A stretch of DNA of 63,022 nt from Terriglobales bacterium (lineage in GTDB: Bacteria; Acidobacteriota; Terriglobia; Terriglobales; Acidobacteriaceae), in NCBI GenBank assembly GCA_049509215.1, contig JBELAC010000001.1, forward strand, positions 1-63,022. Direction: 5' to 3'. The notes under the pieces are model-generated. The model ran no database searches and had not been told where the DNA came from. It saw only the letters and a program-made list of their open reading frames with translations. The position numbers and the translations under genes were made by a program. This document shows positions 1 to 63,022 of this stretch, piece after piece; position 1 is the first letter of the stretch; each line of letters begins with the position of its first letter.

Positions 1-110
1 TGACGAGCGAAGTAGCCGACGGAGCGCAGGCGCGCATTCTGGAAGAAGTGCGCAACGGAGTACCGACGCGGATGGCGATCCTGGCGCGGGCTATGGGGAA
101 GATGCGATGA
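1..110 (+). CDS. pyrB: aspartate carbamoyltransferase, 3' end (partial, enters from left edge)
   Basis: Frame 3 reads TSEVADGAQARILEEVRNGVPTRMAILARAMGKMR* with TGA at 108-110. The V.NGV..RMA.L tail resembles the PyrB C-terminus, and pyrC lies downstream. Confidence 0.7.
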   Translation, partial: TSEVADGAQARILEEVRNGVPTRMAILARAMGKMR

Positions 111-583
111 GCGCAACTTCTTCTCCACGGATTTGCGCGGATGCTCGCGGATTAATGCACTCAGAACTAACTGAGAAGATCATCGGCATCTTTTGCGACG
201 TTTATAACGAGTTAGGGCATGGGTTTCTGGAGTCGGTGTATGAGCAGGCATTGGGGGTCGCCTTCGCGGAGCATCAGGTCTTCTTCCAACGGCAAGTCGG
301 AGTCCCCGTTTGGTTTCGCGGGCAACAGGTCGGGGATTTTCGAGCCGATATTCTTGTCGACAATAAAGTCATCGTTGAACTGAAAGCTGGACGCGCAATT
401 GAGGCCGCATGGGAGAAGCAGCTTTTGAATTATCTGCGCGCAACTGAAATAGAGGTCGGCCGACTGCTGAATTTCGGACCAGATGCACAGTTTCATCGTC
501 TCGTGTATGACAATGAAAGAAAAAAGATCCGCGTTGATCCGCGTCAATCCGTGGATAAGAGGTCGGCAAAGAGCGCGATATGA
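107..583 (+). CDS. GxxExxY-family protein (PD-(D/E)XK nuclease-like superfamily)
   Basis: Contains ELTEKIIG..VYNELGHGFLESVYEQAL and DILVDNKVIVELKA...QLLNYLRATEIEVGRLLNFG, typical of the GxxExxY family. ATG 107 overlaps the pyrB stop. The family-typical start is probably M17 (ATG 155). Confidence 0.85.
   Translation: MSATSSPRICADARGLMHSELTEKIIGIFCDVYNELGHGFLESVYEQALGVAFAEHQVFFQRQVGVPVWFRGQQVGDFRADILVDNKVIVELKAGRAIEAAWEKQLLNYLRATEIEVGRLLNFGPDAQFHRLVYDNERKKIRVDPRQSVDKRSAKSAI
526..555 (+). repeat. three tandem 10-mers GATCCGCGTT / GATCCGCGTC / AATCCGTGGA inside the 3' end of the GxxExxY ORF
   Basis: Read directly from the sequence. Encodes the tail KIRVDPRQSVDK. Confidence 0.8.
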
Positions 584-1875
584 CTCGAAACACATCCAGC
601 CTGCTGATTCATGGCGGCCATCTCATTGACCCCGCGGCTCGCATCGACGCGCCCATGGACGTTCTGCTGAAAGATGGCCGCGTCGCGGAAGTTGCGCCTC
701 CGCACAAGATCAAAGGTGCGGATCACAAGTTCGATGCCCGGGGACTCATCGTTGCGCCCGGCTTCATCGATCTGCACGTGCATCTGCGCGAGCCCGGCCA
801 AGCACACAAAGAGACAATCGCAACCGGAACTGCAGCGGCGGCGGCCGGGGGATTTACCTCGGTCTGCGCCATGCCCAACACGAGTCCGATCGTAGACTCC
901 GCCGATTGGGTCAAGTGGATGCGGCTCCCCGAGCGAGGAGCCGTTGTTAATGTCTTTCCGATTGCCGCCGCCACGCGAGCGAGCAAGGGAACAGTGCTTA
1001 CCGATTTCGGCGCGCTGCAAACGGCCGGCGCCATCGCTGTGACCGACGATGGCAAGCCGATTCTCGATGACACGGTCATGCGCGAAGCGCTCATCCTCGG
1101 CGGAGAACTGAATTTTGCAGTCGTGCAGCACGCCGAAGATACGCGTATGACCGAGAATTGCTCGATGCATGCGGGAGCGCGATCGTTCCGCCTCGGTCTG
1201 CGCGGCATGACCGCAGCTGCTGAAGCTTCTGTCGTTGAACGGGACGTGCAATTGGCAACGACAATTCCAAACGCGCGGTTGCACGTTGCGCATCTTTCAA
1301 CCTCCGACGCGCTCAAGGCGGTTCGCCGCGGAAAGCGCGCGAAAGCACGTGTCACGTTCGAGGTCACACCCCACCATTTCACGCTGACTGACGCGGACAT
1401 GCCCGACTATGACAGCAACTACAAGATGAATCCGCCGCTGCGCTCGGCTTCCGATCTCGAAGCGATTCTGGTTGCACTGGCCGACGGCACGGTGGACGCG
1501 ATTGCCACCGATCACGCTCCCCATGCGGCGCACGAAAAAGAGATGGAATTCGAGCGCGCCGCTTTCGGCATCACCGGACTCGAAACGGCGCTCGCACTCG
1601 CAATCACGCGATTGCACGTGGGCAAGCGAATTTCACTGGCACGCATTGTGGAACTATTCACGGCTGGCCCAGCGCGCTGCTTCGACCTGCGCGGACGCGG
1701 TTCGCTGGTGCGCGGCTCCTATGCGGATGTCACGGTATTCGACCCGAAAAAGAAGTGGACCTTCGAAGCGTCCAAGTCGCGCTCAAAGTCAAAGAACACG
1801 CCTTTCAATGGCTGGCCGCTGACCGGCAAAGTGGTAGCAACGATCGTCAGCGGGACGGTCGTTTATTCGGGCTGA
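580..1875 (+). CDS. pyrC: dihydroorotase
   Basis: 431 aa with GFIDLHVHLREPG metal-binding motif, DDG, a DHAPH-type C-terminal motif, and pyrB context. ATGA overlap with the upstream ORF. Confidence 0.95.
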   Translation: MTRNTSSLLIHGGHLIDPAARIDAPMDVLLKDGRVAEVAPPHKIKGADHKFDARGLIVAPGFIDLHVHLREPGQAHKETIATGTAAAAAGGFTSVCAMPNTSPIVDSADWVKWMRLPERGAVVNVFPIAAATRASKGTVLTDFGALQTAGAIAVTDDGKPILDDTVMREALILGGELNFAVVQHAEDTRMTENCSMHAGARSFRLGLRGMTAAAEASVVERDVQLATTIPNARLHVAHLSTSDALKAVRRGKRAKARVTFEVTPHHFTLTDADMPDYDSNYKMNPPLRSASDLEAILVALADGTVDAIATDHAPHAAHEKEMEFERAAFGITGLETALALAITRLHVGKRISLARIVELFTAGPARCFDLRGRGSLVRGSYADVTVFDPKKKWTFEASKSRSKSKNTPFNGWPLTGKVVATIVSGTVVYSG

Positions 1876-1909
1876 GTGCCGCGCCCAACCCGGTGCTACA
1901 ATCCCCGCC

Positions 1910-2602
1910 ATGAAGCGCGTTCTTTGCCTCTTCTTCCTGTTGATCCCGCTGCTGGCCGCGCAGACTGCGACCGAAGTCGAGATCACCTCCGAACCTTCGC
2001 ATCACCTGGCGATCGAAAATGAATATGTGCGTGTGTTTCGGGTCGAGGTTGCGCCGCATGCGCCGACGCTGATGCACCGGCACCGGCATGACTATGTGTA
2101 CGTCACGCTAGGAAGCGCTCGCATTTCGAATGAAGTCGAAGGCAAGGCTCCGGTGGAAGTGAAACTTGCCGTCGGAGAAACCCGTTTTACACCGGGGAAT
2201 TTCGCTCATATTGCGAGGAATCTTTCCGACACTCCGTTTCGCAACGTGACGATCGAATTGCTTCAGGATGAAAAGGGCCGGACCGAACCTTCGCACTGGC
2301 CACAGGAAACCGGCGAGACGACATTTCCCGGCGTTAGCAGCAAGATCCTTTTTGTGAAAGACGGTGTGCGTGTATCCGAAGTGAACCTTGATCCGGGAGC
2401 GACCGTCCCCAGCCATCATCATGAGGGGCCGCATTTGCTAGTCGCGGTCAGCGATCTTGAACTGCGCAGCGAAGTGGAGGGAAGAGGGCCAGTGTCGGCA
2501 AAGTTCAAATCCGGCGACGTCAAATGGATTCTCGGAGGCTACACACATACACTGACGAACACGGGGAGTCGAACGGCTCGATTTGTCACGCTGGAATTCT
2601 AG
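1910..2602 (+). CDS. secreted bicupin-domain protein
   Basis: N-terminal signal-like MKRVLCLFFLLIPLLAAQ. Two His-rich cupin motifs (HRHRHDYVYV and HHHEGPHLLVAV). Confidence 0.7.
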   Translation: MKRVLCLFFLLIPLLAAQTATEVEITSEPSHHLAIENEYVRVFRVEVAPHAPTLMHRHRHDYVYVTLGSARISNEVEGKAPVEVKLAVGETRFTPGNFAHIARNLSDTPFRNVTIELLQDEKGRTEPSHWPQETGETTFPGVSSKILFVKDGVRVSEVNLDPGATVPSHHHEGPHLLVAVSDLELRSEVEGRGPVSAKFKSGDVKWILGGYTHTLTNTGSRTARFVTLEF

Positions 2603-2608
2603 AGGCAG

Positions 2609-2663
2609 GTCTGAGTTCTCAGTTCTCAGTCTCGGCAAAAAAATTCTGGTTCTGAGTTCTGGC
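2609..2663. repeat. 7-nt periodic low-complexity tract (TTCTSAG-like units) split by an A7 run
   Basis: gtctgag ttctcag ttctcag tctcggc aaaaaaa ttctggt tctgagt tctggct, read directly. Confidence 0.7.
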
Positions 2664-2690
2664 TCAAGCACCGAACCGGGCGTCCGGGCG

Positions 2691-2882
2691 TCAGAGTTTT
2701 TCTGGCCGGTAGCCGTCACAGGCCAATACTGGCAAGCGCGGGTATTTCGCAAAGCGCGGATCGGTAAGTGATAGCTCGCACCGATAGAAAACCGAGCCGC
2801 GGTCGGACTCGACCCGGCGAGCGTGCTGACATTTCCCGCAAAGTCCTGGATCGGGGAAGTTTGGGGCATTTTTACGGGGCAT
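2691..2882 (-). CDS. small Cys-rich hypothetical protein (CxxC...C...C)
   Basis: 63-aa ORF MPRKNAPNFPDPGLCGKCQH...YRCEL...LACDGY with four Cys. No clear SD, so the coding status is not certain. Confidence 0.4.
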   Translation of the reverse strand: MPRKNAPNFPDPGLCGKCQHARRVESDRGSVFYRCELSLTDPRFAKYPRLPVLACDGYRPEKL

Positions 2883-3024
2883 GAATTGCTGATTCTACCC
2901 TTTCCAGCCCCGGCTGCTTAACGTCGCAAACACGCGACGTTAGGGCGGGGCACTCTCAAAGGATCCGCAGGACACCGTCAGCTTCTCCGGCCTGCACGTG
3001 CGCGTTACAATCAGACACAGGTAA

Positions 3025-4320
3025 ATGCTCATGAAAAACAACGCTATGTCTCGTCCACTCTATGAAGTTGATCCGCAGATTGCGGCTGCTATTAGCAATG
3101 AGGAGCGCCGCCAGCATGAGGGCCTCGAACTGATTGCCTCTGAAAATTTTGTCAGCGAAGCGGTGCTCGAGGCTGCCGGATCGGTGTTCACGAACAAGTA
3201 TGCCGAGGGCTATCCGGGAAAGCGCTACTACGGTGGGTGCGAATTTACCGATGTGGTCGAGGAGTTAGCTCGCGAGCGGGCGAAGAAATTGTTTGGCGCC
3301 GAACATGCCAACGTACAGCCGCATTCGGGATCGTCGGCGAACCAGGAAGCCTACGCGGCCGTCCTGCAGCCGGGAGATACCATTCTTGGCCTAAACCTGG
3401 CGCATGGCGGGCATTTGACGCATGGGCATCATCTGAATTTTTCCGGCAAGACCTACAAGATCGTTCCCTATGGCGTAACCAAGGAAACCGAGACGATCGA
3501 CTACGACGAACTGGAAAAGCTCGCGGTGCAAGAACGGCCGAAGCTGATCATTGGTGGGGGGAGTGCCTATCCCCGAATTATCGACTTCGCGCGCATGCGC
3601 CAGATTGCGGATAAAGTCGGCGCTCTCTACCTGGTCGACATGGCTCACTTCGCTGGACTGGTCGCTGGAGGAGCGCATCCTTCGCCCGTGCCGCACGCGC
3701 ACATCGTGACCTCAACCACGCATAAGACGCTGCGCGGGCCGCGATCGGGGATGATCCTGAGCAAACAGGAATTCGCAGCGCCCATTGACAAAGTCGTATT
3801 TCCTGGATTGCAGGGTGGCCCGCTCGTGCACATCATGGCAGCGAAAGCAGTGTGCTTCCTGGAGGCTTCACAGCCCAGCTTCAAGGATTACGCGCGTCAG
3901 ATCGTTTCGAACGCCAAAGTGCTGGCGGAGACGCTGGCGGCCGAGGGCTTCCGGATCGTCTCCGGCGGCACGGACACGCACCTCATGCTGGTGGACGTGT
4001 TCGCCAAGGGCATGCTGGGCAGCGAAGCCGAGAAAGCGCTGGGCGAAGCGGCGATCACCGTCAACAAGAACGCGATCCCCTTCGACACGAATCCTCCGAT
4101 GAGGCCAAGCGGGATTCGGATCGGGACTCCGGCATTGACTACCCGCGGAATGAAAGAACCCGAGATGCGGCAGATCGGGCATTGGATTGCGGAAGCTCTG
4201 CAGCATCGGACAGACTCAGTGACACTGGGGAAAATACGCAAGCATGTGCTGGCGCTGTCAGAAGAATTTCCGCTGTATGCGGAACGGCGCGCACGGGCGC
4301 AGGCGGAAGTAAGGGCGTAA
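3025..4320 (+). CDS. glyA: serine hydroxymethyltransferase
   Basis: Contains [21 protein letters not shown] and the [15 protein letters not shown]-lysine motif. 431 aa; the start could be one of the nearby downstream Met codons. Confidence 0.97.
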
Positions 4321-4465
4321 CCGGTCGGCGAACTCAATCGGCCATCTATGAGATCGACAGCGATCCCGGCGAGATTCGTAGGAACGAATTACAGCCGGAC
4401 ATCTAGGGACTCCTCCTCATGAATTTACTGTGCCCTTCTGTGTTCCTTATGGTTAAATTCTCCTC

Positions 4466-5626
4466 GTGAAGGTTGCCATCGACATCCGTCGCATGACGGA
4501 ATTCGGGGTTGGCACATACATCCGCAACGTGGTCCGGACACTCGCGCAACTGGACCGCGAGAACAAGTATTTCCTGATCGGATCGCCCGCGAAGATGTCG
4601 GAATTCGGGCCGCTGCCGGGGAACTTCCACTCCGTGCCATTAGCGGAACCCGATCACACGTTTTCCGGATATGTCGATTTCCGCGCCGCGGTGCGCCGGT
4701 TGCAGTTCGATGTCGTGCATATTCCCCACCTATTCTGGATGCCGCGCGGGTTGGGGTGTCCCTACGTTTTGACCGTGCACGATCTGCTGGAGCACATGTA
4801 TGGATCGCGGAATCTATCCAGTTTGCGGCGGAGTTTGCATTTTTATCTGACGCGGCGCGTGCTGCGCGGGTCGGCGCGGGTGATGGCCGTATCGCAATTC
4901 ACAAAAAACGAAATTCATAAGTTACTGGCCATTCCCGACGAGCGTATCGAAGTCGTGTACAACGCGATCGACGAGCGTTTTCTGCGTGGCCATGCCAGCG
5001 ACGCGGACCGCGCCTTGATCGCGCAGCGTTATCAGGTGAACTATCCCTTCCTGTTGTATGCAGGCGCAATCCGTCCCCATAAGAATGTGGTGCGCATTAT
5101 CGAGGCTTTCTCGGCGCTCAAGAGCGAACTGGCCAAGGAGGGACGGTTCGAAGATTTGAAACTGATCATCATCGGCGACGACATGTCGAATAATCCTCGC
5201 CTGCGGCGCACGGTGGTGAGCGGCGGCGTGCAGAATGATGTGCGCTTCCTGGGATTTGTGCCCATTGAAGTGCTGCGCATTTTCTACGATGTAGCCAAGA
5301 TTTTTGTGTTCCCGTCATTGTATGAGGGCTTCGGGCTGCCGCCACTGGAGGCCATGGCCCATGGGACGCCGGTGGTGACGTCGAACACTTCGAGTTTGCC
5401 CGAAGTGGTGGGCAACGCGGCGTTGATGGTGAATCCGGAGAATGTGTTCGAGATACGACGAGCTTTGCACAAGGCGTTGCTCGACCCGACAACTCGCGAA
5501 CGGATGAAACAGCGCGGATATGAGCAGGCACAACGATTTTCGTGGGAGATCTCCGTGTCGAGAATTCTGGAAATTTATCGCGAAGTGGCCGGCGCGCGGG
5601 TTGCCAGGACGGCAGCGGCGGACTAG
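4466..5626 (+). CDS. glycosyltransferase family 4 (GT-B, RfaG-like)
   Basis: GTG start giving MKVAIDIRR. The C-terminal FVFPSLYEGFGLPPLEAMAHGTPVV motif is typical of GT4. Confidence 0.85.
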   Translation: MKVAIDIRRMTEFGVGTYIRNVVRTLAQLDRENKYFLIGSPAKMSEFGPLPGNFHSVPLAEPDHTFSGYVDFRAAVRRLQFDVVHIPHLFWMPRGLGCPYVLTVHDLLEHMYGSRNLSSLRRSLHFYLTRRVLRGSARVMAVSQFTKNEIHKLLAIPDERIEVVYNAIDERFLRGHASDADRALIAQRYQVNYPFLLYAGAIRPHKNVVRIIEAFSALKSELAKEGRFEDLKLIIIGDDMSNNPRLRRTVVSGGVQNDVRFLGFVPIEVLRIFYDVAKIFVFPSLYEGFGLPPLEAMAHGTPVVTSNTSSLPEVVGNAALMVNPENVFEIRRALHKALLDPTTRERMKQRGYEQAQRFSWEISVSRILEIYREVAGARVARTAAAD

Positions 5627-5961
5627 ATTTTGGCATCTGAGAGTTTGTCGACGAAAATGGCGGAGAAATGTCGGCGGTGCGGTTAAAACTCGATGTCGCT
5701 GGGACCGTTGGCGATGAGGCGTGGCGCAACCTCAAGCAGTTCGATCAGATCGAGAGTGCCGCATTTGGCCCCCAGTTCGGTTCTAGCGGTACGTGCAGGC
5801 ACTCGGCGAACACACCTCACGGAAAGGGTGAATGGATCGGCGCTGAAATTCGCCTTCAGACTCCCCTCCTGGCCCAGTATGCGGTTTCGCATTATCTGGA
5901 ACAGGAACGAGTGCTGGACGCGGATGTGGTGGAGTAGCGGCGGAGCGGCCCGCTCTCCAAT

Positions 5962-7857
5962 ATGATGAATTGTTCGCGAATGAATTCTGCAGCGACTCTC
6001 GAGGAAGAACCGATGCCGGCCGTGCCGGCTGGCCAACCAAACCGCTTGTTTGCGGACTGGCGGATTCTTGCGCTCGTGCTGGTCGCGCTCTGGTTGGCAA
6101 TTTATATGGTTGGCCTGTCTCATCCGGCGCTGCTCGATGACGCAGACACGGTGCACGCCGAGGCAGCGCGCGAAATGCTGCAGCGCCACGACTGGGTCAC
6201 ACTCTATGTAAACGGCGCGCGCTATCTGGAAAAAGCTCCATTGATGTATTGGAGCGTCGCGATCAGCTACAAAGTATTCGGCATCAGCGAGTGGAGCACG
6301 CGGTTTCCTCTGATGCTCGGTGTGCTGGCGATGATTCTGGCCACGTACGGAATGGGCCGGTGGGCTTTTGGCAGCGAAGGCGGATTGGACGCGGGCCTGG
6401 TGCTGGCCACAGCGCTCGGTCCGTTTCTGTTCACCCGATTTTTAATCCCAGACGTGTTAGTCGGATTGTGGTTGACGCTCACTTTCTGGCTCTTCCTGGA
6501 ATCTCTGGAACAGCCGAAGCCCTCGCGCGCCATTTGCTGGGGACTGGCAGCCGTCTGCGCGCTCAACGTACTCACCAAAGGGCTGATCGGTCTGGTATTT
6601 CCGGCGGGAGCGATTGGACTTTACCTGCTGTTGACGGGAACTCTGCGGCATTTTTTCCGGCTGCGGCTGATCTCGAGCACACTCGTTTTTCTGGCCATCG
6701 CTGCTCCCTGGCACATTCTGGCAGAACTGCGCAATCCGGCGCAGGGCCACGTGCGCGGATTCCTGTGGTTTTATTTCGTGAATGAGCACATCCGGCGGTT
6801 CCTGGGAACGCGCATGCCGCACGACTATGACACGGTTCCTTTACTTTTGTTTTGGGCATTGCTGGTTTTGTGGCTGATTCCATGGACGGTATTTCTTCCG
6901 CAGGCTCTGCGGGAAGTGCCGCGGCGCTGGCGGGAGTTTCGCGGGCAGATGACAAGGCGGCAGCGCGCATGTTTGCTGTTTTTCCTGTGGAGCATCGTGA
7001 TCGTTGGCTTCTTCAGTTTTTCGACGCGGCAGGAATACTACACAATTCCGGCAATCCCCGGGATGGCGCTGCTGGTCGGAGGATGGTTGCAGCGGGAAAG
7101 AGCGTCTGCGCAGGGTAGCCGGGAAAGGCGTGCTGGAAGAATCTCATCCGGAATATTGATGGTGGTAGGGATCATCATCGCAGTCGCGGGGTTTGCCCTG
7201 CTTTTGTTCTCGAAGACGCCCGCGCCCGGGACGGACCTTTCCGATCTGCTCAGGAAAAACCCGCAGGACTATGCGCTCTCATTTGGCCACTTTCTGGATC
7301 TGACGCCGCAAGCGATGGGAGCATTCCGATTACCACTGTTCCTTTTCTCGCTGGCATTTCTGGTCGGCACACCGGTGAACTGGTGGCTTCGCCACCGCGG
7401 ACCCGCCGGCGCGGCGAACGGTGCGCTGGTGCTGATGATGGTGGTCGTACTGTCGTGCGTGCGAATCGCTTTCGGAATTTTCTCTCCCATCATTTCGTCA
7501 AAAGACCTGGCGATGGCGATTCAGGCGCAGTATCGCCCGGGAGATCAGGTCATAGCGACCGGCCTTTATGAAAATGCGTCTACCCTGAATTTTTACGGCG
7601 GCTTCCCTCTCCGCAGCTTGCATACGCCCGGCGGAAATATGTGGTACGGCGCGCAATTTCCGGATGCGCCGCGCATTTGGGAGACACAAGACTCTTTTGT
7701 GCGCTTGTGGAATCGCCCGGGGCGCGTGTTCTTGTGGACAGATCAGGATGATCCGGCGGCATTGAAGGGATTGACGAGTTATGTAATCGCGCAGCGCGGC
7801 GGGAAGACGATTTATTCGAACCGGCCCAATACCGTGCTTGGAAATCAAAAACAATAG
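5962..7857 (+). CDS. glycosyltransferase family 39 (ArnT/PMT_2-like polytopic membrane glycosyltransferase)
   Basis: Many TM segments. N-terminal loop DDADTVHAEAAREML...YLEKAPLMYW matches the ArnT/PMT family signature. The true start may be M18 (about 6013). Confidence 0.85.
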   Translation: MMNCSRMNSAATLEEEPMPAVPAGQPNRLFADWRILALVLVALWLAIYMVGLSHPALLDDADTVHAEAAREMLQRHDWVTLYVNGARYLEKAPLMYWSVAISYKVFGISEWSTRFPLMLGVLAMILATYGMGRWAFGSEGGLDAGLVLATALGPFLFTRFLIPDVLVGLWLTLTFWLFLESLEQPKPSRAICWGLAAVCALNVLTKGLIGLVFPAGAIGLYLLLTGTLRHFFRLRLISSTLVFLAIAAPWHILAELRNPAQGHVRGFLWFYFVNEHIRRFLGTRMPHDYDTVPLLLFWALLVLWLIPWTVFLPQALREVPRRWREFRGQMTRRQRACLLFFLWSIVIVGFFSFSTRQEYYTIPAIPGMALLVGGWLQRERASAQGSRERRAGRISSGILMVVGIIIAVAGFALLLFSKTPAPGTDLSDLLRKNPQDYALSFGHFLDLTPQAMGAFRLPLFLFSLAFLVGTPVNWWLRHRGPAGAANGALVLMMVVVLSCVRIAFGIFSPIISSKDLAMAIQAQYRPGDQVIATGLYENASTLNFYGGFPLRSLHTPGGNMWYGAQFPDAPRIWETQDSFVRLWNRPGRVFLWTDQDDPAALKGLTSYVIAQRGGKTIYSNRPNTVLGNQKQ

Positions 7858-7898
7858 CCACGGGGAACACGGAGGATCACAGAGCAAACCTCGGTTTC

Positions 7899-9104
7899 TC
7901 AGTTCGAGGTTTTTGACGAAACGGACACTGCCCGCGAAACTCTCGACAGTCGTCCATTCTTCAGATAAAAATCGTCTCCGCGCCAATGAATGCGGTTCCC
8001 CAGCAGTGCAACAGCCCACACAATGGGCGCGACCAGATCGCGCAGCGGCAACAGAAAAACATTGCTCCCGGCGTACGGGTCCTGCAGCGCCGATCTCGCG
8101 GTGCGAAGGCCCACCATCAGGCGCACACTCGTAGTCAGCAAAAAGAGCGCCCACGCCCAGCCTGCTCCGCCCGAAACAATCAGCGCCGCCAATGACCACG
8201 GCAATCCGAACGTCAATGCGAGGCCGAGATAACCGAAACGTCGCGCGTCGCGGATCGTGCGCGACCAGCGCAGTTGATGCTGCCAGAATTGAGCCAGCGT
8301 ATAGTCCGGCAGAAATGTATCGACGGTCGCCGCACTCAGTTCGACACGCTTGCCCGTCGCGGCGATGCGCCGGCCCAGTTCGTAGTCGTCGGCGAGGTAG
8401 TCGACAAACGACTCGAATCCTCCGATTGCCTTCAGATCGCGGCGGCGAAATACCAAAGTCGACCCGAGTCCGAAATGCAAACCGTTCTCTAGAAATCTCG
8501 CACTCAGCACGCCGGGCACGAAGTCGGTGCTGATGCCGAGTGCTTCAAGCCGAGATCCCAGAGTCCTTGCAGGCTGTGCCCGATAAAGGCAAGTCACGAG
8601 TCCTACTCGTTCATCCGCGAGCGGCGCGACGACTTGCCGCAAGTAATCTGGTGCGACGCGAATATCGCTGTCGTTCACCAGCAGAATTTCATATCGTGCT
8701 TTGGGCAGCATTTGCGCAAGATTGCTGACTTTGATATTCGTCCCCAGCGCTCGCCCGCAGACAACCAACGTAATCGCCCGCGCAGGATATTTCGCCTGCA
8801 GCTTCCTCACAACTTCGCACGCGGGATCGGCCGGATCACCGACGCCGAAGATCAGTTCGAACTCCGCATACTCCTGCTCGCAGTGACTGCAGAAACTCTC
8901 CCATATTTCAGGGTCAACGCCTTTCAACGGCTTCAGGATCGACACCGGCGGAACGGAATCCACAGCCTGGCTGGCCCGCAATTGCCTTCGGCGATCACGC
9001 AAAAAGCTGGCTAGCCCAATCCCCGAAAGCAAATAAAATGCCAAGCTCGCAAGCGTGGCCAGCGCAGTCACGGCTTCCAGGACGGCTCTTGGGGTAACGT
9101 GCAT
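7899..9104 (-). CDS. GT2/GT21-type glycosyltransferase (ceramide glucosyltransferase / HpnI-like)
   Basis: N-terminal TM segment, PVSILKPLKG, a DSD acidic motif and a QHQLRWSRT (Q/RxxRW-type) motif, followed by C-terminal TM helices. Confidence 0.7.
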   Translation of the reverse strand: MHVTPRAVLEAVTALATLASLAFYLLSGIGLASFLRDRRRQLRASQAVDSVPPVSILKPLKGVDPEIWESFCSHCEQEYAEFELIFGVGDPADPACEVVRKLQAKYPARAITLVVCGRALGTNIKVSNLAQMLPKARYEILLVNDSDIRVAPDYLRQVVAPLADERVGLVTCLYRAQPARTLGSRLEALGISTDFVPGVLSARFLENGLHFGLGSTLVFRRRDLKAIGGFESFVDYLADDYELGRRIAATGKRVELSAATVDTFLPDYTLAQFWQHQLRWSRTIRDARRFGYLGLALTFGLPWSLAALIVSGGAGWAWALFLLTTSVRLMVGLRTARSALQDPYAGSNVFLLPLRDLVAPIVWAVALLGNRIHWRGDDFYLKNGRLSRVSRAVSVSSKTSN

Positions 9105-9157
9105 TGTCCGTGCTTAGGCTACCAAAGGTTGGGCGTTCCACGCGGAAAACTGCACCG

Positions 9158-10417
9158 CTATTCGTAGCGCAGCGATTCGATCGGATCGAGATTGGCCGCT
9201 TTCCATGCCGGGTAAATGCCGAATAGCAGACCCTCGGCGGCGGCGGAAAGAAAGCCGAAGCTGGCCCAGAAAACCGACATCGTTGCCGGGAGAGAGTCCC
9301 ATATCATCCGGATGCCGAATGTAATGAGGGCGCCGAACAGCACGCCGAGGACGCCGCCGATGGCAGTGAGTGTGATTGCTTCCAGCGTGAATTGCAGCAG
9401 GATATCGCCCTTGCGCGCGCCGATCGCCTTGCGCACTCCAATCTCGCGCGTGCGCTCGGTCACGGAGACGAGCATGATGTTCATCACGCCCACGCCGCCG
9501 ACAATCAGCGCCACACTCGAAACCGCGAACATAAAGATAAAAATTGCGCCCGTAATCTGGCTCCACACCTCCGAGAGCGAATCCTGCGTGAACACCGCGA
9601 AATTGTCCGGCTTGTCGGGCGCCACGCGCCGCCGCCGCCGCAGCAGTTCGCGCATCTCATCGACCGCCTTGGGCATATCGTCGTGCGACGTCGCTTTCAC
9701 GCTGATGAAGTGCTGCTTGAGTTCGGGGTGCAGTTTGTGAAACGTGGAGAGCGGGAAATAGACCTTGTTATCGTCGGGATTCTTGCCACCGCCGAACGCA
9801 CTCTTGAGTTTGTCGGCCACGCCGATCACCTGAAACAACTGGCCTTCGATGTTGATTTCCTTGCCGAGCGGCTCGGAGGTGCCGAACAGTTCCTCCGCCG
9901 TGTCCGAGCCAAGGACGATGACCGAAGCGCGCCGATCGTCGTCGATCGTGTTGAACCAGCGTCCGGATTTGATGACGAGGTCGAACACATCCTTCCAGGA
10001 GGCGGTGTCCCCTTCGAGAATCGTCTGCTTGGCCTTGCGGTTTCCGTACTTCACAACGTATGTGCCAGTGCCGAACTGCGGCTCGGCATACTGGAGACCG
10101 GCCGTCACGGCTTTCACGTGCGGCAAGTCCTTCATCGCTTCCGCATCTTCGAACGTCAGTTCCTTGCGTTTGCGTAATTCCTCGGTCGGCCGCCCGAAGG
10201 TGATGGGCATGTGGAAAGCGAAAATAATGTTCGATCCCATGGCGCTGATGGTGGCATTGACGTTGTCATTGAGACCGCGCACGATCGAGGAGATACCGAT
10301 CACGACCGCCACGCCGATCACGATGCCAAGAACGGTCAGGCCGGAGCGCATCTTGTTGGTGCGGATCGTATCCAGCGCCATCGTGATGATTTCACCGAAT
10401 TCGCTTCTGCCTATCAT
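9158..10417 (-). CDS. ABC transporter permease, MacB/FtsX type
   Basis: N-terminal TM segment, a large periplasmic domain (MacB_PCD-like), then an FtsX C-terminus ending [16 protein letters not shown]. Confidence 0.85.
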
Positions 10418-10477
10418 TTCCTTTTTTCACCGCCCAGACGCAGAGAGCGCCGAGAAACAAATGCCTTTATGCCTTTC

Positions 10478-11704
10478 TTACATTTCGAAACGTAATGCCG
10501 CGATCGGGTCCAGCCTCGCGGCTTTCCGCGCCGGATAGACGCCGAAAAAGACGCCGACGCTTCCCGCGACGATCAGTCCGGCAAAGACCGCCCAAAGCTT
10601 GATCGCGGACGGCATCCCAATCGCCAGGGTTACGCCCTTAGCTACGCCGATGCCCAGCAGCACTCCGATCAAGCCTCCCGTCAAAGACAGAATCACCGCT
10701 TCAATCAAAAATTGCAGCAGCACATCTTTGCGCTTTGCGCCCATCGCTTTGCGAATGCCCACTTCACGCGTGCGTTCCGTGACTGAAACCAGCATGATGT
10801 TCATGATGACGATCCCGCCCACCACCATCGAGATCGCGGCGATCCCCACCATGGCCACAAAAAACGTCCCCGTCAGGCCGGACCAGATGCTCATCAGGCT
10901 GCTGTTGTTTTCCATGTCAAACGAGTCGTCTTTGCCCGGAGCATCGTGCCGCCGCGCCCGCACAATCACCCGCGCCTCGTCCATGGCCGCGTCCATCGTG
11001 GAGCCCGCCGCCTTGGCCGCGATGCGCATGTTCATATTGTGAGTGCCAAACTGTTTCATCCACGTGGTCATGGGCAGGAACACATAGTTGTCGGCGCTTT
11101 GTCCCAGCGTCGAGCCCTTCTTTTTTCCAACGCCGACAACGCGATATGTCCATCCGTCCACGCGTATTTCCTTTCCCAGCGGATCGACGCCCGGCATCAG
11201 GTTGTCCACCACGTCGGTGCCGATCACAGCGACGGGCGCGTCATGTTCCAGATCCGATTCTCCGAACATGCGCCCGACATCGATATCGATGTCCCGCGTC
11301 ACGGCAACCGCCGGCGTCATCCCCCACACCATGGTGTCGCTGAGCGCCTGCTCGCCGTATTTCACATGGCCATTCATGTTGAAGGCATACGCGCCCACGT
11401 ACCTGCAGAGCTTGCATCCCTCGCGCACCGCGCGATAGTCATCCAGGGTCAGGTCTTTGCGTTTCTGGGCTTCCAAGAAGTGCTCGATGTTGGTGGTCGC
11501 CGGCGAAACCTTGCACATGATGAACGCGTCCGCGCCCAGATTAAGGATCTTCTCCGCCACGTAGCCATTAATGCCGCTGACAAATGTGACCACGGCGATC
11601 ACGGAAGCGACGCCGATGACCACTCCCAGCAGCGTGAGCGCCGAGCGCAGCTTGTTCGCCCAGAGCGACAGCAACGCGATCTTCATGGCTTCGGAGATGT
11701 GCAT
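10478..11704 (-). CDS. ABC transporter permease, MacB/FtsX type (paralog)
   Basis: Same architecture as its neighbour, including [18 protein letters not shown] and a C-terminus ARKAARLDPIAALRFEM. Confidence 0.85.
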   Translation of the reverse strand: MHISEAMKIALLSLWANKLRSALTLLGVVIGVASVIAVVTFVSGINGYVAEKILNLGADAFIMCKVSPATTNIEHFLEAQKRKDLTLDDYRAVREGCKLCRYVGAYAFNMNGHVKYGEQALSDTMVWGMTPAVAVTRDIDIDVGRMFGESDLEHDAPVAVIGTDVVDNLMPGVDPLGKEIRVDGWTYRVVGVGKKKGSTLGQSADNYVFLPMTTWMKQFGTHNMNMRIAAKAAGSTMDAAMDEARVIVRARRHDAPGKDDSFDMENNSSLMSIWSGLTGTFFVAMVGIAAISMVVGGIVIMNIMLVSVTERTREVGIRKAMGAKRKDVLLQFLIEAVILSLTGGLIGVLLGIGVAKGVTLAIGMPSAIKLWAVFAGLIVAGSVGVFFGVYPARKAARLDPIAALRFEM

Positions 11705-11748
11705 GATTCCGGCGCTCGGCTTTCGGCTGTGGGCTCGGGGCTAGGTTC

Positions 11749-11783
11749 TAAAAACGGAGCAGAGCCGCTCGATCCCGGCTCTG
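11749..11783 (-). terminator. candidate intrinsic terminator downstream of the ECF sigma/anti-sigma pair
   Basis: 8-bp stem cagagccg/cggctctg (11760-11783). On the minus strand it is followed by ctccgttttta. Confidence 0.45.
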
Positions 11784-11987
11784 AGTTTAGCAGGACAATG
11801 CGGGAAATCGACTGCGCGGAGGCTTCAACAGCTTGAGGATGTTATGTTCGTGGTTTCTGAAAAGTTAGGCCGCCGCCGGGTGCCGACTCCAAAATCGGTA
11901 ACCGGCGAACTGCCCACTCAAGCAAAAAACTAGCTTGAATGGGCCACTCGTTTCTTTGGGTAGCTGCGAAAGGCATGAGCTCTTGGC

Positions 11988-12407
11988 TCACGATCTCCCG
12001 GCCGCAAGCCGCGTGGAAAGTTTCACAGAAACGAATGCCGCGAGCAGGGAGACAATCGTCCAAAATGCAGCGGAACCTCCCGCGCCTTGCGGCACGATGG
12101 AAGAAAGCGGAGCAGGAGCGGCGCTGATGGGTTGCGAGATCGCACTGCGACCGGCCTGCACGATGGCGGAGAGTCCCACGAACCCGACCACTGCCAGCAC
12201 GAGAACTGCAACCGCCAGGCCCGGCAGCGCGCGCTTCCATGGAAACGCAATCGGCGGAGGCACGGCGGCTTCCTGGCGCACGGCTTCCATGACGGAGACA
12301 GCGAATCCCGATGAGGGCAGGATTTCGTCCTGCCTTGAAAGAATATGGTCGATCTCGGAGTCGCTCATCGTGCCTCCTTCGGGCATCTTGCGTTCTTTAT
12401 TCATCAC
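11988..12407 (-). CDS. putative membrane anti-sigma factor
   Basis: 139 aa with a 4-nt overlap onto the upstream ECF sigma gene. Cytoplasmic N-terminus followed by TM helices (LPGLAVAVLVLAVVGFVGL). Confidence 0.6.
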   Translation of the reverse strand: MMNKERKMPEGGTMSDSEIDHILSRQDEILPSSGFAVSVMEAVRQEAAVPPPIAFPWKRALPGLAVAVLVLAVVGFVGLSAIVQAGRSAISQPISAAPAPLSSIVPQGAGGSAAFWTIVSLLAAFVSVKLSTRLAAGRS

Positions 12408-12994
12408 GCCTCCTTCAGATGCGGCATCGCCAGCATCCGTGGAAGTTTACTGCGCAACATTTCGCGTCCCCGAAACAAATGCGCTTTGAATGTGCCTTCG
12501 GGCACGCCCAGGCTGAGGGCCGCGGCGGGGACATCCATCTCATGAAAATAAAAAAGGATCAACGCCTCCCGGTATTTCGCGGGCAATGCGAAGACGGCGC
12601 GCCGCACGGCCAGATCGCGATCGGCGGCTTCGAGTCCGCCATCAGAAGCGCGCGGGTCTATCGGTTCGTGCACGTCGTCGATCGAAACCGTACGCGCGGG
12701 AATGCGGCGCAATTCCGAACGATAGAAATTGGTGGCCAGAGCGAATAGCCAGGTAGAAAAAGCCGCTTCTCTTCGCCATTGCTTGAGGCCACGGTAGGCC
12801 CGCAGAAACGCCTCCTGCGCCATTTCTTCAGCTCGGCCACGGTCACGACAGAAGCGATAGGCCAGGTTCACGAGCGGACCCTGCCAGCGGTGAACGATGT
12901 CTTCGAAAGCGGAAATATCCCCCGCCAATACTCGCTCGACCGCGTTCTGATCGTCGCTGGCGCTCACGGAAACTCCATCCAAAGGGTACGACAA
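12404..12994 (-). CDS. RNA polymerase ECF-type sigma-70 factor
   Basis: Region 2 (AEEMAQEAFLRAYRGL...FSTWLFALATN) and region 4 (LPAKYREALILFYFHEMDVPAAALSLGVPEGTFKAHLFRGR). Confidence 0.9.
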   Translation of the reverse strand: MSYPLDGVSVSASDDQNAVERVLAGDISAFEDIVHRWQGPLVNLAYRFCRDRGRAEEMAQEAFLRAYRGLKQWRREAAFSTWLFALATNFYRSELRRIPARTVSIDDVHEPIDPRASDGGLEAADRDLAVRRAVFALPAKYREALILFYFHEMDVPAAALSLGVPEGTFKAHLFRGREMLRSKLPRMLAMPHLKEA

Positions 12995-13115
12995 AGCACG
13001 GGCCGCTGCGGTTGCATTATTTTCCCGTCGGGCCGCGAGAGAAAAAAGTGCAACCGCTGCCCGGTTCCCTCGGTCGTACCCAACGCAGGCAGAAAATCAA
13101 GGTTGGAGGTTCCGA

Positions 13116-13535
13116 ATGGAGAACATTGGCGACAATTGGATTCCGATCGTCGGCATCATGGTGCCGATCGTGGGCAGCATTGCATTGTTTTCATTCCTCG
13201 CCGTGGCGTCATGGTCGGACGCCCGCCGCAAGGAACGTGAGGCCTATTACACCTCAGACGCTCTGAAGAAGATTGCCGAAAGCTCCGGCGAGTCAGCCAA
13301 ATCGGCGCTGGAATATCTGCGGGAGCAGAACCGGAATGCCGTCCGCCGGCGCCTTGAGGGAATGAAACTCGGCGGCCTGATCACCCTCGCCGTCGGCATC
13401 GGCATGATGTTGTTTCTCCATGGGATGGAGCACGAGGAACCGGTCTACCTGGTCGGGCTGATCCCGACCCTGGTTGGAGTCGCGCTGCTCGTCTATTGCT
13501 TCGTGCTGCCTCCGAAGGAAACGCCGACAACATAA
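13116..13535 (+). CDS. hypothetical membrane protein
   Basis: GGAGG SD 6 nt upstream of the ATG. Hydrophobic helices flank a charged central segment. Divergent from the ECF sigma gene. Confidence 0.5.
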   Translation: MENIGDNWIPIVGIMVPIVGSIALFSFLAVASWSDARRKEREAYYTSDALKKIAESSGESAKSALEYLREQNRNAVRRRLEGMKLGGLITLAVGIGMMLFLHGMEHEEPVYLVGLIPTLVGVALLVYCFVLPPKETPTT

Positions 13536-13548
13536 GCGCGAATACTCT

Positions 13549-13680
13549 CCAAGTCTCTGATTTATAAATACTTTATTTCTAAGTCCTTATTTTTCAAAGA
13601 CCTGGCGGATTTTCCCGCTAAGTCTTTGATTCTCAAAGATCGCACTAAGGAGGGGTCTGACAAGTCTATCGCTTTGAAGC
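13549..13680. repeat. AT-rich tract with four AAGTC(T/C) cores, including two 22-mers that are 18/22 identical
   Basis: Cores start at 13551, 13581, 13620 and 13662. The 22-mers are ctaagtccttatttttcaaaga (13579-13600) and ctaagtctttgattctcaaaga (13618-13639). Confidence 0.7.
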
Positions 13681-13767
13681 GAGAGGAAACCCACCCAGAA
13701 TCGCAGCCAGTCGGGCGGATCGAAGACGAGATTGCCCGCGCGTGAGAAGTCTGTTTTTGGCCTGCTC

Positions 13768-13773
13768 TATAAT
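13768..13773 (+). promoter_or_regulatory. consensus -10 hexamer TATAAT positioned for the rnpB 5' end
   Basis: TATAAT ends 8 nt before the predicted first base of the P1 helix. I found no convincing -35 element. Confidence 0.5.
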
Positions 13774-13781
13774 GAATGTGT

Positions 13782-14272
13782 TGGCAGCCGGACCGGACGA
13801 TCGCTGTCGCAAAACAGAGGAAAGTCCGAACTCCGCAGAGCAGTGTGCCGGATAACGTCCGGGACGGCCGGTTCAAGCCGGTTGGACGGAAAGTGCCACA
13901 GAGAACATACCGCCTCGTCGTCGTTGTGAGTCCCCTTAATTATGCGGGCTTGGAACGACGGCGAGGTAAGGGTGAAAAGGTGCGGTAAGAGCGCACCGCC
14001 GCACGAGTAATCGAGCGGGCAGGGCAAACCCCACACGGAGCAAGACCAAATAGGGAGGGAATTTCGCCGTCGCTGCAAGGCCTTCGTGGTTGTCGAAGGA
14101 CCTGAGCGGTATGACTGCAGGAAGATTTTGCAGCGACGGCGAAGAGCGTGCCGGCTCGGCGCGCCACAACCTCCGGGTAGGTCGCTTGAGCCCCGCAGTA
14201 ATGCGTGGCCCAGAGGAATGATCGTCCTGCCGCAAGGCAGACAGAATTCGGCTTACAGGTCCGGCTGCCACA
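13782..14272 (+). ncRNA. rnpB: RNase P RNA, bacterial type A
   Basis: P4 signature GAGGAAAGTCCG (about 13816) and 3' ACAGAATTCGGCTTACAG (14241-14258). The P1 pairing ggcagccgg / ccggctgcc closes the molecule. Ends are approximate (about 5 nt either way). Confidence 0.92.
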
Positions 14273-14403
14273 AGTTCTTATTTTCAATTACTGTTGCCAT
14301 CGCCGCGGCCTCAAATAAAGAGCCAACGAGAAAGGCTAGCAGTGAGACCGCTCTGTCCGCGCGGCAGTGGCCCTTACCGTAGATGTCTCCGCCTCTACGG
14401 TTC

Positions 14404-17400
14404 TTACCAAATAATCTTCGCCGCCAGCTGAATATGGCGTGAGCCTCCCGAGCCAATTACCGGATTTGAGGAGGCCACATCGGGTGTGAAGATAACCGTT
14501 CCCACCGTACTGGGAGATGATAAGTCGGTGTTCATACTGAACACGTCGAAGTTCGTGTGGTTCAGGATATTGAAAAACTCGCCCCGGAATTGCACTCTGA
14601 TCCGTTCGTTCATCTTCCAGACTTTGGAGAGAGAGAAATCCCAATTGGCAAAATTCGGGCCACGAAAGATATTGCGGCGCATATTGCCCTGGGTTCCGAA
14701 TGCGGGAGGCGTAATTACATTGCTGCCGACCACGTAACAACCCAGGTCATACCCATTCGGGCCGGCGAGTTCGTTGGCTGCATTCGGACCTCCCGTTGCA
14801 AGAGCCTGGTTCACGCACGATTGAGCTGCGGGGGTGTTTCCGCTTATAACGTTGTTGTTACCATCGAGATTGAACGGAGCGGGAGTCCCATTCGGGTCAA
14901 TGTACGGGAGGGATGTCGAGGCCGACCAGTGAATATTGCTGGGTGGTCCGATCATGGTCCAGCGATCGTTGTACTCACCGGTGCCGCTGATATCGTCGTT
15001 GTAATCGCCGAGCGTATAGGGTTCGCCCGACTGCAGATTGACGATGCTCGTCGCCTGCCATCCCTCGAGCATCTGCCATTTCGATTTGACCGACGGCAAG
15101 TCATAAGTCACCGAGAGCGTGAAGCGGTTGCGAATATCGTAATCGCCATTGCCACGCTCTTCGTTATAGTTGTTGCTATCAGGCGGTACGCCCGCCAGAT
15201 TGCTGGTTGCGGTGTCGATTGCGTGTGCCCATGTGTAGCCAGCCAGTAGATATAGGCCGTGTGAATATTTCTTGGTCAGGGTGACCTGCAACGAGTTGTA
15301 GTTCGAGTTGGAATGGTTGCTCAAGTAATCCAGGAAGCCGATGTAAGGGAAACACGGCCCACCAAATCCGAGGCCGCCCTGCGCCACGGGACAATTCTCA
15401 TTCAGGGGCCGGCCTAAGGCTTCAGACCCATCATCAAGCGTTGGATTCACCTGATTGATATCGGTGACGCTGTACAGCTTCACGCCGTGATTGGAGACGT
15501 AGGCGATCTGCAGCACAGTGTCTTTGGCGATTTGCTGCTGCAGATTAAGATTCCAGTTCATGACGTAGGGCGTTTTCAGGTGCTGGTCAACGCCAAACAC
15601 ATTGCATTGGGAACCGTTGAGAACTGTGTCATCCGGCACATCGCAGAAGTTGATCCCAGATCCACTGGGGAAAATTGTTCCTCCTGTAGAACTCCAGTTG
15701 ATCAGACTGCCGTCGTTTGATTCCTGCAAGAACGACGTAATCGAGCCTTTAGGCTGCGTTAGGGTGCCTGAAAAGGGATCCGTGGCGTAAGGGATTCCAC
15801 TTGGGTTCAGATTGAGGCCTCCGCCGTTGAACATGAAGGTGCGAATGGAGGGCTGCTCGAAAATAATGCCGAACCCGGTCCGAAGGACTGTCTTGCCGGT
15901 GCCGAAGACATCCCAGGCCACGCCGACACGCGGCGACAGATTGTTGTAATTGGTTGGGTACGGAGAATTGATGCCCTGTCCCACCTGAATAATACCGCCG
16001 GGCTGTCCATTCAGCTCAGGAACGTAATTGGCGAGAAGGTCATGCGAGTCCTTGATTGGATTGGTGATGTCATAGCGCAATCCAAGATTGAGCGTGACGT
16101 TCGAACGAATCCGGAAGTCGTCCTGCACGAACAACCCGGTAGATTTCTGGCTCACGTTGCGGGAAGGATCACCGTAGAGAAGACGCCAACGGCGTACATT
16201 ACCCACGACGAAGTCAGTAAGGTCGCTGAAATCAATCCGTCCTCGGCCGTATCCTGCGCGGTAATAATTCACATCTCCATAGTGGAACGTGCCGCCGAAG
16301 CGGAGGGAATGTTTTCCGTGGGTGTAGGTGGCTGTATCGGAGAAACTATCGGTTTTGCTGGGTGTTGTTTCCAGCGGCCAACTCGAATTGCCACCCATGT
16401 AATTGAAATTGTCGGTGCCGGGATTGATGCGAGGAAATCCGAACAATCGCGGATCGGTGACACCCGTATTCAGGCCGTAGGCCAAAGGATTGACATTATG
16501 GTCGACGGGGAAAATGGCCTCATTGAAGCGGTTGTAGCTGAATCGGACTTCGTTCGACCAAGCCGAGCCGAATGTGGATGCCAGGCTCACACCGAATACC
16601 TGCGTCGTCGGACTGGTCGTCGAGAGCCAATCCGGCCGAAGCGGAACCGTATCTTCTTCGGTCTGGGTCGTGTTTGCGTAGATAAAGCGAGCGCTCAAAA
16701 CATGATGCGATGAGAGATTGTAGTCCGTTTTGGCCACGAGATTGTCGCCGCGGTTCTTATTGTTGAAGTCAAAATTGATGGCGGCGGGATCGCTCTGCGA
16801 GAGCGTGTACCCGGGATTGGGCAGGAACAACTGGGATAGACTAAGGCTAAGCTGACTGCACGACGATGTTGCCTGGCACTGCGCAATTGCGTCGACAATG
16901 CTGTGACTGGGATCGCCGATGGAAACGGTGACCGGGCTATCAGTCACTCCCGGATTGCCGACTTTGTCGCGAATGCCTTCATAGTTGAAGAAGTAAAACC
17001 ACTTGTCTTTCCTGAGCGGGCCGCCGAGTGAAGCACCGAATTCGTGCATGATGAGCGCGGACACGGGACTCGGTGCCGGGTCGAAGTAGTTGCGCGCATC
17101 GAACGCAGCATTGCGATGAAAATAATAGGCCGAACCGTGAATATCGTTCGTTCCGGACTTGATCCCGATGTTCATCACCACACCCGGCTTCACTCCGTAA
17201 TCCGCCGAGGGGCTTTCCTGGGTATTGAATTCCTGGATAGCGTCGAGCGGCAGGAAACTGGCGGGAGTTCCCTGAATTCCCGCGTCGTTGACCACCGTTT
17301 CGCCGTAGTAAGCGTCGTTATCGTCAGCACCGTCGATGAAGAAGTTGTTATCGTCTGGACGATTTCCGTTCGATGTCACGGAGTGGAAACCGCCGCCGGG

Positions 17401-17898
17401 GGTGCGCTGGACACCGGGATGGAGTTCGAGGAGGTTCTGAAAGTCGCGACCCTGTACCGGGAGTTCATTGATGGCCTTGTTCGAGAGGACGCCGTTCAGA
17501 GTGGAATCCGTTGTATCCACCAGCGCGGCTTCGGCAGTCACGACCATGGTCTCGGTGACAGCACCAGGTTGCAGCTTCAGGTCAACACGCACTTCACGGG
17601 AAACTTCCAGAAGGATGGGTGTGCTCACAGTTTTTTTGAACCCCGCGGATTCCGCTGTAACCGTGTACATTCCGGGTTCGAGGTTTGGAACGGAGAAGTC
17701 CCCAGCGGAAGTCGTCTTCACGGTGTGGTTCAGGTTGGTCGCGGTATTGGTGATCGTCACTTTTGCGTTCGTGAGCAGAGCGCCCGACTGATCCATCACC
17801 GTTCCGAGGATTCGGCCTTCCGACGTTTGCGCTACCACTAAAGGTGAAATGACCAGTACGGCCGCTACAACCAATGCCAGCAAACGGATCGTTCTCAT
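14404..17898 (-). CDS. TonB-dependent receptor-like outer membrane protein with N-terminal carboxypeptidase-regulatory-like domain
   Basis: AAGGAG SD then MRTIRLLALVVAAVLVISPLVVAQ signal. CarboxypepD_reg motif (GTV.D.SGA...A.VT..N..T.......T...G.F....L.PG.Y), plug-like NELPVQGRDFQNLL, and a beta-barrel tail ending in an aromatic W. The ORF track extends to 17979. Confidence 0.85.
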   Translation of the reverse strand: MRTIRLLALVVAAVLVISPLVVAQTSEGRILGTVMDQSGALLTNAKVTITNTATNLNHTVKTTSAGDFSVPNLEPGMYTVTAESAGFKKTVSTPILLEVSREVRVDLKLQPGAVTETMVVTAEAALVDTTDSTLNGVLSNKAINELPVQGRDFQNLLELHPGVQRTPGGGFHSVTSNGNRPDDNNFFIDGADDNDAYYGETVVNDAGIQGTPASFLPLDAIQEFNTQESPSADYGVKPGVVMNIGIKSGTNDIHGSAYYFHRNAAFDARNYFDPAPSPVSALIMHEFGASLGGPLRKDKWFYFFNYEGIRDKVGNPGVTDSPVTVSIGDPSHSIVDAIAQCQATSSCSQLSLSLSQLFLPNPGYTLSQSDPAAINFDFNNKNRGDNLVAKTDYNLSSHHVLSARFIYANTTQTEEDTVPLRPDWLSTTSPTTQVFGVSLASTFGSAWSNEVRFSYNRFNEAIFPVDHNVNPLAYGLNTGVTDPRLFGFPRINPGTDNFNYMGGNSSWPLETTPSKTDSFSDTATYTHGKHSLRFGGTFHYGDVNYYRAGYGRGRIDFSDLTDFVVGNVRRWRLLYGDPSRNVSQKSTGLFVQDDFRIRSNVTLNLGLRYDITNPIKDSHDLLANYVPELNGQPGGIIQVGQGINSPYPTNYNNLSPRVGVAWDVFGTGKTVLRTGFGIIFEQPSIRTFMFNGGGLNLNPSGIPYATDPFSGTLTQPKGSITSFLQESNDGSLINWSSTGGTIFPSGSGINFCDVPDDTVLNGSQCNVFGVDQHLKTPYVMNWNLNLQQQIAKDTVLQIAYVSNHGVKLYSVTDINQVNPTLDDGSEALGRPLNENCPVAQGGLGFGGPCFPYIGFLDYLSNHSNSNYNSLQVTLTKKYSHGLYLLAGYTWAHAIDTATSNLAGVPPDSNNYNEERGNGDYDIRNRFTLSVTYDLPSVKSKWQMLEGWQATSIVNLQSGEPYTLGDYNDDISGTGEYNDRWTMIGPPSNIHWSASTSLPYIDPNGTPAPFNLDGNNNVISGNTPAAQSCVNQALATGGPNAANELAGPNGYDLGCYVVGSNVITPPAFGTQGNMRRNIFRGPNFANWDFSLSKVWKMNERIRVQFRGEFFNILNHTNFDVFSMNTDLSSPSTVGTVIFTPDVASSNPVIGSGGSRHIQLAAKIIW

Positions 17899-18207
17899 TG
17901 GGGGCTCCTTGGCTTTCATCTGACTCCGTGTCAAAAGCTGGACAGCGAACAAGGCGGTCGAGGATGCTGCAGAACGCAAAGGACTGGAATCAGAGACCGG
18001 CTTCGAGTTTCCCGGTCTCGACTAAAACGGGGATACGCTGAAACAGACCAAGATGAGAACGGGAATCAACATGCCAGTTCATAACGTGCACTTTCCAAAC
18101 TGCAAGAGGCCGCAAGTGTCGCACACGACGCGGGTGAAGTCTACGGCTTCGTCCGTGTTTCTTCAATGACTCAGATCACACAACTTGCGGGTCATATAAG
18201 CCGCGGT

Positions 18208-19236
18208 TCAATAAATAGCTTCGTGGGATTGCGTGCTTTCAATCTTTCCCTCTTCCACCGAAAGCGAATACGCGACGCCGCCGTCACCCCTCCACCTGAC
18301 GAGATTGAAATGGGCACCTGTGGGTGCGCGATAGACGCTGATCTTGCGGAAGGTCAACGGCTGATCTTTCTTGCAAATATCCGGCTTGCGCGTGGGGCGC
18401 AGAAAAAACGCGCCTTTTCCGCTGCCTACGATCGTCCCATTGCCGTCCGGTTCAACCAGCACGGCTGATTTCTCGTCGATAGCAATCTCACGAGGAGACT
18501 TTGACCAACCGTCCTGCATAATGCGCGCGAGGAAGCCGAGCGTCCGGCCCATGCGATCGCGCTTGGCAAAGTGCGAATCAGTCAACAGATTTTCGAGGTG
18601 CGGAATCCTGAGGAAGCCGCGGATGAGTGTTACGCGCGAGAAGTAAGGATTCGGCAGAACGTCGGTCGAAGCCAGGTCATTGTCATCGGGCAGGTCGCCG
18701 AGGGCACCGTAGACGAATTCTCCCTGGACTGCCAGGCCCGCACTGGTTCCACCAATCGGCTTGCCGGCGGCGATGTGCGCATTAATCGCACCCTGCACAG
18801 GCGTGTCTTTCCATGCGCGGATGTAATGCGCTTGATCGCCGCCGGAGATGAAGAGTACTTCGGCCCTCTTGATGATCCCCGAGACCGCAGGATCTTCTGC
18901 TGCCGTTCGATCAGGAATGACCAAGGTGGCTACAGAATTTGCTTTGCACAGTCCATTGACGTATGGGTTATAGGCGTCGGTGCCACTCGCTCGCAGGACG
19001 AGAAAATCGCCGCCGTTTCCCTTCTCGCAAAGCCAGCGAAATGCCTCGTCAAGATCGCTGCCGCCGCCCATCATTGCAGAGCCGCCGACGGGCCGAGTCT
19101 GGATGTCGTCCTTGTTTCCTACGCGGAAGTATTGCCAGGAATGACTGGGAGCAGCATCGGCTGCCATGGCTGTCGCGAGAAAACAAAACGTAGAAAGAAA
19201 GACGAGAAGCGTGAAAGAACAACGCGAAGTCTTCAT
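18208..19236 (-). CDS. secreted peptidase S51 / cyanophycinase-like protein
   Basis: Signal MKTSRCSFTLLVFLSTFCFLATAMA. Contains FISGGDQ and a GGTSAG nucleophile-type motif. The longer ORF reaches 19356. Confidence 0.7.
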   Translation of the reverse strand: MKTSRCSFTLLVFLSTFCFLATAMAADAAPSHSWQYFRVGNKDDIQTRPVGGSAMMGGGSDLDEAFRWLCEKGNGGDFLVLRASGTDAYNPYVNGLCKANSVATLVIPDRTAAEDPAVSGIIKRAEVLFISGGDQAHYIRAWKDTPVQGAINAHIAAGKPIGGTSAGLAVQGEFVYGALGDLPDDNDLASTDVLPNPYFSRVTLIRGFLRIPHLENLLTDSHFAKRDRMGRTLGFLARIMQDGWSKSPREIAIDEKSAVLVEPDGNGTIVGSGKGAFFLRPTRKPDICKKDQPLTFRKISVYRAPTGAHFNLVRWRGDGGVAYSLSVEEGKIESTQSHEAIY

Positions 19237-19303
19237 TTGCGGATCACTATACCGCAATACCGAGATTGGAACGGCGGTTCGGCGTAGTGATCCCCACAGG
19301 GGT

Positions 19304-20428
19304 TCAGTCGGCGGTTTCAAACGCCGTACGAAGGAAGCTGGCCAGATTCCATCCATCCATGTAGTTGTATGGAAATTCTCCCATTGAATAATGACCGCAG
19401 GGCAGGACGACGACTTTGTGGTCGAGATGGTGGCGCGCGAACTCGGTCACGACCTGCCGCGAAAACTCGGGCAGGAAGGTCAGATCATACTTCGCATAAA
19501 TAATGAGGGACTTCCTCGGCCAGCGCGAGAACTTGTCGAAGTACACCATTGGACTGACTGCGCGAAAAGCGTTTCGAAGCTCCTCGAAATCAATTCCCGC
19601 TTCGAGCCCCTGGCGGATATGACGAGTCGACTGTCCATGCCAGACGACGTCGGCGAAATAGGTTGATGCGTGGTTGAAGGCCGCGACGCGGATTCGTGGA
19701 TCATGGGCGGTCGAGATAAACGCATAGCAGGAACCGAGGCTGGTGCCTACGATGCCGAGCCGGTTGTAGCCCTGCGACTCCAGCCAGTCAAAGCACGAGC
19801 GCACGTCGACGACACCCTGACGCACGGAGTCGATCGTTCGGCCGATGTTGGCGGAGACGGCATAGTCCGCGCGGTGAACTCCAGCGGGCCGCCGGATGTC
19901 GTGGTATGGCATGCTTAGACGCAGGACGGCAATTCCCAGCCAGTTCAAAACCCTACAGAGGCTGTTGTAGGCGAGGCCATCGGCATTCCAGTGTGGAAGT
20001 ACGACCACGGCACGCCGCCCCTGAGCGGGAAACCAGCGCGCATTGACAAGATTGTTTTCCGGAAAGGGAGTCACGACCGGCGAAGTGAAGCGAAGAAAAT
20101 CGGCGCAGGTGCCACGGACTTTTTCTTCGAGTTTCGGGTCGGGAACCTCGCGCGTACTGAAGACCTGGACTTCGCGGTTCTCGAGCCGGAAATCGGTTGG
20201 CGTCTTATACGCGTAGAATTCATCGCTGTTCTGAATGATGCGATCGTTGAAACGGGCGAAGTATTGGGCCAGTTCGCGGGATGACTCTCCGCGCGGTGCG
20301 CCATTCCGCCCCGGCCAGTTTGTTGTCCACTCGAGACCCCACTCCAAAGGACGGACGACCCGGTTGTTATCCACCGAGGTGAGGCGAGTCTCCCAATCGT
20401 GCATCCATTGGCCGTAACGAGAGTGCAT
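19304..20428 (-). CDS. alpha/beta-fold hydrolase
   Basis: GTSLGS (GxSxG elbow) and a C-terminal ...LPCGHY His region. 374 aa. Confidence 0.75.
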   Translation of the reverse strand: MHSRYGQWMHDWETRLTSVDNNRVVRPLEWGLEWTTNWPGRNGAPRGESSRELAQYFARFNDRIIQNSDEFYAYKTPTDFRLENREVQVFSTREVPDPKLEEKVRGTCADFLRFTSPVVTPFPENNLVNARWFPAQGRRAVVVLPHWNADGLAYNSLCRVLNWLGIAVLRLSMPYHDIRRPAGVHRADYAVSANIGRTIDSVRQGVVDVRSCFDWLESQGYNRLGIVGTSLGSCYAFISTAHDPRIRVAAFNHASTYFADVVWHGQSTRHIRQGLEAGIDFEELRNAFRAVSPMVYFDKFSRWPRKSLIIYAKYDLTFLPEFSRQVVTEFARHHLDHKVVVLPCGHYSMGEFPYNYMDGWNLASFLRTAFETAD

Positions 20429-20565
20429 CTGGTTTTAGGATAGCAAACGCCGGAGTGGGGCCATTGATCGAGACATCGAGTGGAACGCGGGCCGCATTGA
20501 CCGGTTGCGTATACGCATTGACGCGCCATTGACGAAACCCCGCATCGGGGCCACAAGCAGAATTC

Positions 20566-21762
20566 TCAGCTGTAAACTCTCGGCACGCGCTGCGAGATGC
20601 CGCACAGAATTTCATAAGGAACGGTCTCGCAAAGGCGCGCGAGTTCAACGGCGTCCACGCTCTTTGCACCGGTCGAGCCGATCAGAATCACCTCATCGCC
20701 CACGGCGACACCCGGGATGTGGCCGACATCGACCATCGTGAGATCCATCGACACGCGCCCGACAACGGGCGCGTATTCACCGCGCACAATCACGCGCGCG
20801 CGATTCGAGAGCAGGCGCGGATAACCGTCGGCATAGCCGACTGGCAAGACGGCGATCCGGCTATGCTCCTTGGTCAAGTATGTTCCCATGTACCCGACAG
20901 CCTGTCCCGGTGGCACATCCTTCACCGTAAGAACGCGGGTCTTCCAAGAAAGAACCGGACGCAGCGAAAGCAATGTGTCTGCTGTCGACTGCTCTGTCGT
21001 CTCGCCGCCTCGCATTGTCGGAAGCGAATATCCGTAGAGCAGGATGCCTGGACGAACCATGGTCTTCCACGTCGAGGGCCGCGCACTCACCGCCGCAGAA
21101 TTGCTCATGTGCACCAGTGGAGGATGGAGCCCACGCGCGGCAAGAATTGCTAGCGCGTCTTCGAAGAGTTTCATCTGGCGAGGAGCGTCTTGCGCATCGA
21201 GCACTTCGGCCGATGCAAAGTGCGTACTCACGCCTTCGAGGCGCAAGTGCTCACACGCGGCGAGTTTGTCGCAGAGCTGCGGTAATGCGTCGTTCGGCAC
21301 ACCCAGGCGGTTCATGCCCGTATCCACTTTGAGATGGACGGGCAGGACGGCCTGCTGTTTTCGCGCCGCTTTCTCGAGGCGTTCGACGTGCCAGGCCTCC
21401 CAAACGGTGGGAGTGAGATTGTGCGCAACGATGCTGTCCTCTTCGCCCTTCCAGATTCCGGTCATGAGCAGAATGCGGGTCCAGATGCCGGCGCTGCGGA
21501 GTGCTCGTCCCTCGGCGGCATCGGTCACACCGAGCCAGGGAGCACCCTCGGCTTCGAGCGCAAGCGCGCATTCGGTGGCACCGTGGCCATAGCCATCGGC
21601 TTTGACGACAGCACAGATCGCCACGTCGGCGCCGACATGGTCCTGCACAACGTGGAAGTTCTCCCGCAAGGAGGCAACCGAAACCTCCGCCCAGGTGCGG
21701 CCGTCGAGGGCGAGCGAGCGGCGATCGGGAAGGACTAAACGATCAAGGCGAGGGGCATTCAC
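20566..21762 (-). CDS. alr: alanine racemase
   Basis: AVVKADGYGHG PLP-lysine motif. The C-terminal beta domain contains PVGYADGYPR. Confidence 0.93.
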   Translation of the reverse strand: MNAPRLDRLVLPDRRSLALDGRTWAEVSVASLRENFHVVQDHVGADVAICAVVKADGYGHGATECALALEAEGAPWLGVTDAAEGRALRSAGIWTRILLMTGIWKGEEDSIVAHNLTPTVWEAWHVERLEKAARKQQAVLPVHLKVDTGMNRLGVPNDALPQLCDKLAACEHLRLEGVSTHFASAEVLDAQDAPRQMKLFEDALAILAARGLHPPLVHMSNSAAVSARPSTWKTMVRPGILLYGYSLPTMRGGETTEQSTADTLLSLRPVLSWKTRVLTVKDVPPGQAVGYMGTYLTKEHSRIAVLPVGYADGYPRLLSNRARVIVRGEYAPVVGRVSMDLTMVDVGHIPGVAVGDEVILIGSTGAKSVDAVELARLCETVPYEILCGISQRVPRVYS

Positions 21763-21925
21763 TCATCCGATTATAACGAGCGTGTCGCGCGGGATGCTGA
21801 CGAACCAGTTTCATCCGCACACCGTCGTAATGGCCGAAACGCTCACCACAGAGACACGGAGACGTAGAGAAAAGCAAACCCCTTTGGATGAATTCCGCCC
21901 ACCCGCTCCCTTCGGCATGTCCCGT

Positions 21926-22642
21926 CTAGCTCCCGGAGAGCGTGAAGTTCACCGTGATTTCGGTCTCCACTTCGATAGGCTCACCATTCAGTAAATACGG
22001 ACGGTAGCGCCATTGTTTGACGGCTTCAATCGCCGCTGTCACCAGCATGGCATGTCCGTCCATGACGGTCAGGTTCTCTATTGTGCCGGTGCGGCTGATG
22101 ATGGCACGCAACTTAACCGCTCCTTGAATTCTCGCCTCCCGGGCGAGCAGCGGATAGGCGGGTCGTACACGATAGATGAGATTACCTTCGGCCCAATGCG
22201 AGATGCGCAAGGGGTGCGTTGGAACTGGCGGAGGAGGAGGTGCAACAGTAATGGTTTCTCTGAACCCGCCCGGGACCCCGCGTGGAAAAACGTTTGTTCC
22301 ACCGGGCACTCCAAATTCACCGATCGCTGGAGCCGCGGGAACATCCGCGTCATGGATGACGGCGATTTCTGGCGGAATGGAGGGAGGCGCAATGATATGA
22401 ACTCCGCTCATGTTGGAAGCATGCATCGATCGCTGCGGGTTCTGCGCAGTGACGGGCGCCTGCGCGGGCGGCGGCGAGAAAAATGGAGAGGTAATCCATT
22501 GCAACCGCGGTGGTCCCTGCACGTTGAGCAGTGGAATGGCAAGCAGCAAGCTCACAGCAAGCGCTTGGAGAGTGAACGAACCGATTGTGGTCCATCGGCG
22601 CCGCGCAGACTGATCCCAGGTGTTTTCAAGTGCGCTGAACAT
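21926..22642 (-). CDS. tonB: energy transducer TonB
   Basis: N-terminal TM segment, a Pro-rich linker, and a C-terminal TonB_C domain (YPLLAREARIQGAVKLRAIISRTGTIENLTV...AIEAVKQWRYRP). Confidence 0.8.
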   Translation of the reverse strand: MFSALENTWDQSARRRWTTIGSFTLQALAVSLLLAIPLLNVQGPPRLQWITSPFFSPPPAQAPVTAQNPQRSMHASNMSGVHIIAPPSIPPEIAVIHDADVPAAPAIGEFGVPGGTNVFPRGVPGGFRETITVAPPPPPVPTHPLRISHWAEGNLIYRVRPAYPLLAREARIQGAVKLRAIISRTGTIENLTVMDGHAMLVTAAIEAVKQWRYRPYLLNGEPIEVETEITVNFTLSGS

Positions 22643-22749
22643 GTTGTCCTCCAGAACGGGCCCGTTGGGAGTACAGACACCTGCGGGATTGGATTTGATC
22701 CAGAGATGCAGAGCGAGGGAAGCTTCAGCTTTTTCGAAACATCATCAGC

Positions 22750-22780
22750 AAAAAAAAGACCGCGTTAGCACGCGGTCTTT
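22750..22780 (-). terminator. intrinsic terminator after skp
   Basis: Stem aaagaccgcg/cgcggtcttt (22755-22764 and 22771-22780) with loop ttagca. On the minus strand it is followed by T8 (the A8 run at 22750-22757). Confidence 0.75.
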
Positions 22781-22820
22781 ATCGAGAGCGGCGGGAACAA
22801 AAACCGATCCCGCGGTGTCG

Positions 22821-23522
22821 CTACTGCTTCGGCGGAGTTGCAGGCTTCGCCGCCGGTTTGGCGCCCGTGGTTGGAGGTGCCTTCGCCGCAGGCTTAGCCG
22901 GGCTGGTACCGGCAGCAGGCGCGGGCACGCCGGACTGGACGTTGTACGCATCGACGATCGCCTGCGTGATGTCGAACGCGGGTCCCGAGACGATAACGGA
23001 GCCGCCTCGCTGCCACGGATTGGAGGTATCAAGAATCAGCCCGTAGCCGTTGTCAGTGATGTATTTTTCGATGAGGGGGCTCATCTTGGTGAGAATGCGA
23101 CTTCCGATCTCGCCCTGTTGAGCTTGGATATCTTCCTGGAAGTCCTGATTGGCGCGGTCGAAACTCTTCTGCTTGCTCTCGATCTGTTTCAGGAGCTTGT
23201 CGCGAGACTCGTCGTTGAGTTTGTCTTGCTGGGCATTGAGCTGCTTCTTGAGGCTGTCGATCTCATCAGCCAAGCCCTTCAAGTCGTTCTGCTTGGGCTC
23301 AACTTTCTTGCGGAGCCCTTCCAGGTCGCGCTGTCCTTCGTTCGAGGCGAGAACGGCCATCTCGATGTTGAGAGTGCCAATTTTTGTGCCGGTCTTCGGC
23401 GCGGCTGCAGCAGCAGCGGAAGGCGCGTTAGGCGGAGTGGCGGCAGGCTGACCTGCCTGGGCAAAAGCTATGAGAGAGAAACCGAGCATGACGGCTGCGA
23501 TGCGCGCAAACTTGCTGATCAT
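22821..23522 (-). CDS. skp: OmpH/Skp-family periplasmic chaperone with Pro/Ala/Lys-rich C-terminal tail
   Basis: AAGGAG SD then MISKFARIAAVMLGFSLIAFAQA signal. Long coiled-coil (LQKKV..KQNDLKGLADEIDSLKKQLN) and a tail PAKPAAKAPPTTGAKPAAKPATPPKQ. Confidence 0.8.
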   Translation of the reverse strand: MISKFARIAAVMLGFSLIAFAQAGQPAATPPNAPSAAAAAAPKTGTKIGTLNIEMAVLASNEGQRDLEGLRKKVEPKQNDLKGLADEIDSLKKQLNAQQDKLNDESRDKLLKQIESKQKSFDRANQDFQEDIQAQQGEIGSRILTKMSPLIEKYITDNGYGLILDTSNPWQRGGSVIVSGPAFDITQAIVDAYNVQSGVPAPAAGTSPAKPAAKAPPTTGAKPAAKPATPPKQ

Positions 23523-23791
23523 TGGATCCTTGTACTCCTTCGGGATTTTTCGGGAACGTTGATGCTCTCGACTCACCGGGCTCTACGAACTGATCGTGAT
23601 TCGGCGATCAGCCTGCACACCGAGCGTGCAGACGCGTATCACGCCCGCATTTTCACGCCGAACAGACAAGCGTGATGATCACCCACAGTTCCTTGATTGG
23701 GGGTAGACGCACAAATTATACGGAGCATTGAGGAAGAGCGTCAAACGGGGATGTCTTCTGGGAGAGACTCTATCTCTAAGAGCTGCCGGTC

Positions 23792-25099
23792 TCACTTGAA
23801 TCCCACCGCGCTCATGGCCGCCTGGACCTCTGGATTTTTCATAAAGACATCCCACACGAAGGCGGTTCGATAATTCTCCGCCATCAGCGTGGCAATGCCT
23901 AGATCGATTCCCAACGCGTCGGTGTCATACCAGCGCGTCAACGGGTTAAAAGCATCCACGAAACTGTACCGCTGCCAGGCATCCGGGTAATTGTCCTGGA
24001 CATTGCGGAGGACCGCTATGCAGTCGGGCGAGACAAAAGGGATGGAACCCCCGGCTGCGCACGGCACGATCGATCCATCAATGGGGCCCATGGCGGGCGG
24101 CCCTCCCCATGCTACATATCCGTAATTCTGGGAATCCGAGGAGGTGATTCCCCAAAGGTTATCGTCATAGTCAACGAACTCTCCTGCCAGAGAGAGGCAG
24201 AACTGCTTGTGCGCCTCGCTCGCCGCGATGGAATTGTTGAAGTAGTTGGCGTAGGCGTCCTGCTTATTGCGAAAGTCAAACCAGGCATGGGAATACTGGT
24301 GAATGAAGAGGGGAGCATTGCCGCTGATGAAGGTGAATCCGTCGAAAGTGATAGTCGGGCGAGCAAACGCGTCCCACGCACTGGGCGGCACGGGAAAAGT
24401 CGTCGATCCGATGGCCAGTAGATAGAGCATCATGAGTTCGCAATACGTGTCATACCGGGAGGTAAGAAAGCCGCCTTCGGGCGTCCACCCCTGGGAGAAT
24501 GTTGTTCCGCCATCGAGCATCCACGGCCAATTCACCCGCTGATAGATCTGCGCGGCCAGGGTTTGAATTTGCGAATTTTGAAAAAATTGCCGACAAGTGA
24601 GGACGCCGCAAAGCAAAATCGAAGTATCAATCGAGGACACTTCGGACTGGTTGACACGCTGCCCTGTATTCATGTCGACGAAGTGATAGAAGAAGCCGTT
24701 CTGATGCGGCAAGTTGTTCCAGATGAAACTTAAAGTTGTGAGAACGCGGGATTGGACCTGGGAACTGGGTAAATATCCGCGTTGGGCGGCAATGCACAGC
24801 GCGGTAAGGCCGAATCCGGTGGCAGCAATGCTCGAGACCGTGCGGGGATCGGCGCCGCCGCTGGCGTAGGCACGGTCCAAAACCTGCCCTGTAGCAGCGC
24901 TTGCCCGCTCCCAGAAAAACAAGCACGCGCCCTGCTCCATCTGGTCAAGGAATTGATCGTCTGTTTCCGGGCCTGTTCCGCCAGCACTCCCTGTGTTCTT
25001 CGGCGACCCTGCGCATGACAGACCCAGCAGCGCCATGTTGAGCACGGGGAAGGCGAGCGCGCTTTTCCCGAATAGTGAGAGCGCCTCGCGCCGATTCAT
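23792..25099 (-). CDS. glucoamylase-like (alpha/alpha)6 glycoside hydrolase (PF10091/GH144-like beta-glucanase family)
   Basis: Twin-Arg-like N-terminus MNRREALSLFGKSALA. FFWERA...SIAATGFGLTAL...FFYHFVDMNTGQR...SSIDTSILL resembles the family by my recollection. An alternative ATG lies at 25129. Confidence 0.55.
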   Translation of the reverse strand: MNRREALSLFGKSALAFPVLNMALLGLSCAGSPKNTGSAGGTGPETDDQFLDQMEQGACLFFWERASAATGQVLDRAYASGGADPRTVSSIAATGFGLTALCIAAQRGYLPSSQVQSRVLTTLSFIWNNLPHQNGFFYHFVDMNTGQRVNQSEVSSIDTSILLCGVLTCRQFFQNSQIQTLAAQIYQRVNWPWMLDGGTTFSQGWTPEGGFLTSRYDTYCELMMLYLLAIGSTTFPVPPSAWDAFARPTITFDGFTFISGNAPLFIHQYSHAWFDFRNKQDAYANYFNNSIAASEAHKQFCLSLAGEFVDYDDNLWGITSSDSQNYGYVAWGGPPAMGPIDGSIVPCAAGGSIPFVSPDCIAVLRNVQDNYPDAWQRYSFVDAFNPLTRWYDTDALGIDLGIATLMAENYRTAFVWDVFMKNPEVQAAMSAVGFK

Positions 25100-25133
25100 T
25101 TTCTTGGGAGGAACGGGCCAGTCGTCCATTCAT

Positions 25134-26651
25134 CTACTTTACCTCGATTACCGCCAAACCGTGGGATGGCAAAGTGAGCGTCAGTACACCGTCTTTCAGA
25201 TCACGACTCTCGGGCGCGGGAAGCCGTGCAGCCTTGCGTAAACTGTCAATCTGGGTCTCGGTTGGATAACGTGGCGAACCCATTTTTTCGTATACAGATC
25301 GCACGTCGCCATGTTCAGGATTAACGCGCGAAATCGAAGCATGTGCCGCCGGACCGCCCTTGAATCTCACGGTAAATGTCTTAGGTGCGCCAGTCTCGCC
25401 GGGCGCGGAGTAATTCCACACGGCTACGACTCGGGTGCCATCTTTCCTGCGTGTGGCTAAAGCCGACTCAGAATCAAGTGGGATGCGTTCATTGCCCAGT
25501 TTGTGGAGAAGCGCAAAAGTTGCAAACGCGGGCTTAGGGATGGAATCCTCGGCGAGTAGTCCAAATCCGCCGTAGAACGGCTGCTTTACGACACCCTGTT
25601 CCTCAAAGACGTCTGACAACGTCCAATAGGACATCATGTCGACCAATCCATCACACTGACGAATCGTGTCGGCCATCCATGGCCCCATATAGTCTGAATC
25701 TGCCACCGAGGTTTCATTCATGTAGCTGGCGTTGAATTCGCTCCATACGAGCGGGAGGCTCGGTTTTGCTGACGCGAGAATCTGTTCGTGCACCTTCTTT
25801 ACCGCCCGGCAAACCATTCGATCGCGTGGAATGTTCTCGCTGGTCCCGAAAACATCTTCCGACTTGTCATTGCCATAGACATGAGTTGAAACAAAGTCAA
25901 CTGGGACGTTGTTTTCCGCGCAATGCCGGATGAATGCGTCCGCCCAAGCAGCCTGAGCGGTCGCGGGGCCGCCGACACGCAGGCGCGAATCCACCGACTT
26001 AACCGCACGGGCGGTATGGTCATAGAGTTCAAAATAGGTCGCTTGCTTGGGTTCTCCCGCCCAGAAGTCGAGGTTGGGTTCGTTCCAGACTTCGAAGTAC
26101 CACTGCGAGACTTCATTGATGCCGTAGCGATCCACCAGATGCCGGGTGAACGCTTGGATCATGTCGTCCCACTTGGCGTAGTCCTTGGGTGGAGAGATGT
26201 TCTGCTTGTACCAGAACGCATGGAGAACATCTTTGGCGGCGAGTTTTTTTGGCATGAAGCTTAGCTCGACAAATGGACGAACGCCTTTGGCCAACAACCC
26301 GTCGTAAATCTGGTCGACATAAGAGAAGTTGTAAATGGGATGACCTTGCGAATCCTCGTCGTAAATGCCGACTTCATCATGAAAAATGGCATGAAAACGT
26401 ACGTATTCGAAATCGGTAATCTCTTTGACGCTGCGTAGATCATCGCGATAGCTTTCGCGCAAGGCGAGGATAGCGCGGCCGGACCCAAACATTTTTTCCC
26501 AGAAATGAGGGAACGGATGCGTGGGAGTGGAGGCATCGACGACAACAGTTTCCGAATTCTGGGCGACGCTTTCCGCCCGAGCGAAAGGCTGCGACCAGGC
26601 GAGCAAGAGTGAAAGAACGGTTCGAAGGACAAATCGGCGGTTCATTCCCAT
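25134..26651 (-). CDS. glycoside hydrolase family 39 (beta-xylosidase-like)
   Basis: Signal peptide, WYFEVWNEPNL acid/base motif and VWSEFNASY nucleophile region. Confidence 0.8.
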   Translation of the reverse strand: MGMNRRFVLRTVLSLLLAWSQPFARAESVAQNSETVVVDASTPTHPFPHFWEKMFGSGRAILALRESYRDDLRSVKEITDFEYVRFHAIFHDEVGIYDEDSQGHPIYNFSYVDQIYDGLLAKGVRPFVELSFMPKKLAAKDVLHAFWYKQNISPPKDYAKWDDMIQAFTRHLVDRYGINEVSQWYFEVWNEPNLDFWAGEPKQATYFELYDHTARAVKSVDSRLRVGGPATAQAAWADAFIRHCAENNVPVDFVSTHVYGNDKSEDVFGTSENIPRDRMVCRAVKKVHEQILASAKPSLPLVWSEFNASYMNETSVADSDYMGPWMADTIRQCDGLVDMMSYWTLSDVFEEQGVVKQPFYGGFGLLAEDSIPKPAFATFALLHKLGNERIPLDSESALATRRKDGTRVVAVWNYSAPGETGAPKTFTVRFKGGPAAHASISRVNPEHGDVRSVYEKMGSPRYPTETQIDSLRKAARLPAPESRDLKDGVLTLTLPSHGLAVIEVK

Positions 26652-26728
26652 GAATGGCCCTCAACGAAAAAAGGAGGGTCAGGCGATGACTTCATCGTGT
26701 ATCGCCTGACGAACAGAGGTATCTTGCA

Positions 26729-27430
26729 CTAGAAACTAAGCCGCGCCTGGAGCTCTAGAACGCGTCCCGCCAAGCCATTGGTTGCCGTGCCGAAAAGCGG
26801 CTGGGCGGTGGGGTTTGTGCCGCAACAATAACTGACAATTGTCGAGTTGCTTCCAAAACTGAACGGCGCGAGATTGAGCTTGTTGAAAGCGTTATAGGCG
26901 GTCATGCGCAACTGAATATTGGCGCCTTGTCCGAAAATTCCGGGAGCGAGGCGAATCAGTTCATAGGGATCGCGGTCGATCTCCGGAAGATTTTCGACCT
27001 CGGCGGCTGTGAGCGTTCCGCTGATCGTGGCATCCTCGGTCTTGAGCGCCGAAATAGTTTCAGTCACGTTGACCGTCTCTTGCGCTTGACCGATTTCGAG
27101 GATTACATCCAATCCGCGCAGCAACTCGGCTTGAACCCAGACAGCGGGGTTCGCGCTCTTTTTGAAACCACTCTTTTCCACCGTCACCGTGTAGGTTCCG
27201 GGCGGCAACTCGGAGATGCGGTAGAAACCTGAAGAATTCGTCGTTGCGGCATGGACGATCCCGGTTCCATTGTCAGTGGCCGTTACGCTGGCATTGGCAA
27301 CGATCGCTCCCGATTTATCCTGCACGGTTCCCTGCAGGCTGGCGCCGTATTGTGCTCGAGCGGGCGCGGACAACAGGGTGAGGAAGGAAGTCAGCAGCAC
27401 GAAGACGAACAGCATGCGAGCAGTGCTCAT
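26729..27430 (-). CDS. internally collapsed TonB-dependent receptor-like protein (signal + CarboxypepD_reg + plug start fused in frame to the last barrel strands)
   Basis: GGAGG SD then MSTARMLFVFVLLTSFLTLLSAPARAQ. The N-terminal ~180 aa parallel the 14404-17898 protein. The C-terminal ~65 aa (NIQLRMTAYNAFNKLNL...LELQARLSF) parallel that protein's terminal strands. About 900 residues of barrel are absent. Confidence 0.7.
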   Translation of the reverse strand: MSTARMLFVFVLLTSFLTLLSAPARAQYGASLQGTVQDKSGAIVANASVTATDNGTGIVHAATTNSSGFYRISELPPGTYTVTVEKSGFKKSANPAVWVQAELLRGLDVILEIGQAQETVNVTETISALKTEDATISGTLTAAEVENLPEIDRDPYELIRLAPGIFGQGANIQLRMTAYNAFNKLNLAPFSFGSNSTIVSYCCGTNPTAQPLFGTATNGLAGRVLELQARLSF

Positions 27431-27930
27431 AGCAGCCTCCGGGACAGGTCTAAAATCTAGTCGCAGAAAATTACGCCCACGCAAATCAGAAATGATTATT
27501 AAAAAAGTACTCAATTGATTTAGTAGTCGCTAATGGCTTGTGGCATCTCTTCCACCATTGGTGTCAAGAAGAAGGGTGGCGTAAGCCAAAACGTCCTTGC
27601 CTGATCGCTTCTGCCGTGCACTAGCGCGTGCCAGGCCTTAAGAGATCCGGCAGAGCCCCATCCGGAACACAATCCGCCCCAGACAAGTGACACTCAGAAT
27701 GCTGGCGGACCATCTTGGGTTGCCTCCGGCAACGATTTCTTTGGGGCTCAACCGGATCGACCTCGAGAATCACCCAGGTCCGCATAAACCTCCGTATGGT
27801 CTGAGGGATAGTGTCGGATTGCACGCGCATTTTCAAAAATCCGACTCCCTCCCCGCTCTTAATCTGCATCTTAGGTGCCGTGCACAATAAGTCAGCCCTC
27901 GACAACTCGTCTTTGCCCGGCCCGGAGCCA

Positions 27931-28659
27931 GTGTTACTGCCCGGGGAACGCACGAATCACGAAGGAAGGCTCGTAAACAATCGTGTTTTGCTTGCGCTTC
28001 CGGAGTCTGAATATCAATCTCTGCGTCCTCTTTTGTCGTTTCAGTATCTCCCGAGTCATACCAGCCTCCATGAGCCTGGCGAAAAGCTGGAGTTCGTTCA
28101 CTTTCCAAACCGCGGTCTTGTTTCTCTTGTGGTTGTGACCCGCGAAGGCAAGACCGTCGAGGTAGGAGTAGTGGGTAACGAGGGACTGGTTGGGACGCCT
28201 GCTCTGGTTGGTCTGGACCGGTATCCTCATCGCGCGGTCGTGCAAATTGCAGGTGATGGATTTCGAATTCGGGTTGAGGCACTGCGAAATGCGATGGCAT
28301 CGAGTCCGTATCTGCAGAATCTCTCGAGCCGGCATGCCGTTATTCAGGGTATGCAAGCGGCGCAATCGGCGGCTTGCAACAGGCTTCATGGGATTGAACA
28401 GCGCCTAGCTCGTTGGCTACTAATGATGCAGGACCGCGTCGACAACAGCCACTTATGTATCACCCATGACTTCCTCTCCGCCATGCTGGGAACGGACAGA
28501 CCGAGTGTCAGCCTGGCTGCTGCGCTTCTCCAGCGAAAGGGCACGATCGAATACACCCGAGGCGCTGTTCGCATCGTGAACCGAGAGTTGCTCGAAGAAG
28601 CAAGCTGCGAGTGCTACCAGGTCATCCAGCAATTTAACGGTCTATTGGGCCTCAAATAA
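27931..28659 (+). CDS. Crp/Fnr-family transcriptional regulator
   Basis: cNMP-binding-like N-domain and a C-terminal HTH (ITHDFLSAMLGTDRPSVSLAAALLQRKGTIEY). The start is uncertain: GTG 27931 gives a family-typical length, while the longest ORF starts at GTG 27811. Confidence 0.8.
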   Translation: MLLPGERTNHEGRLVNNRVLLALPESEYQSLRPLLSFQYLPSHTSLHEPGEKLEFVHFPNRGLVSLVVVTREGKTVEVGVVGNEGLVGTPALVGLDRYPHRAVVQIAGDGFRIRVEALRNAMASSPYLQNLSSRHAVIQGMQAAQSAACNRLHGIEQRLARWLLMMQDRVDNSHLCITHDFLSAMLGTDRPSVSLAAALLQRKGTIEYTRGAVRIVNRELLEEASCECYQVIQQFNGLLGLK

Positions 28660-28724
28660 GCGGGCTGCGAACTCCGGCCGGCGCGGCAGAGATTGACTCT
28701 CTCCTTCGAACGCAGTTAACTCTC

Positions 28725-28753
28725 GGCGCTCCTTAACCGGAGCGCCATTTTTA
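28725..28753 (+). terminator. intrinsic terminator after the Crp-family gene
   Basis: Perfect 8-bp stem ggcgctcc/ggagcgcc, loop ttaacc, then attttta. Confidence 0.7.
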
Positions 28754-29113
28754 GTCCTATCGTCTTTATTCCTCGTCGTCGCGGATTCAAGGAGTTCGGA
28801 AACGGGGCGCGTTAGGCTACCAAGTTCCTTTGTCACTCCCCGTCAAAGTGTGCGCAACCAATGCCGATATTGCGAGCGGTGGCAAAAGTGGCAATCGCAG
28901 CAGCGCGCGTACGTCGCAGTGTTTGCCCGCCTGGAGCAACGGACCAATGTTGCCACCCTAACGCGCTATGGGACCAATATGGTTCGTCACTTTGTCCAGG
29001 ACCCCGAAAAAGAGTTACATCGGTTGCTACAGCGGTCTGAAGGTACTAACGCTCCGGCCGCCTGATAACAAGTGTTGGGAGGATCTCCGATTACGCTGAT
29101 CGGCATGCGCATT

Positions 29114-29293
29114 TTATTCGGTGGCACTCGGGGACGAAAAGGTTTGCGAGCCGCCGGCCGGGCGCGGCTGCAACAGAGATTGATCGAATGCTTCAATAAT
29201 CTCTTTCACGAGGCATGTCAATTTTTCTGCATCCTCTTCCTTGGCAGCGGCCACACATAGCTCGCGCCAGTCATATTTTGCGCCTTCAGCCAT
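29114..29293 (-). CDS. small helical hypothetical protein (59 aa, below the ORF-track cutoff)
   Basis: AAGGAGG SD 4 nt upstream of the ATG. Product is MAEGAKYDWRELCVAAAKEEDAEKLTCLVKEIIEAFDQSLLQPRPAGGSQTFSSPSATE. Confidence 0.55.
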   Translation of the reverse strand: MAEGAKYDWRELCVAAAKEEDAEKLTCLVKEIIEAFDQSLLQPRPAGGSQTFSSPSATE

Positions 29294-29571
29294 TTTGCCT
29301 CCTTGAAATTCGAAATAGTCAAAGCAAGTCTGATACCAGACCCTAAGTGTTTCATCCCACAGGAAAAACCCGAGGGGCGGTGCGTGTAAATATTTCTAGC
29401 GTAGCGTTTCCTACGGAAGTTTCGGCGCATTTCCTCCCTACCGCGAGGCGAGGGCGGATTTAGAGAGTACACCCGATGGCTCAACCTGGCCTCGGGAGGC
29501 AAACTGACAAGGCTGTGGTTTAGGAAAAACGACAGCGAGGACAATGACGTGGATCACAATCAAATTGAAAG

Positions 29572-29585
29572 ACACTGATCAGTGT
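29572..29585. promoter_or_regulatory. perfect 14-bp palindrome ACACTGATCAGTGT in the divergent intergenic region
   Basis: Self-complementary as read. Lies about 210 bp upstream of csbD and about 280 bp upstream of the 59-aa ORF. Confidence 0.3.
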
Positions 29586-29792
29586 GCGTCAGAGATTCAG
29601 AACTGACTGGGAGTTGGCACAACATCAAGAGATTGTTCACTCAAACGACAGCGAAAGCGGCCCTCCTTCGGATCACACGGTCGACAGTCAAAATGAGCGG
29701 AATTAGAAGCGCGAGCGTGCTGCGCAAAACAACGTTTTTGACTATCTAGGAAATAAACGACGAACTTAAACAAATTAAGTCGGAGGCATGAG

Positions 29793-30023
29793 ATGAACAA
29801 GGATCGCGCGGAAGGCAACGTAAAGGACGTTGCGGGACGTGTCGAGCGCCAAGCTGGAGAATGGACCGACATTCCGAAAATGCAGTTGCGCGGCACCGCA
29901 AAACAGGCTGAAGGAAAAGTTCAGAATGCTGTTGGCCAACTAAAGGATGCTGCTCGGAAACGCTCGAGCGAAGAAGACCAGACTGCAGCCTCCGAAAATG
30001 CGGGGCGTCACGGCCGGCCCTAG
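29793..30023 (+). CDS. csbD: CsbD-family stress protein
   Basis: GGAGG SD. MNKDRAEGNVKDVAGRVERQAGEWTD...GTAKQAEGKVQNAVGQLKDA is the repeated K.AEGK.K...G.VK pattern of the CsbD family. Confidence 0.85.
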   Translation: MNKDRAEGNVKDVAGRVERQAGEWTDIPKMQLRGTAKQAEGKVQNAVGQLKDAARKRSSEEDQTAASENAGRHGRP

Positions 30024-30165
30024 TTTCTAGTCCGAAGCGGAGGGCCGACTGACCAAACTCCACCTTCTGCTTTAGCTTCATGTCTCTATTGGGGACCGAC
30101 TGTATTGTCGGCGCACGGTAGACAATAATTCTTGCAGCAGTGGCGCGGACTTAGGAGTGTTTCAA

Positions 30166-30546
30166 TTGATCCGCATTCTTTTGGCAGACGACAATCCGGT
30201 AGTGCGGCGTTGCCTTCGCGGCGTCCTTGAGCAGCAGGAGGGTTGGCAAGTTTGTGACGAGGCATGCGACGGAGCGGACGCTGTACGGCGATTCGAACAC
30301 GGCCACCACGATCTGATCGTGCTCGATTTCCAAATGCCGGAAATGAATGGATTGGAAGCAGCGCGGCAGATCATTCGCGAATCACCGGAAACACCGATTT
30401 TGATGGTTACTCTGTACCTCTCAAAGCAACTGTCGGCGGAAGCCCAGAAAGCCGGGATTAAGGGCACCTGCCCGAAGACTCACATCAGTTGCGTCGTGGA
30501 CGCAGTTTCGGCCCTTCTTCGCGAAGAAACCTACTTTCCCAACTGA
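30166..30546 (+). CDS. single-domain response regulator (REC only)
   Basis: AGGAG SD 8 nt before TTG 30166, giving MIRILLADDNPVV. Phospho-acceptor LIVLDFQMPEMNG, then LMVT and a K. The ORF track starts at GTG 30157. Confidence 0.85.
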   Translation: MIRILLADDNPVVRRCLRGVLEQQEGWQVCDEACDGADAVRRFEHGHHDLIVLDFQMPEMNGLEAARQIIRESPETPILMVTLYLSKQLSAEAQKAGIKGTCPKTHISCVVDAVSALLREETYFPN

Positions 30547-30800
30547 GTTTTTGCGGTCGCCGAGCATACAGGGTTCACTGTATTCGACGCAGGGCGGCTC
30601 TCTGCTACTGTTTACTACGTTCATGGCCGTTGCAATCCAATCAAGCTTCGGGGCTCCGGATCAGTAATTTCTGCCACTTCGGATTGCGGAAAACTATTGG
30701 GGAGCTGAGCCTGGAGCTTAACCAGCTTGGGAAGTGTTAAAGATTAAGAAGCGGGCAGATCAGCCGGCTTTCAGCACACTCTCGATATCTGGGGAGCTTT

Positions 30801-31211
30801 ATGGCGGTTCGCATCCTGGTGGCTGATGACCATCCTGTCGTAAGGCGGGGGATCATGAACCTGCTCGCTTCACATCCGGGTTGGGAAATAGTGGACGAAG
30901 CAGTCGACGGCCAAGAAGCGGTGGAGAAGGCAAGTCAATTGAATCCTGATGTCATCGTTTTGGATCTAAGTATGCCAAGGATAGGCGGATTGGACGCCTG
31001 CCGGATGATCCGCAAGAACGCTTCGCATCCCGAGATACTAGTGGTGACCCAGCACGATTCCAGGCAGATGATGCGTGAAGCAGAGGCAGCGGGAGCCAGG
31101 GGTTATGTTGTTAAATCGAATATCGCGCGAGATTTGGTAAGGGCGGTCGAGGCAACCAGTCAACACAGACCCTTTGGTCTGGGGTCCGATCCGTCCAAAC
31201 ACTTATGGTGA
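30801..31211 (+). CDS. single-domain response regulator (REC only, NarL-type receiver)
   Basis: MAVRILVADDHPVVRRG, VIVLDLSMPRIGG, LVVTQHD, GARGYVVKS. No HTH follows. Confidence 0.88.
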   Translation: MAVRILVADDHPVVRRGIMNLLASHPGWEIVDEAVDGQEAVEKASQLNPDVIVLDLSMPRIGGLDACRMIRKNASHPEILVVTQHDSRQMMREAEAAGARGYVVKSNIARDLVRAVEATSQHRPFGLGSDPSKHLW

Positions 31212-31286
31212 AACCAAGAAATGTCAATTTCACACGACGTCGGGTACCATCAAAATACATCAAGTAATTCCGCTCGGAGGCTAGTC

Positions 31287-31985
31287 ATGAAACTGCGAAT
31301 CCTGGTTGCGGACGATCACGAAGTAGTACGCCGCGGATTGTGCACGCTCCTGCAAGCACATGAAGGCTGGGAAATCTGCGGGGAGGCAATTGATGGACGA
31401 GACGCCGTCGAAAAAGCCAAAACATTAAAGCCGGATGTCGTGATTCTTGATATTGGCATGCCGAATTTGAATGGCTTGGCTGCCACCCGGCAACTGCTGC
31501 AGCACGATGCCGGCTACAAGATCATCGTCCTTACGATCACAGATGCGGATCAAGTTATCCGGGAGGCTCTCGATGCGGGAGCGCGTGGCTTCGTACTCAA
31601 ATCGGATGCAGCTCGCGATCTGGTGTCAGCGGTGGAAGCTTTGCAGCGCAACCGCATGTTTTTCACGCCGAAGGTCAACGAGATGGTTCTGGCCGGATTT
31701 CTGGACAAAGGCCACAATGGATCACGGAACGAAGTTCCGAACATGCCGAAACTGACTGCGCGGGAACACGAGGTTATTCAACTGCTGGCGGAGGGAAACA
31801 GTTCCAAGGAAGTCGCCTGCGTATTGAACCTCAGCACCAAGACAGCCGAAACGCACCGCAGCAATATCATGCGCAAACTCGGCTTCCATTCCATTCGGGA
31901 CCTGGTCGTCTATGCAATTCAGAACAACATTATCCAAGTACAAACATCCCGGGTCAGTCCGACTGAGACCTCGGTAAATTCGTAG
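31287..31985 (+). CDS. NarL/LuxR-family response regulator (REC + HTH_LuxR)
   Basis: GGAGG SD then MKLRILVADDHEVVRRG. C-terminal LTAREHEVIQLLAEGNSSKEVACVLNLSTKTAETHRSNIMRKLG. Confidence 0.9.
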   Translation: MKLRILVADDHEVVRRGLCTLLQAHEGWEICGEAIDGRDAVEKAKTLKPDVVILDIGMPNLNGLAATRQLLQHDAGYKIIVLTITDADQVIREALDAGARGFVLKSDAARDLVSAVEALQRNRMFFTPKVNEMVLAGFLDKGHNGSRNEVPNMPKLTAREHEVIQLLAEGNSSKEVACVLNLSTKTAETHRSNIMRKLGFHSIRDLVVYAIQNNIIQVQTSRVSPTETSVNS

Positions 31986-32081
31986 GAGCCACGCTTCGGG
32001 GACGAGAGAACCGCGACTGATGTTGTAGCAACTTACGGTGCGGCTCTGCGCCCTTTCAGGATAGGGGCGACTTTTGAGTTT

Positions 32082-32228
32082 TCAGCAGCCTACTAGATGA
32101 CGGGCCGGCGCCCTTGAATAATTCGGATTAAGATCACGGATGATCGCCAATACCAGCAGAATGTGAATGAAGCCCCCGCGGGTATACGAGCGAACCAACC
32201 CCAGGGCCCAGAGACTGGTCTTTTGATT
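32082..32228 (-). pseudogene. possible decayed copy of the lmo0937-like small membrane protein gene
   Basis: The minus frame reads ...LWALGLVRSYTRGGFIHILLVLAII..., compared with the intact neighbour's LWFLGLVTSYTLGGFIHILLALAVI. There is no in-frame start codon after the upstream stop. Confidence 0.3.
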
Positions 32229-32275
32229 TCAACCGCCGTGATCCCGCTCTGAAACGCATGGGCGGTAAACTCAAC

Positions 32276-32656
32276 TTATCCGTTGGTACCGGTCGCCTCG
32301 AAATCCTCGGAAGAGAACCGATCCTTCACTTTGGTTCCGAAATCCTGAACCTTGTCTGCGATGGCTGAACGCGTTTCTTCGCCCGATGCTGGCGCGAAGA
32401 TCAGACCGATTCCGACACCAACCCCGATGCCCACCACAAGGCTCACTACATTGCCAAGGATCTGACCATCGTCTCCGCGAAGTGCTTTTGAGGCGCGTGA
32501 AACTCTGTCTGAAGCCGTTTCATACCTGTCCTGAGCAAAATCGCGAATGTCACTAATGTTATCGGCGGCCCGGTTTCGCATTTTTTTTGTTGACTGGTCG
32601 GATTGCTCGAGAACATAAAGCGCGGTGCCCAACAATAATTTCCATAGATTATTCAT
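32276..32656 (-). CDS. YtxH-domain protein
   Basis: AGGAG SD. One TM segment followed by GLIFAPASGEETRSAIADKV, the YtxH signature. Confidence 0.75.
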   Translation of the reverse strand: MNNLWKLLLGTALYVLEQSDQSTKKMRNRAADNISDIRDFAQDRYETASDRVSRASKALRGDDGQILGNVVSLVVGIGVGVGIGLIFAPASGEETRSAIADKVQDFGTKVKDRFSSEDFEATGTNG

Positions 32657-32710
32657 AAGCGTTTTCTCCTAAGCATTGCATAGCAAACATGCGAAGCGGA
32701 ATGCGGCACG

Positions 32711-32863
32711 TTAGATGGCGCTTCTTCGGCCGGATATGAGATTGAAGATCAGCGTGATGACAGCGAGAGCCAGAAGAATGTGGATGAAGCCTCCCAGCGT
32801 ATAGGACGTTACCAAACCCAAAAACCACAGAACCAGCAGAATAACGAAGATTGTCCAGAGCAT
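32711..32863 (-). CDS. lmo0937-family small membrane protein (50 aa, below the ORF-track cutoff)
   Basis: AAGGAG SD 5 nt upstream of the ATG. Product is MLWTIFVILLVLWFLGLVTSYTLGGFIHILLALAVITLIFNLISGRRSAI. Confidence 0.65.
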   Translation of the reverse strand: MLWTIFVILLVLWFLGLVTSYTLGGFIHILLALAVITLIFNLISGRRSAI

Positions 32864-33095
32864 TCGCACTCCTTTGTGCGCAAAGGTTTCACCACACTGA
32901 GGAGCATAGCATCGGGGTTTCTCGTGGGAATCAGGTCCATACTGTATCTGTTGTCGAGAGTGCAGGTACTGCGTGCAAAGAGTGAGAAATTCGACAATGG
33001 ATCGATTTGATCATCGTGTAAGGCAATGCTGCCCATAATGAGTCGCCAGCAAGCTCGACTGAGACAACCTATGCCCTTTCAACTTGAATACAAAC

Positions 33096-34064
33096 TCACA
33101 CCGCGATCAGCAGATTTTCAGCGAATGGCCACCCCGCATCGATCCACTGGGCGTCACACCGGAATCCGGCTCCCATCGCGGTCTGGAACATCTCCTCGGC
33201 CGAATACTTGTGGCTGCTCTCCGTCCAAATTGTTTCCCCCTCTTGAAACTCGATTTCGACCTCAGCCTCCGAAATCGTTACAGTCTGTCGCCTCTTCGAA
33301 CGCAAGTGCATCTCTACACTCCGCGCTTCTCTATTGATCTTCGCCACATGCTCGAATTGGGCCAGGTCAAAATCGGCACCGAGCTCGCGGTTGATTCGGG
33401 CAAGCAGATTGAGGTTAAACGCAGCCGTCACCCCGAGTTCGTCGTCGTAAGCCCGGATCAGTTGCGCACTTGGCTTTTCGAGGTCCGTCCCAAGCAGAAG
33501 AGAATCTCCACGCTCAAGAATGCGCCGGACCTCCGACAGGAACTCTACCCCTGCTGGTCGATCGAAGTTGCCAATTGTGCTGCCGAGAAACAGAACGAGC
33601 AAGTGTTGGCCGGGCTTGCGACAAGCGGCAACCTCCAGCAAGCCATCGAGATATTCCCGCTCAAACCCCAGGATGCTGATCGAATCAATGTCCTGCAGTT
33701 CCCTCTCGCACATTGCCAATGCTGCCCGAGATATCTCGACCGGATAATAAAAGGTGCGTTGGCGGCGACAGAGCGCTTCCAACAACCAGCGCGTCTTCTT
33801 GCCGCTTCCGCTACCCAACTCAGCGACAGCAACGGGTTCAACAAGACGGTCCACGATCTCATCCGCATGACGCCGCAGCAACCGCTCGTCAGCCCGCGTC
33901 AGACCATACTCGGGGAGATGACTGATCACTTCGAATAGTGCAGAACCCACATCGTCATACAGATATTTGGAGGGAAGTTCCTTTTGCCCTTGCCGTCTGA
34001 GACCCGAGCGTACGTCGTCAGCAAAATCGAGCGCAGCTCTTACTGGAATCGCGGGGACAATCAT
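33096..34064 (-). CDS. egtD: L-histidine N-alpha-methyltransferase (ergothioneine biosynthesis)
   Basis: LPSKYLYDDVGSALFEVI...PEYGLTRAE-type N-terminus, an ELGSGSGKKT SAM motif, and a position directly after egtB. Confidence 0.88.
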   Translation of the reverse strand: MIVPAIPVRAALDFADDVRSGLRRQGQKELPSKYLYDDVGSALFEVISHLPEYGLTRADERLLRRHADEIVDRLVEPVAVAELGSGSGKKTRWLLEALCRRQRTFYYPVEISRAALAMCERELQDIDSISILGFEREYLDGLLEVAACRKPGQHLLVLFLGSTIGNFDRPAGVEFLSEVRRILERGDSLLLGTDLEKPSAQLIRAYDDELGVTAAFNLNLLARINRELGADFDLAQFEHVAKINREARSVEMHLRSKRRQTVTISEAEVEIEFQEGETIWTESSHKYSAEEMFQTAMGAGFRCDAQWIDAGWPFAENLLIAV

Positions 34065-34078
34065 GATCTAGCTCCTCA

Positions 34079-35410
34079 TCAGCGCTCTATACAGCGGAAA
34101 CCCGCATACGCATATTGGTAGTGCGGCTGAAACCAGTTGCGAAATGTAGGCCGTAGCATGCACGCCGCCGTTCGCGCCGAGCCGCCTTTCATGACAAAGT
34201 GCTTCCCATCAAAAAAATCAGCTGAGTACCCTCGATAAAACGGGAATACTTCGAAGCCGGGGAACGGCCGGAACTTGCTGGACGTCCACTCCCAACCATT
34301 ACCCAGCATGTCTTCCACTCCCAAAGCGCTTCTCCCTTGGGGAAACGCATTCACGGGCGCCGGCTCCCACCGATCAAAATCGAAATTGCCGAACTCTGCG
34401 CCAGGTGCGCCGCTGCCCCATGGATAAAACAATTCCCTTTCATCGTGCATGCCATAGGCAGCGCGCTGCCATTCTTCTTCCGTCGGAAGTGACTTCCCCG
34501 CCCAGCAGGCGTACGCTGCCGCTTCCGCGTGGCTAACATAGACGGGCCAATCCATTGGGAGAGGGAGTTCCTCAAACATCGCCCGCCAGAGCCACTGATC
34601 GTCCGCTTTCTTCCAGAAAGCGGGATGAGAAATTCCGTGTGAAGTTTTCCAAGCCCAATCTTCATCGCTCCACAGCGAGCGTGTCTCATAGCCGCGGCGG
34701 GCGACGAAGTCCAAGTATTGCCGGTTCGTCACCTTATATTTATCGATCGCAAAAGCCGGCACATGCGCCGTATTGGCTTCAAACTCGTTGTCCCAACCGA
34801 ACTGCTGACCATCACGCGAAAGTCCCAATGTCACCGAGCCCCCGGGGACTTCAACCATCCGGTGATTGACCGGACCAGCGGTTGAGTCCTGCGAACTGGC
34901 TTGACGAATCTTTCTGTCCAGCGGCAACTGATGCAGCATGTAAGCCAGCGTTTCGACATGCATCAGTCTGTGTTCAATAGCGACATTGAGTAACGTGTCG
35001 AGCGAAAAACCGTCGCGTCCATTCGCGTGTAATCCCACGCCATCGCTATCCAGCTTTTCATCGAGCGCGGCTCGTATCCTTCCGACGTAGTCGCGAACGC
35101 TCTCCATCGACGGCCAATCGGAAGGCTGGTCAGAAGGCAATCCTCCATCCAACGGATCAATCCCGAACGCAAACAACCGATCAAACCCAGGATTGAAAAT
35201 CTCCCCACCGACGCGCTCCCGCAGCAAGTTCCAGTCGAATGCTTCCAGGTGTCCTACATAAAAGATGATGCGGTGACGTTCCGGAATCGGCCGGTCGTAC
35301 AGAGCATTTGGAGTTACTACGTCAAACAATGCGTCGCTTCGCCCGCGGGCTCCCAAAATCCGCTCAAGAAGATTGAGCCGGACCGCGGCATCGGTTTGTA
35401 AGGTCAACAT
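34079..35410 (-). CDS. egtB: ergothioneine biosynthesis sulfoxide synthase EgtB (DinB-like + FGE-sulfatase domains)
   Basis: DinB-type N-domain (HLEAFDWN, HRLMHVETL). C-terminal FGE-like domain (VTNRQYLDF, GNGWEWTSS, GGSARTAACMLRPTFRNWF...YAYAGFRC). Confidence 0.9.
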   Translation of the reverse strand: MLTLQTDAAVRLNLLERILGARGRSDALFDVVTPNALYDRPIPERHRIIFYVGHLEAFDWNLLRERVGGEIFNPGFDRLFAFGIDPLDGGLPSDQPSDWPSMESVRDYVGRIRAALDEKLDSDGVGLHANGRDGFSLDTLLNVAIEHRLMHVETLAYMLHQLPLDRKIRQASSQDSTAGPVNHRMVEVPGGSVTLGLSRDGQQFGWDNEFEANTAHVPAFAIDKYKVTNRQYLDFVARRGYETRSLWSDEDWAWKTSHGISHPAFWKKADDQWLWRAMFEELPLPMDWPVYVSHAEAAAYACWAGKSLPTEEEWQRAAYGMHDERELFYPWGSGAPGAEFGNFDFDRWEPAPVNAFPQGRSALGVEDMLGNGWEWTSSKFRPFPGFEVFPFYRGYSADFFDGKHFVMKGGSARTAACMLRPTFRNWFQPHYQYAYAGFRCIER

Positions 35411-35776
35411 TCAGAGCCTCCCGCATTCCAGCGAAACTCCATCATCGTCGCCGCGATGACAATCTTGCGACAAACACTACTAACTGTTTAGAAGTCTTGC
35501 AGCCCACACTCTGCAAGCCTTAGATGTCGAGAATCTGCGGGAAGTCGCAAGTGGTTCAGTCTTTGTCGGCCTTCGGTTTCAGTAGCGCGGAGGAGATTGT
35601 CTGACATCCTTCGGGTCCTGACCCCGGGCCTTGCACTAACATCTTCTCGGCAATGGATCGGCACAGGATTGCGCGATGAAGATCACCAGAGCGTGTTGTG
35701 TTTCCGTCTGAACCCAACCCTCTAGTATTGAGGCCGACAGAACGTCCGGCGAGACTTGTAACCGGAGACTGATGTT

Positions 35777-35935
35777 ATGGGGTTGTTCAAGACTTACAAA
35801 TCGGGCGATACGATGCCGACGTCAGGCATTTATGCTGTCTTGCATTCCACGCCCCATATGATGATCGAGCGCCAAATGTGTGTTGAAGGAAGCCAATTCG
35901 GACGATGCACCGTGTGCCCCTTGACAGGCGCCTAA
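35777..35935 (+). CDS. small Cys-containing hypothetical protein (52 aa, below the ORF-track cutoff)
   Basis: GGAG lies 9 nt before the ATG. Product is MGLFKTYKSGDTMPTSGIYAVLHSTPHMMIERQMCVEGSQFGRCTVCPLTGA. The stop overlaps the convergent ECF sigma stop by 4 nt. Confidence 0.4.
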   Translation: MGLFKTYKSGDTMPTSGIYAVLHSTPHMMIERQMCVEGSQFGRCTVCPLTGA

Positions 35936-36624
35936 GCAGATTCGTTCGCCGCCACCCACACCACGCCGCGAAGTGGCGCTGTTTCGCTTCGCACGGGTTT
36001 CTGCTTCGCATCGACTTTGGCGTTTGCACCGGCGCTCTCTTCACGTCTTTCGATCCCCAACAGGTCGCGCATTCTCGCTTTCGCCTTGTGAAGCTGAGAC
36101 TTCGAGTTCCCGACCGAGCAGCGAAGAAGTCGGGCAATCTCGTGATGCTCGTATCCTTTGACCTCGTGCAGTATAAAAATTGTGCGGTACCCGGTCGGCA
36201 GTTCCTTCATCGCACGGGCGATAGCAATTCTGTCGACGGAACCGCACAGACGGTCGTCGAGTTTCCCCTGCTCCCGATTCAAGGTTCCATCTTGGTGTTC
36301 AATCGGCTGATCAAGAGAAACCGGACGCAATCCTTTCTTGCGCATGTGCATCAGAACTGTATTCACCGCGACTCGATAAAGCCAGGTCGAGAGAGCAGAA
36401 TCTCCTCGAAAGGTGGCGAGCTTGCGAAATGCTTGAAGAAATGCGTCTTGAGTCAAGTCTTCGGCTTCTGCCGTATTGCTCGTCATGCGGAGACACAGAG
36501 AGTAAATCTTGGTCTTATGCGCGTTAAACAGAGACGAAAAGGCGTCCGGATCGCCTTCCTGCGCCCTCCGCACGAGTTCCATATCTGATTTATGGCGGTC
36601 GGTGGAGTTCAGTTCGCTTTTCAC
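35932..36624 (-). CDS. RNA polymerase ECF-type sigma-70 factor
   Basis: Region 2 (AEDLTQDAFLQAFRKL...LSTWLYRVAVN) and region 4 (LPTGYRTIFILHEVKGYEHHEIARLLRCSVGNSKSQLHKA). GTG start with GGAG SD. ATG at 36582 is an alternative. Confidence 0.88.
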   Translation of the reverse strand: MKSELNSTDRHKSDMELVRRAQEGDPDAFSSLFNAHKTKIYSLCLRMTSNTAEAEDLTQDAFLQAFRKLATFRGDSALSTWLYRVAVNTVLMHMRKKGLRPVSLDQPIEHQDGTLNREQGKLDDRLCGSVDRIAIARAMKELPTGYRTIFILHEVKGYEHHEIARLLRCSVGNSKSQLHKAKARMRDLLGIERREESAGANAKVDAKQKPVRSETAPLRGVVWVAANESA

Positions 36625-36776
36625 TTGGAGCTCCTTTCACGGCATGCGCGGCTACGTTTGATTCCTTACGCGCACGCATTGCCGACAATAAAACCCTCCA
36701 CGTCAACCGTCCATCCAGTGATCCCGGTAGCGTCCCTCCTTCCGCGCTGTAAATTGACGGGTCGTTCTTTTTCTCC

Positions 36777-36795
36777 CCATTCGGCCGCCGAATGG
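36777..36795. promoter_or_regulatory. 19-nt palindrome CCATTCGGC-C-GCCGAATGG in the long sigma/RR spacer
   Basis: 9-bp perfect arms, read directly. Not followed by a T-run on either strand. Confidence 0.3.
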
Positions 36796-37363
36796 TGTTC
36801 CACCTATCGAGCCATCCTCGGCTAAAGCGCACTCTTTCAGAGATCTACAGGGTTGGCGGGATTGTTGAACTCCTGTACTGTCCCTATTCTGCCTTCAGTA
36901 TCAAGTGGTTTTCCTCAGATACCCCCCTCCGGGCAGGTGCCGGCAGGCTTAAACGGCCGGTCGACGCTTGCCCCTCGCCATTCACCAGGGAGGGACTTCA
37001 AGGAATCCAGCGACCACCGTCTTTTAGCTATACAAAATCTGGAGCCTTAACATGGCAGCATCTTCACGGGTTCGGGCGACACCGCGGTACTGCTCCTGCG
37101 CTGCAGATAGCCCTTGTTGTCACAAGAATCAGTTGGCGACACTCCGCTCTTCGTTCCTTCTATAGTGTGCAAGAGTAATTTTGTCGCCCTTCGATCAGGA
37201 CGCCCGAAAAGGATTCGTCGGTTGTTTTAGCTCTTTCGCTACAGATTTCTCCCTATGTACGGATTCAAGCCCCTCCCCGTACAAACAAGAGTAGCGATGT
37301 TACAGGGTTCGATTCCGGTTGAGTCGCCGAACAATTCCGATCGGTCTGCGGAAGGGTAACGAG

Positions 37364-38074
37364 ATGCCAAATTTTCGGATTCTGATTGCCGATGATCATG
37401 AGATCGTGCGTCAGGGAATTCGCGCGCTCATTGAGTCCCATGCTGGATGGGAAGTTTGCGGCGAGGCAGTGGACGGTCGGGATACGGTCCATAAAGTTAA
37501 CGAGTTAAAGCCCGATTTAATCGCTCTCGACATCGGGATGCCGAACATGAACGGATTGGATGCCGCCCGGGAAATACTGCAGGATAATCCGAAAGCGAAA
37601 ATTCTGTTTTTGACGATCTACGATACAGACCAGGCGACGAAGACCGCGATCCAGATGGGCGCCAAGGGACTGATTCTCAAGTCCGACGCCGGACGCGAAC
37701 TGGTTGGCGCCATCGAAACGATCCAGCGCAACTCAGCGTGCCTTAGTCCGCAAATGAATCAGGCTGGGGGCTCCGATCTGAGAGGAAACCACCGATCGCT
37801 GGAGAAAGACACTTTGACACCGCGGGAAAGCCAAGTCATCAAGTTGTTAGCGGAAGGAAAGAGTACAAAGGACGTCGCTTCGTTGCTAGGTCTTAGTGTC
37901 AAAACCGCTGAGACGCATCGAAGCAACATTATGGGAAAACTGAGTCTACACTCTGTCAGCGAATTAATTCTCTACGCCGTCCGGAACAACATAGTTCAAG
38001 CCATTGCTCCGCCGTCGTCTTCCGAAACCCCGCCGCAAAGTGAAGATGATGCCCATGATCCCCACGCGGCGTGA
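37364..38074 (+). CDS. NarL/LuxR-family response regulator (REC + HTH_LuxR)
   Basis: MPNFRILIADDHEIVRQG, LIALDIGMPNMNG, and C-terminal LTPRESQVIKLLAEGKSTKDVASLLGLSVKTAETHRSNIMGKL. The ORF track starts at TTG 37319. Confidence 0.9.
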   Translation: MPNFRILIADDHEIVRQGIRALIESHAGWEVCGEAVDGRDTVHKVNELKPDLIALDIGMPNMNGLDAAREILQDNPKAKILFLTIYDTDQATKTAIQMGAKGLILKSDAGRELVGAIETIQRNSACLSPQMNQAGGSDLRGNHRSLEKDTLTPRESQVIKLLAEGKSTKDVASLLGLSVKTAETHRSNIMGKLSLHSVSELILYAVRNNIVQAIAPPSSSETPPQSEDDAHDPHAA

Positions 38075-38141
38075 GCCGAACATCCTGTACCAAGCGACTT
38101 CCGCAGCCAGCGGGAACGGCGAAGCTTGACGCAAAGACAAC

Positions 38142-39602
38142 CTAGTCTTTACACGCCGGGGAGGACCTCAGGACTTCTGGCAATCCTACAAGTCCGGCTC
38201 GTTCAGCCTCACATTGCGCGAACGAGATCAAGTCCGTCTCGCATTCCGGCGGCAGCGGTTTACGTTCGTAATGGGAAAGTAACTCGTCCACTCTCTGCCG
38301 GGCCCGCCCCAGCACGTCTTCTGAGCCAACACCGGAAAGTCCGCGGTCGATGACGTTGGACGGGAAATGCTGCTCCTTCCGGAACAGCGCACGCGTCTCT
38401 TTCAACTTCAGAAAATCGCCGCTCAAACCCGTCTCCGCAAACATCGCTACGGCTAGCGATTCGCTGCGCGGTTCGATCCCTTCTATCAGCCTTTGTGCCG
38501 ACGCAATGGCCTCGGCATCGATCACCAGCTTTTCAATGCTGTGGCAGGCCAAGAAATCCAACATTCCGGCGCCCGAGATCATGTTGATTCCAGCCATCGC
38601 TCCTAGAATCGCCGACATACCACTTTCCATCTCTACTTGAGCGTCGATCATACGGCCATCGCCAGCCACCATATACGCGTGCGTGGGCAGGCCGAGATAT
38701 TTTCCAACCTCCGCGCACCCAACGTCGAGCATCGCCGTTTCGATCGCACCCATCGGGGTCCTTCCCGTCCGCATATCAAAGATCGCGGGCGCGCCTCCCC
38801 AAACAATCGGCGCTCCCGGCTGCGCAAGTTGATGGATTGTAATTCCACTGATGCACTCGGCTGCGTGCTGCACAATGGAACCGGTCAGCGTCACCGGAGC
38901 CGTAGCGCCCGCCAGCGGCATGCTGACAATTTCGGCTGGCACGCCCGCCCGCGCCAGGTCGACCATATTCTGCGAGGCAAATTCCGACCAGTTCAGCGGT
39001 GGCGAAGGACATACGTCGAAAATCGCTCGCGGCTTGCTGCGCAGGGCGTCACGGCCTCCACTCTCGATCGCGAGCAGATCCAGGAGTGTATGCAAGCTTG
39101 ACGCGGAGAAGGCGCCTGTGACCACTGGTTTTTCCGAATACCAAAGCACCAGCAACAATCGATACCAGTCGCCGATACCAGCAGGCACATCGTTGCAGAC
39201 CATCGCCGTGGACTGCGCCGCAAATTGCGGCAGCTTTTCTGCCACTTGAACGAGCCGCACTAGATCGGCCGATTGCGCCGGGCGCGCCTGCTGCGTATCA
39301 GGATCAAGAATGTTCAAACACGACGAACCTGGATCGAAATGAACGTCATTCCCTCCGTAACGCACCACAGGCCTGCCGCCGCGGTCATAAAGAAAAAACT
39401 CTTGGGGCACGGATTCCAGGGCGCGCCGTGCCATGGCTTCCGGAATGCAAGCGACGCCGTCGTGAACGGCGATGCCAGCCGATTGCAGCAGGTCAACTAC
39501 ATAAGGTGCAACCCGCACGCCTGGACCAAGAATGAGTTGAAATGCTTCATCAAGAATTCGGTCGATAAGAGGCTTGTCGAGCAGCGCGAATTTCGGTCTC
39601 AT
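38142..39602 (-). CDS. trimethylamine methyltransferase (MttB) family protein, non-pyrrolysine type
   Basis: 486-aa uninterrupted ORF with MttB-family character throughout (e.g. LIDRILDEAFQLI..PGV, GAPIVWGGAPAIFDMRTG, LVIDAEAI). 4-nt overlap with the upstream corrinoid gene. Confidence 0.8.
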   Translation of the reverse strand: MRPKFALLDKPLIDRILDEAFQLILGPGVRVAPYVVDLLQSAGIAVHDGVACIPEAMARRALESVPQEFFLYDRGGRPVVRYGGNDVHFDPGSSCLNILDPDTQQARPAQSADLVRLVQVAEKLPQFAAQSTAMVCNDVPAGIGDWYRLLLVLWYSEKPVVTGAFSASSLHTLLDLLAIESGGRDALRSKPRAIFDVCPSPPLNWSEFASQNMVDLARAGVPAEIVSMPLAGATAPVTLTGSIVQHAAECISGITIHQLAQPGAPIVWGGAPAIFDMRTGRTPMGAIETAMLDVGCAEVGKYLGLPTHAYMVAGDGRMIDAQVEMESGMSAILGAMAGINMISGAGMLDFLACHSIEKLVIDAEAIASAQRLIEGIEPRSESLAVAMFAETGLSGDFLKLKETRALFRKEQHFPSNVIDRGLSGVGSEDVLGRARQRVDELLSHYERKPLPPECETDLISFAQCEAERAGLVGLPEVLRSSPACKD

Positions 39603-40276
39603 ACTGGCTCTATGACCGCGTTCGGTGTTTTCGGGATCATCAATTCACGTGCCAGAACAACTGCGCTCATTGCATCCTTGGCAAACCCATCGGCGCCGAT
39701 TTCCTCGGCCCATCGCCGCGTCACCGGCGCTCCGCCCACCATTACCTTGACATTTGCGCGTAGGCCTTCTTTCTCCAGCGACTCGATTACACCCTTCTGA
39801 TTACGCATGGTCGTCGTCAGAAGGGCCGAGACCCCTACAATGTGGGCGCGAAGTTCGTGAGCTTTGGCGGCAAACTTTTCGCCCGCGACGTCGACCCCGA
39901 GATCGTGCACGCGAAAGCCATGTGCAGTCAGCAGTGTTCCCACCAGTGTCTTTCCAATCTCGTGGATATCCCCTTTTGTCGTACCCAGGACCACGATGCC
40001 CGCCATGGGACGTTCCGCGCCGAGTTTCTTCAGTTCCGGTTCGAGGATCGCCATCGCCGAGCGCATGGCCTCGGCTGACGCCATCATGTCGGGCAGAAAC
40101 ATTTGGCCCTGTGCGAATTGTTCACCCACGTCACGCATGCCCAGGACGTAGCCGCTGTTGATCGCATCCAACGGGGCAACACCTTCCGCGATAGCCTGCT
40201 GCGCCAGCCCCGACGCCGTGTCGGGTGCGCCATTGATGATGCTCTGCCGCATGGCAAGAAATGGATCTTCTGACAT
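39599..40276 (-). CDS. cobalamin-binding corrinoid protein (B12-binding cap + Rossmann domain)
   Basis: GTTKGDIHEIGKTLV contains the DxHxxG lower-ligand motif, with SALLTTT and KVMVGGAP downstream. Start taken at MSEDPF (ATG 40276); the ORF track extends to 40333. Confidence 0.85.
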   Translation of the reverse strand: MSEDPFLAMRQSIINGAPDTASGLAQQAIAEGVAPLDAINSGYVLGMRDVGEQFAQGQMFLPDMMASAEAMRSAMAILEPELKKLGAERPMAGIVVLGTTKGDIHEIGKTLVGTLLTAHGFRVHDLGVDVAGEKFAAKAHELRAHIVGVSALLTTTMRNQKGVIESLEKEGLRANVKVMVGGAPVTRRWAEEIGADGFAKDAMSAVVLARELMIPKTPNAVIEPV

Positions 40277-40318
40277 AAAACCTCTGCGCCATGCTGGCCC
40301 GTCCAACCTCCAGCAGTC

Positions 40319-40334
40319 TGTGATTGCGATCACA
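40319..40334. promoter_or_regulatory. consensus CRP-type palindrome TGTGAT-N4-ATCACA upstream of the corrinoid/MttB operon
   Basis: TGTGATTGCGATCACA matches TGTGA-N6-TCACA in both half-sites. Its centre is about 50 bp upstream of ATG 40276. Confidence 0.5.
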
Positions 40335-40574
40335 ATCAGGCTTCCGCGGACAAATTAAGGAGGACAACAATTGCATTCCGCGACGACCAGTAAACATGAC
40401 CTGGGATCAAACAACTTACTGCTATTGTCATCAATGCAGGGCAAGTTCCCCCTCACCCTGCGACGGCAGTGACATTTACCACGCAAGAAAAACCTGGAAG
40501 TCCTAGGTCGGCGCGATCGAGCGTGCAGTCAGAATTCTTTTGCCATGCAGTCTGGGAATGCATTACAATTTAAC

Positions 40575-40584
40575 TAACTAGTTA
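40575..40584. promoter_or_regulatory. 10-bp palindrome TAACTAGTTA immediately upstream of the TetR-family gene (candidate operator)
   Basis: Perfect palindrome ending 8 nt before ATG 40593. Confidence 0.35.
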
Positions 40585-40592
40585 CTCAAGCT

Positions 40593-41351
40593 ATGAGGAC
40601 ATCAGCCACAACAAAAAGCGGCACGGAAAAGAGGCCCTGGAGCCCCAAGAAGGCAAAAGCGCGTTTCCCGCATGCAGGGGCACGCTATGGAACACGCGGT
40701 CGGCCCGAAGAAAGCCGCGCCGCGATCCTTCGAGCGGCGGTAGCTGAGTTCGCCGAGCATGGCATTGCCGGCGCCCGGACCGATGCGATTGCGCACGTGG
40801 CGCACGTCAATAAGGCGCTTCTTTATTACTACTTCAAAGACAAGGATGCTCTCTACGAAGCTGCGCTGGATCATGTGTTCAGCGGATTGCGCGATCGTGT
40901 GATGCCCGTACTCGAAAGCGATCTTGAGCCGTGCGACAAAATGCTCGAGTACGTAGGGACATACTTCGATTACATAGCAGCCAATCCAAGCTTCCCTCGT
41001 GTCGTGCAGGGAGAATGGATGCGTGTCGGCGCGAAAGGAAGTCCCCAGATGTTACGGATTGCGCGAGAGTATTTCGCTCCGATTTATCGCCGCGTGGCTG
41101 AGATATTGCGGGAAGGAGCGCAAAATGGGCAATTCCGGCTGGTGAATCCCATGGACTTTCTACCCTCCATTGTGGGAATCATCATTTTCTATTTCAGTAC
41201 GGCGCCCGCGATGAAGACCCTGCTGCGGCTTGATCCTCTCTCGCAGGAAAGAGTCGCGGAGCGTCGAAAATTCGTCCTTGAATTCATTTCCGCAGCGTTG
41301 TTTCGCGAAAACGTTTCACAAGTAGCGAATTCCAGGGCTTCGAAAGCGTAG
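40593..41351 (+). CDS. TetR/AcrR-family transcriptional regulator
   Basis: N-terminal HTH ILRAAVAEFAEHGIAGARTDAIAHVAHVNKALLYYYFKDKDALY. Confidence 0.85.
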   Translation: MRTSATTKSGTEKRPWSPKKAKARFPHAGARYGTRGRPEESRAAILRAAVAEFAEHGIAGARTDAIAHVAHVNKALLYYYFKDKDALYEAALDHVFSGLRDRVMPVLESDLEPCDKMLEYVGTYFDYIAANPSFPRVVQGEWMRVGAKGSPQMLRIAREYFAPIYRRVAEILREGAQNGQFRLVNPMDFLPSIVGIIIFYFSTAPAMKTLLRLDPLSQERVAERRKFVLEFISAALFRENVSQVANSRASKA

Positions 41352-41360
41352 GAGATTGGA

Positions 41361-42461
41361 ATGAATGCGCGCAACAAATTTCTGATCTTGCTGGGAATCG
41401 TCGTGGCAATTTCTGCGGCCTATTATTTCTTCTCGACTCCGCGCGGCAGTGACCTCGTGCTGGTGGGGACCGTGGATGCGAATCAGATCGTAGTGAGTCC
41501 GCAGATCCAGGGCCGCATTCTAGAACTGCTGGTAGAAGAAGGAACGCAAGTAAAGCAGGGCGACCTCATCGCGGTGCTGGATCCGTCCGAGCTTGAGGCC
41601 GAGGAGCGCGCTGCGGCCGCAACTATTACAAGCCTGCGTTCGCAGGTCAGCGCGAACGAATACACGCAGAAATCCACCAAGGGATCGACCTCGAGCGACG
41701 TATCAAATGCGCAGGCGCAGTTGCAGTCTATGCGCGCGCAACTTGCACAGGCCGAAGCCACTCTTACCCGCGTCGAAAGCGACAGCCGCCGCACAATTGG
41801 CCTCGCAGAAGCCGGCGTGGCCTCGGAGCAGGAGAAAGTGCAGGCGGAGATGAACCAGAAGGCGCAGGAAGCGAGCGTCCAGTCGCTGAAAGACCAGGTG
41901 TCGGCGGCGCAAGCGAGTTTAGACTCCGCCATTGCCCGTACCAATCAGGCGACCGCTGCCGCGAGTACAGTGGCCTCAACCCGGGCGCAAACGGAGAATG
42001 CGATCGCGCAGTTGAAGGAAGCGGAAGTTCGATTGGGCTATACAAAAATCTATGCCCCCGTTACAGGGACGGTGCTGGTGAGAGCCGCTCGTGAGGGCGA
42101 GGTCGTTATGGCCGGTCAAGCGATCGTGACGGTGGTGGACCTCAGCGACACATGGGTCCGCGCTGCGATCCCGGAGACAGATGCGGATCACATTGGACTT
42201 GGCGACACTCTGAAGATACGGTTGCCCGGAGGAACTGAGATTCGGGGAAAGGTTTTCTATAAAGCAGCGGAAGCTGACTTTGCCACGCAGCGCGACGTCG
42301 GTCGCAGGAAACGGGACATTCGCACATTGCTCCTGAAGGTCCGTCTGGACAATCCGAAAGGTGCGTACGTGCCGGGAATGACGGCCGAGGTGCTGGTTCC
42401 TCCAGCTCTGTTAACCGCGAATTCCGAAGTTGGGACCGCGGAATCCAAAGGGAAACCATGA
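41361..42461 (+). CDS. HlyD-family membrane fusion / periplasmic adaptor protein
   Basis: N-terminal TM segment, a lipoyl-like motif (V..G..V..GD.IA.LD), a long Ala/Gln coiled coil, and a YTKIYAPVTGTV hairpin return. Confidence 0.85.
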   Translation: MNARNKFLILLGIVVAISAAYYFFSTPRGSDLVLVGTVDANQIVVSPQIQGRILELLVEEGTQVKQGDLIAVLDPSELEAEERAAAATITSLRSQVSANEYTQKSTKGSTSSDVSNAQAQLQSMRAQLAQAEATLTRVESDSRRTIGLAEAGVASEQEKVQAEMNQKAQEASVQSLKDQVSAAQASLDSAIARTNQATAAASTVASTRAQTENAIAQLKEAEVRLGYTKIYAPVTGTVLVRAAREGEVVMAGQAIVTVVDLSDTWVRAAIPETDADHIGLGDTLKIRLPGGTEIRGKVFYKAAEADFATQRDVGRRKRDIRTLLLKVRLDNPKGAYVPGMTAEVLVPPALLTANSEVGTAESKGKP

Positions 42462-43552
42462 ACCAGCACGGGAATAACGCTAATCCGAAAACCTCGAACG
42501 GCCTGAGTGTTGCATCCGCCGAAACGAGCCTGCGCGGCGAAGTTGCGGTTGATGCTCCGAATGCTATCGAAGTCCAACATATTGTTAAACAATACGGCGA
42601 TTTCACGGCAGTGGACGATGTCTCTTTCACTGTGAAAGAAGGCGAGATCTTCGGGCTTCTGGGCCCGAATGGCGCCGGCAAGTCGACGCTGATCCGCATG
42701 ATGACCACCCTCATTCCAATTACTTCCGGTGCGGCGCGGATCGCAGGCCACGACGTGAGTCGGGACCCGGATGCGGCTCGGCGAACGATTGGCGTGATCC
42801 CTCAGGCTCTGACCAGCGATTTGGACTTGACCGTGGAAGAGAACATGTCGATTTACGCGAAGCTCTACGACGTCCCGCCGAAGCGGCGCAAAGAAGCGAT
42901 TGATGACTTGCTTGAGACGGTTGACTTGACGAAGTGGCGGGATGCGCAAACAAAAACGCTGTCAGGCGGCATGCGGCGCCGTCTGGAAATTGCACGCGGC
43001 CTCGTGCACAGTCCAAAGATTTTTTTTCTGGATGAGCCAACCACCGGCCTCGACCCCGTGTCGCGCGTCGCCGTGTGGGAGATGCTGGCTAACATCAAGT
43101 CCAAACGCAAGCTGACGGTGCTGATCACCACGCATTACATGGACGAAGCCGACCGGCTCTGCAACCGCATTGCGATCGTGGACCATGGAAAACTTGTCGC
43201 GCTCGACACGCCCGAGGCATTGAAGGCAACCGTTCCCGGATCGACCGTGATCGAGGTGCAATTCGACAATCCCCCTGCCGATTGGGAGGAGCGCCTTCGG
43301 GGTCTACCCGGAGTCACTTCCGTCCAGAACGAAAGCGCGGGCATGTTTCGTGTTCTCACGGCGAATGGGTCCGGCACAACAACGGATCTGGTAGAGATGG
43401 CAGTTGTATCGAAGGTCGTCCTCAAAACTCTCACCGTGCAGAACACAACGCTGGACGACGTCTTCGTTCATTACACGGGTCGGCAGCTGCGCGATGAACT
43501 GGTGAAATCGTACTCATTTGTAATGCCGCCACGTCCGGGGATGCAACCTTGA
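42458..43552 (+). CDS. ABC transporter ATP-binding protein (ABC-2/DrrA-like)
   Basis: Walker A GPNGAGKST, signature LSGGMRRRL and Walker B IFFLDEPTTGLD. ATGA overlaps on both sides. Confidence 0.92.
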   Translation: MNQHGNNANPKTSNGLSVASAETSLRGEVAVDAPNAIEVQHIVKQYGDFTAVDDVSFTVKEGEIFGLLGPNGAGKSTLIRMMTTLIPITSGAARIAGHDVSRDPDAARRTIGVIPQALTSDLDLTVEENMSIYAKLYDVPPKRRKEAIDDLLETVDLTKWRDAQTKTLSGGMRRRLEIARGLVHSPKIFFLDEPTTGLDPVSRVAVWEMLANIKSKRKLTVLITTHYMDEADRLCNRIAIVDHGKLVALDTPEALKATVPGSTVIEVQFDNPPADWEERLRGLPGVTSVQNESAGMFRVLTANGSGTTTDLVEMAVVSKVVLKTLTVQNTTLDDVFVHYTGRQLRDELVKSYSFVMPPRPGMQP

Positions 43553-44661
43553 ATCGTACGCTAGCGATTATCGAGCGCGAGATGCGCAAGTTCTTCCGTT
43601 CACCAACACTGATGATGGTGTCCATGATTTTCCCGCTCGTCCAGCTTATCGTGCTGGGCAACGCCTTCGGCGGAAAGATTCGCGACGCCAGGATGGGGAT
43701 CGTGGATGAAGACCATGGGACACAAGCCATCCGCATAAAGGAAGCATTCGATTCAGTGCGGGCCACGGCGCGGACTTTTGTTACCGTTCCCTACGATGAC
43801 GAGGTTCAGGCGCGCGAAGACGTGCGCAACGGCAAGATCGAGGGGGCGGTCATCATCCCCCCACAGTATTCGAAGATGGTGTATGAGAAGAACCATCCCC
43901 GGATCGCGCTCGTCGTCGACAACAGCGACAACTTCATGAGTTCGACGCTGGAAGACAGCATGACCACCCTCACCGACGCTTTGAACCAACCGGACATTCA
44001 GCCTCGTCTGCTTCAACAAACCGCGCTCGATGTTGTCGAACTATATCCTTACATCGAGTACATGAAATTCCTGCTGCCCGGGTCGATATCGCTGGCAATG
44101 TTCGTCTCGGCAATGATCGGCGGCGGAATGTTATACATCGACGACAAGGCCCGTGGCGTGCACGAGGGCTATCTTGTAACTCCGATCACGAAGACAGAAT
44201 TGGTTTTCGGATTGAATGGCGCAGGCGCGATCAAGGGAATATTGACCGGCATCGTAATCACAATGATCGGGTCCCTTCTGGCGGGCGTAGGAACCATTTT
44301 CAATCTGGAAACTATCCTGGGATTGCTTCTGATGATCGTGGCTACGGCGACCGCCTTCAATACGATGATGTTCCTGATGATGGTACGCGTCGAAGATCCG
44401 CTCGTACCACGAGCCACTTTCGGAATTCTGAACACCTTGCTGTTTTTCCCAAGCGGGTCTATTTATCCAATTCAGGCTTTTCCACGATGGTTGCGGGCGA
44501 TCGCAATCGTTGATCCTTTTACGTATGCGGTCCACGGGTTCAAATCGCTTCTGCTGAAAGAGACTGGCCTGACGGCGATAGCCCCGGATCTTCTCTTCCT
44601 ATCCCTCTTTGCCCTCCTTACCCTGGGGTTGGCGGTGCCGCTATTCAAGCGAACGTTGTGA
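43549..44661 (+). CDS. ABC-2 type transporter permease
   Basis: N-terminal TM segment, a large extracytoplasmic loop, and five C-terminal TM helices. Translationally coupled to the ATPase gene. Confidence 0.85.
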   Translation: MNRTLAIIEREMRKFFRSPTLMMVSMIFPLVQLIVLGNAFGGKIRDARMGIVDEDHGTQAIRIKEAFDSVRATARTFVTVPYDDEVQAREDVRNGKIEGAVIIPPQYSKMVYEKNHPRIALVVDNSDNFMSSTLEDSMTTLTDALNQPDIQPRLLQQTALDVVELYPYIEYMKFLLPGSISLAMFVSAMIGGGMLYIDDKARGVHEGYLVTPITKTELVFGLNGAGAIKGILTGIVITMIGSLLAGVGTIFNLETILGLLLMIVATATAFNTMMFLMMVRVEDPLVPRATFGILNTLLFFPSGSIYPIQAFPRWLRAIAIVDPFTYAVHGFKSLLLKETGLTAIAPDLLFLSLFALLTLGLAVPLFKRTL

Positions 44662-45624
44662 GCGGCCGTTCTTGTTTTGCGATCCTTGCGGGATACGTGC
44701 GAGGGTTGACAAAGACGGCGACCTCGACGAGTACGCGAACGCGGAAGTGTTGAGCTGCCCTGCAGGCGCTGACATGTGAAAAAGAAGGTTGACGGACCCT
44801 GAGCTAGGTTTCAGCCGTAACCAGATAAAGCGCCCAATCCGACTGAGCCGGACTTCTTCGGGGCTAAGCCGGTGCACATAGCTGGAAGTGATTCGGGCCA
44901 TTTCGTTCAAGTCGCCCGTGTGGAATTCTACATCGCCCGGATGGCTTAACTGGCGCATCGACTCGAGTTGGCCGGCAACACTTCTGCGGTGGGTCACGCA
45001 AGGCTGGATGCGACAATCGAGAATTTTTTCGATGGCGAACAGCGCTGCGTGATCGACGCGTTCTCCGAATGCGATGTAGAGCGTGTTGGTCGCGGCGACA
45101 AAGTTGATGGGCAGCATCTGAAACGCCTCCAGGATAGGAAGCGGGATAATTCCCGGTAAATTCACTGCCGCCAAGTCGAGCGAGGACACAACTGGGCATC
45201 CCCACTGCAAGGCAAGGGCTGTCGTCACGTCCTGCTCGGTGGCGAACCCGAGTTTCTCAAACCACTCTCCGATTCTTCCATAGCGAGCACGGCGTTGGGC
45301 CTCGAGCGCTGCCCGAACTTCGAGGTGTGTGAGCTTCCCGCGCGCGACCATTAGAAGCCCGAGCGGAATTCGATTCGGTGCCGGAACCGAAGGAGACATT
45401 GTGCGCAAACGCGCTATTCGCCCGACCAGCGCCGTTTCGAGGCAATGAGGCCCACAATAGAATTGTCCATGAAGGATTGTTCCTGTGTCGTGTCGATAGA
45501 GGCGTTGCAGGAATGTTTTTGGGCCAGAGCACGAGAGGAGTGCGCATTCGGCGCGATTGTTATCCGAATGCAGGCGTCTGATCCAATTTACAGACCGGGT
45601 AAATGGTTTGAGAAGGTCCAGCAT
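44641..45624 (-). CDS. Cys4 + T2SSE_N/MshEN-like domain protein without ATPase domain (putative c-di-GMP receptor)
   Basis: C27/C32/C57/C61 cluster. Tandem 24-residue motifs PLGLLMVARGKLTHLEVRAALEAQ and RIGEWFEKLGFATEQDVTTALALQ, then a GspE-N-like core (LPINFVAATNTLYIAFGERVDHAALFAIEKILDCRIQP). Lies 39 nt downstream of fliN/Y. Confidence 0.65.
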   Translation of the reverse strand: MLDLLKPFTRSVNWIRRLHSDNNRAECALLSCSGPKTFLQRLYRHDTGTILHGQFYCGPHCLETALVGRIARLRTMSPSVPAPNRIPLGLLMVARGKLTHLEVRAALEAQRRARYGRIGEWFEKLGFATEQDVTTALALQWGCPVVSSLDLAAVNLPGIIPLPILEAFQMLPINFVAATNTLYIAFGERVDHAALFAIEKILDCRIQPCVTHRRSVAGQLESMRQLSHPGDVEFHTGDLNEMARITSSYVHRLSPEEVRLSRIGRFIWLRLKPSSGSVNLLFHMSAPAGQLNTSAFAYSSRSPSLSTLARIPQGSQNKNGRSQRSLE

Positions 45625-45663
45625 GGCAATGTCCTTTGCAAAGTAGTTCCCATAACACGACTC

Positions 45664-46569
45664 TCAGACAGGCGTATTGGTGGGCGAAGGTTCGACAACC
45701 TCGCTCACACGCAACCCATAGTTGCCGTCGATGACAACCACGTCGCCACGAGCGATAACCCGTCCATCGAGCAGCAGATCGACCGGCGAGTTGAGTGGGT
45801 TATCGAGTTCAACCACCAGTCCCGAACTCAAGGCGAGTACATCGCGCAGCAGCATGCGCCTGGTTCCAAATCGCAGTTTTACGCCGAGCCCAACATCGAG
45901 CAGACGCTGATAACCGGCTGCCGGCGGTTCGAGTGCGGAAGAAGACGCAAAGGAGGGCGTTGCGGTATTTCCTGGGGTAGCCCGCAACTCTGGCGCAGCG
46001 GAAGCTCGAGGAACTGCCGAACCGTGCGATGCGAGCGCGTGGGCCAGGGCGGGACTAATGCGGATCTCGATGGCGATCTCGGTCCCGGCTTCGCCCCTCG
46101 TTCGAATACTGGCCAGCGCGTCTGAGGTTCGGGCCCAAGGTGCTTCCGTACTCGAAACCCGCAACTGTACTTCGCCCCCCAGTTCGGACCCGGCTGTGGT
46201 CGCGGCCAGCCCCGCAACCTGCCTTAACATTTCCTCAAGCGCCTCGCGGTCGTCATTGCTGAGCGCCTCTGTATTCTTGGGATCCCCTCCTTCCGCCGTT
46301 GATGCCTCCGTTTCCCCGAGAAACTTGCGGGCAAGACGAACCGCCGCGTTCTGCGATAGGCGCAGAGACATCTCTCCCTGCACTGAGCCTGCGGCGACGA
46401 CCGTGAAACATTGGTCGGAATCGCTGGCGGCAAGCGGCTCAAGGATCGTTTCGAAAACCACGGGTTTGCCGGAGACTTGAGACAGCACGTTCTGTGTACA
46501 GTTTCTCCAGGCCTCAAACCAGTGCTGGAAGTCACCCTTGATCTTGTTTGAAGCGCCGCCGTCACTCAT
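45664..46569 (-). CDS. fliN: flagellar motor switch protein, long FliN/FliY-type (N-terminal extension + SpoA domain)
   Basis: C-terminal LDVGLGVKLRFGTRRMLLRDVLALSSGLVVELDNPLNSPVDLLLDGRVIARGDVVVIDGNYGLRVSEVV is the SpoA/FliN domain. 4-nt overlap with fliM. Confidence 0.8.
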   Translation of the reverse strand: MSDGGASNKIKGDFQHWFEAWRNCTQNVLSQVSGKPVVFETILEPLAASDSDQCFTVVAAGSVQGEMSLRLSQNAAVRLARKFLGETEASTAEGGDPKNTEALSNDDREALEEMLRQVAGLAATTAGSELGGEVQLRVSSTEAPWARTSDALASIRTRGEAGTEIAIEIRISPALAHALASHGSAVPRASAAPELRATPGNTATPSFASSSALEPPAAGYQRLLDVGLGVKLRFGTRRMLLRDVLALSSGLVVELDNPLNSPVDLLLDGRVIARGDVVVIDGNYGLRVSEVVEPSPTNTPV

Positions 46570-47552
46570 GGCTCACCTGCCGAAAGAAGCTGAGGTTCGA
46601 GCGCGAGGACGCGAGCACCACGGTGCAGGTTGACCCGCACCGGTGCTGCCGAACAGAGCGGCACGTCTTCGACCCCGAGAATGGCTGCCGCGGATGCCTG
46701 GCGTCGAAATGCAAGCTGATCGCCGGCCGACAGATGGGACAGCCTCTCCAGAGGAACATCCAGTTCCTGCAACGCCAGTTCTAACGAGAATTGGCAATCG
46801 AGAAGTTTTTTCTGGATCTGACAACGGGATTCAATCGGACTGCGAGGCCGCTGATACCCACTGTCTGCGGATATCTTCCGCAGGAGTGCATTCGAAACCA
46901 GGGCTGGCACTGCGAGGTTTAGCGTGCCGCGCGCGTCTGACATTCTAATTTCGAAACTCAGACACAGATTCTTTTCGTCGGGTGACATCAGCCGCACGGC
47001 CTGCGAAATCTGCAGGCAAGCTCCAAAATCGAATTCGAGATTGATGGCCTGCCAGCTTGCCTGAAGATCCCGGCAGATAATGCGTACCATGCCTTCCAGA
47101 ATCTGGTTTTCAATCTCGGTGAGGTCGCGCGAGATTTCTCCTGAATTGCCTTCTCCTCCCAGCATGATGTCAATGATGGGCAGCGCAATTCCCAAATCGA
47201 GCTGCAAGATCGCCACGGCGCCAAAGGGCGTTACGTTGTACGATGCAAGGTACGTTTTGTCCGGGACACGCTGCAGAAATTCGCGATAAGTGAGATGTTC
47301 GGCCGAAACCAGACTGCAGTCAAAGACAACTCTTAAGAATCCGCCCGCCGACGTTGTAAGATTGCGCGCAAACAATTCATGAAGCTGGTTGATCGCGCGC
47401 AGCTGCTCGCGCCCGATTTGCCCGGCTTGTCGAATGTCCCACGCTTGCACGACTGGCCCGCTCGAACTGCTGGATGCTTCTGCACCCGACCGCGCCGCCC
47501 GCACCATTTCATCGATTTCGCGCTGGTTTAGAACTTTCTCCATAAGCCGCAA
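46566..47552 (-). CDS. fliM: flagellar motor switch protein FliM
   Basis: N-terminal LNQREIDEMV (the LSQxEIDxLL-type motif). Size and position are as expected, with a C-terminal SpoA-like region. Confidence 0.8.
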   Translation of the reverse strand: MRLMEKVLNQREIDEMVRAARSGAEASSSSSGPVVQAWDIRQAGQIGREQLRAINQLHELFARNLTTSAGGFLRVVFDCSLVSAEHLTYREFLQRVPDKTYLASYNVTPFGAVAILQLDLGIALPIIDIMLGGEGNSGEISRDLTEIENQILEGMVRIICRDLQASWQAINLEFDFGACLQISQAVRLMSPDEKNLCLSFEIRMSDARGTLNLAVPALVSNALLRKISADSGYQRPRSPIESRCQIQKKLLDCQFSLELALQELDVPLERLSHLSAGDQLAFRRQASAAAILGVEDVPLCSAAPVRVNLHRGARVLALEPQLLSAGEP

Positions 47553-47558
47553 TCTCTC

Positions 47559-48350
47559 CTAGGGGCACCCCGCGCTCGCGCCTTTGGTATGGACAGGTCC
47601 CAGGTTTATATCCAGGAAACTGAGCCGGGCGCGAAGTCGAACCATCGCGAGCGAATGAATCTGCGAAACACGCGACTCGCCGATGCCGAGTACCGCTCCC
47701 ACCTCTTTCATGGTGAGCTCTTCAAAATAGTAAAGAGAAAGCACGCGCTGCTCTTTTTCCGGCAGTTCCGAAATCGCCTCCGCCAGCAAATCCTTCAACT
47801 CGGAACGGAGACATTGAAAGAATGGCGTTTCCTCGGGCTTCGACGCAACCGAGTCGGCGAGATTTTCCTCCTTGCCATCATGTGGGGATTCGACCCGCAG
47901 GCTTCCGATCTCGAGTGAATCGAGTTCAGCCAGCAATGCCTGCAGTTCATCGAGCCGCAGCCCCATTTCGTGCGCCAGTTCGTTCTCAGTGGGTGTGCGT
48001 CCGAGACGGGAAGCGAGCTGGCTATGTGCCTCTTCCACCTGCCGCCCTTTGCGGCGCAATTCGCGCGGACTCCAGTCGAGTTCTCGCAAGCTATCGAGGA
48101 TCGCTCCCCGGATCCTGAACTTGGCGTAAGAACTGAACTGCACGTGCTTAGACTGGTCAAACTTGCCGAAAGCATCGATCAGCCCGACAACTCCGGCGTG
48201 AACCAGATCTTCAAAAGGAACATGACGTGGCAGACGCTCATGAATCCGCCTTGCGATATATCGCACCTGCGGCAACTGCTCCAGCAGGATGCGTTCACGT
48301 TCGGCCTCGGCCAAGACGGATTGATAGGCTTCAACAGCACGTTTCGGCAT
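47559..48350 (-). CDS. fliA: flagellar sigma-28 factor FliA
   Basis: GAGGAG SD then MPKRAVEAYQ. Regions 2-4 present (YIARRI, FEDLVHAGVVGLIDA, VLSLYYFEELTMKEVGAVLGIGESRVSQIHS). Confidence 0.9.
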   Translation of the reverse strand: MPKRAVEAYQSVLAEAERERILLEQLPQVRYIARRIHERLPRHVPFEDLVHAGVVGLIDAFGKFDQSKHVQFSSYAKFRIRGAILDSLRELDWSPRELRRKGRQVEEAHSQLASRLGRTPTENELAHEMGLRLDELQALLAELDSLEIGSLRVESPHDGKEENLADSVASKPEETPFFQCLRSELKDLLAEAISELPEKEQRVLSLYYFEELTMKEVGAVLGIGESRVSQIHSLAMVRLRARLSFLDINLGPVHTKGASAGCP

Positions 48351-48407
48351 GCTGGACTCCTCGTGTGGAAGACACTTTCTTAAGTGCATTTGTCGAAACA
48401 AAGTTTT

Positions 48408-50492
48408 TCATCGAACCGTCCCCAAAGACTGCACCGGAACCATGGGAGGAATTTCGAGCGGCGAAAGCACGACCACCTTCGGCAAAAAGGGCTCGAGCAG
48501 GCGCCGCAGATGGAAGCGCGCCGGAGTGGGACAAAGCAAAATCGGCGCCGTCTGCGCCACTTGCGCCCCCCCCAGTTGTTTGAGGCTATCGAGTACGCGC
48601 CGGACAAAAGAAGGCTGCAGACCCGTACTCGTTGCAGGCGCGGTCTGCGGCGCAAACGCGCGGTTGAGCTCTTCTTCGATCGTGTGATCGAGCGTGAGCA
48701 CGCGTAAGCCACCATCGTCGGAGAGCAGCGGGCGAACCAGCGCCCGGCCCAGCGCCTGCCGCGATGCTTCCACCAGCAGCACGGGGTGCTTGGTGGAAAC
48801 CGACACGTCAAGAAGCGACTCGAGAATGGTCGATAGATCGCGGATCGAGACTTGCTCGCGCAACAACTGCTGCAGAACTTTCTGCACCTCGCCCAGCGAG
48901 AGTGTTTTCGGAACCAGTTCCTCGGCCAGCTTGGGATGACTTTCGCCCAGCCGGTCGAGCAGCCGCTTGGTCTCCTGCCGGGTAAGCAGTTCGTAGGCGT
49001 GCTGACGGATGACTTCGGCGAGGTGCGTCGAGAGCACCGAAGTCTGATCGACAACTGCATACCCGCTTGCAAGCGCCTGAGACTCGAGAGTGCGATCGAT
49101 CCAAAGAGCGGCCACTCCAAATGCGGGCTCGCGAGTCGGAGTTCCGGCGAGTGGCGGAGGCGTCAGCTCAGAACTGATGGCGAGCACACGGTCGTCGAGC
49201 ATCTCCCAGCGTGCAATTTCGACACCGCGCAGCGAAATTACATACTCGCGAGGTTTCAGCCGGACATTGTCCGTAATGTGAATCGGCGGAACAAGGAAGC
49301 CAAGTTGCAGTGCTAGGGTGCTACGCAGTGACTTGACGCGCGCCAGAAGCTGTCCCCCTTGCTGTGCGTCGACCAGCGAAACCAGCGCGTAGCCCACTTC
49401 GAGCGATAGTTCGTCAAGCTTCAGTAGGTCCTCGAGCGAGTCGCTCTTCGCACCTTTCTTTTCTTTTCCGGGCGACGAGCCCACGCCGGTCTGGTCTTTT
49501 TCTGCTTCTTTCGGCGCCGCCGGAAGGCGCGATGACAGGAATGCGGCAAAGCCGGCGATCGCCAGAAATGACAATTTCGGCAAGCCGGGAATCATGGCCA
49601 ATGCGGCCATCACACCAGCGGCAATCTGCAAGGGCCTGCGACGCGAAAGGAGCTGGGTTCCCAAGTCGACGGAAAGCGTGGAACCCGACGACGCCCGCGT
49701 AACGACCATGCCCCCCGCCATCGAGACCAGCAGCGATGGGATCATCGTCACCAGTCCGTCCCCTACCGTGAGGATAGTGTAAGTTTTCAGCGCTTCTCGG
49801 AAAGGTATGTCAAGCTGAAAGACTCCGATGAGGAAACCGGCGAGAATATTAATGGCGGTAATCAGAATGGTGGCAATCGAGTCGCGCTGGTTGAAGCGGG
49901 CCGCGCCGTCCATCGCTCCGTAGAACTCGGCTTCGCGCGCCACCTGATCCCGCCGCGCACGCGCCTGGTGCTCATCGATCAGCCCTGCATTGAGGTCGGC
50001 ATCGATGGCCATCTGTTTGCCAGGCAAAGCATCGAGAGTGAAACGTGCCGTGACTTCGGCCGTGCGCACCGCGCCGTGGCTGACCACGATGTACTGGATC
50101 GCGATCAGCGCCAGGAAAAGAACGAATCCGACAACATAATTGCCGCCCACTACGAACTGGCCGAAGGCTTCGATCACGCGTCCGGCCGCGGACGCGCCTT
50201 CATTTCCGTGCAACAGAATGCGGCGGCTTGAAGCAAGGTTCAACGAAAGCCGGAACAAGGTGAGCAGCAACAGCAGACTGGGAAAGACCGAGAACTGTGC
50301 CGGGCGCAGGATCTGAAGCGCGCTCAGCAGCACCAGCACGGAGGCCGCAATGCTGGTGGCCAGCAAGAGATCGAGCACCAGCGCTGGGAGCGGAACGAGC
50401 ATGACGAAAACCAGGCTCACGGCGGCCAGTGGGACGATCCACTCGCTGAGCGGATTGCGGGCGGGTGCGGTGGCGGCTGCGGCGGGCATCAA
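48408..50492 (-). CDS. flhA: flagellar export apparatus protein FlhA
   Basis: 694 aa. TM domain with FVVGGNYVVGFVLF...RFTLDALPGKQMAIDADL, plus a C-terminal cytoplasmic domain. Confidence 0.97.
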   Translation of the reverse strand: MMPAAAATAPARNPLSEWIVPLAAVSLVFVMLVPLPALVLDLLLATSIAASVLVLLSALQILRPAQFSVFPSLLLLLTLFRLSLNLASSRRILLHGNEGASAAGRVIEAFGQFVVGGNYVVGFVLFLALIAIQYIVVSHGAVRTAEVTARFTLDALPGKQMAIDADLNAGLIDEHQARARRDQVAREAEFYGAMDGAARFNQRDSIATILITAINILAGFLIGVFQLDIPFREALKTYTILTVGDGLVTMIPSLLVSMAGGMVVTRASSGSTLSVDLGTQLLSRRRPLQIAAGVMAALAMIPGLPKLSFLAIAGFAAFLSSRLPAAPKEAEKDQTGVGSSPGKEKKGAKSDSLEDLLKLDELSLEVGYALVSLVDAQQGGQLLARVKSLRSTLALQLGFLVPPIHITDNVRLKPREYVISLRGVEIARWEMLDDRVLAISSELTPPPLAGTPTREPAFGVAALWIDRTLESQALASGYAVVDQTSVLSTHLAEVIRQHAYELLTRQETKRLLDRLGESHPKLAEELVPKTLSLGEVQKVLQQLLREQVSIRDLSTILESLLDVSVSTKHPVLLVEASRQALGRALVRPLLSDDGGLRVLTLDHTIEEELNRAFAPQTAPATSTGLQPSFVRRVLDSLKQLGGAQVAQTAPILLCPTPARFHLRRLLEPFLPKVVVLSPLEIPPMVPVQSLGTVR

Positions 50493-51613
50493 CGCTGTAC
50501 CTCAGATGGATCGGCGAGAGAGCGGCCAGCGAGCGGAACGGAGCCGGAGCCCGGCGCCCGGGAGTTAAGGGCGCGCGCCTGCGCGCGATAGATCGCCGCC
50601 AGGACTTCAGCGACAACCGCGTAGAGTTTCGGAGGAACGCTTCCGCCGATCTCGACGCTCCGGTAGAGCAGATGTGCCAGCGGTTTATTTTCCACGATGG
50701 CGATGTTGTGCCAGCGCGCAATCTCCTTGATTTCGCTGGCGAGCCGGTCGCGCCCCTTCGCGACCACGACCGGCGCCGGCATATCGGGACGGTATTCGAG
50801 CGCGATCGCGTAAGACGTGGGATTCGTGATGACGACTGTGGCGCGCTTGGCATCCTCGAGCATGCGCCGTCGCCGTACCTGACGCTGCAGGCGCCGGATG
50901 CGCGACTTGATCACCGGATTGCCTTCGCTCTCCTTATATTCGTCAACCAATTCTTGCCGGCTCATCTTCAGCTCGCTCTCCAGATGACGCCGCTCGAACA
51001 AATAGTCGAGCAAGGCCCACAACAGGAGCACCAGCGCCGATTTCCACGCCATTTCAAAAACGCGATTGGCGGCAAATCCGGTCAAGCCTCGCGCATTGCG
51101 CGAGGAAAGTGTCACCAAGGAACACCAGTCGCGCCGCAGGCAACTCACCGCCATGCAGACAACGGCAGACGCTGGCAGCAGCGACTTGAGCAGCGAGCGC
51201 AATGCGGTAATCGAGAATAGCTGCTGCAGCCGGGCTGCCGGGCTAACGCGTGAGAGCGTCGGCAACAGCGATGCTGGAGCGAAAACCAGCCCTCCCTGCG
51301 CCAGGGCCGATGAGATCGCAACCGTCCAACTCAGCCCGAGCGCGGCGGCCACGCCCGCAAGAAGTCTGGAATGCGTAATGAGCGCGGACAGACTGTCCAT
51401 CCGCAACGCCCCGGAAGCACCCCCCTCGACGCAATCGCGAAGGAATGATCGCCACAGCAGCGGGAAGCTCGACATCTCGGTGACGAGAACCAGCGTGGCC
51501 GCAACTCCCGCCGACGCGCCGATGAGGTCGCGACTGCGCGCGACCTGTCCTTTCTCGCGCGCCTTCTCGCGCCGACGTGGTGTCGCCTGCTCGGTCTGGT
51601 TGGATTGGGCCAT
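50489..51613 (-). CDS. flhB: flagellar export apparatus protein FlhB
   Basis: N-terminal EQATPRRREKAREKGQVARSRDL. The autocleavage region reads VVITNPTSYAIAL. 4-nt overlap with flhA. Confidence 0.93.
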   Translation of the reverse strand: MAQSNQTEQATPRRREKAREKGQVARSRDLIGASAGVAATLVLVTEMSSFPLLWRSFLRDCVEGGASGALRMDSLSALITHSRLLAGVAAALGLSWTVAISSALAQGGLVFAPASLLPTLSRVSPAARLQQLFSITALRSLLKSLLPASAVVCMAVSCLRRDWCSLVTLSSRNARGLTGFAANRVFEMAWKSALVLLLWALLDYLFERRHLESELKMSRQELVDEYKESEGNPVIKSRIRRLQRQVRRRRMLEDAKRATVVITNPTSYAIALEYRPDMPAPVVVAKGRDRLASEIKEIARWHNIAIVENKPLAHLLYRSVEIGGSVPPKLYAVVAEVLAAIYRAQARALNSRAPGSGSVPLAGRSLADPSEVQR

Positions 51614-51625
51614 AACGAAACGTGG

Positions 51626-52441
51626 TCAGTGCGCGAGTTTCAAAATCCTTTCCGAAGCGTCGAGTGCCGCGGCAAAGCGCGCATCGAAAAAGCGCGGCCA
51701 GAACGAAATCGCCCCCATCAGCAATGCCAGGCCCAGGACATTCTTCAGAGAAATGCCGATAAACAGCACCGGCAGCTGCGGCGAGGCCTTGCCGAGAAAT
51801 CCCAGAGCCACATCGGCGAACAAGCTGGCCACCACGACCGGTGCCGCAATCTGCAGGCCCGCTACCAGCATGCTGGAACTGAAAACCAGCAGCGCTGAGA
51901 TTGCGGGCCAGGTCAGGCACAAGCGCCCGGGCGGCAGATACGCGAACGTCCGCGCCAATCCGCGCAGCAACCACTGCGGCACGCTGAGTTGAATGAAAAG
52001 CTGCAGCACGACCAGTTGATAGAGCGTGGCCAGCACCGGCGAATCGGCCTGGCTGTCAGGATTGAGGACGCTCGCGAGCGAGTAGCCCATTTGCACTCCG
52101 CAAACCTGTCCCGCCAATTGAGCAGCCTCAAAGACGAACTGCATCGTGAAGCCAAGCACAAAGCCGATGGCGAACTCTTCGCCGAGCAGGATGGCAATGC
52201 CCGGTGCTCCCAAACCGGACGGGATTTCCGGCACGAAGGGCGTAAGAAACACCGTCAGCAGAAACGCAAGTCCCGCTCGGACGCGCAGCGGAATAGCAAC
52301 GCTGCCGAGAAAAGGACTAACGACCAGCAGTCCGCTGACGCGCGCAAGCGCAATCATCCAGGTGAGCACCGTGCCAGGAAGCGCCCCGTCCATCGATACC
52401 CCAACAAGGTTGGCAAAAACAGTCATTTTCGAAAACTTCAC
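51626..52441 (-). CDS. fliR: flagellar export apparatus protein FliR
   Basis: Polytopic membrane protein in the canonical fliPQR-flhB order. Confidence 0.88.
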   Translation of the reverse strand: MKFSKMTVFANLVGVSMDGALPGTVLTWMIALARVSGLLVVSPFLGSVAIPLRVRAGLAFLLTVFLTPFVPEIPSGLGAPGIAILLGEEFAIGFVLGFTMQFVFEAAQLAGQVCGVQMGYSLASVLNPDSQADSPVLATLYQLVVLQLFIQLSVPQWLLRGLARTFAYLPPGRLCLTWPAISALLVFSSSMLVAGLQIAAPVVVASLFADVALGFLGKASPQLPVLFIGISLKNVLGLALLMGAISFWPRFFDARFAAALDASERILKLAH

Positions 52442-52457
52442 TCGAATCCCGCGAATC

Positions 52458-52727
52458 TCAGTGCAAAAGCGAGTGGAAGTCGCTCCACATGCCGATCGTG
52501 AAAACCATCAGCCGCCGCAACATCCATGGCATAAGGAGCAACGCTGCCGTCGCCACCGCGGCCAGTCGCGGCACGGTCGAGATGGTCTGATCCTGCAGAG
52601 AAGTCAGCACCTGTCCGACGTTCACCAGCAGGCTAATCAGCGTGGCAATCGCGAGCAACGGCGCAACCAGCAGGAAAGCCATCGCAAGTGTGTTACGAAG
52701 CAGACCGATGATTTCCGAAGTCTCCAT
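52458..52727 (-). CDS. fliQ: flagellar export apparatus protein FliQ
   Basis: 89 aa with two TM segments. VGQVLTSLQDQTIS is the conserved loop. Confidence 0.9.
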   Translation of the reverse strand: METSEIIGLLRNTLAMAFLLVAPLLAIATLISLLVNVGQVLTSLQDQTISTVPRLAAVATAALLLMPWMLRRLMVFTIGMWSDFHSLLH

Positions 52728-52736
52728 CTGTGCCTT

Positions 52737-53492
52737 TCAACTAAAGCTCCGCATGAGGGAGCCGATCAGCAGATTCCAGCCGTCGACCACCACGAATAAG
52801 AGAATCTTGAGTGGGGTCGAGATGACGACCGGAGGCAACTGCATCATCCCAACCGAGGTGGTAATCGCGGCCGTAACCAGGTCAATTACCAGAAAAGGAA
52901 GAAACAATGCGGCGCCGATGCGAAATCCCACTTGTAATTCGGACAGAAGATAGGCGGGTGCAACCACGCGCATGCCAAGATCGTCCGGCCCGGCCGGGCG
53001 CGGCACATGCGCCAGCTCGACAAACAGCGCCAGATCTTTTTCCCGGGTGTACTTCAGCATGAAGTGCCGAAGCGGTGCAGCCGCGCGCTCGAGCGCAACC
53101 ATCGACGTGATCTTCCCCGCATCCAGCGGAACGAGCGCACCTGAATAGATGGCTGCTCCCACCGGCTGCATGAGAAAAAAAGTCAGAATGAGCGCGAGCC
53201 CGATGAGCATCTGGTTCGAAGGCGCAGTCTGCGTACCCAACGCCTGCCGCAGAAAATGGAACACGACCAGCAACCGGACAAAAGGTGTCATGCAGAGCAC
53301 GATCGTCGGCAACAGGGTCAGCAGCGTGAGCAGAACGACGATGTTCCACGGAACGGAGTTCACCGGAAGGCCGTTGAGCGACAGGCCCGACGGACTTTGC
53401 ACCTGAGAGCGAGCCCATAGATCGGGTGCAAGGCCGAGGGAAAACGGCACGACCGCGTACCAGCATCTTGAGCGTCTTTGCGTCGTCGTCAT
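52737..53492 (-). CDS. fliP: flagellar export apparatus protein FliP
   Basis: TLLPTIVLCMTPFVRLLVVFHFLRQALG and FLPFLVIDLVTAAITTSVGMMQLPP are hallmark FliP segments. Confidence 0.93.
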   Translation of the reverse strand: MTTTQRRSRCWYAVVPFSLGLAPDLWARSQVQSPSGLSLNGLPVNSVPWNIVVLLTLLTLLPTIVLCMTPFVRLLVVFHFLRQALGTQTAPSNQMLIGLALILTFFLMQPVGAAIYSGALVPLDAGKITSMVALERAAAPLRHFMLKYTREKDLALFVELAHVPRPAGPDDLGMRVVAPAYLLSELQVGFRIGAALFLPFLVIDLVTAAITTSVGMMQLPPVVISTPLKILLFVVVDGWNLLIGSLMRSFS

Positions 53493-53821
53493 AACCGCGA
53501 TTCCTCGGATGTATCTCCGCCGCCATCGGCCCTCGAGATCGGAGTCGCGTCGGGCAAGCGCGCCAGCAGTGTCACCGCAGACGGACTGGAGCCAATCAAG
53601 AACCTTTTTCGTTCAAATTCGACGACCACCACAAACCGTCGATCGCCGAGCGCGCGCGTTTCCCCCACCCGAAGCAGCTTCGGAGCTCCGTGGGTACGTG
53701 ACTTCAGTGCTCCCCACCATCCTTCGAGCTTCCGCCGGACAATCGTGAACGCGACCGGCAACGCCTGCGGAACGGGGTTGGGGGGGGCAACCAGCATCAA
53801 GTGCGTCGGCGTAATTTTCAT
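53489..53821 (-). CDS. fliO: putative FliO/FliZ-like protein
   Basis: Sits immediately upstream of fliP, with LRVGETRALGDRRFVVVVEFERKRFLIGSSPSAVTLLARL resembling the FliO C-terminal region. The N-terminal TM segment is weak. Confidence 0.5.
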   Translation of the reverse strand: MKITPTHLMLVAPPNPVPQALPVAFTIVRRKLEGWWGALKSRTHGAPKLLRVGETRALGDRRFVVVVEFERKRFLIGSSPSAVTLLARLPDATPISRADGGGDTSEESRL

Positions 53822-54091
53822 TCAGGCCAACTCCGTCAGTCGCACGGCAACATGATTGTTCACAATTTCAAATTCGCTCCAGGCAATCAGCGCCCCATTG
53901 ATGCGCAGCGGCACGTCTTCGCCGACCACCCAGCGTGTGTCGACCAGACGGCCATTCTCCATCGCGACCAGATCGGCAACCGTAAAGTCAGGAACCGGAA
54001 TTTCGATCGACAGCACACAGGGCAGCCCTTCGACGCGCGTCCAGGGATCCGCTGTGGGGATTTCAGGCTTAGGTTGAGCCGCGGCGCCCAT
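53822..54091 (-). CDS. fliN: flagellar motor switch protein FliN (short, SpoA domain only)
   Basis: LPCVLSIEIPVPDFTVADLVAMENGRLVDTRWVVGEDVPLRINGALIAWSEFEIVNNHVAVRLTEL. TAATG overlap with fliL. Confidence 0.85.
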   Translation of the reverse strand: MGAAAQPKPEIPTADPWTRVEGLPCVLSIEIPVPDFTVADLVAMENGRLVDTRWVVGEDVPLRINGALIAWSEFEIVNNHVAVRLTELA

Positions 54092-54657
54092 TACGTCTGC
54101 ACCAGAAATTCCGTGAAGTAGACATTTTCCACTCCGAGTGCGGGCGCGCGTTCCTGCAAGCCTCTCAGTATTCGTTCTTTGAGCTTCTGCTTGCCGTCTG
54201 CTGCGAGTAACTCTTCTGGCTGCGCGCTCGCGAGGACAGCGAGAACGGTGTCGCGCACCAGAGCAACTGGCGCTTCCTCTTTCTTGCCCGGCGGGCGTGA
54301 CAAACCGAGCGTGACACCAACCCGCAGGTAAGAACGCGCACTGGCGCCGCCAACATTGACTACAAACGTTTCAAGAACCAGCGTGGCCTCAGGCGTGCCT
54401 TGGGTCGCCGCAACATTGGCGTGACTGCCCGGCCACAACCAGAAACATCCAGTCGCCATCGCGATCGCGGTCGCGACATAAATCCAGCCTTTCTTATTCG
54501 CCGCCCGCTTCTTGACCGCGCCGGGCGGAGATAATCTCGCGGTTCCCCCTTGATCACCGTCCTTCGAAGCATTCGAGTACGACGGCTCAGCCTGTAATCC
54601 GATCATGCAAACAGGAGTGCAAGCCGGATGCCCAGAGCCGGCAGGACGATTGCACAA
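54091..54657 (-). CDS. fliL: flagellar basal-body-associated protein FliL
   Basis: A single TM segment, then LETFVVNV......YLRVGVTL and a C-terminus VYFTEFLVQ. Start uncertain (TTG 54657 or ATG 54606). Confidence 0.75.
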   Translation of the reverse strand: MCNRPAGSGHPACTPVCMIGLQAEPSYSNASKDGDQGGTARLSPPGAVKKRAANKKGWIYVATAIAMATGCFWLWPGSHANVAATQGTPEATLVLETFVVNVGGASARSYLRVGVTLGLSRPPGKKEEAPVALVRDTVLAVLASAQPEELLAADGKQKLKERILRGLQERAPALGVENVYFTEFLVQT

Positions 54658-54788
54658 AAGGGAGACCCGCTAAACGCGGCCAAATCATGGATTGGCCAAG
54701 CGTTTCGCTGCTTTCTGGCTATCCGTGCAAGCTAGAAGACAACCGCTTGCGTTCATCTAAGAGCGTTCTCATTGAGACTTTCTTATAA

Positions 54789-54814
54789 GGGCCGCGGGTT
54801 GTTCCCGCGGCCCC
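54789..54814 (-). terminator. GC-rich hairpin downstream of flgE (candidate terminator / operon boundary)
   Basis: gggccgcggg-ttgttc-cccgcggccc. On the minus strand it is followed by ttataagaaag, a weak U-tract. Confidence 0.5.
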
Positions 54815-54841
54815 TGACCCTTCACACATCGGCGTCGGCGC

Positions 54842-56116
54842 CTATTGCTTGAGGTTAATTGTGTCCTGCGCGACCTGGTCGAACGTTGTCACAACGCGGG
54901 CATTCGCCTCATAGCTCCGCTGGGCAACGATCAAGTTCGCAAATTCGGTGGCAATGTCGACGTTCGATTGTTCGAGAGCGCCTCCCGAAAGCGTGCCAAG
55001 GCCGCCAGTTGTTGGCGCGCCAATCGTGGGCTGGCCCGATGCCAGAGTCGGCGAGAAATCGTTACCGCCATTCCGAGAAAGACCCTGCTCGTCGGCAAAG
55101 CTGGCGAGCGCGATCTGTCCGAGCACGGCGGTCGTTCCGTTACTGAAAGCTCCCGTGATCGTTCCATCGGAGCCGATGCTGAAATTTTCCAGCGTGCCAC
55201 TGCTGGTGCCATCTTGTTGGATGGACGCCGTACTATCAGCGGCCGCCAACTGTGTGATCATCGGTGTCGACCCATTCAGCAAGTTCCAGTTCACACTCTG
55301 GGTGCTCGCTCCATCCGCGAATCCGCTGATACTGATGCCCGTGATATTGACCGGGGGCGTATTTGCAGATCCACTCCCAATCGTGTCGGAAAGTAGGTTT
55401 CCGTTGCCGTCGAAAGTCAGGGTCCCGGTCGACAAGATTCCAGTCTGCGCGGTGCCATTGACTGGGTTGAGGTCGCTTGCGGGGATCGAAACCTGATAGC
55501 TCCAGGTATTGGTTCCAGTATTGGTGTAGGTGAACGTGAGCTGATGAGGGGCGCCAAGCGAATCGTAAATGGTGGCTTGCGTTGAGTAGGTGGCGCCGAC
55601 TCCGCCGGTGGCGTCGAGGTTCGTCGTCATGGAAATATTGGCGGTAGGAGTAGCAGGACTACTCGTTCCGGCTCCGAGGGCGAGCGTACCGAGTCCCTGA
55701 CTGGTGTTGACGACCCCTTTGACTGCCTGATATCCCAGCACTTGCTGACCGTCGGCGGTTTCAAGCAGGTTATCGGTTCCGACTTCAAAATTCCCCGCTC
55801 GCGTGTAGCTCTGCACTCCGTTCTGCTCGACTACAAAGAACCCATTGCCGTTGATGGCCACATCCGTCGCTATGCCGGTAGAAGTGACATCGCCTTGCGT
55901 GAAATCGGATGGCTGGGAGGCGACTTCGACACCCGCGCCCCGCTGGATCGGATCGCCGGCGCCATCTGAGCCAAGATTCTGGTAGAACAGGTCGGCAAAC
56001 TGGATCTGCTGATCCTTGTATCCGATGGTGTTGAGGTTGGCCAGATTGTTAGCGACCGTGGATAGAGCCGTCGAACTGGCATCCAATCCGGAGAGCGGCA
56101 CTGAGAATGAAGGCAT
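54842..56116 (-). CDS. flgE: flagellar hook protein FlgE
   Basis: AAGGAG SD. N-terminal MPSFSVPLSGLDASSTALSTVANNLANLNTIGYK and C-terminal EQSNVDIATEFANLIVAQRSYEANARVVTT. Confidence 0.92.
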   Translation of the reverse strand: MPSFSVPLSGLDASSTALSTVANNLANLNTIGYKDQQIQFADLFYQNLGSDGAGDPIQRGAGVEVASQPSDFTQGDVTSTGIATDVAINGNGFFVVEQNGVQSYTRAGNFEVGTDNLLETADGQQVLGYQAVKGVVNTSQGLGTLALGAGTSSPATPTANISMTTNLDATGGVGATYSTQATIYDSLGAPHQLTFTYTNTGTNTWSYQVSIPASDLNPVNGTAQTGILSTGTLTFDGNGNLLSDTIGSGSANTPPVNITGISISGFADGASTQSVNWNLLNGSTPMITQLAAADSTASIQQDGTSSGTLENFSIGSDGTITGAFSNGTTAVLGQIALASFADEQGLSRNGGNDFSPTLASGQPTIGAPTTGGLGTLSGGALEQSNVDIATEFANLIVAQRSYEANARVVTTFDQVAQDTINLKQ

Positions 56117-56125
56117 ATGGACTCC

Positions 56126-56500
56126 TTAATGAGATACGGAATTGAGACTTGCACTTGGCACCGGTGTGGGTGTTGAATTCGTGATGGCCCCGGCCTGCGC
56201 GCTACCGCTTGAACCGGATGTACCGGAGGCGTCGGCAACCAGCGTCTGCATGGACTGGTCAATCTGGGTAAGCTCGCTGAGCGACTGGAACTGTGCCAGT
56301 TGGGCCACAAACTGATTCGGATCCAGCGGATCGATTGGGCTCTGCGCCTGAAGTTGCGCCGATAATAGCTGCAGGAACATCGTATCCAGTCCCCCCGTGT
56401 CGTCGGTCGTCGATGACGAGGAAGACGAGGAACTGCTCGCCGACGAGGCTGCCGAAGAAGCAGAATGAGAACCAAGTGACTGCAGTAGCGGAATGTACAT
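56126..56500 (-). CDS. flgD: flagellar hook assembly/capping protein FlgD (short form)
   Basis: AGGAGG SD then MYIPLL. MFLQLLSAQLQAQSPIDPLDPNQFVAQLAQFQSLSELTQI is the conserved FlgD N-domain. Only 124 aa. Confidence 0.75.
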   Translation of the reverse strand: MYIPLLQSLGSHSASSAASSASSSSSSSSSTTDDTGGLDTMFLQLLSAQLQAQSPIDPLDPNQFVAQLAQFQSLSELTQIDQSMQTLVADASGTSGSSGSAQAGAITNSTPTPVPSASLNSVSH

Positions 56501-56508
56501 ACAACCTC

Positions 56509-58830
56509 CTAAGCAAGAATGCTGACGCGTGTCTCCAGCGGCTCCTTGGAGACTTCCGCGGGGCAACTGATTTCTGATTCGTTCGCCGCAACTTTCGAAG
56601 GCGAAGCCGCAGGTTGAGTGTTCGAAGTTTGAGAGAAATTCTGCCGCGGCTGCCCTTGCTGAAAGCTTGTCGCAGTTTGCACGCCCGCGCGTCCATTGTC
56701 GAAATCGATGGCAGTGAGGTTCAGATGCTGGCTTTTCAGCCCGGCTGCCAGGCCTCCTACTTCAGAGTTGAACCATCGCGAGAGATCGCGGTCGCCATGG
56801 ATTGCCACGCCCACCTGGCTTTGCTCCACAATCGTGTGAATCTCGACATTGCCGAATGCCGCCGTGCGGACGCCGACATGCATTTGCAGCGCTGCCGCGT
56901 CCGGTATTAAATGCGCTGATGGTGACGTCGCGGCCGCATCGGCGGGAACAGGCGCAGAGTCGAGCATTTGCTGCGCAGGCGGAAGACCGGACGGAGTACT
57001 GGATTTTTCCGGAACCATAGGAGCGTCCATCGTTGATCCCGGTACGACCTGACCGGCGGCGCTGGCCGTATCGCGCGGCACTACCGGTGTCGGGGTAGGA
57101 ATGCTGAAACTATTTGAGGAAGATAATTTCTCATCACCCGGTACTACAGGCGACGAACTCGTACCGCTCAATGGATCAGGCTTCCCATCCGTCCCGTCTG
57201 CGCCGCCGGCCTCTTTGGAGTCGGCAACTGCCGGCGCGCCAGGTGCTGAGGCCGCGGTCGAATTGGGATCAGGGTATGACACAAAATCGCTCGCGTGCAG
57301 ACCAGTGATGTTTGGATTATCCGTTGTGGGCGATACCATGGCAGGATCGCTCGGAACCGTCTGAACCGAAGTATCCTCATCCGCTGCCGTCGAGCCCCCG
57401 GTCGCAACGGAACTACGCAACGGCAAAGCTGGCGATTGGTCGTTGCGGAGAGCATTCGTGGATTTGACCTTCGTTGCATTGATCGGTGGCAACTCCGGCT
57501 TGAACGCGCTTGGCTTCATTTTGTCAAACGTCGAAATCCCAAGTTGGGTCGGCAAAGAACCCGCATCAATACCTTCTCGATCGAACTTCGCAATACTCGA
57601 TGACGATTTTGACAACGGTTCCGAAACTTGGCGCCCCATCGAAGAAAATACCGTGGAAGACCGCAGTGGCGGCGATGCTGCCCCCATATCGACGGAGCGA
57701 AAGTTGCCAACGGTTTCGACAACACCAGCGATCTGGTCGCTTACCGCAACAACGCTCGACAGATTGCTGATTACCTCAGAACCGGGCGTCGCTGCAGTCG
57801 ATGGTGGCGTGAAAGAACTCGAATCGGGAGACTGGGACGCCTCCGGACCCGTCGCTAGTCCTGTGGAACTCTCGGCCAACGCGGCTGCGGCCGTGATCCC
57901 ATCGTCGCCGAGAGTTGGGCGCAAGGATGCTTTCTCAATCGAGGGAATCTCGGGCGAAAGCGCGCTAACGCTCGACACAATGTCGGGGGCATCGAAAGCG
58001 TCTTTGCTGCTGCCAGCGGATTGAATGACTGTCGAGCGTGCGACATCCGATGTCTTCTCCGCGCCCGGCTCGATGGAATTCCTGGCTATGTTCGACGCAA
58101 CGTTCCGCGGTGCCGGCGCCGAATTACTGAAAATCGTTGGAACAAACGACCAAGCCAGATCCGCCGGACCACCCGTCTCTACTCCTGCCGTTGCGCCGGA
58201 GCTCGCGCTGACAGAAGATGACATTTCTGCGCCTGGATCGGCTGTGCCTCTGCCGACAGATGCAGACACATCGGAAGTGACAGGCTGGAAAATCGGCAAC
58301 AACACCGGCACAATCAGATTTCCCGTCTGGTTGACCGGCTCCGGCTTGGCCTGCTGCGCTTCGTTCGTGACTTCAGCCGGGCCTGCCACAATGCGCATCG
58401 AAACCGGACCAATCGGCGTCTGAAGACCACTCGCCATCTTCGCGCTCGCGCCCGAAGCGGAACCGAAATTTGCACTCGCCGTCTGGTCCGACTCCGCTCC
58501 CGCCTTACCTGCACTCTGTCTTGCCGTCGCCGGTGCGCTCCTTATCTCTGCTCCGACGCTTTCCTTACAACCAGTGGTGGGTTTTCTGCTCGCCGCATCG
58601 GAATAACCAGCCACTTGCCTCGTTTGCTCGGAACACTCTGAATCGTGATCACCGCCGGGAATCGACGACCTGGGCCCCACTATAGTTGGCGGTGCCGCGA
58701 TGGTTCCCTCGTGCGTGGAATGCGCCAGCGCGTCGGCGAAGCTAACATGTCCCGGCTCGGAGATCGAGATCTCCCCCGATCCTTTCGTGACTCGTGTCGT
58801 TTCCGTGTTGGGAAACATTTCCACTCGCAT
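56509..58830 (-). CDS. fliK: flagellar hook-length control protein FliK (long, Ser/Pro/Ala-rich)
   Basis: C-terminal Flg_hook-like segment (LQMHVGVRTAAFGNVEIHTIVEQSQVGVAIHGDRDLSRWFNSEVGGLAAGLKSQHLNL). Positioned between fliJ and flgD. 773 aa. Confidence 0.75.
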   Translation of the reverse strand: MRVEMFPNTETTRVTKGSGEISISEPGHVSFADALAHSTHEGTIAAPPTIVGPRSSIPGGDHDSECSEQTRQVAGYSDAASRKPTTGCKESVGAEIRSAPATARQSAGKAGAESDQTASANFGSASGASAKMASGLQTPIGPVSMRIVAGPAEVTNEAQQAKPEPVNQTGNLIVPVLLPIFQPVTSDVSASVGRGTADPGAEMSSSVSASSGATAGVETGGPADLAWSFVPTIFSNSAPAPRNVASNIARNSIEPGAEKTSDVARSTVIQSAGSSKDAFDAPDIVSSVSALSPEIPSIEKASLRPTLGDDGITAAAALAESSTGLATGPEASQSPDSSSFTPPSTAATPGSEVISNLSSVVAVSDQIAGVVETVGNFRSVDMGAASPPLRSSTVFSSMGRQVSEPLSKSSSSIAKFDREGIDAGSLPTQLGISTFDKMKPSAFKPELPPINATKVKSTNALRNDQSPALPLRSSVATGGSTAADEDTSVQTVPSDPAMVSPTTDNPNITGLHASDFVSYPDPNSTAASAPGAPAVADSKEAGGADGTDGKPDPLSGTSSSPVVPGDEKLSSSNSFSIPTPTPVVPRDTASAAGQVVPGSTMDAPMVPEKSSTPSGLPPAQQMLDSAPVPADAAATSPSAHLIPDAAALQMHVGVRTAAFGNVEIHTIVEQSQVGVAIHGDRDLSRWFNSEVGGLAAGLKSQHLNLTAIDFDNGRAGVQTATSFQQGQPRQNFSQTSNTQPAASPSKVAANESEISCPAEVSKEPLETRVSILA

Positions 58831-59013
58831 CGCAATCCCTCAAATCGAAATGCAGGCTGAGCGCCAAAGCGACGCGGCAGAGCGGCTGACACAGGTTTTA
58901 TGGCGAACGCAATGATTTCAGGGAGTTACAGCGGCACGCCGGCAAACGCAAGCGATCATGGGAGATTGCCGGAGCAGCGTGCGGCAACGATTGCCCAGTG
59001 CAGCAGGGCAAAA

Positions 59014-59460
59014 TCAGCCGTTCCGCCGCTGCCAGCGCTGCAATAGATAAGCCGCGTCCAGTTCTTTCTGTTGCCGTCGCATTTGTTCGATCTGATAAGC
59101 GTGGCGCGCGCGCGCGCGCAGAGAATCGAGTGCCTCGCGATCCCGATAGGCCTTTTGATAAGTCGCCGCCGCCCGGTTGCGCGCGTCTTGCAGTTGGCGA
59201 ACTTCGTTTTCAATCTGTCGTCGAAATTGCTGAAGCTGGTCGCGTAGCAGGCTCGCAAACTGCAAATCGGCACCGGTTCGTCCCACACTCAGCGCGTTCG
59301 CATCGGCCAGCGCGGACTCGGCGAGAAACTTGTCGAACTGCGCCATCAATTCCTGCTTACGAGCTAGCTGAAAGGATGCTTCCTGGAGCGCGAGCATGCG
59401 CTGGTGCTCGATGCTGTAGCGCAGTCGACGTAGCGGCTCAAGCGCGAAACGAAACGGCAT
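59014..59460 (-). CDS. fliJ: flagellar export chaperone FliJ
   Basis: 148-aa predicted coiled coil (FRFALEPLRRLR...), immediately after fliI. Confidence 0.65.
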   Translation of the reverse strand: MPFRFALEPLRRLRYSIEHQRMLALQEASFQLARKQELMAQFDKFLAESALADANALSVGRTGADLQFASLLRDQLQQFRRQIENEVRQLQDARNRAAATYQKAYRDREALDSLRARARHAYQIEQMRRQQKELDAAYLLQRWQRRNG

Positions 59461-59467
59461 AATCCAG

Positions 59468-60775
59468 TCAAACAGACAAAGCCATCAGGCGCGCCACCGA
59501 ATCTTGCATGGCGGCGGCTTCGTGCGTCGATTGCATCAGAAATTCAAGCAACAACGGCAGCAATGCAATCGCCCGGTCCAGATCCGCATCGCTGCCCTTC
59601 TGGTAGGCACCAATCCTGATCAGTTCCTCGGAAGCTTTGTAGCTCGCAAACAGACGCCTGACCGAGTTCGCCATCGCGAGATGCTCTGCGGAAACCACCG
59701 CCGGCATGATGCGGCTGACGCTCTCAAGAATCGCGATCGGCGGATAATGCCCTTGCGCCGCCAGCCGGCGGTCGAGCATCACATGGCCGTCGAGCAGAGC
59801 GCGCACCGCGTCTGCCAGCGGATCATTCTCGTCGTCGCCTTCCATCAGCACGGTATAGAAGCCCGTTATGCTCCCGGAAACGAACGAACCAGCCCGTTCC
59901 AAAAGCCGCGCCAGGAGCGTGAAAACCGATGGCGTGTACCCCTTCGCTGTCGGTGGTTCTCCGGCTGCCAGTCCAATCTCCCGTTGCGCCATCGCCAGCC
60001 GCGTCAGTGAATCCACCACCAGCAGCACGTTTTTCCCGCGCGCACAAAAGTATTCGGCGATGGTCGTGGCAGCCAGTCCTGCGCGAATTCGCAGCAGTGG
60101 ATCTTGGTCGGAAGTGGAGACCACCACCACCGAGCGCCGCCGTCCTTCCAGACCGAGCGCATGGAGCAGTTCACCGACTTCTCTGCCCCGTTCGCCGATC
60201 AGCCCTAGAACCGTGAGATCCGCATCGGTGTTGCGCGCCATCATCCCAATGAGCGTGCTCTTGCCCACCCCGCTGCCTCCGAAAATTCCCACGCGCTGGC
60301 CGCGTCCGCAAGTCAGAAAAGCGTCGATGGCGCGAATGCCGCAACCAAGCGGTTGCTGGATGAGCGTCCGCGTCAGGGCCAGCGGTGCTTCCCGGTCAAG
60401 CGGATAGCGCTCGCCGCAGCCGGACGCCGCGCCTCCGTCGATGGGATCTCCCGCTCCATCCAGCACTCGCCCCAGGACCTGTTCGCTCAGACATAGTGAG
60501 GGCCGCCGTCCGAAGACCACTACCTCGTCCCCATAACGAATGCCGGCTGGCCGCCGCAGCGCCATCGACAATACCGTGTGGCCGCGGAATCCCACAATCT
60601 CTCCCGGCCAGCGCCGTCCCCGCGAGTCGATGATCTCGCAGGCTTCGCCGACCGTCGAGAACGGCCCCTCCGATTCGATCAGCTGCCCGACAACTTGCGT
60701 AATCTTGCCACGCCAGCGTAACGGCGAAGATGCATCGAGATGAGAAAAATAAGGGAAAAGCAGCGGCTGATTCAT
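59468..60775 (-). CDS. fliI: flagellum-specific ATPase FliI
   Basis: Walker A GGSGVGKST, Walker B LLVVDSLTR, and F1-ATPase beta-like character throughout. Confidence 0.95.
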   Translation of the reverse strand: MNQPLLFPYFSHLDASSPLRWRGKITQVVGQLIESEGPFSTVGEACEIIDSRGRRWPGEIVGFRGHTVLSMALRRPAGIRYGDEVVVFGRRPSLCLSEQVLGRVLDGAGDPIDGGAASGCGERYPLDREAPLALTRTLIQQPLGCGIRAIDAFLTCGRGQRVGIFGGSGVGKSTLIGMMARNTDADLTVLGLIGERGREVGELLHALGLEGRRRSVVVVSTSDQDPLLRIRAGLAATTIAEYFCARGKNVLLVVDSLTRLAMAQREIGLAAGEPPTAKGYTPSVFTLLARLLERAGSFVSGSITGFYTVLMEGDDENDPLADAVRALLDGHVMLDRRLAAQGHYPPIAILESVSRIMPAVVSAEHLAMANSVRRLFASYKASEELIRIGAYQKGSDADLDRAIALLPLLLEFLMQSTHEAAAMQDSVARLMALSV

Positions 60776-61482
60776 GGGCGCTGCTCTGTCGCCGAAGCGC
60801 CCGATGCTGGTGAAAATGCAGGAGATGCTGAGGGCCCCGCCGAAGAAACCGGAGCCCTCGGACGCTCCGCCAGCAAATCGAGCAATCCCGTTTCGATTTC
60901 TTTAAGTTGCAATTCCAGTCCGGCTTCGGATGACCCGAGCGACGTTTCAATATGGCATTCTCCTGTGCTAAGCGCCGGATCTTCGTGCACCTCCGGCACC
61001 GGCGTCCCTTCCGTCTGACAGGCGAAAAAGTGCCGCCAGTCAGCTGCCTGCTGCACATTCACATACAGGTCAACCTTGCTCCCCGCATCCAGCTTTTCCA
61101 GCGTCACTCGTACGATTCCTGCCAGAAGATGCGGATCAAGCTGCGCTTCCCGATGAATGACCTTACGCGCAATGGCCAATGCAAGCTGCACCACTTCTCC
61201 CTCGACTCGGCGGTAGTAGGCGGCGCGCTCCCGCGCGAATTGGTCGAGCGCCTGCCGGATCTGTTCGCGGCCCTGGCAAACAGCGGCATCGAGTGAAGCC
61301 TGCAGTTGTTGTCGTGTGGCCTCGCGCCCGCGCTCAAAAGCTTCCGCTTGCTGGCGGCGGCTGCGCTCTTCGGCGGATTGTTCCGCGCTCACTCCAGCAA
61401 CGCCGCCAGCGATGTGAGCTTCCGTGTAACAGAAGAGCTCCTCTTCGGCGGCTCGTGTCAGTTGGGGCGCGCTAGACGACAT
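60772..61482 (-). CDS. fliH: flagellar assembly protein FliH
   Basis: Sits between fliG and fliI with overlaps on both sides. Glu/Ala/Arg-rich helical N-half. The call is mostly positional. Confidence 0.65.
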   Translation of the reverse strand: MSSSAPQLTRAAEEELFCYTEAHIAGGVAGVSAEQSAEERSRRQQAEAFERGREATRQQLQASLDAAVCQGREQIRQALDQFARERAAYYRRVEGEVVQLALAIARKVIHREAQLDPHLLAGIVRVTLEKLDAGSKVDLYVNVQQAADWRHFFACQTEGTPVPEVHEDPALSTGECHIETSLGSSEAGLELQLKEIETGLLDLLAERPRAPVSSAGPSASPAFSPASGASATEQRP

Positions 61483-62515
61483 ATTCCTCCTGCGCCTCCG
61501 CGCTCAACACCAGTTTTCCTTCCGATTCCAGCTTGCGCGCCGATTCCACAATTTCCCGCTGCGCCTGGGTGACGTCCTTCGAACGCACCGCGCCCAGCAC
61601 CTCCATGTCTTCTTTCAGCATCTCGACTGCGCGCGACGACATCGACTTGAAAATCAGGTTCTTCAGCTCTTCGGACGCGCCTCGCAGTGCAAGTGCCAGC
61701 GTTTTCTTATCGAGTTGGCCAAGCAGTTCGCGAATCCCGGCTTCCGGTACTCCCAGCAAGTCTTCGAACGTGAACATCAGGTTGCGGATCGCGAGCGCCA
61801 TCTTGGGATCGTCTTTCTCGATGTTCTCGAGAATTCCCTTGCCGGTGTTGGGATCAAGCTGGTTCAACATATCCGCCGCACCCTTAAATCCCGCATACGC
61901 GCGCCTGCTTTGTTCGCCGAGCGACTCCAGTCTCTTATGCAGCGCAAGGGAGACCTTTTGCGCCACTTCCGGAGAGAACTGTCGCAACTGCGCGAGCCGC
62001 TTCACGGTTTCGGGACGCGTTTCTTCCGGCAGCCGCATGAGCAGCGCTGAAGCCTGGCGCGCATTCAAATGCGCCAGGATCAACGCGATCGTCTGCGGAT
62101 GCTCGACCTCCAGAAACTTGGCCAGCTGCTGCGGATCCGCTTTCTGCAGGCTCTCCAGTTGCACCACGCTCATCTCCGCCGCTCTCGAAACCTGATCGAG
62201 TAATTGCTGTGCGCCGGTGTCGCCAAAAGCCTTCACCAGCAACTTCCGGGCATAATCGGCGCCGCCTTCCGCAAGGTATCCTTGCGTCAGCGTGAGCTGG
62301 TAGTACTCCTCCAGTACGGAGAGCGCCGTCTCTGGCTTGATATGCTCCATCTCAGCGATACGCGCGGTAAGCCTTTGCACCTCCGGCTCCGCAAGATTGC
62401 GGTAAATATGGCTGGCGGCCTCTTCGCCCAGCAAGACCATTAGCACCGCCGCTTTTTGTAATCCGTGATTCGCTGCTTGTGCCATGTCTGTTCTCTGTAC
62501 GCCTTTTTCTTCCAA
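61472..62515 (-). CDS. fliG: flagellar motor switch protein FliG
   Basis: GLQKAAVLMVLLGEE, EHPQTIALILAHL, and C-terminal MFTFEDL...LSAEAQEEYV. Confidence 0.92.
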   Translation of the reverse strand: MEEKGVQRTDMAQAANHGLQKAAVLMVLLGEEAASHIYRNLAEPEVQRLTARIAEMEHIKPETALSVLEEYYQLTLTQGYLAEGGADYARKLLVKAFGDTGAQQLLDQVSRAAEMSVVQLESLQKADPQQLAKFLEVEHPQTIALILAHLNARQASALLMRLPEETRPETVKRLAQLRQFSPEVAQKVSLALHKRLESLGEQSRRAYAGFKGAADMLNQLDPNTGKGILENIEKDDPKMALAIRNLMFTFEDLLGVPEAGIRELLGQLDKKTLALALRGASEELKNLIFKSMSSRAVEMLKEDMEVLGAVRSKDVTQAQREIVESARKLESEGKLVLSAEAQEEYVV

Positions 62516-62557
62516 TCACAGCGCTCTCGGATCCGGGCTCAACCCGCGCGGAATCTC

Positions 62558-63022
62558 CTATTTGCCCTTGGGCTGCTCCCGGATCCAACTCTGCACCAGC
62601 CGGCTGGCAGCCGCCGGGTCCGACCTGATCTTTTCATTCAGTTCTTTCCTCATAATCTGTGCGCGCTTCGCATCTTCGGTACCAGCGGGCAGCTCGATTC
62701 CCGCGAGCGCTCCGGCGGCGCCAGCCGGCGCGCCCAGCGGTTGCGCCAGCCGCTGCGGAATCTGACGGAAAGCGTCCATCGCTTGCTTCTTCACTGGCCG
62801 CAGCACCATGGCATAGACGAACAGAAATAACAGCGTGATCCCTACGTATCGCAGTGCTCCCAGCCAGGGCTGCACCAGCAGGCGGTATTTATCGATCTTT
62901 CCCGGAGGCGGCACAATTTCCGCGGGAGCCGTCTGGAAGGAGAGATTTTCGAGTGCGAGCAGATCGCCGCGCTGCTCATCGACACCAATCGCTGCCCGCG
63001 CCAGTTTCTCGATGGCGGTCAT
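62558..63022 (-). CDS. fliF: flagellar M-ring protein FliF, C-terminal part (partial, runs off right edge)
   Basis: C-terminal TM segment (LRYVGITLLFLFVYAMVL) and a tail EKIRSDPAAASRLVQSWI, directly upstream of fliG. Confidence 0.8.
   Translation of the reverse strand: MTAIEKLARAAIGVDEQRGDLLALENLSFQTAPAEIVPPPGKIDKYRLLVQPWLGALRYVGITLLFLFVYAMVLRPVKKQAMDAFRQIPQRLAQPLGAPAGAAGALAGIELPAGTEDAKRAQIMRKELNEKIRSDPAAASRLVQSWIREQPKGK

Follow-up and report, generated by a model that had tools for sequence, protein, structure and literature searches.

X, a flagellar-cluster protein of Acidobacteriota with a Cys4 module and an MshEN domain, as a candidate c-di-GMP receptor

The window, the whole 63-kb stretch of DNA analysed here, comes from a soil acidobacterium (Terriglobales) and encodes on its minus strand a 327-aa protein that we label X. 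The ORF listing gives X an ATG start and 327 codons plus a stop (44641..45624, minus strand), and direct reading of the sequence places a Shine-Dalgarno-like AAGGA site 7 nt 5' of the ATG (45632..45636, minus strand). Directly upstream lies fliN/Y, whose 301-aa product carries a FliMN_C domain at its C-terminus (45664..46569, minus strand; Pfam). Because fliN/Y stops at 45664, a spacer of 39 nt separates the two genes (45625..45663, minus strand); the ORF list and the sequence confirm the initial annotation, which had placed a 327-aa ORF 39 nt after fliN/Y on the same strand. A scan of the spacer for promoters and terminators found no promoter-like or terminator-like site, with counts at the level of shuffled sequence.

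Further upstream on the minus strand, Pfam matches identify fliM (46566-47552), the sigma-28 gene fliA (47559-48401) and a block that holds flhA, flhB, fliR, fliQ, fliP, fliO, fliN, fliL, flgE, flgD, a 773-aa ORF, fliI and fliG (48408..62515). The 773-aa ORF has no Pfam match. This same-strand flagellar run is about 18 kb long and X is its final gene. The operon-terminal place assigned to X stands for the window but is peculiar to this lineage; most other branches carry the gene inside the cluster.

Converging on X from the other side is an ABC-2 permease gene (43549..44661, plus strand; Pfam), which closes a tetR-hlyD-ABC ATPase-permease operon. This permease is a neighbour outside the X system: about 17 close loci keep fliN/Y-X and lack it downstream, while the downstream ABC operon is otherwise largely syntenic in close relatives. 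The 21-nt overlap between the two genes is real in the window but not conserved, being found in 5 of 64 relatives, with a median gap of 103 nt. We dismissed a functional meaning for it, since it falls in the unconserved tail of X and is rare among relatives.

Domain architecture of X

X combines a Cys4 module with a complete MshEN domain (residues ~85-228), a C-terminal module specific to the family and a tail, and has no ATPase. The Cys4 module, delimited by family conservation and the structure model, covers residues 25-64 (45433..45552, minus strand) and reads C27-x4-C32 ... Y56-C57-x3-C61. All four cysteines are invariant in 24 close homologs and 92-99% conserved among 446 family members, so the CxxxxC...CxxxC layout first described for X is both present and kept across the family. 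The structure model predicts a beta-hairpin followed by a helix in this region (E49-51, E54-56, H59-75), consistent with a putative zinc knuckle or treble clef. With FCS and PHD-like treble-clef fingers the module shares this predicted hairpin and helix and a C...C...(W/F)YC-x3-C signature. The similarities found by searching are marginal, however (a PHD finger in the PDB at E 0.03; Pfam zf-FCS in 1 of 26 members at E 0.0045), and therefore do not justify assignment to a family.

The MshEN domain has two parts. An N-terminal four-helix subdomain, MshEN_N (residues 85-142; 45199..45372, minus strand), was delimited by profiles, model and conservation and contains both 24-residue c-di-GMP motifs. 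It is followed by an alpha/beta subdomain, MshEN_C (residues 143-228; 44941..45198, minus strand), which was identified by the PDB profile match and Foldseek and has conserved cysteines at C143, C204 and C209.

Searches with sequence profiles agree on this assignment. Against the PDB, a family profile matched PilB (5zfr, E 2e-14), PilF (6f8l, E 2.6e-14) and MshE (5htl, E 2.2e-11) at profile positions 86-231, and X alone matched 5zfr (E 4.8e-8) and 5htl (E 8.1e-6). The NCBIfam model NF053729 ('c-di-GMP_motif, MshE-related') aligns with residues 87-140 of X along its full length (model 1-53 of 53, E 1.1e-6), with a score of 28.3 bits that lies under the curated cutoff of 38 bits; its best E-value among family members is 2e-14. 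An HMM search with T2SSE_N (PF05157), suggested as a check in the initial annotation, had a divided outcome: the Pfam search with the X protein alone gave no match, while 37 of 78 family members did match. The model of the glycosyltransferase NfrB matches X at residues 77-220 (E 7.7e-7) and 72 of the 78 members. PilB models match X with their N-terminal residues 3-151 only, and Pfam and NCBIfam found no T2SSE ATPase domain with Walker motifs in X, whose structured part stops at residue 284. No PilZ domain, recognised by RxxxR and D/NxSxxG motifs, was found in X (Pfam, E<=10) or in the 78 members (E<=0.01). Pfam matches to SymE_toxin (E 0.25 for X; E<=0.01 in 19 of 78 members) were rejected as spurious, covering about 16 residues inside the second motif. 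DUF4388 is matched by 4 of the 78 members.

An AlphaFold (AF2) model of X built from 78 diverse sequences reached a pLDDT of 83.7 and a pTM of 0.78; 24 close homologs gave a pLDDT of 42. The top 19 Foldseek matches of this model in the PDB are all MshEN/GSPII domains. The best is c-di-GMP-bound MshE (5htl; E 2.8e-7, TM 0.75, 26% identity over 143 columns), so the structure prediction bears out the MshEN fold, and fold and sequence profiles together uphold the earlier proposal of an MshEN domain without an ATPase.

The family-specific C-terminal module (residues 229-284; 44773..44940, minus strand) is modelled as a strand, a helix and three strands. This 55-aa alpha/beta unit has a pLDDT >90 and includes W268, which is 100% conserved among the 446 members. 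We found no credible sequence relative of it in the PDB; a match to the BACH2 BTB domain (E 0.16) was taken as chance. Beyond it lies a 43-aa tail (residues 285-327; 44641..44772, minus strand), unconserved and predicted to be disordered from model and alignment (pLDDT <50, mean top-residue frequency 0.11, 63% gaps), whose last 21 nt form the overlap with the ABC-2 permease gene. An unassigned C-terminal region of ~110 aa, as first described, is thus an overstatement: MshEN_C reaches residue ~228, and only the module and the tail follow.

The putative ligand site

Motif I (residues 87-110, PLGLLMVARGKLTHLEVRAALEAQ; 45295..45366, minus strand) aligns with MshE residues 9-32, and motif II (residues 117-140, RIGEWFEKLGFATEQDVTTALALQ; 45205..45276, minus strand) with MshE residues 38-61. 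The contact positions in X are L88, G89, G96, V103, L107 and Q110 in motif I and I118, G119, G126, V133, L137 and Q140 in motif II. Specifically, MshE L10/G11/Q32/R38/L39/G40/Q61 align with X L88/G89/Q110/R117/I118/G119/Q140. Among the 446 members, which span 27-100% identity, motif I keeps P87 (100%), L88 (93%), G89 (99%), G96 (94%), L107 (97%) and Q110 (90%), and motif II keeps G119 (100%), G126 (94%) and Q140 (100%), with position 1 of motif II distributed as R 46%, K 31% and N 13%. Overall, the Gly and Gln contact positions are 90-100% kept and the hydrophobic ones are conserved conservatively. This pattern suggests that the c-di-GMP ligand site of the family is probably kept under selection.

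The initial annotation had fitted both segments to the published motif, with a short spacer between them. Both do match, except that motif I opens with Pro rather than Arg and that Glu occupies hydrophobic position 7 of motif II, an overall fit. In X the spacer has 6 residues (111-116) against the canonical 5; among the 446 family members, 357 have 6 residues there and 80 have 5. Position 1 of MshEN motifs tolerates R, K or L and has a role in stacking (PMC11731258). The authors who defined MshEN permit Pro there in their relaxed search pattern alone (PMC5013675), and Pro is smaller than the R, K or L residues shown to stack on guanine. Two residues before motif I, R85 is invariant; extending the alignment would set it against MshE R7, part of the positive patch. 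For known MshEN domains, c-di-GMP affinities lie between 2 nM and 0.5 uM (PMC5013675, PMC11731258).

Departures from the canonical motif raise the alternative that X serves in flagellar assembly or as a scaffold independently of any ligand, in which case it would use the MshEN fold for protein contacts only and would not sense c-di-GMP. Precedents are the degenerate MshEN domains of XpsE/GspE N1 with GspL, Xanthomonas citri PilB-N with PilZ, and PilF GSPII-A; XpsE is reported to carry a degenerate MshEN domain (PMC12943098). Non-binding or protein-binding MshEN domains are also among the further structural neighbours of X: 7lkm/7lkn/7lko (PilB-N with PilZ), 2d28 (XpsE) and 9g1w (GSPII-A). The Pro and the longer spacer would fit such a role, as would the NF053729 score below the cutoff. 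In PilF GSPII-A, which does not bind, H33 and R62 replace the glutamines, S39 the Arg and A41 the Gly; restoring a perfect motif was insufficient, since an N-terminal cap and contacts between subdomains are able to prevent binding (PMC12002112). By analogy, the N-terminal extension of the X family could cap its ligand site. On the other side, GSPII-A has lost the Gln, Gly and Arg contacts, whereas the X family keeps Gly at 99-100% and Gln at 90-100%. The motif region is the best-conserved part of the family proteins over their whole range of identity, all 78 members tested match the c-di-GMP-motif model NF053729, and the best structural match is the ligand-bound MshE. We regard a purely structural role as an unlikely alternative that still carries some weight.

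Gene neighbourhoods across the family

Homologs of X number more than 1000 at 90% clustering and form at least 271 clusters at 50% identity (E<=1e-30). The named members come only from Acidobacteriota (Terriglobales, Terriglobia and 'Acidobacteria bacterium'), and so part of the synteny signal is shared ancestry. Neighbourhoods in divergent branches were read by exact-protein contig look-ups.

In close Terriglobales loci fliN/Y is directly upstream of X in 77 of 81 cases, even where fliA/flhA or the ABC operon is missing. Three of the 81 have X without fliN/Y: in L059 and L081 it follows a sigma-54-type regulator or kinase, and L075 is disrupted. Across 87 loci the median gap from fliN/Y to X is 47 nt and the smallest is -4; values in the distant branches run from -4 to +16 nt, and stop and start codons often overlap. 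All divergent branches that were sampled on a long contig place X within a flagellar cluster. Members at 31-41% identity occur in clusters of the form fliA-fliM-fliN/Y-X-(HDOD)-(cheY-cheX)-flgFG-flgA-flgH-flgI. A subgroup of 282 aa, X', marks a second cluster type, fliA-X'-HDOD-flgFG...flgM-flgK-flagellin, in which it adjoins fliA and HDOD and not fliM/fliN. No PilZ, GGDEF or EAL genes were called within +/-8 kb in the divergent-branch X clusters. Flagellar synteny in relatives, proposed at the outset as a test, thus holds well beyond close relatives, in nearly all sampled loci.

The position of fliA suggests a different output: X may be a c-di-GMP-dependent regulator of FliA (sigma-28), as an anti-sigma factor or a partner, and may act on late-gene transcription rather than on the motor. 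In every arrangement with enough upstream sequence, fliA is zero to two genes upstream, and the X' gene follows it directly with a 23-nt gap. X sits in an early or middle operon together with fliA, and many anti-sigma factors have zinc-binding modules. Against this, no search found X to resemble RsiG, FlgM or ZAS domains in sequence or fold, and the Cx4C...Cx3C layout differs from the ZAS motif HxxxCxxC. FlgM is already encoded in relatives' X-bearing clusters, and most branches couple X more tightly to fliN/Y than to fliA. We judge control of FliA to be unlikely, with some weight left to it.

The downstream side offers a further candidate. In 11 of 11 loci from four divergent branches an HDOD gene is directly 3' of X, with cheY-cheX next in three of the branches. 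X might therefore be paired with the HDOD protein (and CheY/CheX where present) in a signalling or adaptor module, for example one directing proteolysis or modulating chemotaxis signal termination at the switch, and would then not contact the motor on its own. The HDOD proteins SadB and GsmR are linked with motility and flagellar gene regulation, and SadB is a proteolysis adaptor; c-di-GMP binding by SadB is disputed (PMC6543031, PMC12075610). In the clade of the window, however, HDOD genes are missing around X (0 of 81 loci within +/-8 kb, and none in the 63-kb window), and yet X is highly conserved there; HDOD is also absent beside X in P0131 and P0315. We dismissed HDOD as an obligatory partner for the window's clade, and consider a shared module distinctly doubtful in general.

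That the flagellar link is merely inherited gene order in one lineage, with X acting in an unrelated process, would suit the Acidobacteriota-only sources, the largely syntenic ABC operon and the three loci without fliN/Y, but is highly improbable given that the linkage persists at 27-41% identity through at least three cluster arrangements with every other neighbour changing, that fliN/Y and X stop and start codons overlap, and that a second paralog occurs in a second flagellar cluster.

Proposed function and related systems

The conserved MshEN domain and the flagellar-cluster location together make the X family a candidate switch from c-di-GMP to swimming. Our main reading, with a probability of roughly 0.45, is that X is a flagellum-dedicated c-di-GMP receptor that acts on the basal body and has a previously undescribed architecture. 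X would share a transcript with fliA-fliM-fliN/Y, and in many relatives its translation would be coupled to that of fliN/Y. The four-helix bundle of MshEN_N would take up one c-di-GMP between its two helix-turn-helix motifs, as in MshE and PilF. Binding would rearrange MshEN_N, MshEN_C and the flanking modules, so that the zinc knuckle, the C-terminal module or both could engage a basal-body component. The likeliest target would be the switch complex of FliM and FliN(Y), or else the export apparatus next to it; gene adjacency does not identify the target. In this way the level of c-di-GMP would feed into motor output or into the assembly of flagella. We infer the direction of this effect, as we do the binding and the target.

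When bacteria switch lifestyles, the control of flagella by c-di-GMP is a central theme. To our knowledge, the well-studied direct flagellar c-di-GMP effectors are all PilZ proteins, FleQ-type regulators or the export ATPase. The literature we searched contained no description of an MshEN-only protein as a flagellar effector, in agreement with the initial annotation, which was aware of none. A stronger proposal is that X defines a new class of flagellar effector, so far in Acidobacteriota only and the first to sense c-di-GMP through MshEN rather than PilZ, FleQ or FliI. In this proposal a second input would come through the Cys4 module and C143/C204/C209, with or without C263, as possible metal or redox sites, and a genome would have one paralog per flagellar system. 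We put this forward tentatively, as less likely to be right than wrong. If true, these effectors would be joined by a receptor class of unrelated structure. Acidobacteriota are among the most abundant soil phyla, and we know of essentially no study of their motility control; the family bears on how they choose between swimming and settling. Being large and conserved, it provides a concrete, cloneable candidate for the study of c-di-GMP and flagella.

X shares features with several known systems. Small, non-enzymatic, encoded in a flagellar cluster and putatively a c-di-GMP receptor, it resembles the PilZ-type effectors (YcgR, MotI/DgrA, FlgZ, MotL, PlzC/PlzD), and by analogy direct binding to a motor or switch protein would be likeliest for X too. 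Its sensor fold is unrelated to PilZ, and its operon is early or middle; known brakes, YcgR among them, belong to the late genes. RsiG binds c-di-GMP and sequesters the sigma-28-family factor WhiG, a parallel to the arrangements of X near fliA. RsiG is a coiled coil, however, in which a c-di-GMP dimer is bound jointly with the sigma factor, and we detected no homology to X.

NfrB, described as a c-di-GMP-activated glycosyltransferase with a C-terminal MshEN domain (PMC8669469), makes MshEN a portable c-di-GMP sensor outside traffic ATPases. X would be like NfrB and other non-ATPase MshEN fusions in this respect, but has no enzymatic output domain and belongs to another biological context; its output must run through protein-protein contacts. 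The MshEN domains of the traffic ATPases MshE, PilB, PilF and GspE (T2SSE_N/GSPII; PF05157; 5htl, 5zfr, 8pdk) are the closest relatives by two-subdomain fold, profile match and tandem 24-residue motifs with the L, G, G, L, L and Q positions kept. X differs from them in having no ATPase, in the internal place of the domain between the Cys4 knuckle and a novel C-terminal module, and in its occurrence in flagellar clusters, not pilus or T2SS clusters. It also differs in an invariant R-x-P at the opening of motif I, instead of R/K, and in a spacer that is usually 6 residues, not 5; with these two features, the family is a natural test of which MshEN motif variation is compatible with binding.

Gene position and domain identity

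The ORF at 44641..45624 (-) encodes a 327-aa protein (X) with an ATG start and an AAGGA site 7 nt upstream on the same strand. Its start lies 39 nt past the stop of the 301-aa FliN/Y gene, and a scan of this spacer found no promoter-like or terminator-like site. The same-strand genes 5' of X, checked by Pfam, run in the order fliG, (fliH), fliI, ..., flgD, flgE, fliL, fliN, fliO, fliP, fliQ, fliR, flhB, flhA, fliA, fliM, fliN/Y. Since this order ends with fliA, fliM and fliN/Y and then X, X is the final gene of an 18-kb flagellar run. The ORF call and the Pfam check of neighbors bear out the initial annotation on the ORF, its spacing after fliN/Y and its place at the end of the run; the four cysteines (C27, C32, C57, C61) and the two motif stretches (motif I, residues 87-110; motif II, 117-140) are also where it had put them.

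The 3' end of X shares 21 nt (44641-44661) with a convergent ABC-2 permease ORF, part of a tetR-hlyD-ABC operon. The overlap had been remarked on before; it is present in the window but is not a family property, as it occurs in only 5 of the 64 relatives whose genes also meet tail to tail. Another 10 have a gap of 0-50 nt, against a median of 103 nt. Scant or zero room for a terminator is therefore common in the window's clade, and the overlap itself is not conserved.

As a single sequence, X has no Pfam match. The NCBIfam model 'c-di-GMP_motif, MshE-related' spans residues 87-140 end to end (1-53 of 53; E 1.1e-6), scoring 28.3 bits, under its 38-bit cutoff, and the NfrB and PilB models match partly, in their MshEN regions. 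At the family level the MshEN signal in sequence comparisons is unambiguous: the c-di-GMP motif model matches 78 of 78 family members (best E 2e-14), and Pfam PF05157 (MshEN domain) matches 37 of the 78. A profile of these members matches the N-domains of PilB (5zfr, E 2e-14) and PilF (6f8l, E 2.6e-14) and MshE (5htl, E 2.2e-11) in the PDB, over positions 86-231, which comprise both MshEN subdomains.

AlphaFold gave a pLDDT of 42 with an alignment of close homologs and 83.7 (pTM 0.78) with the diverse 78-sequence alignment. The model consists of an N-terminal helix, the Cys pairs on a beta-hairpin and helix, a four-helix MshEN_N subdomain (88-141), a beta-beta-alpha-beta-alpha MshEN_C subdomain (170-224), an additional strand-helix-three-strand module (231-283) and a disordered tail. 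The best 19 Foldseek matches in the PDB are all MshEN/GSPII domains, led by c-di-GMP-bound MshE (E 2.8e-7, TM 0.75 on target, 26% identity). Sequence and fold together identify a bona fide MshEN domain in a protein that lacks an ATPase domain, as had been proposed. The N-terminal Cys module has a marginal likeness only to treble-clef fingers, no relatives of the C-terminal module were detectable, and neither Pfam nor NCBIfam holds a model of the whole family.

The predicted c-di-GMP site

Aligning X to MshE pairs R9, L10, G11 and Q32 of MshE with P87, L88, G89 and Q110 of X, and R38, L39, G40 and Q61 with R117, I118, G119 and Q140. We measured conservation in 446 near-full-length members, 27-100% identical to X (306 below 45%). 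G119 and Q140 are conserved in 100%, G89 in 99%, L107 in 97% and Q110 in 90% (His in 9%); the remaining hydrophobic motif positions show conservative substitutions. Residues 85-142 are the best-conserved region of X, with a mean top-residue frequency of 0.68, against 0.47-0.52 in the other structured parts and 0.11 in the tail.

X departs from the canonical motif in two features, the residue that opens motif I and the length of the spacer. Throughout the family motif I opens with R85-x-P87 (99% and 100%) without Arg at position 1, and 357 of the 446 members have a 6-residue spacer, while 80 have one of 5 residues. In MshE, hydrophobic contacts weigh most: affinity falls more than 10-fold when they are mutated, compared with less than 5-fold in the R9, D12 and Q32 mutants, and the relaxed search pattern of the same authors admits [RKPN] at position 1 (PMC5013675). 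Position 1 of PilF GSPII-B can be K, R or L, with Leu binding tightest at 2 nM (PMC11731258). PilF GSPII-A does not bind even with its motif restored, because its site is blocked by an N-terminal cap and subdomain contacts (PMC12002112). The contact residues kept in the X family are exactly those that the non-binder GSPII-A has lost. Because purifying selection on the contact residues is strong, we predict that X is likely to bind c-di-GMP. A ligand-independent scaffold built on a degenerate MshEN fold would fit the Pro that opens motif I, the spacer of 6 residues and the extended N-terminus of X, but near-invariant Gly and Gln contact residues argue against this reading, and we consider it unlikely.

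A second set of cysteines, C143, C204 and C209 (44941-45198), is conserved at 91-99% in all branches of the family. Of the distant members, 81% also have a fourth Cys, in the C-terminal module where X has I263 (44836-44838); the window's clade has I, V or L there and an invariant H192. Together these residues could form a second site, for a metal or for redox chemistry, that connects MshEN_C to the C-terminal module.

Family distribution and flagellar linkage

The family comprises 1037 clusters at 90% identity (E<=1e-3); a 50%-identity library gave 1282 matches, 271 with E<=1e-30. Among the 150 best matches listed, most are 280-310 aa long and span profile positions ~25-290, and thus share the full architecture of X. 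All named sources are Acidobacteriota (Terriglobales, Terriglobia or 'Acidobacteria bacterium').

Among 81 loci from Terriglobales MAGs, fliN/Y lies directly upstream of X on the same strand in 77; over 87 loci, the median distance from fliN/Y to X is 47 nt. About 24 fliN/Y-X loci have no match to the window's fliA and flhA within the locus, and about 17 have no downstream ABC operon. The exceptions are two loci in which a sigma-54-type response regulator (REC-AAA+) precedes X in place of fliN/Y, alone (L059, 6504-7784) or with a PAS histidine kinase (L081, 3939-6642), one apparently frameshifted, disrupted copy (L075) and one locus where 1.5 kb is inserted (L074).

Homologs 31-41% identical to X also sit within flagellar clusters, in the order fliPQR-flhBA-fliA-fliM-fliN/Y-X-(HDOD)-(cheY-cheX)-flgF-flgG-flgA-flgH-flgI-...-flgM. 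Their fliN/Y-X gaps are mostly -4 to +16 nt, with 59 nt in one branch. A subgroup with a 282-aa homolog (X') has flgE-fliN-fliOPQR-flhBA-fliA-X'-HDOD-flgFG...flgM-flgK-flagellin (L090-L092). The longest contig for one X' protein (P0451) is as long, at 1,725,383 bp, as the contig of L065, a locus with a close ortholog of X; judging by this match in length, some genomes appear to have two flagellar clusters with one copy of X each. In the distant clusters, the 8 kb on either side of X contain no called PilZ, GGDEF or EAL gene. Since close and distant relatives alike keep X by flagellar genes, flagellar linkage, which the initial annotation proposed to check in related genomes, is a property of the whole family. 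The terminal position of X holds in the window but is not a family trait, as X lies inside the clusters of distant relatives.

Proposed role and relation to known receptors

Overall, the evidence is best accounted for by a flagellar c-di-GMP receptor acting on the basal body, a tentative reading to which we give a probability of about 45%. X would be produced together with switch and export proteins and would take up one c-di-GMP in its MshEN_N bundle. The two modules beside its MshEN domain, a Cys4 knuckle and a C-terminal one containing the invariant W268, may then contact a basal-body component, the likeliest being FliM/FliN(Y) or the export apparatus. c-di-GMP would thereby be coupled, in one direction or the other, to motor output or assembly.

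By analogy with RsiG-WhiG, X might instead be a c-di-GMP-armed regulator of the sigma-28 factor FliA, which would fit its constant closeness to fliA and its place in an early operon. This is doubtful given that X has no similarity to known anti-sigma factors and that flgM is already present. An HDOD gene directly follows the X homolog in four divergent branches (L084-L087 and L090-L096, at ~8900-9950 per locus), often with cheY-cheX next. X and this neighbor may form an obligatory pair in the distant branches, but such a pair is improbable as a general account and cannot explain the window's clade, which has no HDOD gene near X, nor does one occur anywhere in the window. That inherited gene order alone links X to flagellar genes is very improbable.

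X shares the MshEN domain with the MshE/PilB/GspE ATPases without being one of them. Functionally it would be nearest to YcgR, MotI, FlgZ and MotL, small receptors whose genes lie alongside flagellar genes; X is not a PilZ protein, and their sensor fold is unrelated to its own. Flagellum-tied c-di-GMP receptors are thus already known as a kind, and what is new in X is MshEN as the receptor domain in a flagellar role and the domain architecture. Our literature search found no description of this architecture or of an MshEN-only flagellar effector, in agreement with the initial annotation; neither appears in the founding MshEN paper, checked for flagella and Acidobacteria, or in what a 2026 survey says about MshEN. 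As far as computation reaches (domain, fold, conservation and synteny), the earlier interpretation is supported, and the functional claim is a well-founded hypothesis. X is a credible and useful lead, through which the control of motility in a major soil phylum can be tested directly.

Several other features of the window concern its flagellar genes. A 773-aa ORF within the run (56509-58830, -), which immediately precedes flgD in the coding direction and so lies on its fliI side, has no Pfam match; from its position, it could encode a hook-length (FliK-like) or other lineage-specific flagellar protein. There are two FliN-type genes, an 89-aa FliN before fliO (53822-54091, -) and the 301-aa FliN/Y (45664-46569, -). 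The first ~220 residues of FliN/Y have no Pfam match in the window; a relative's ortholog weakly matches CheX, which suggests a FliY-like switch protein. In many polar-flagellate clusters flhF and flhG (fleN) lie between flhA and fliA. Here fliA directly follows flhA (47559-50492, -) without them, as in all relatives examined. Two adjacent CheY-like receiver-domain stretches (30172-30465 and 30801-31115, +), ~15 kb off the flagellar run, are 32-33% identical to the CheY of a relative's cluster by tblastn.
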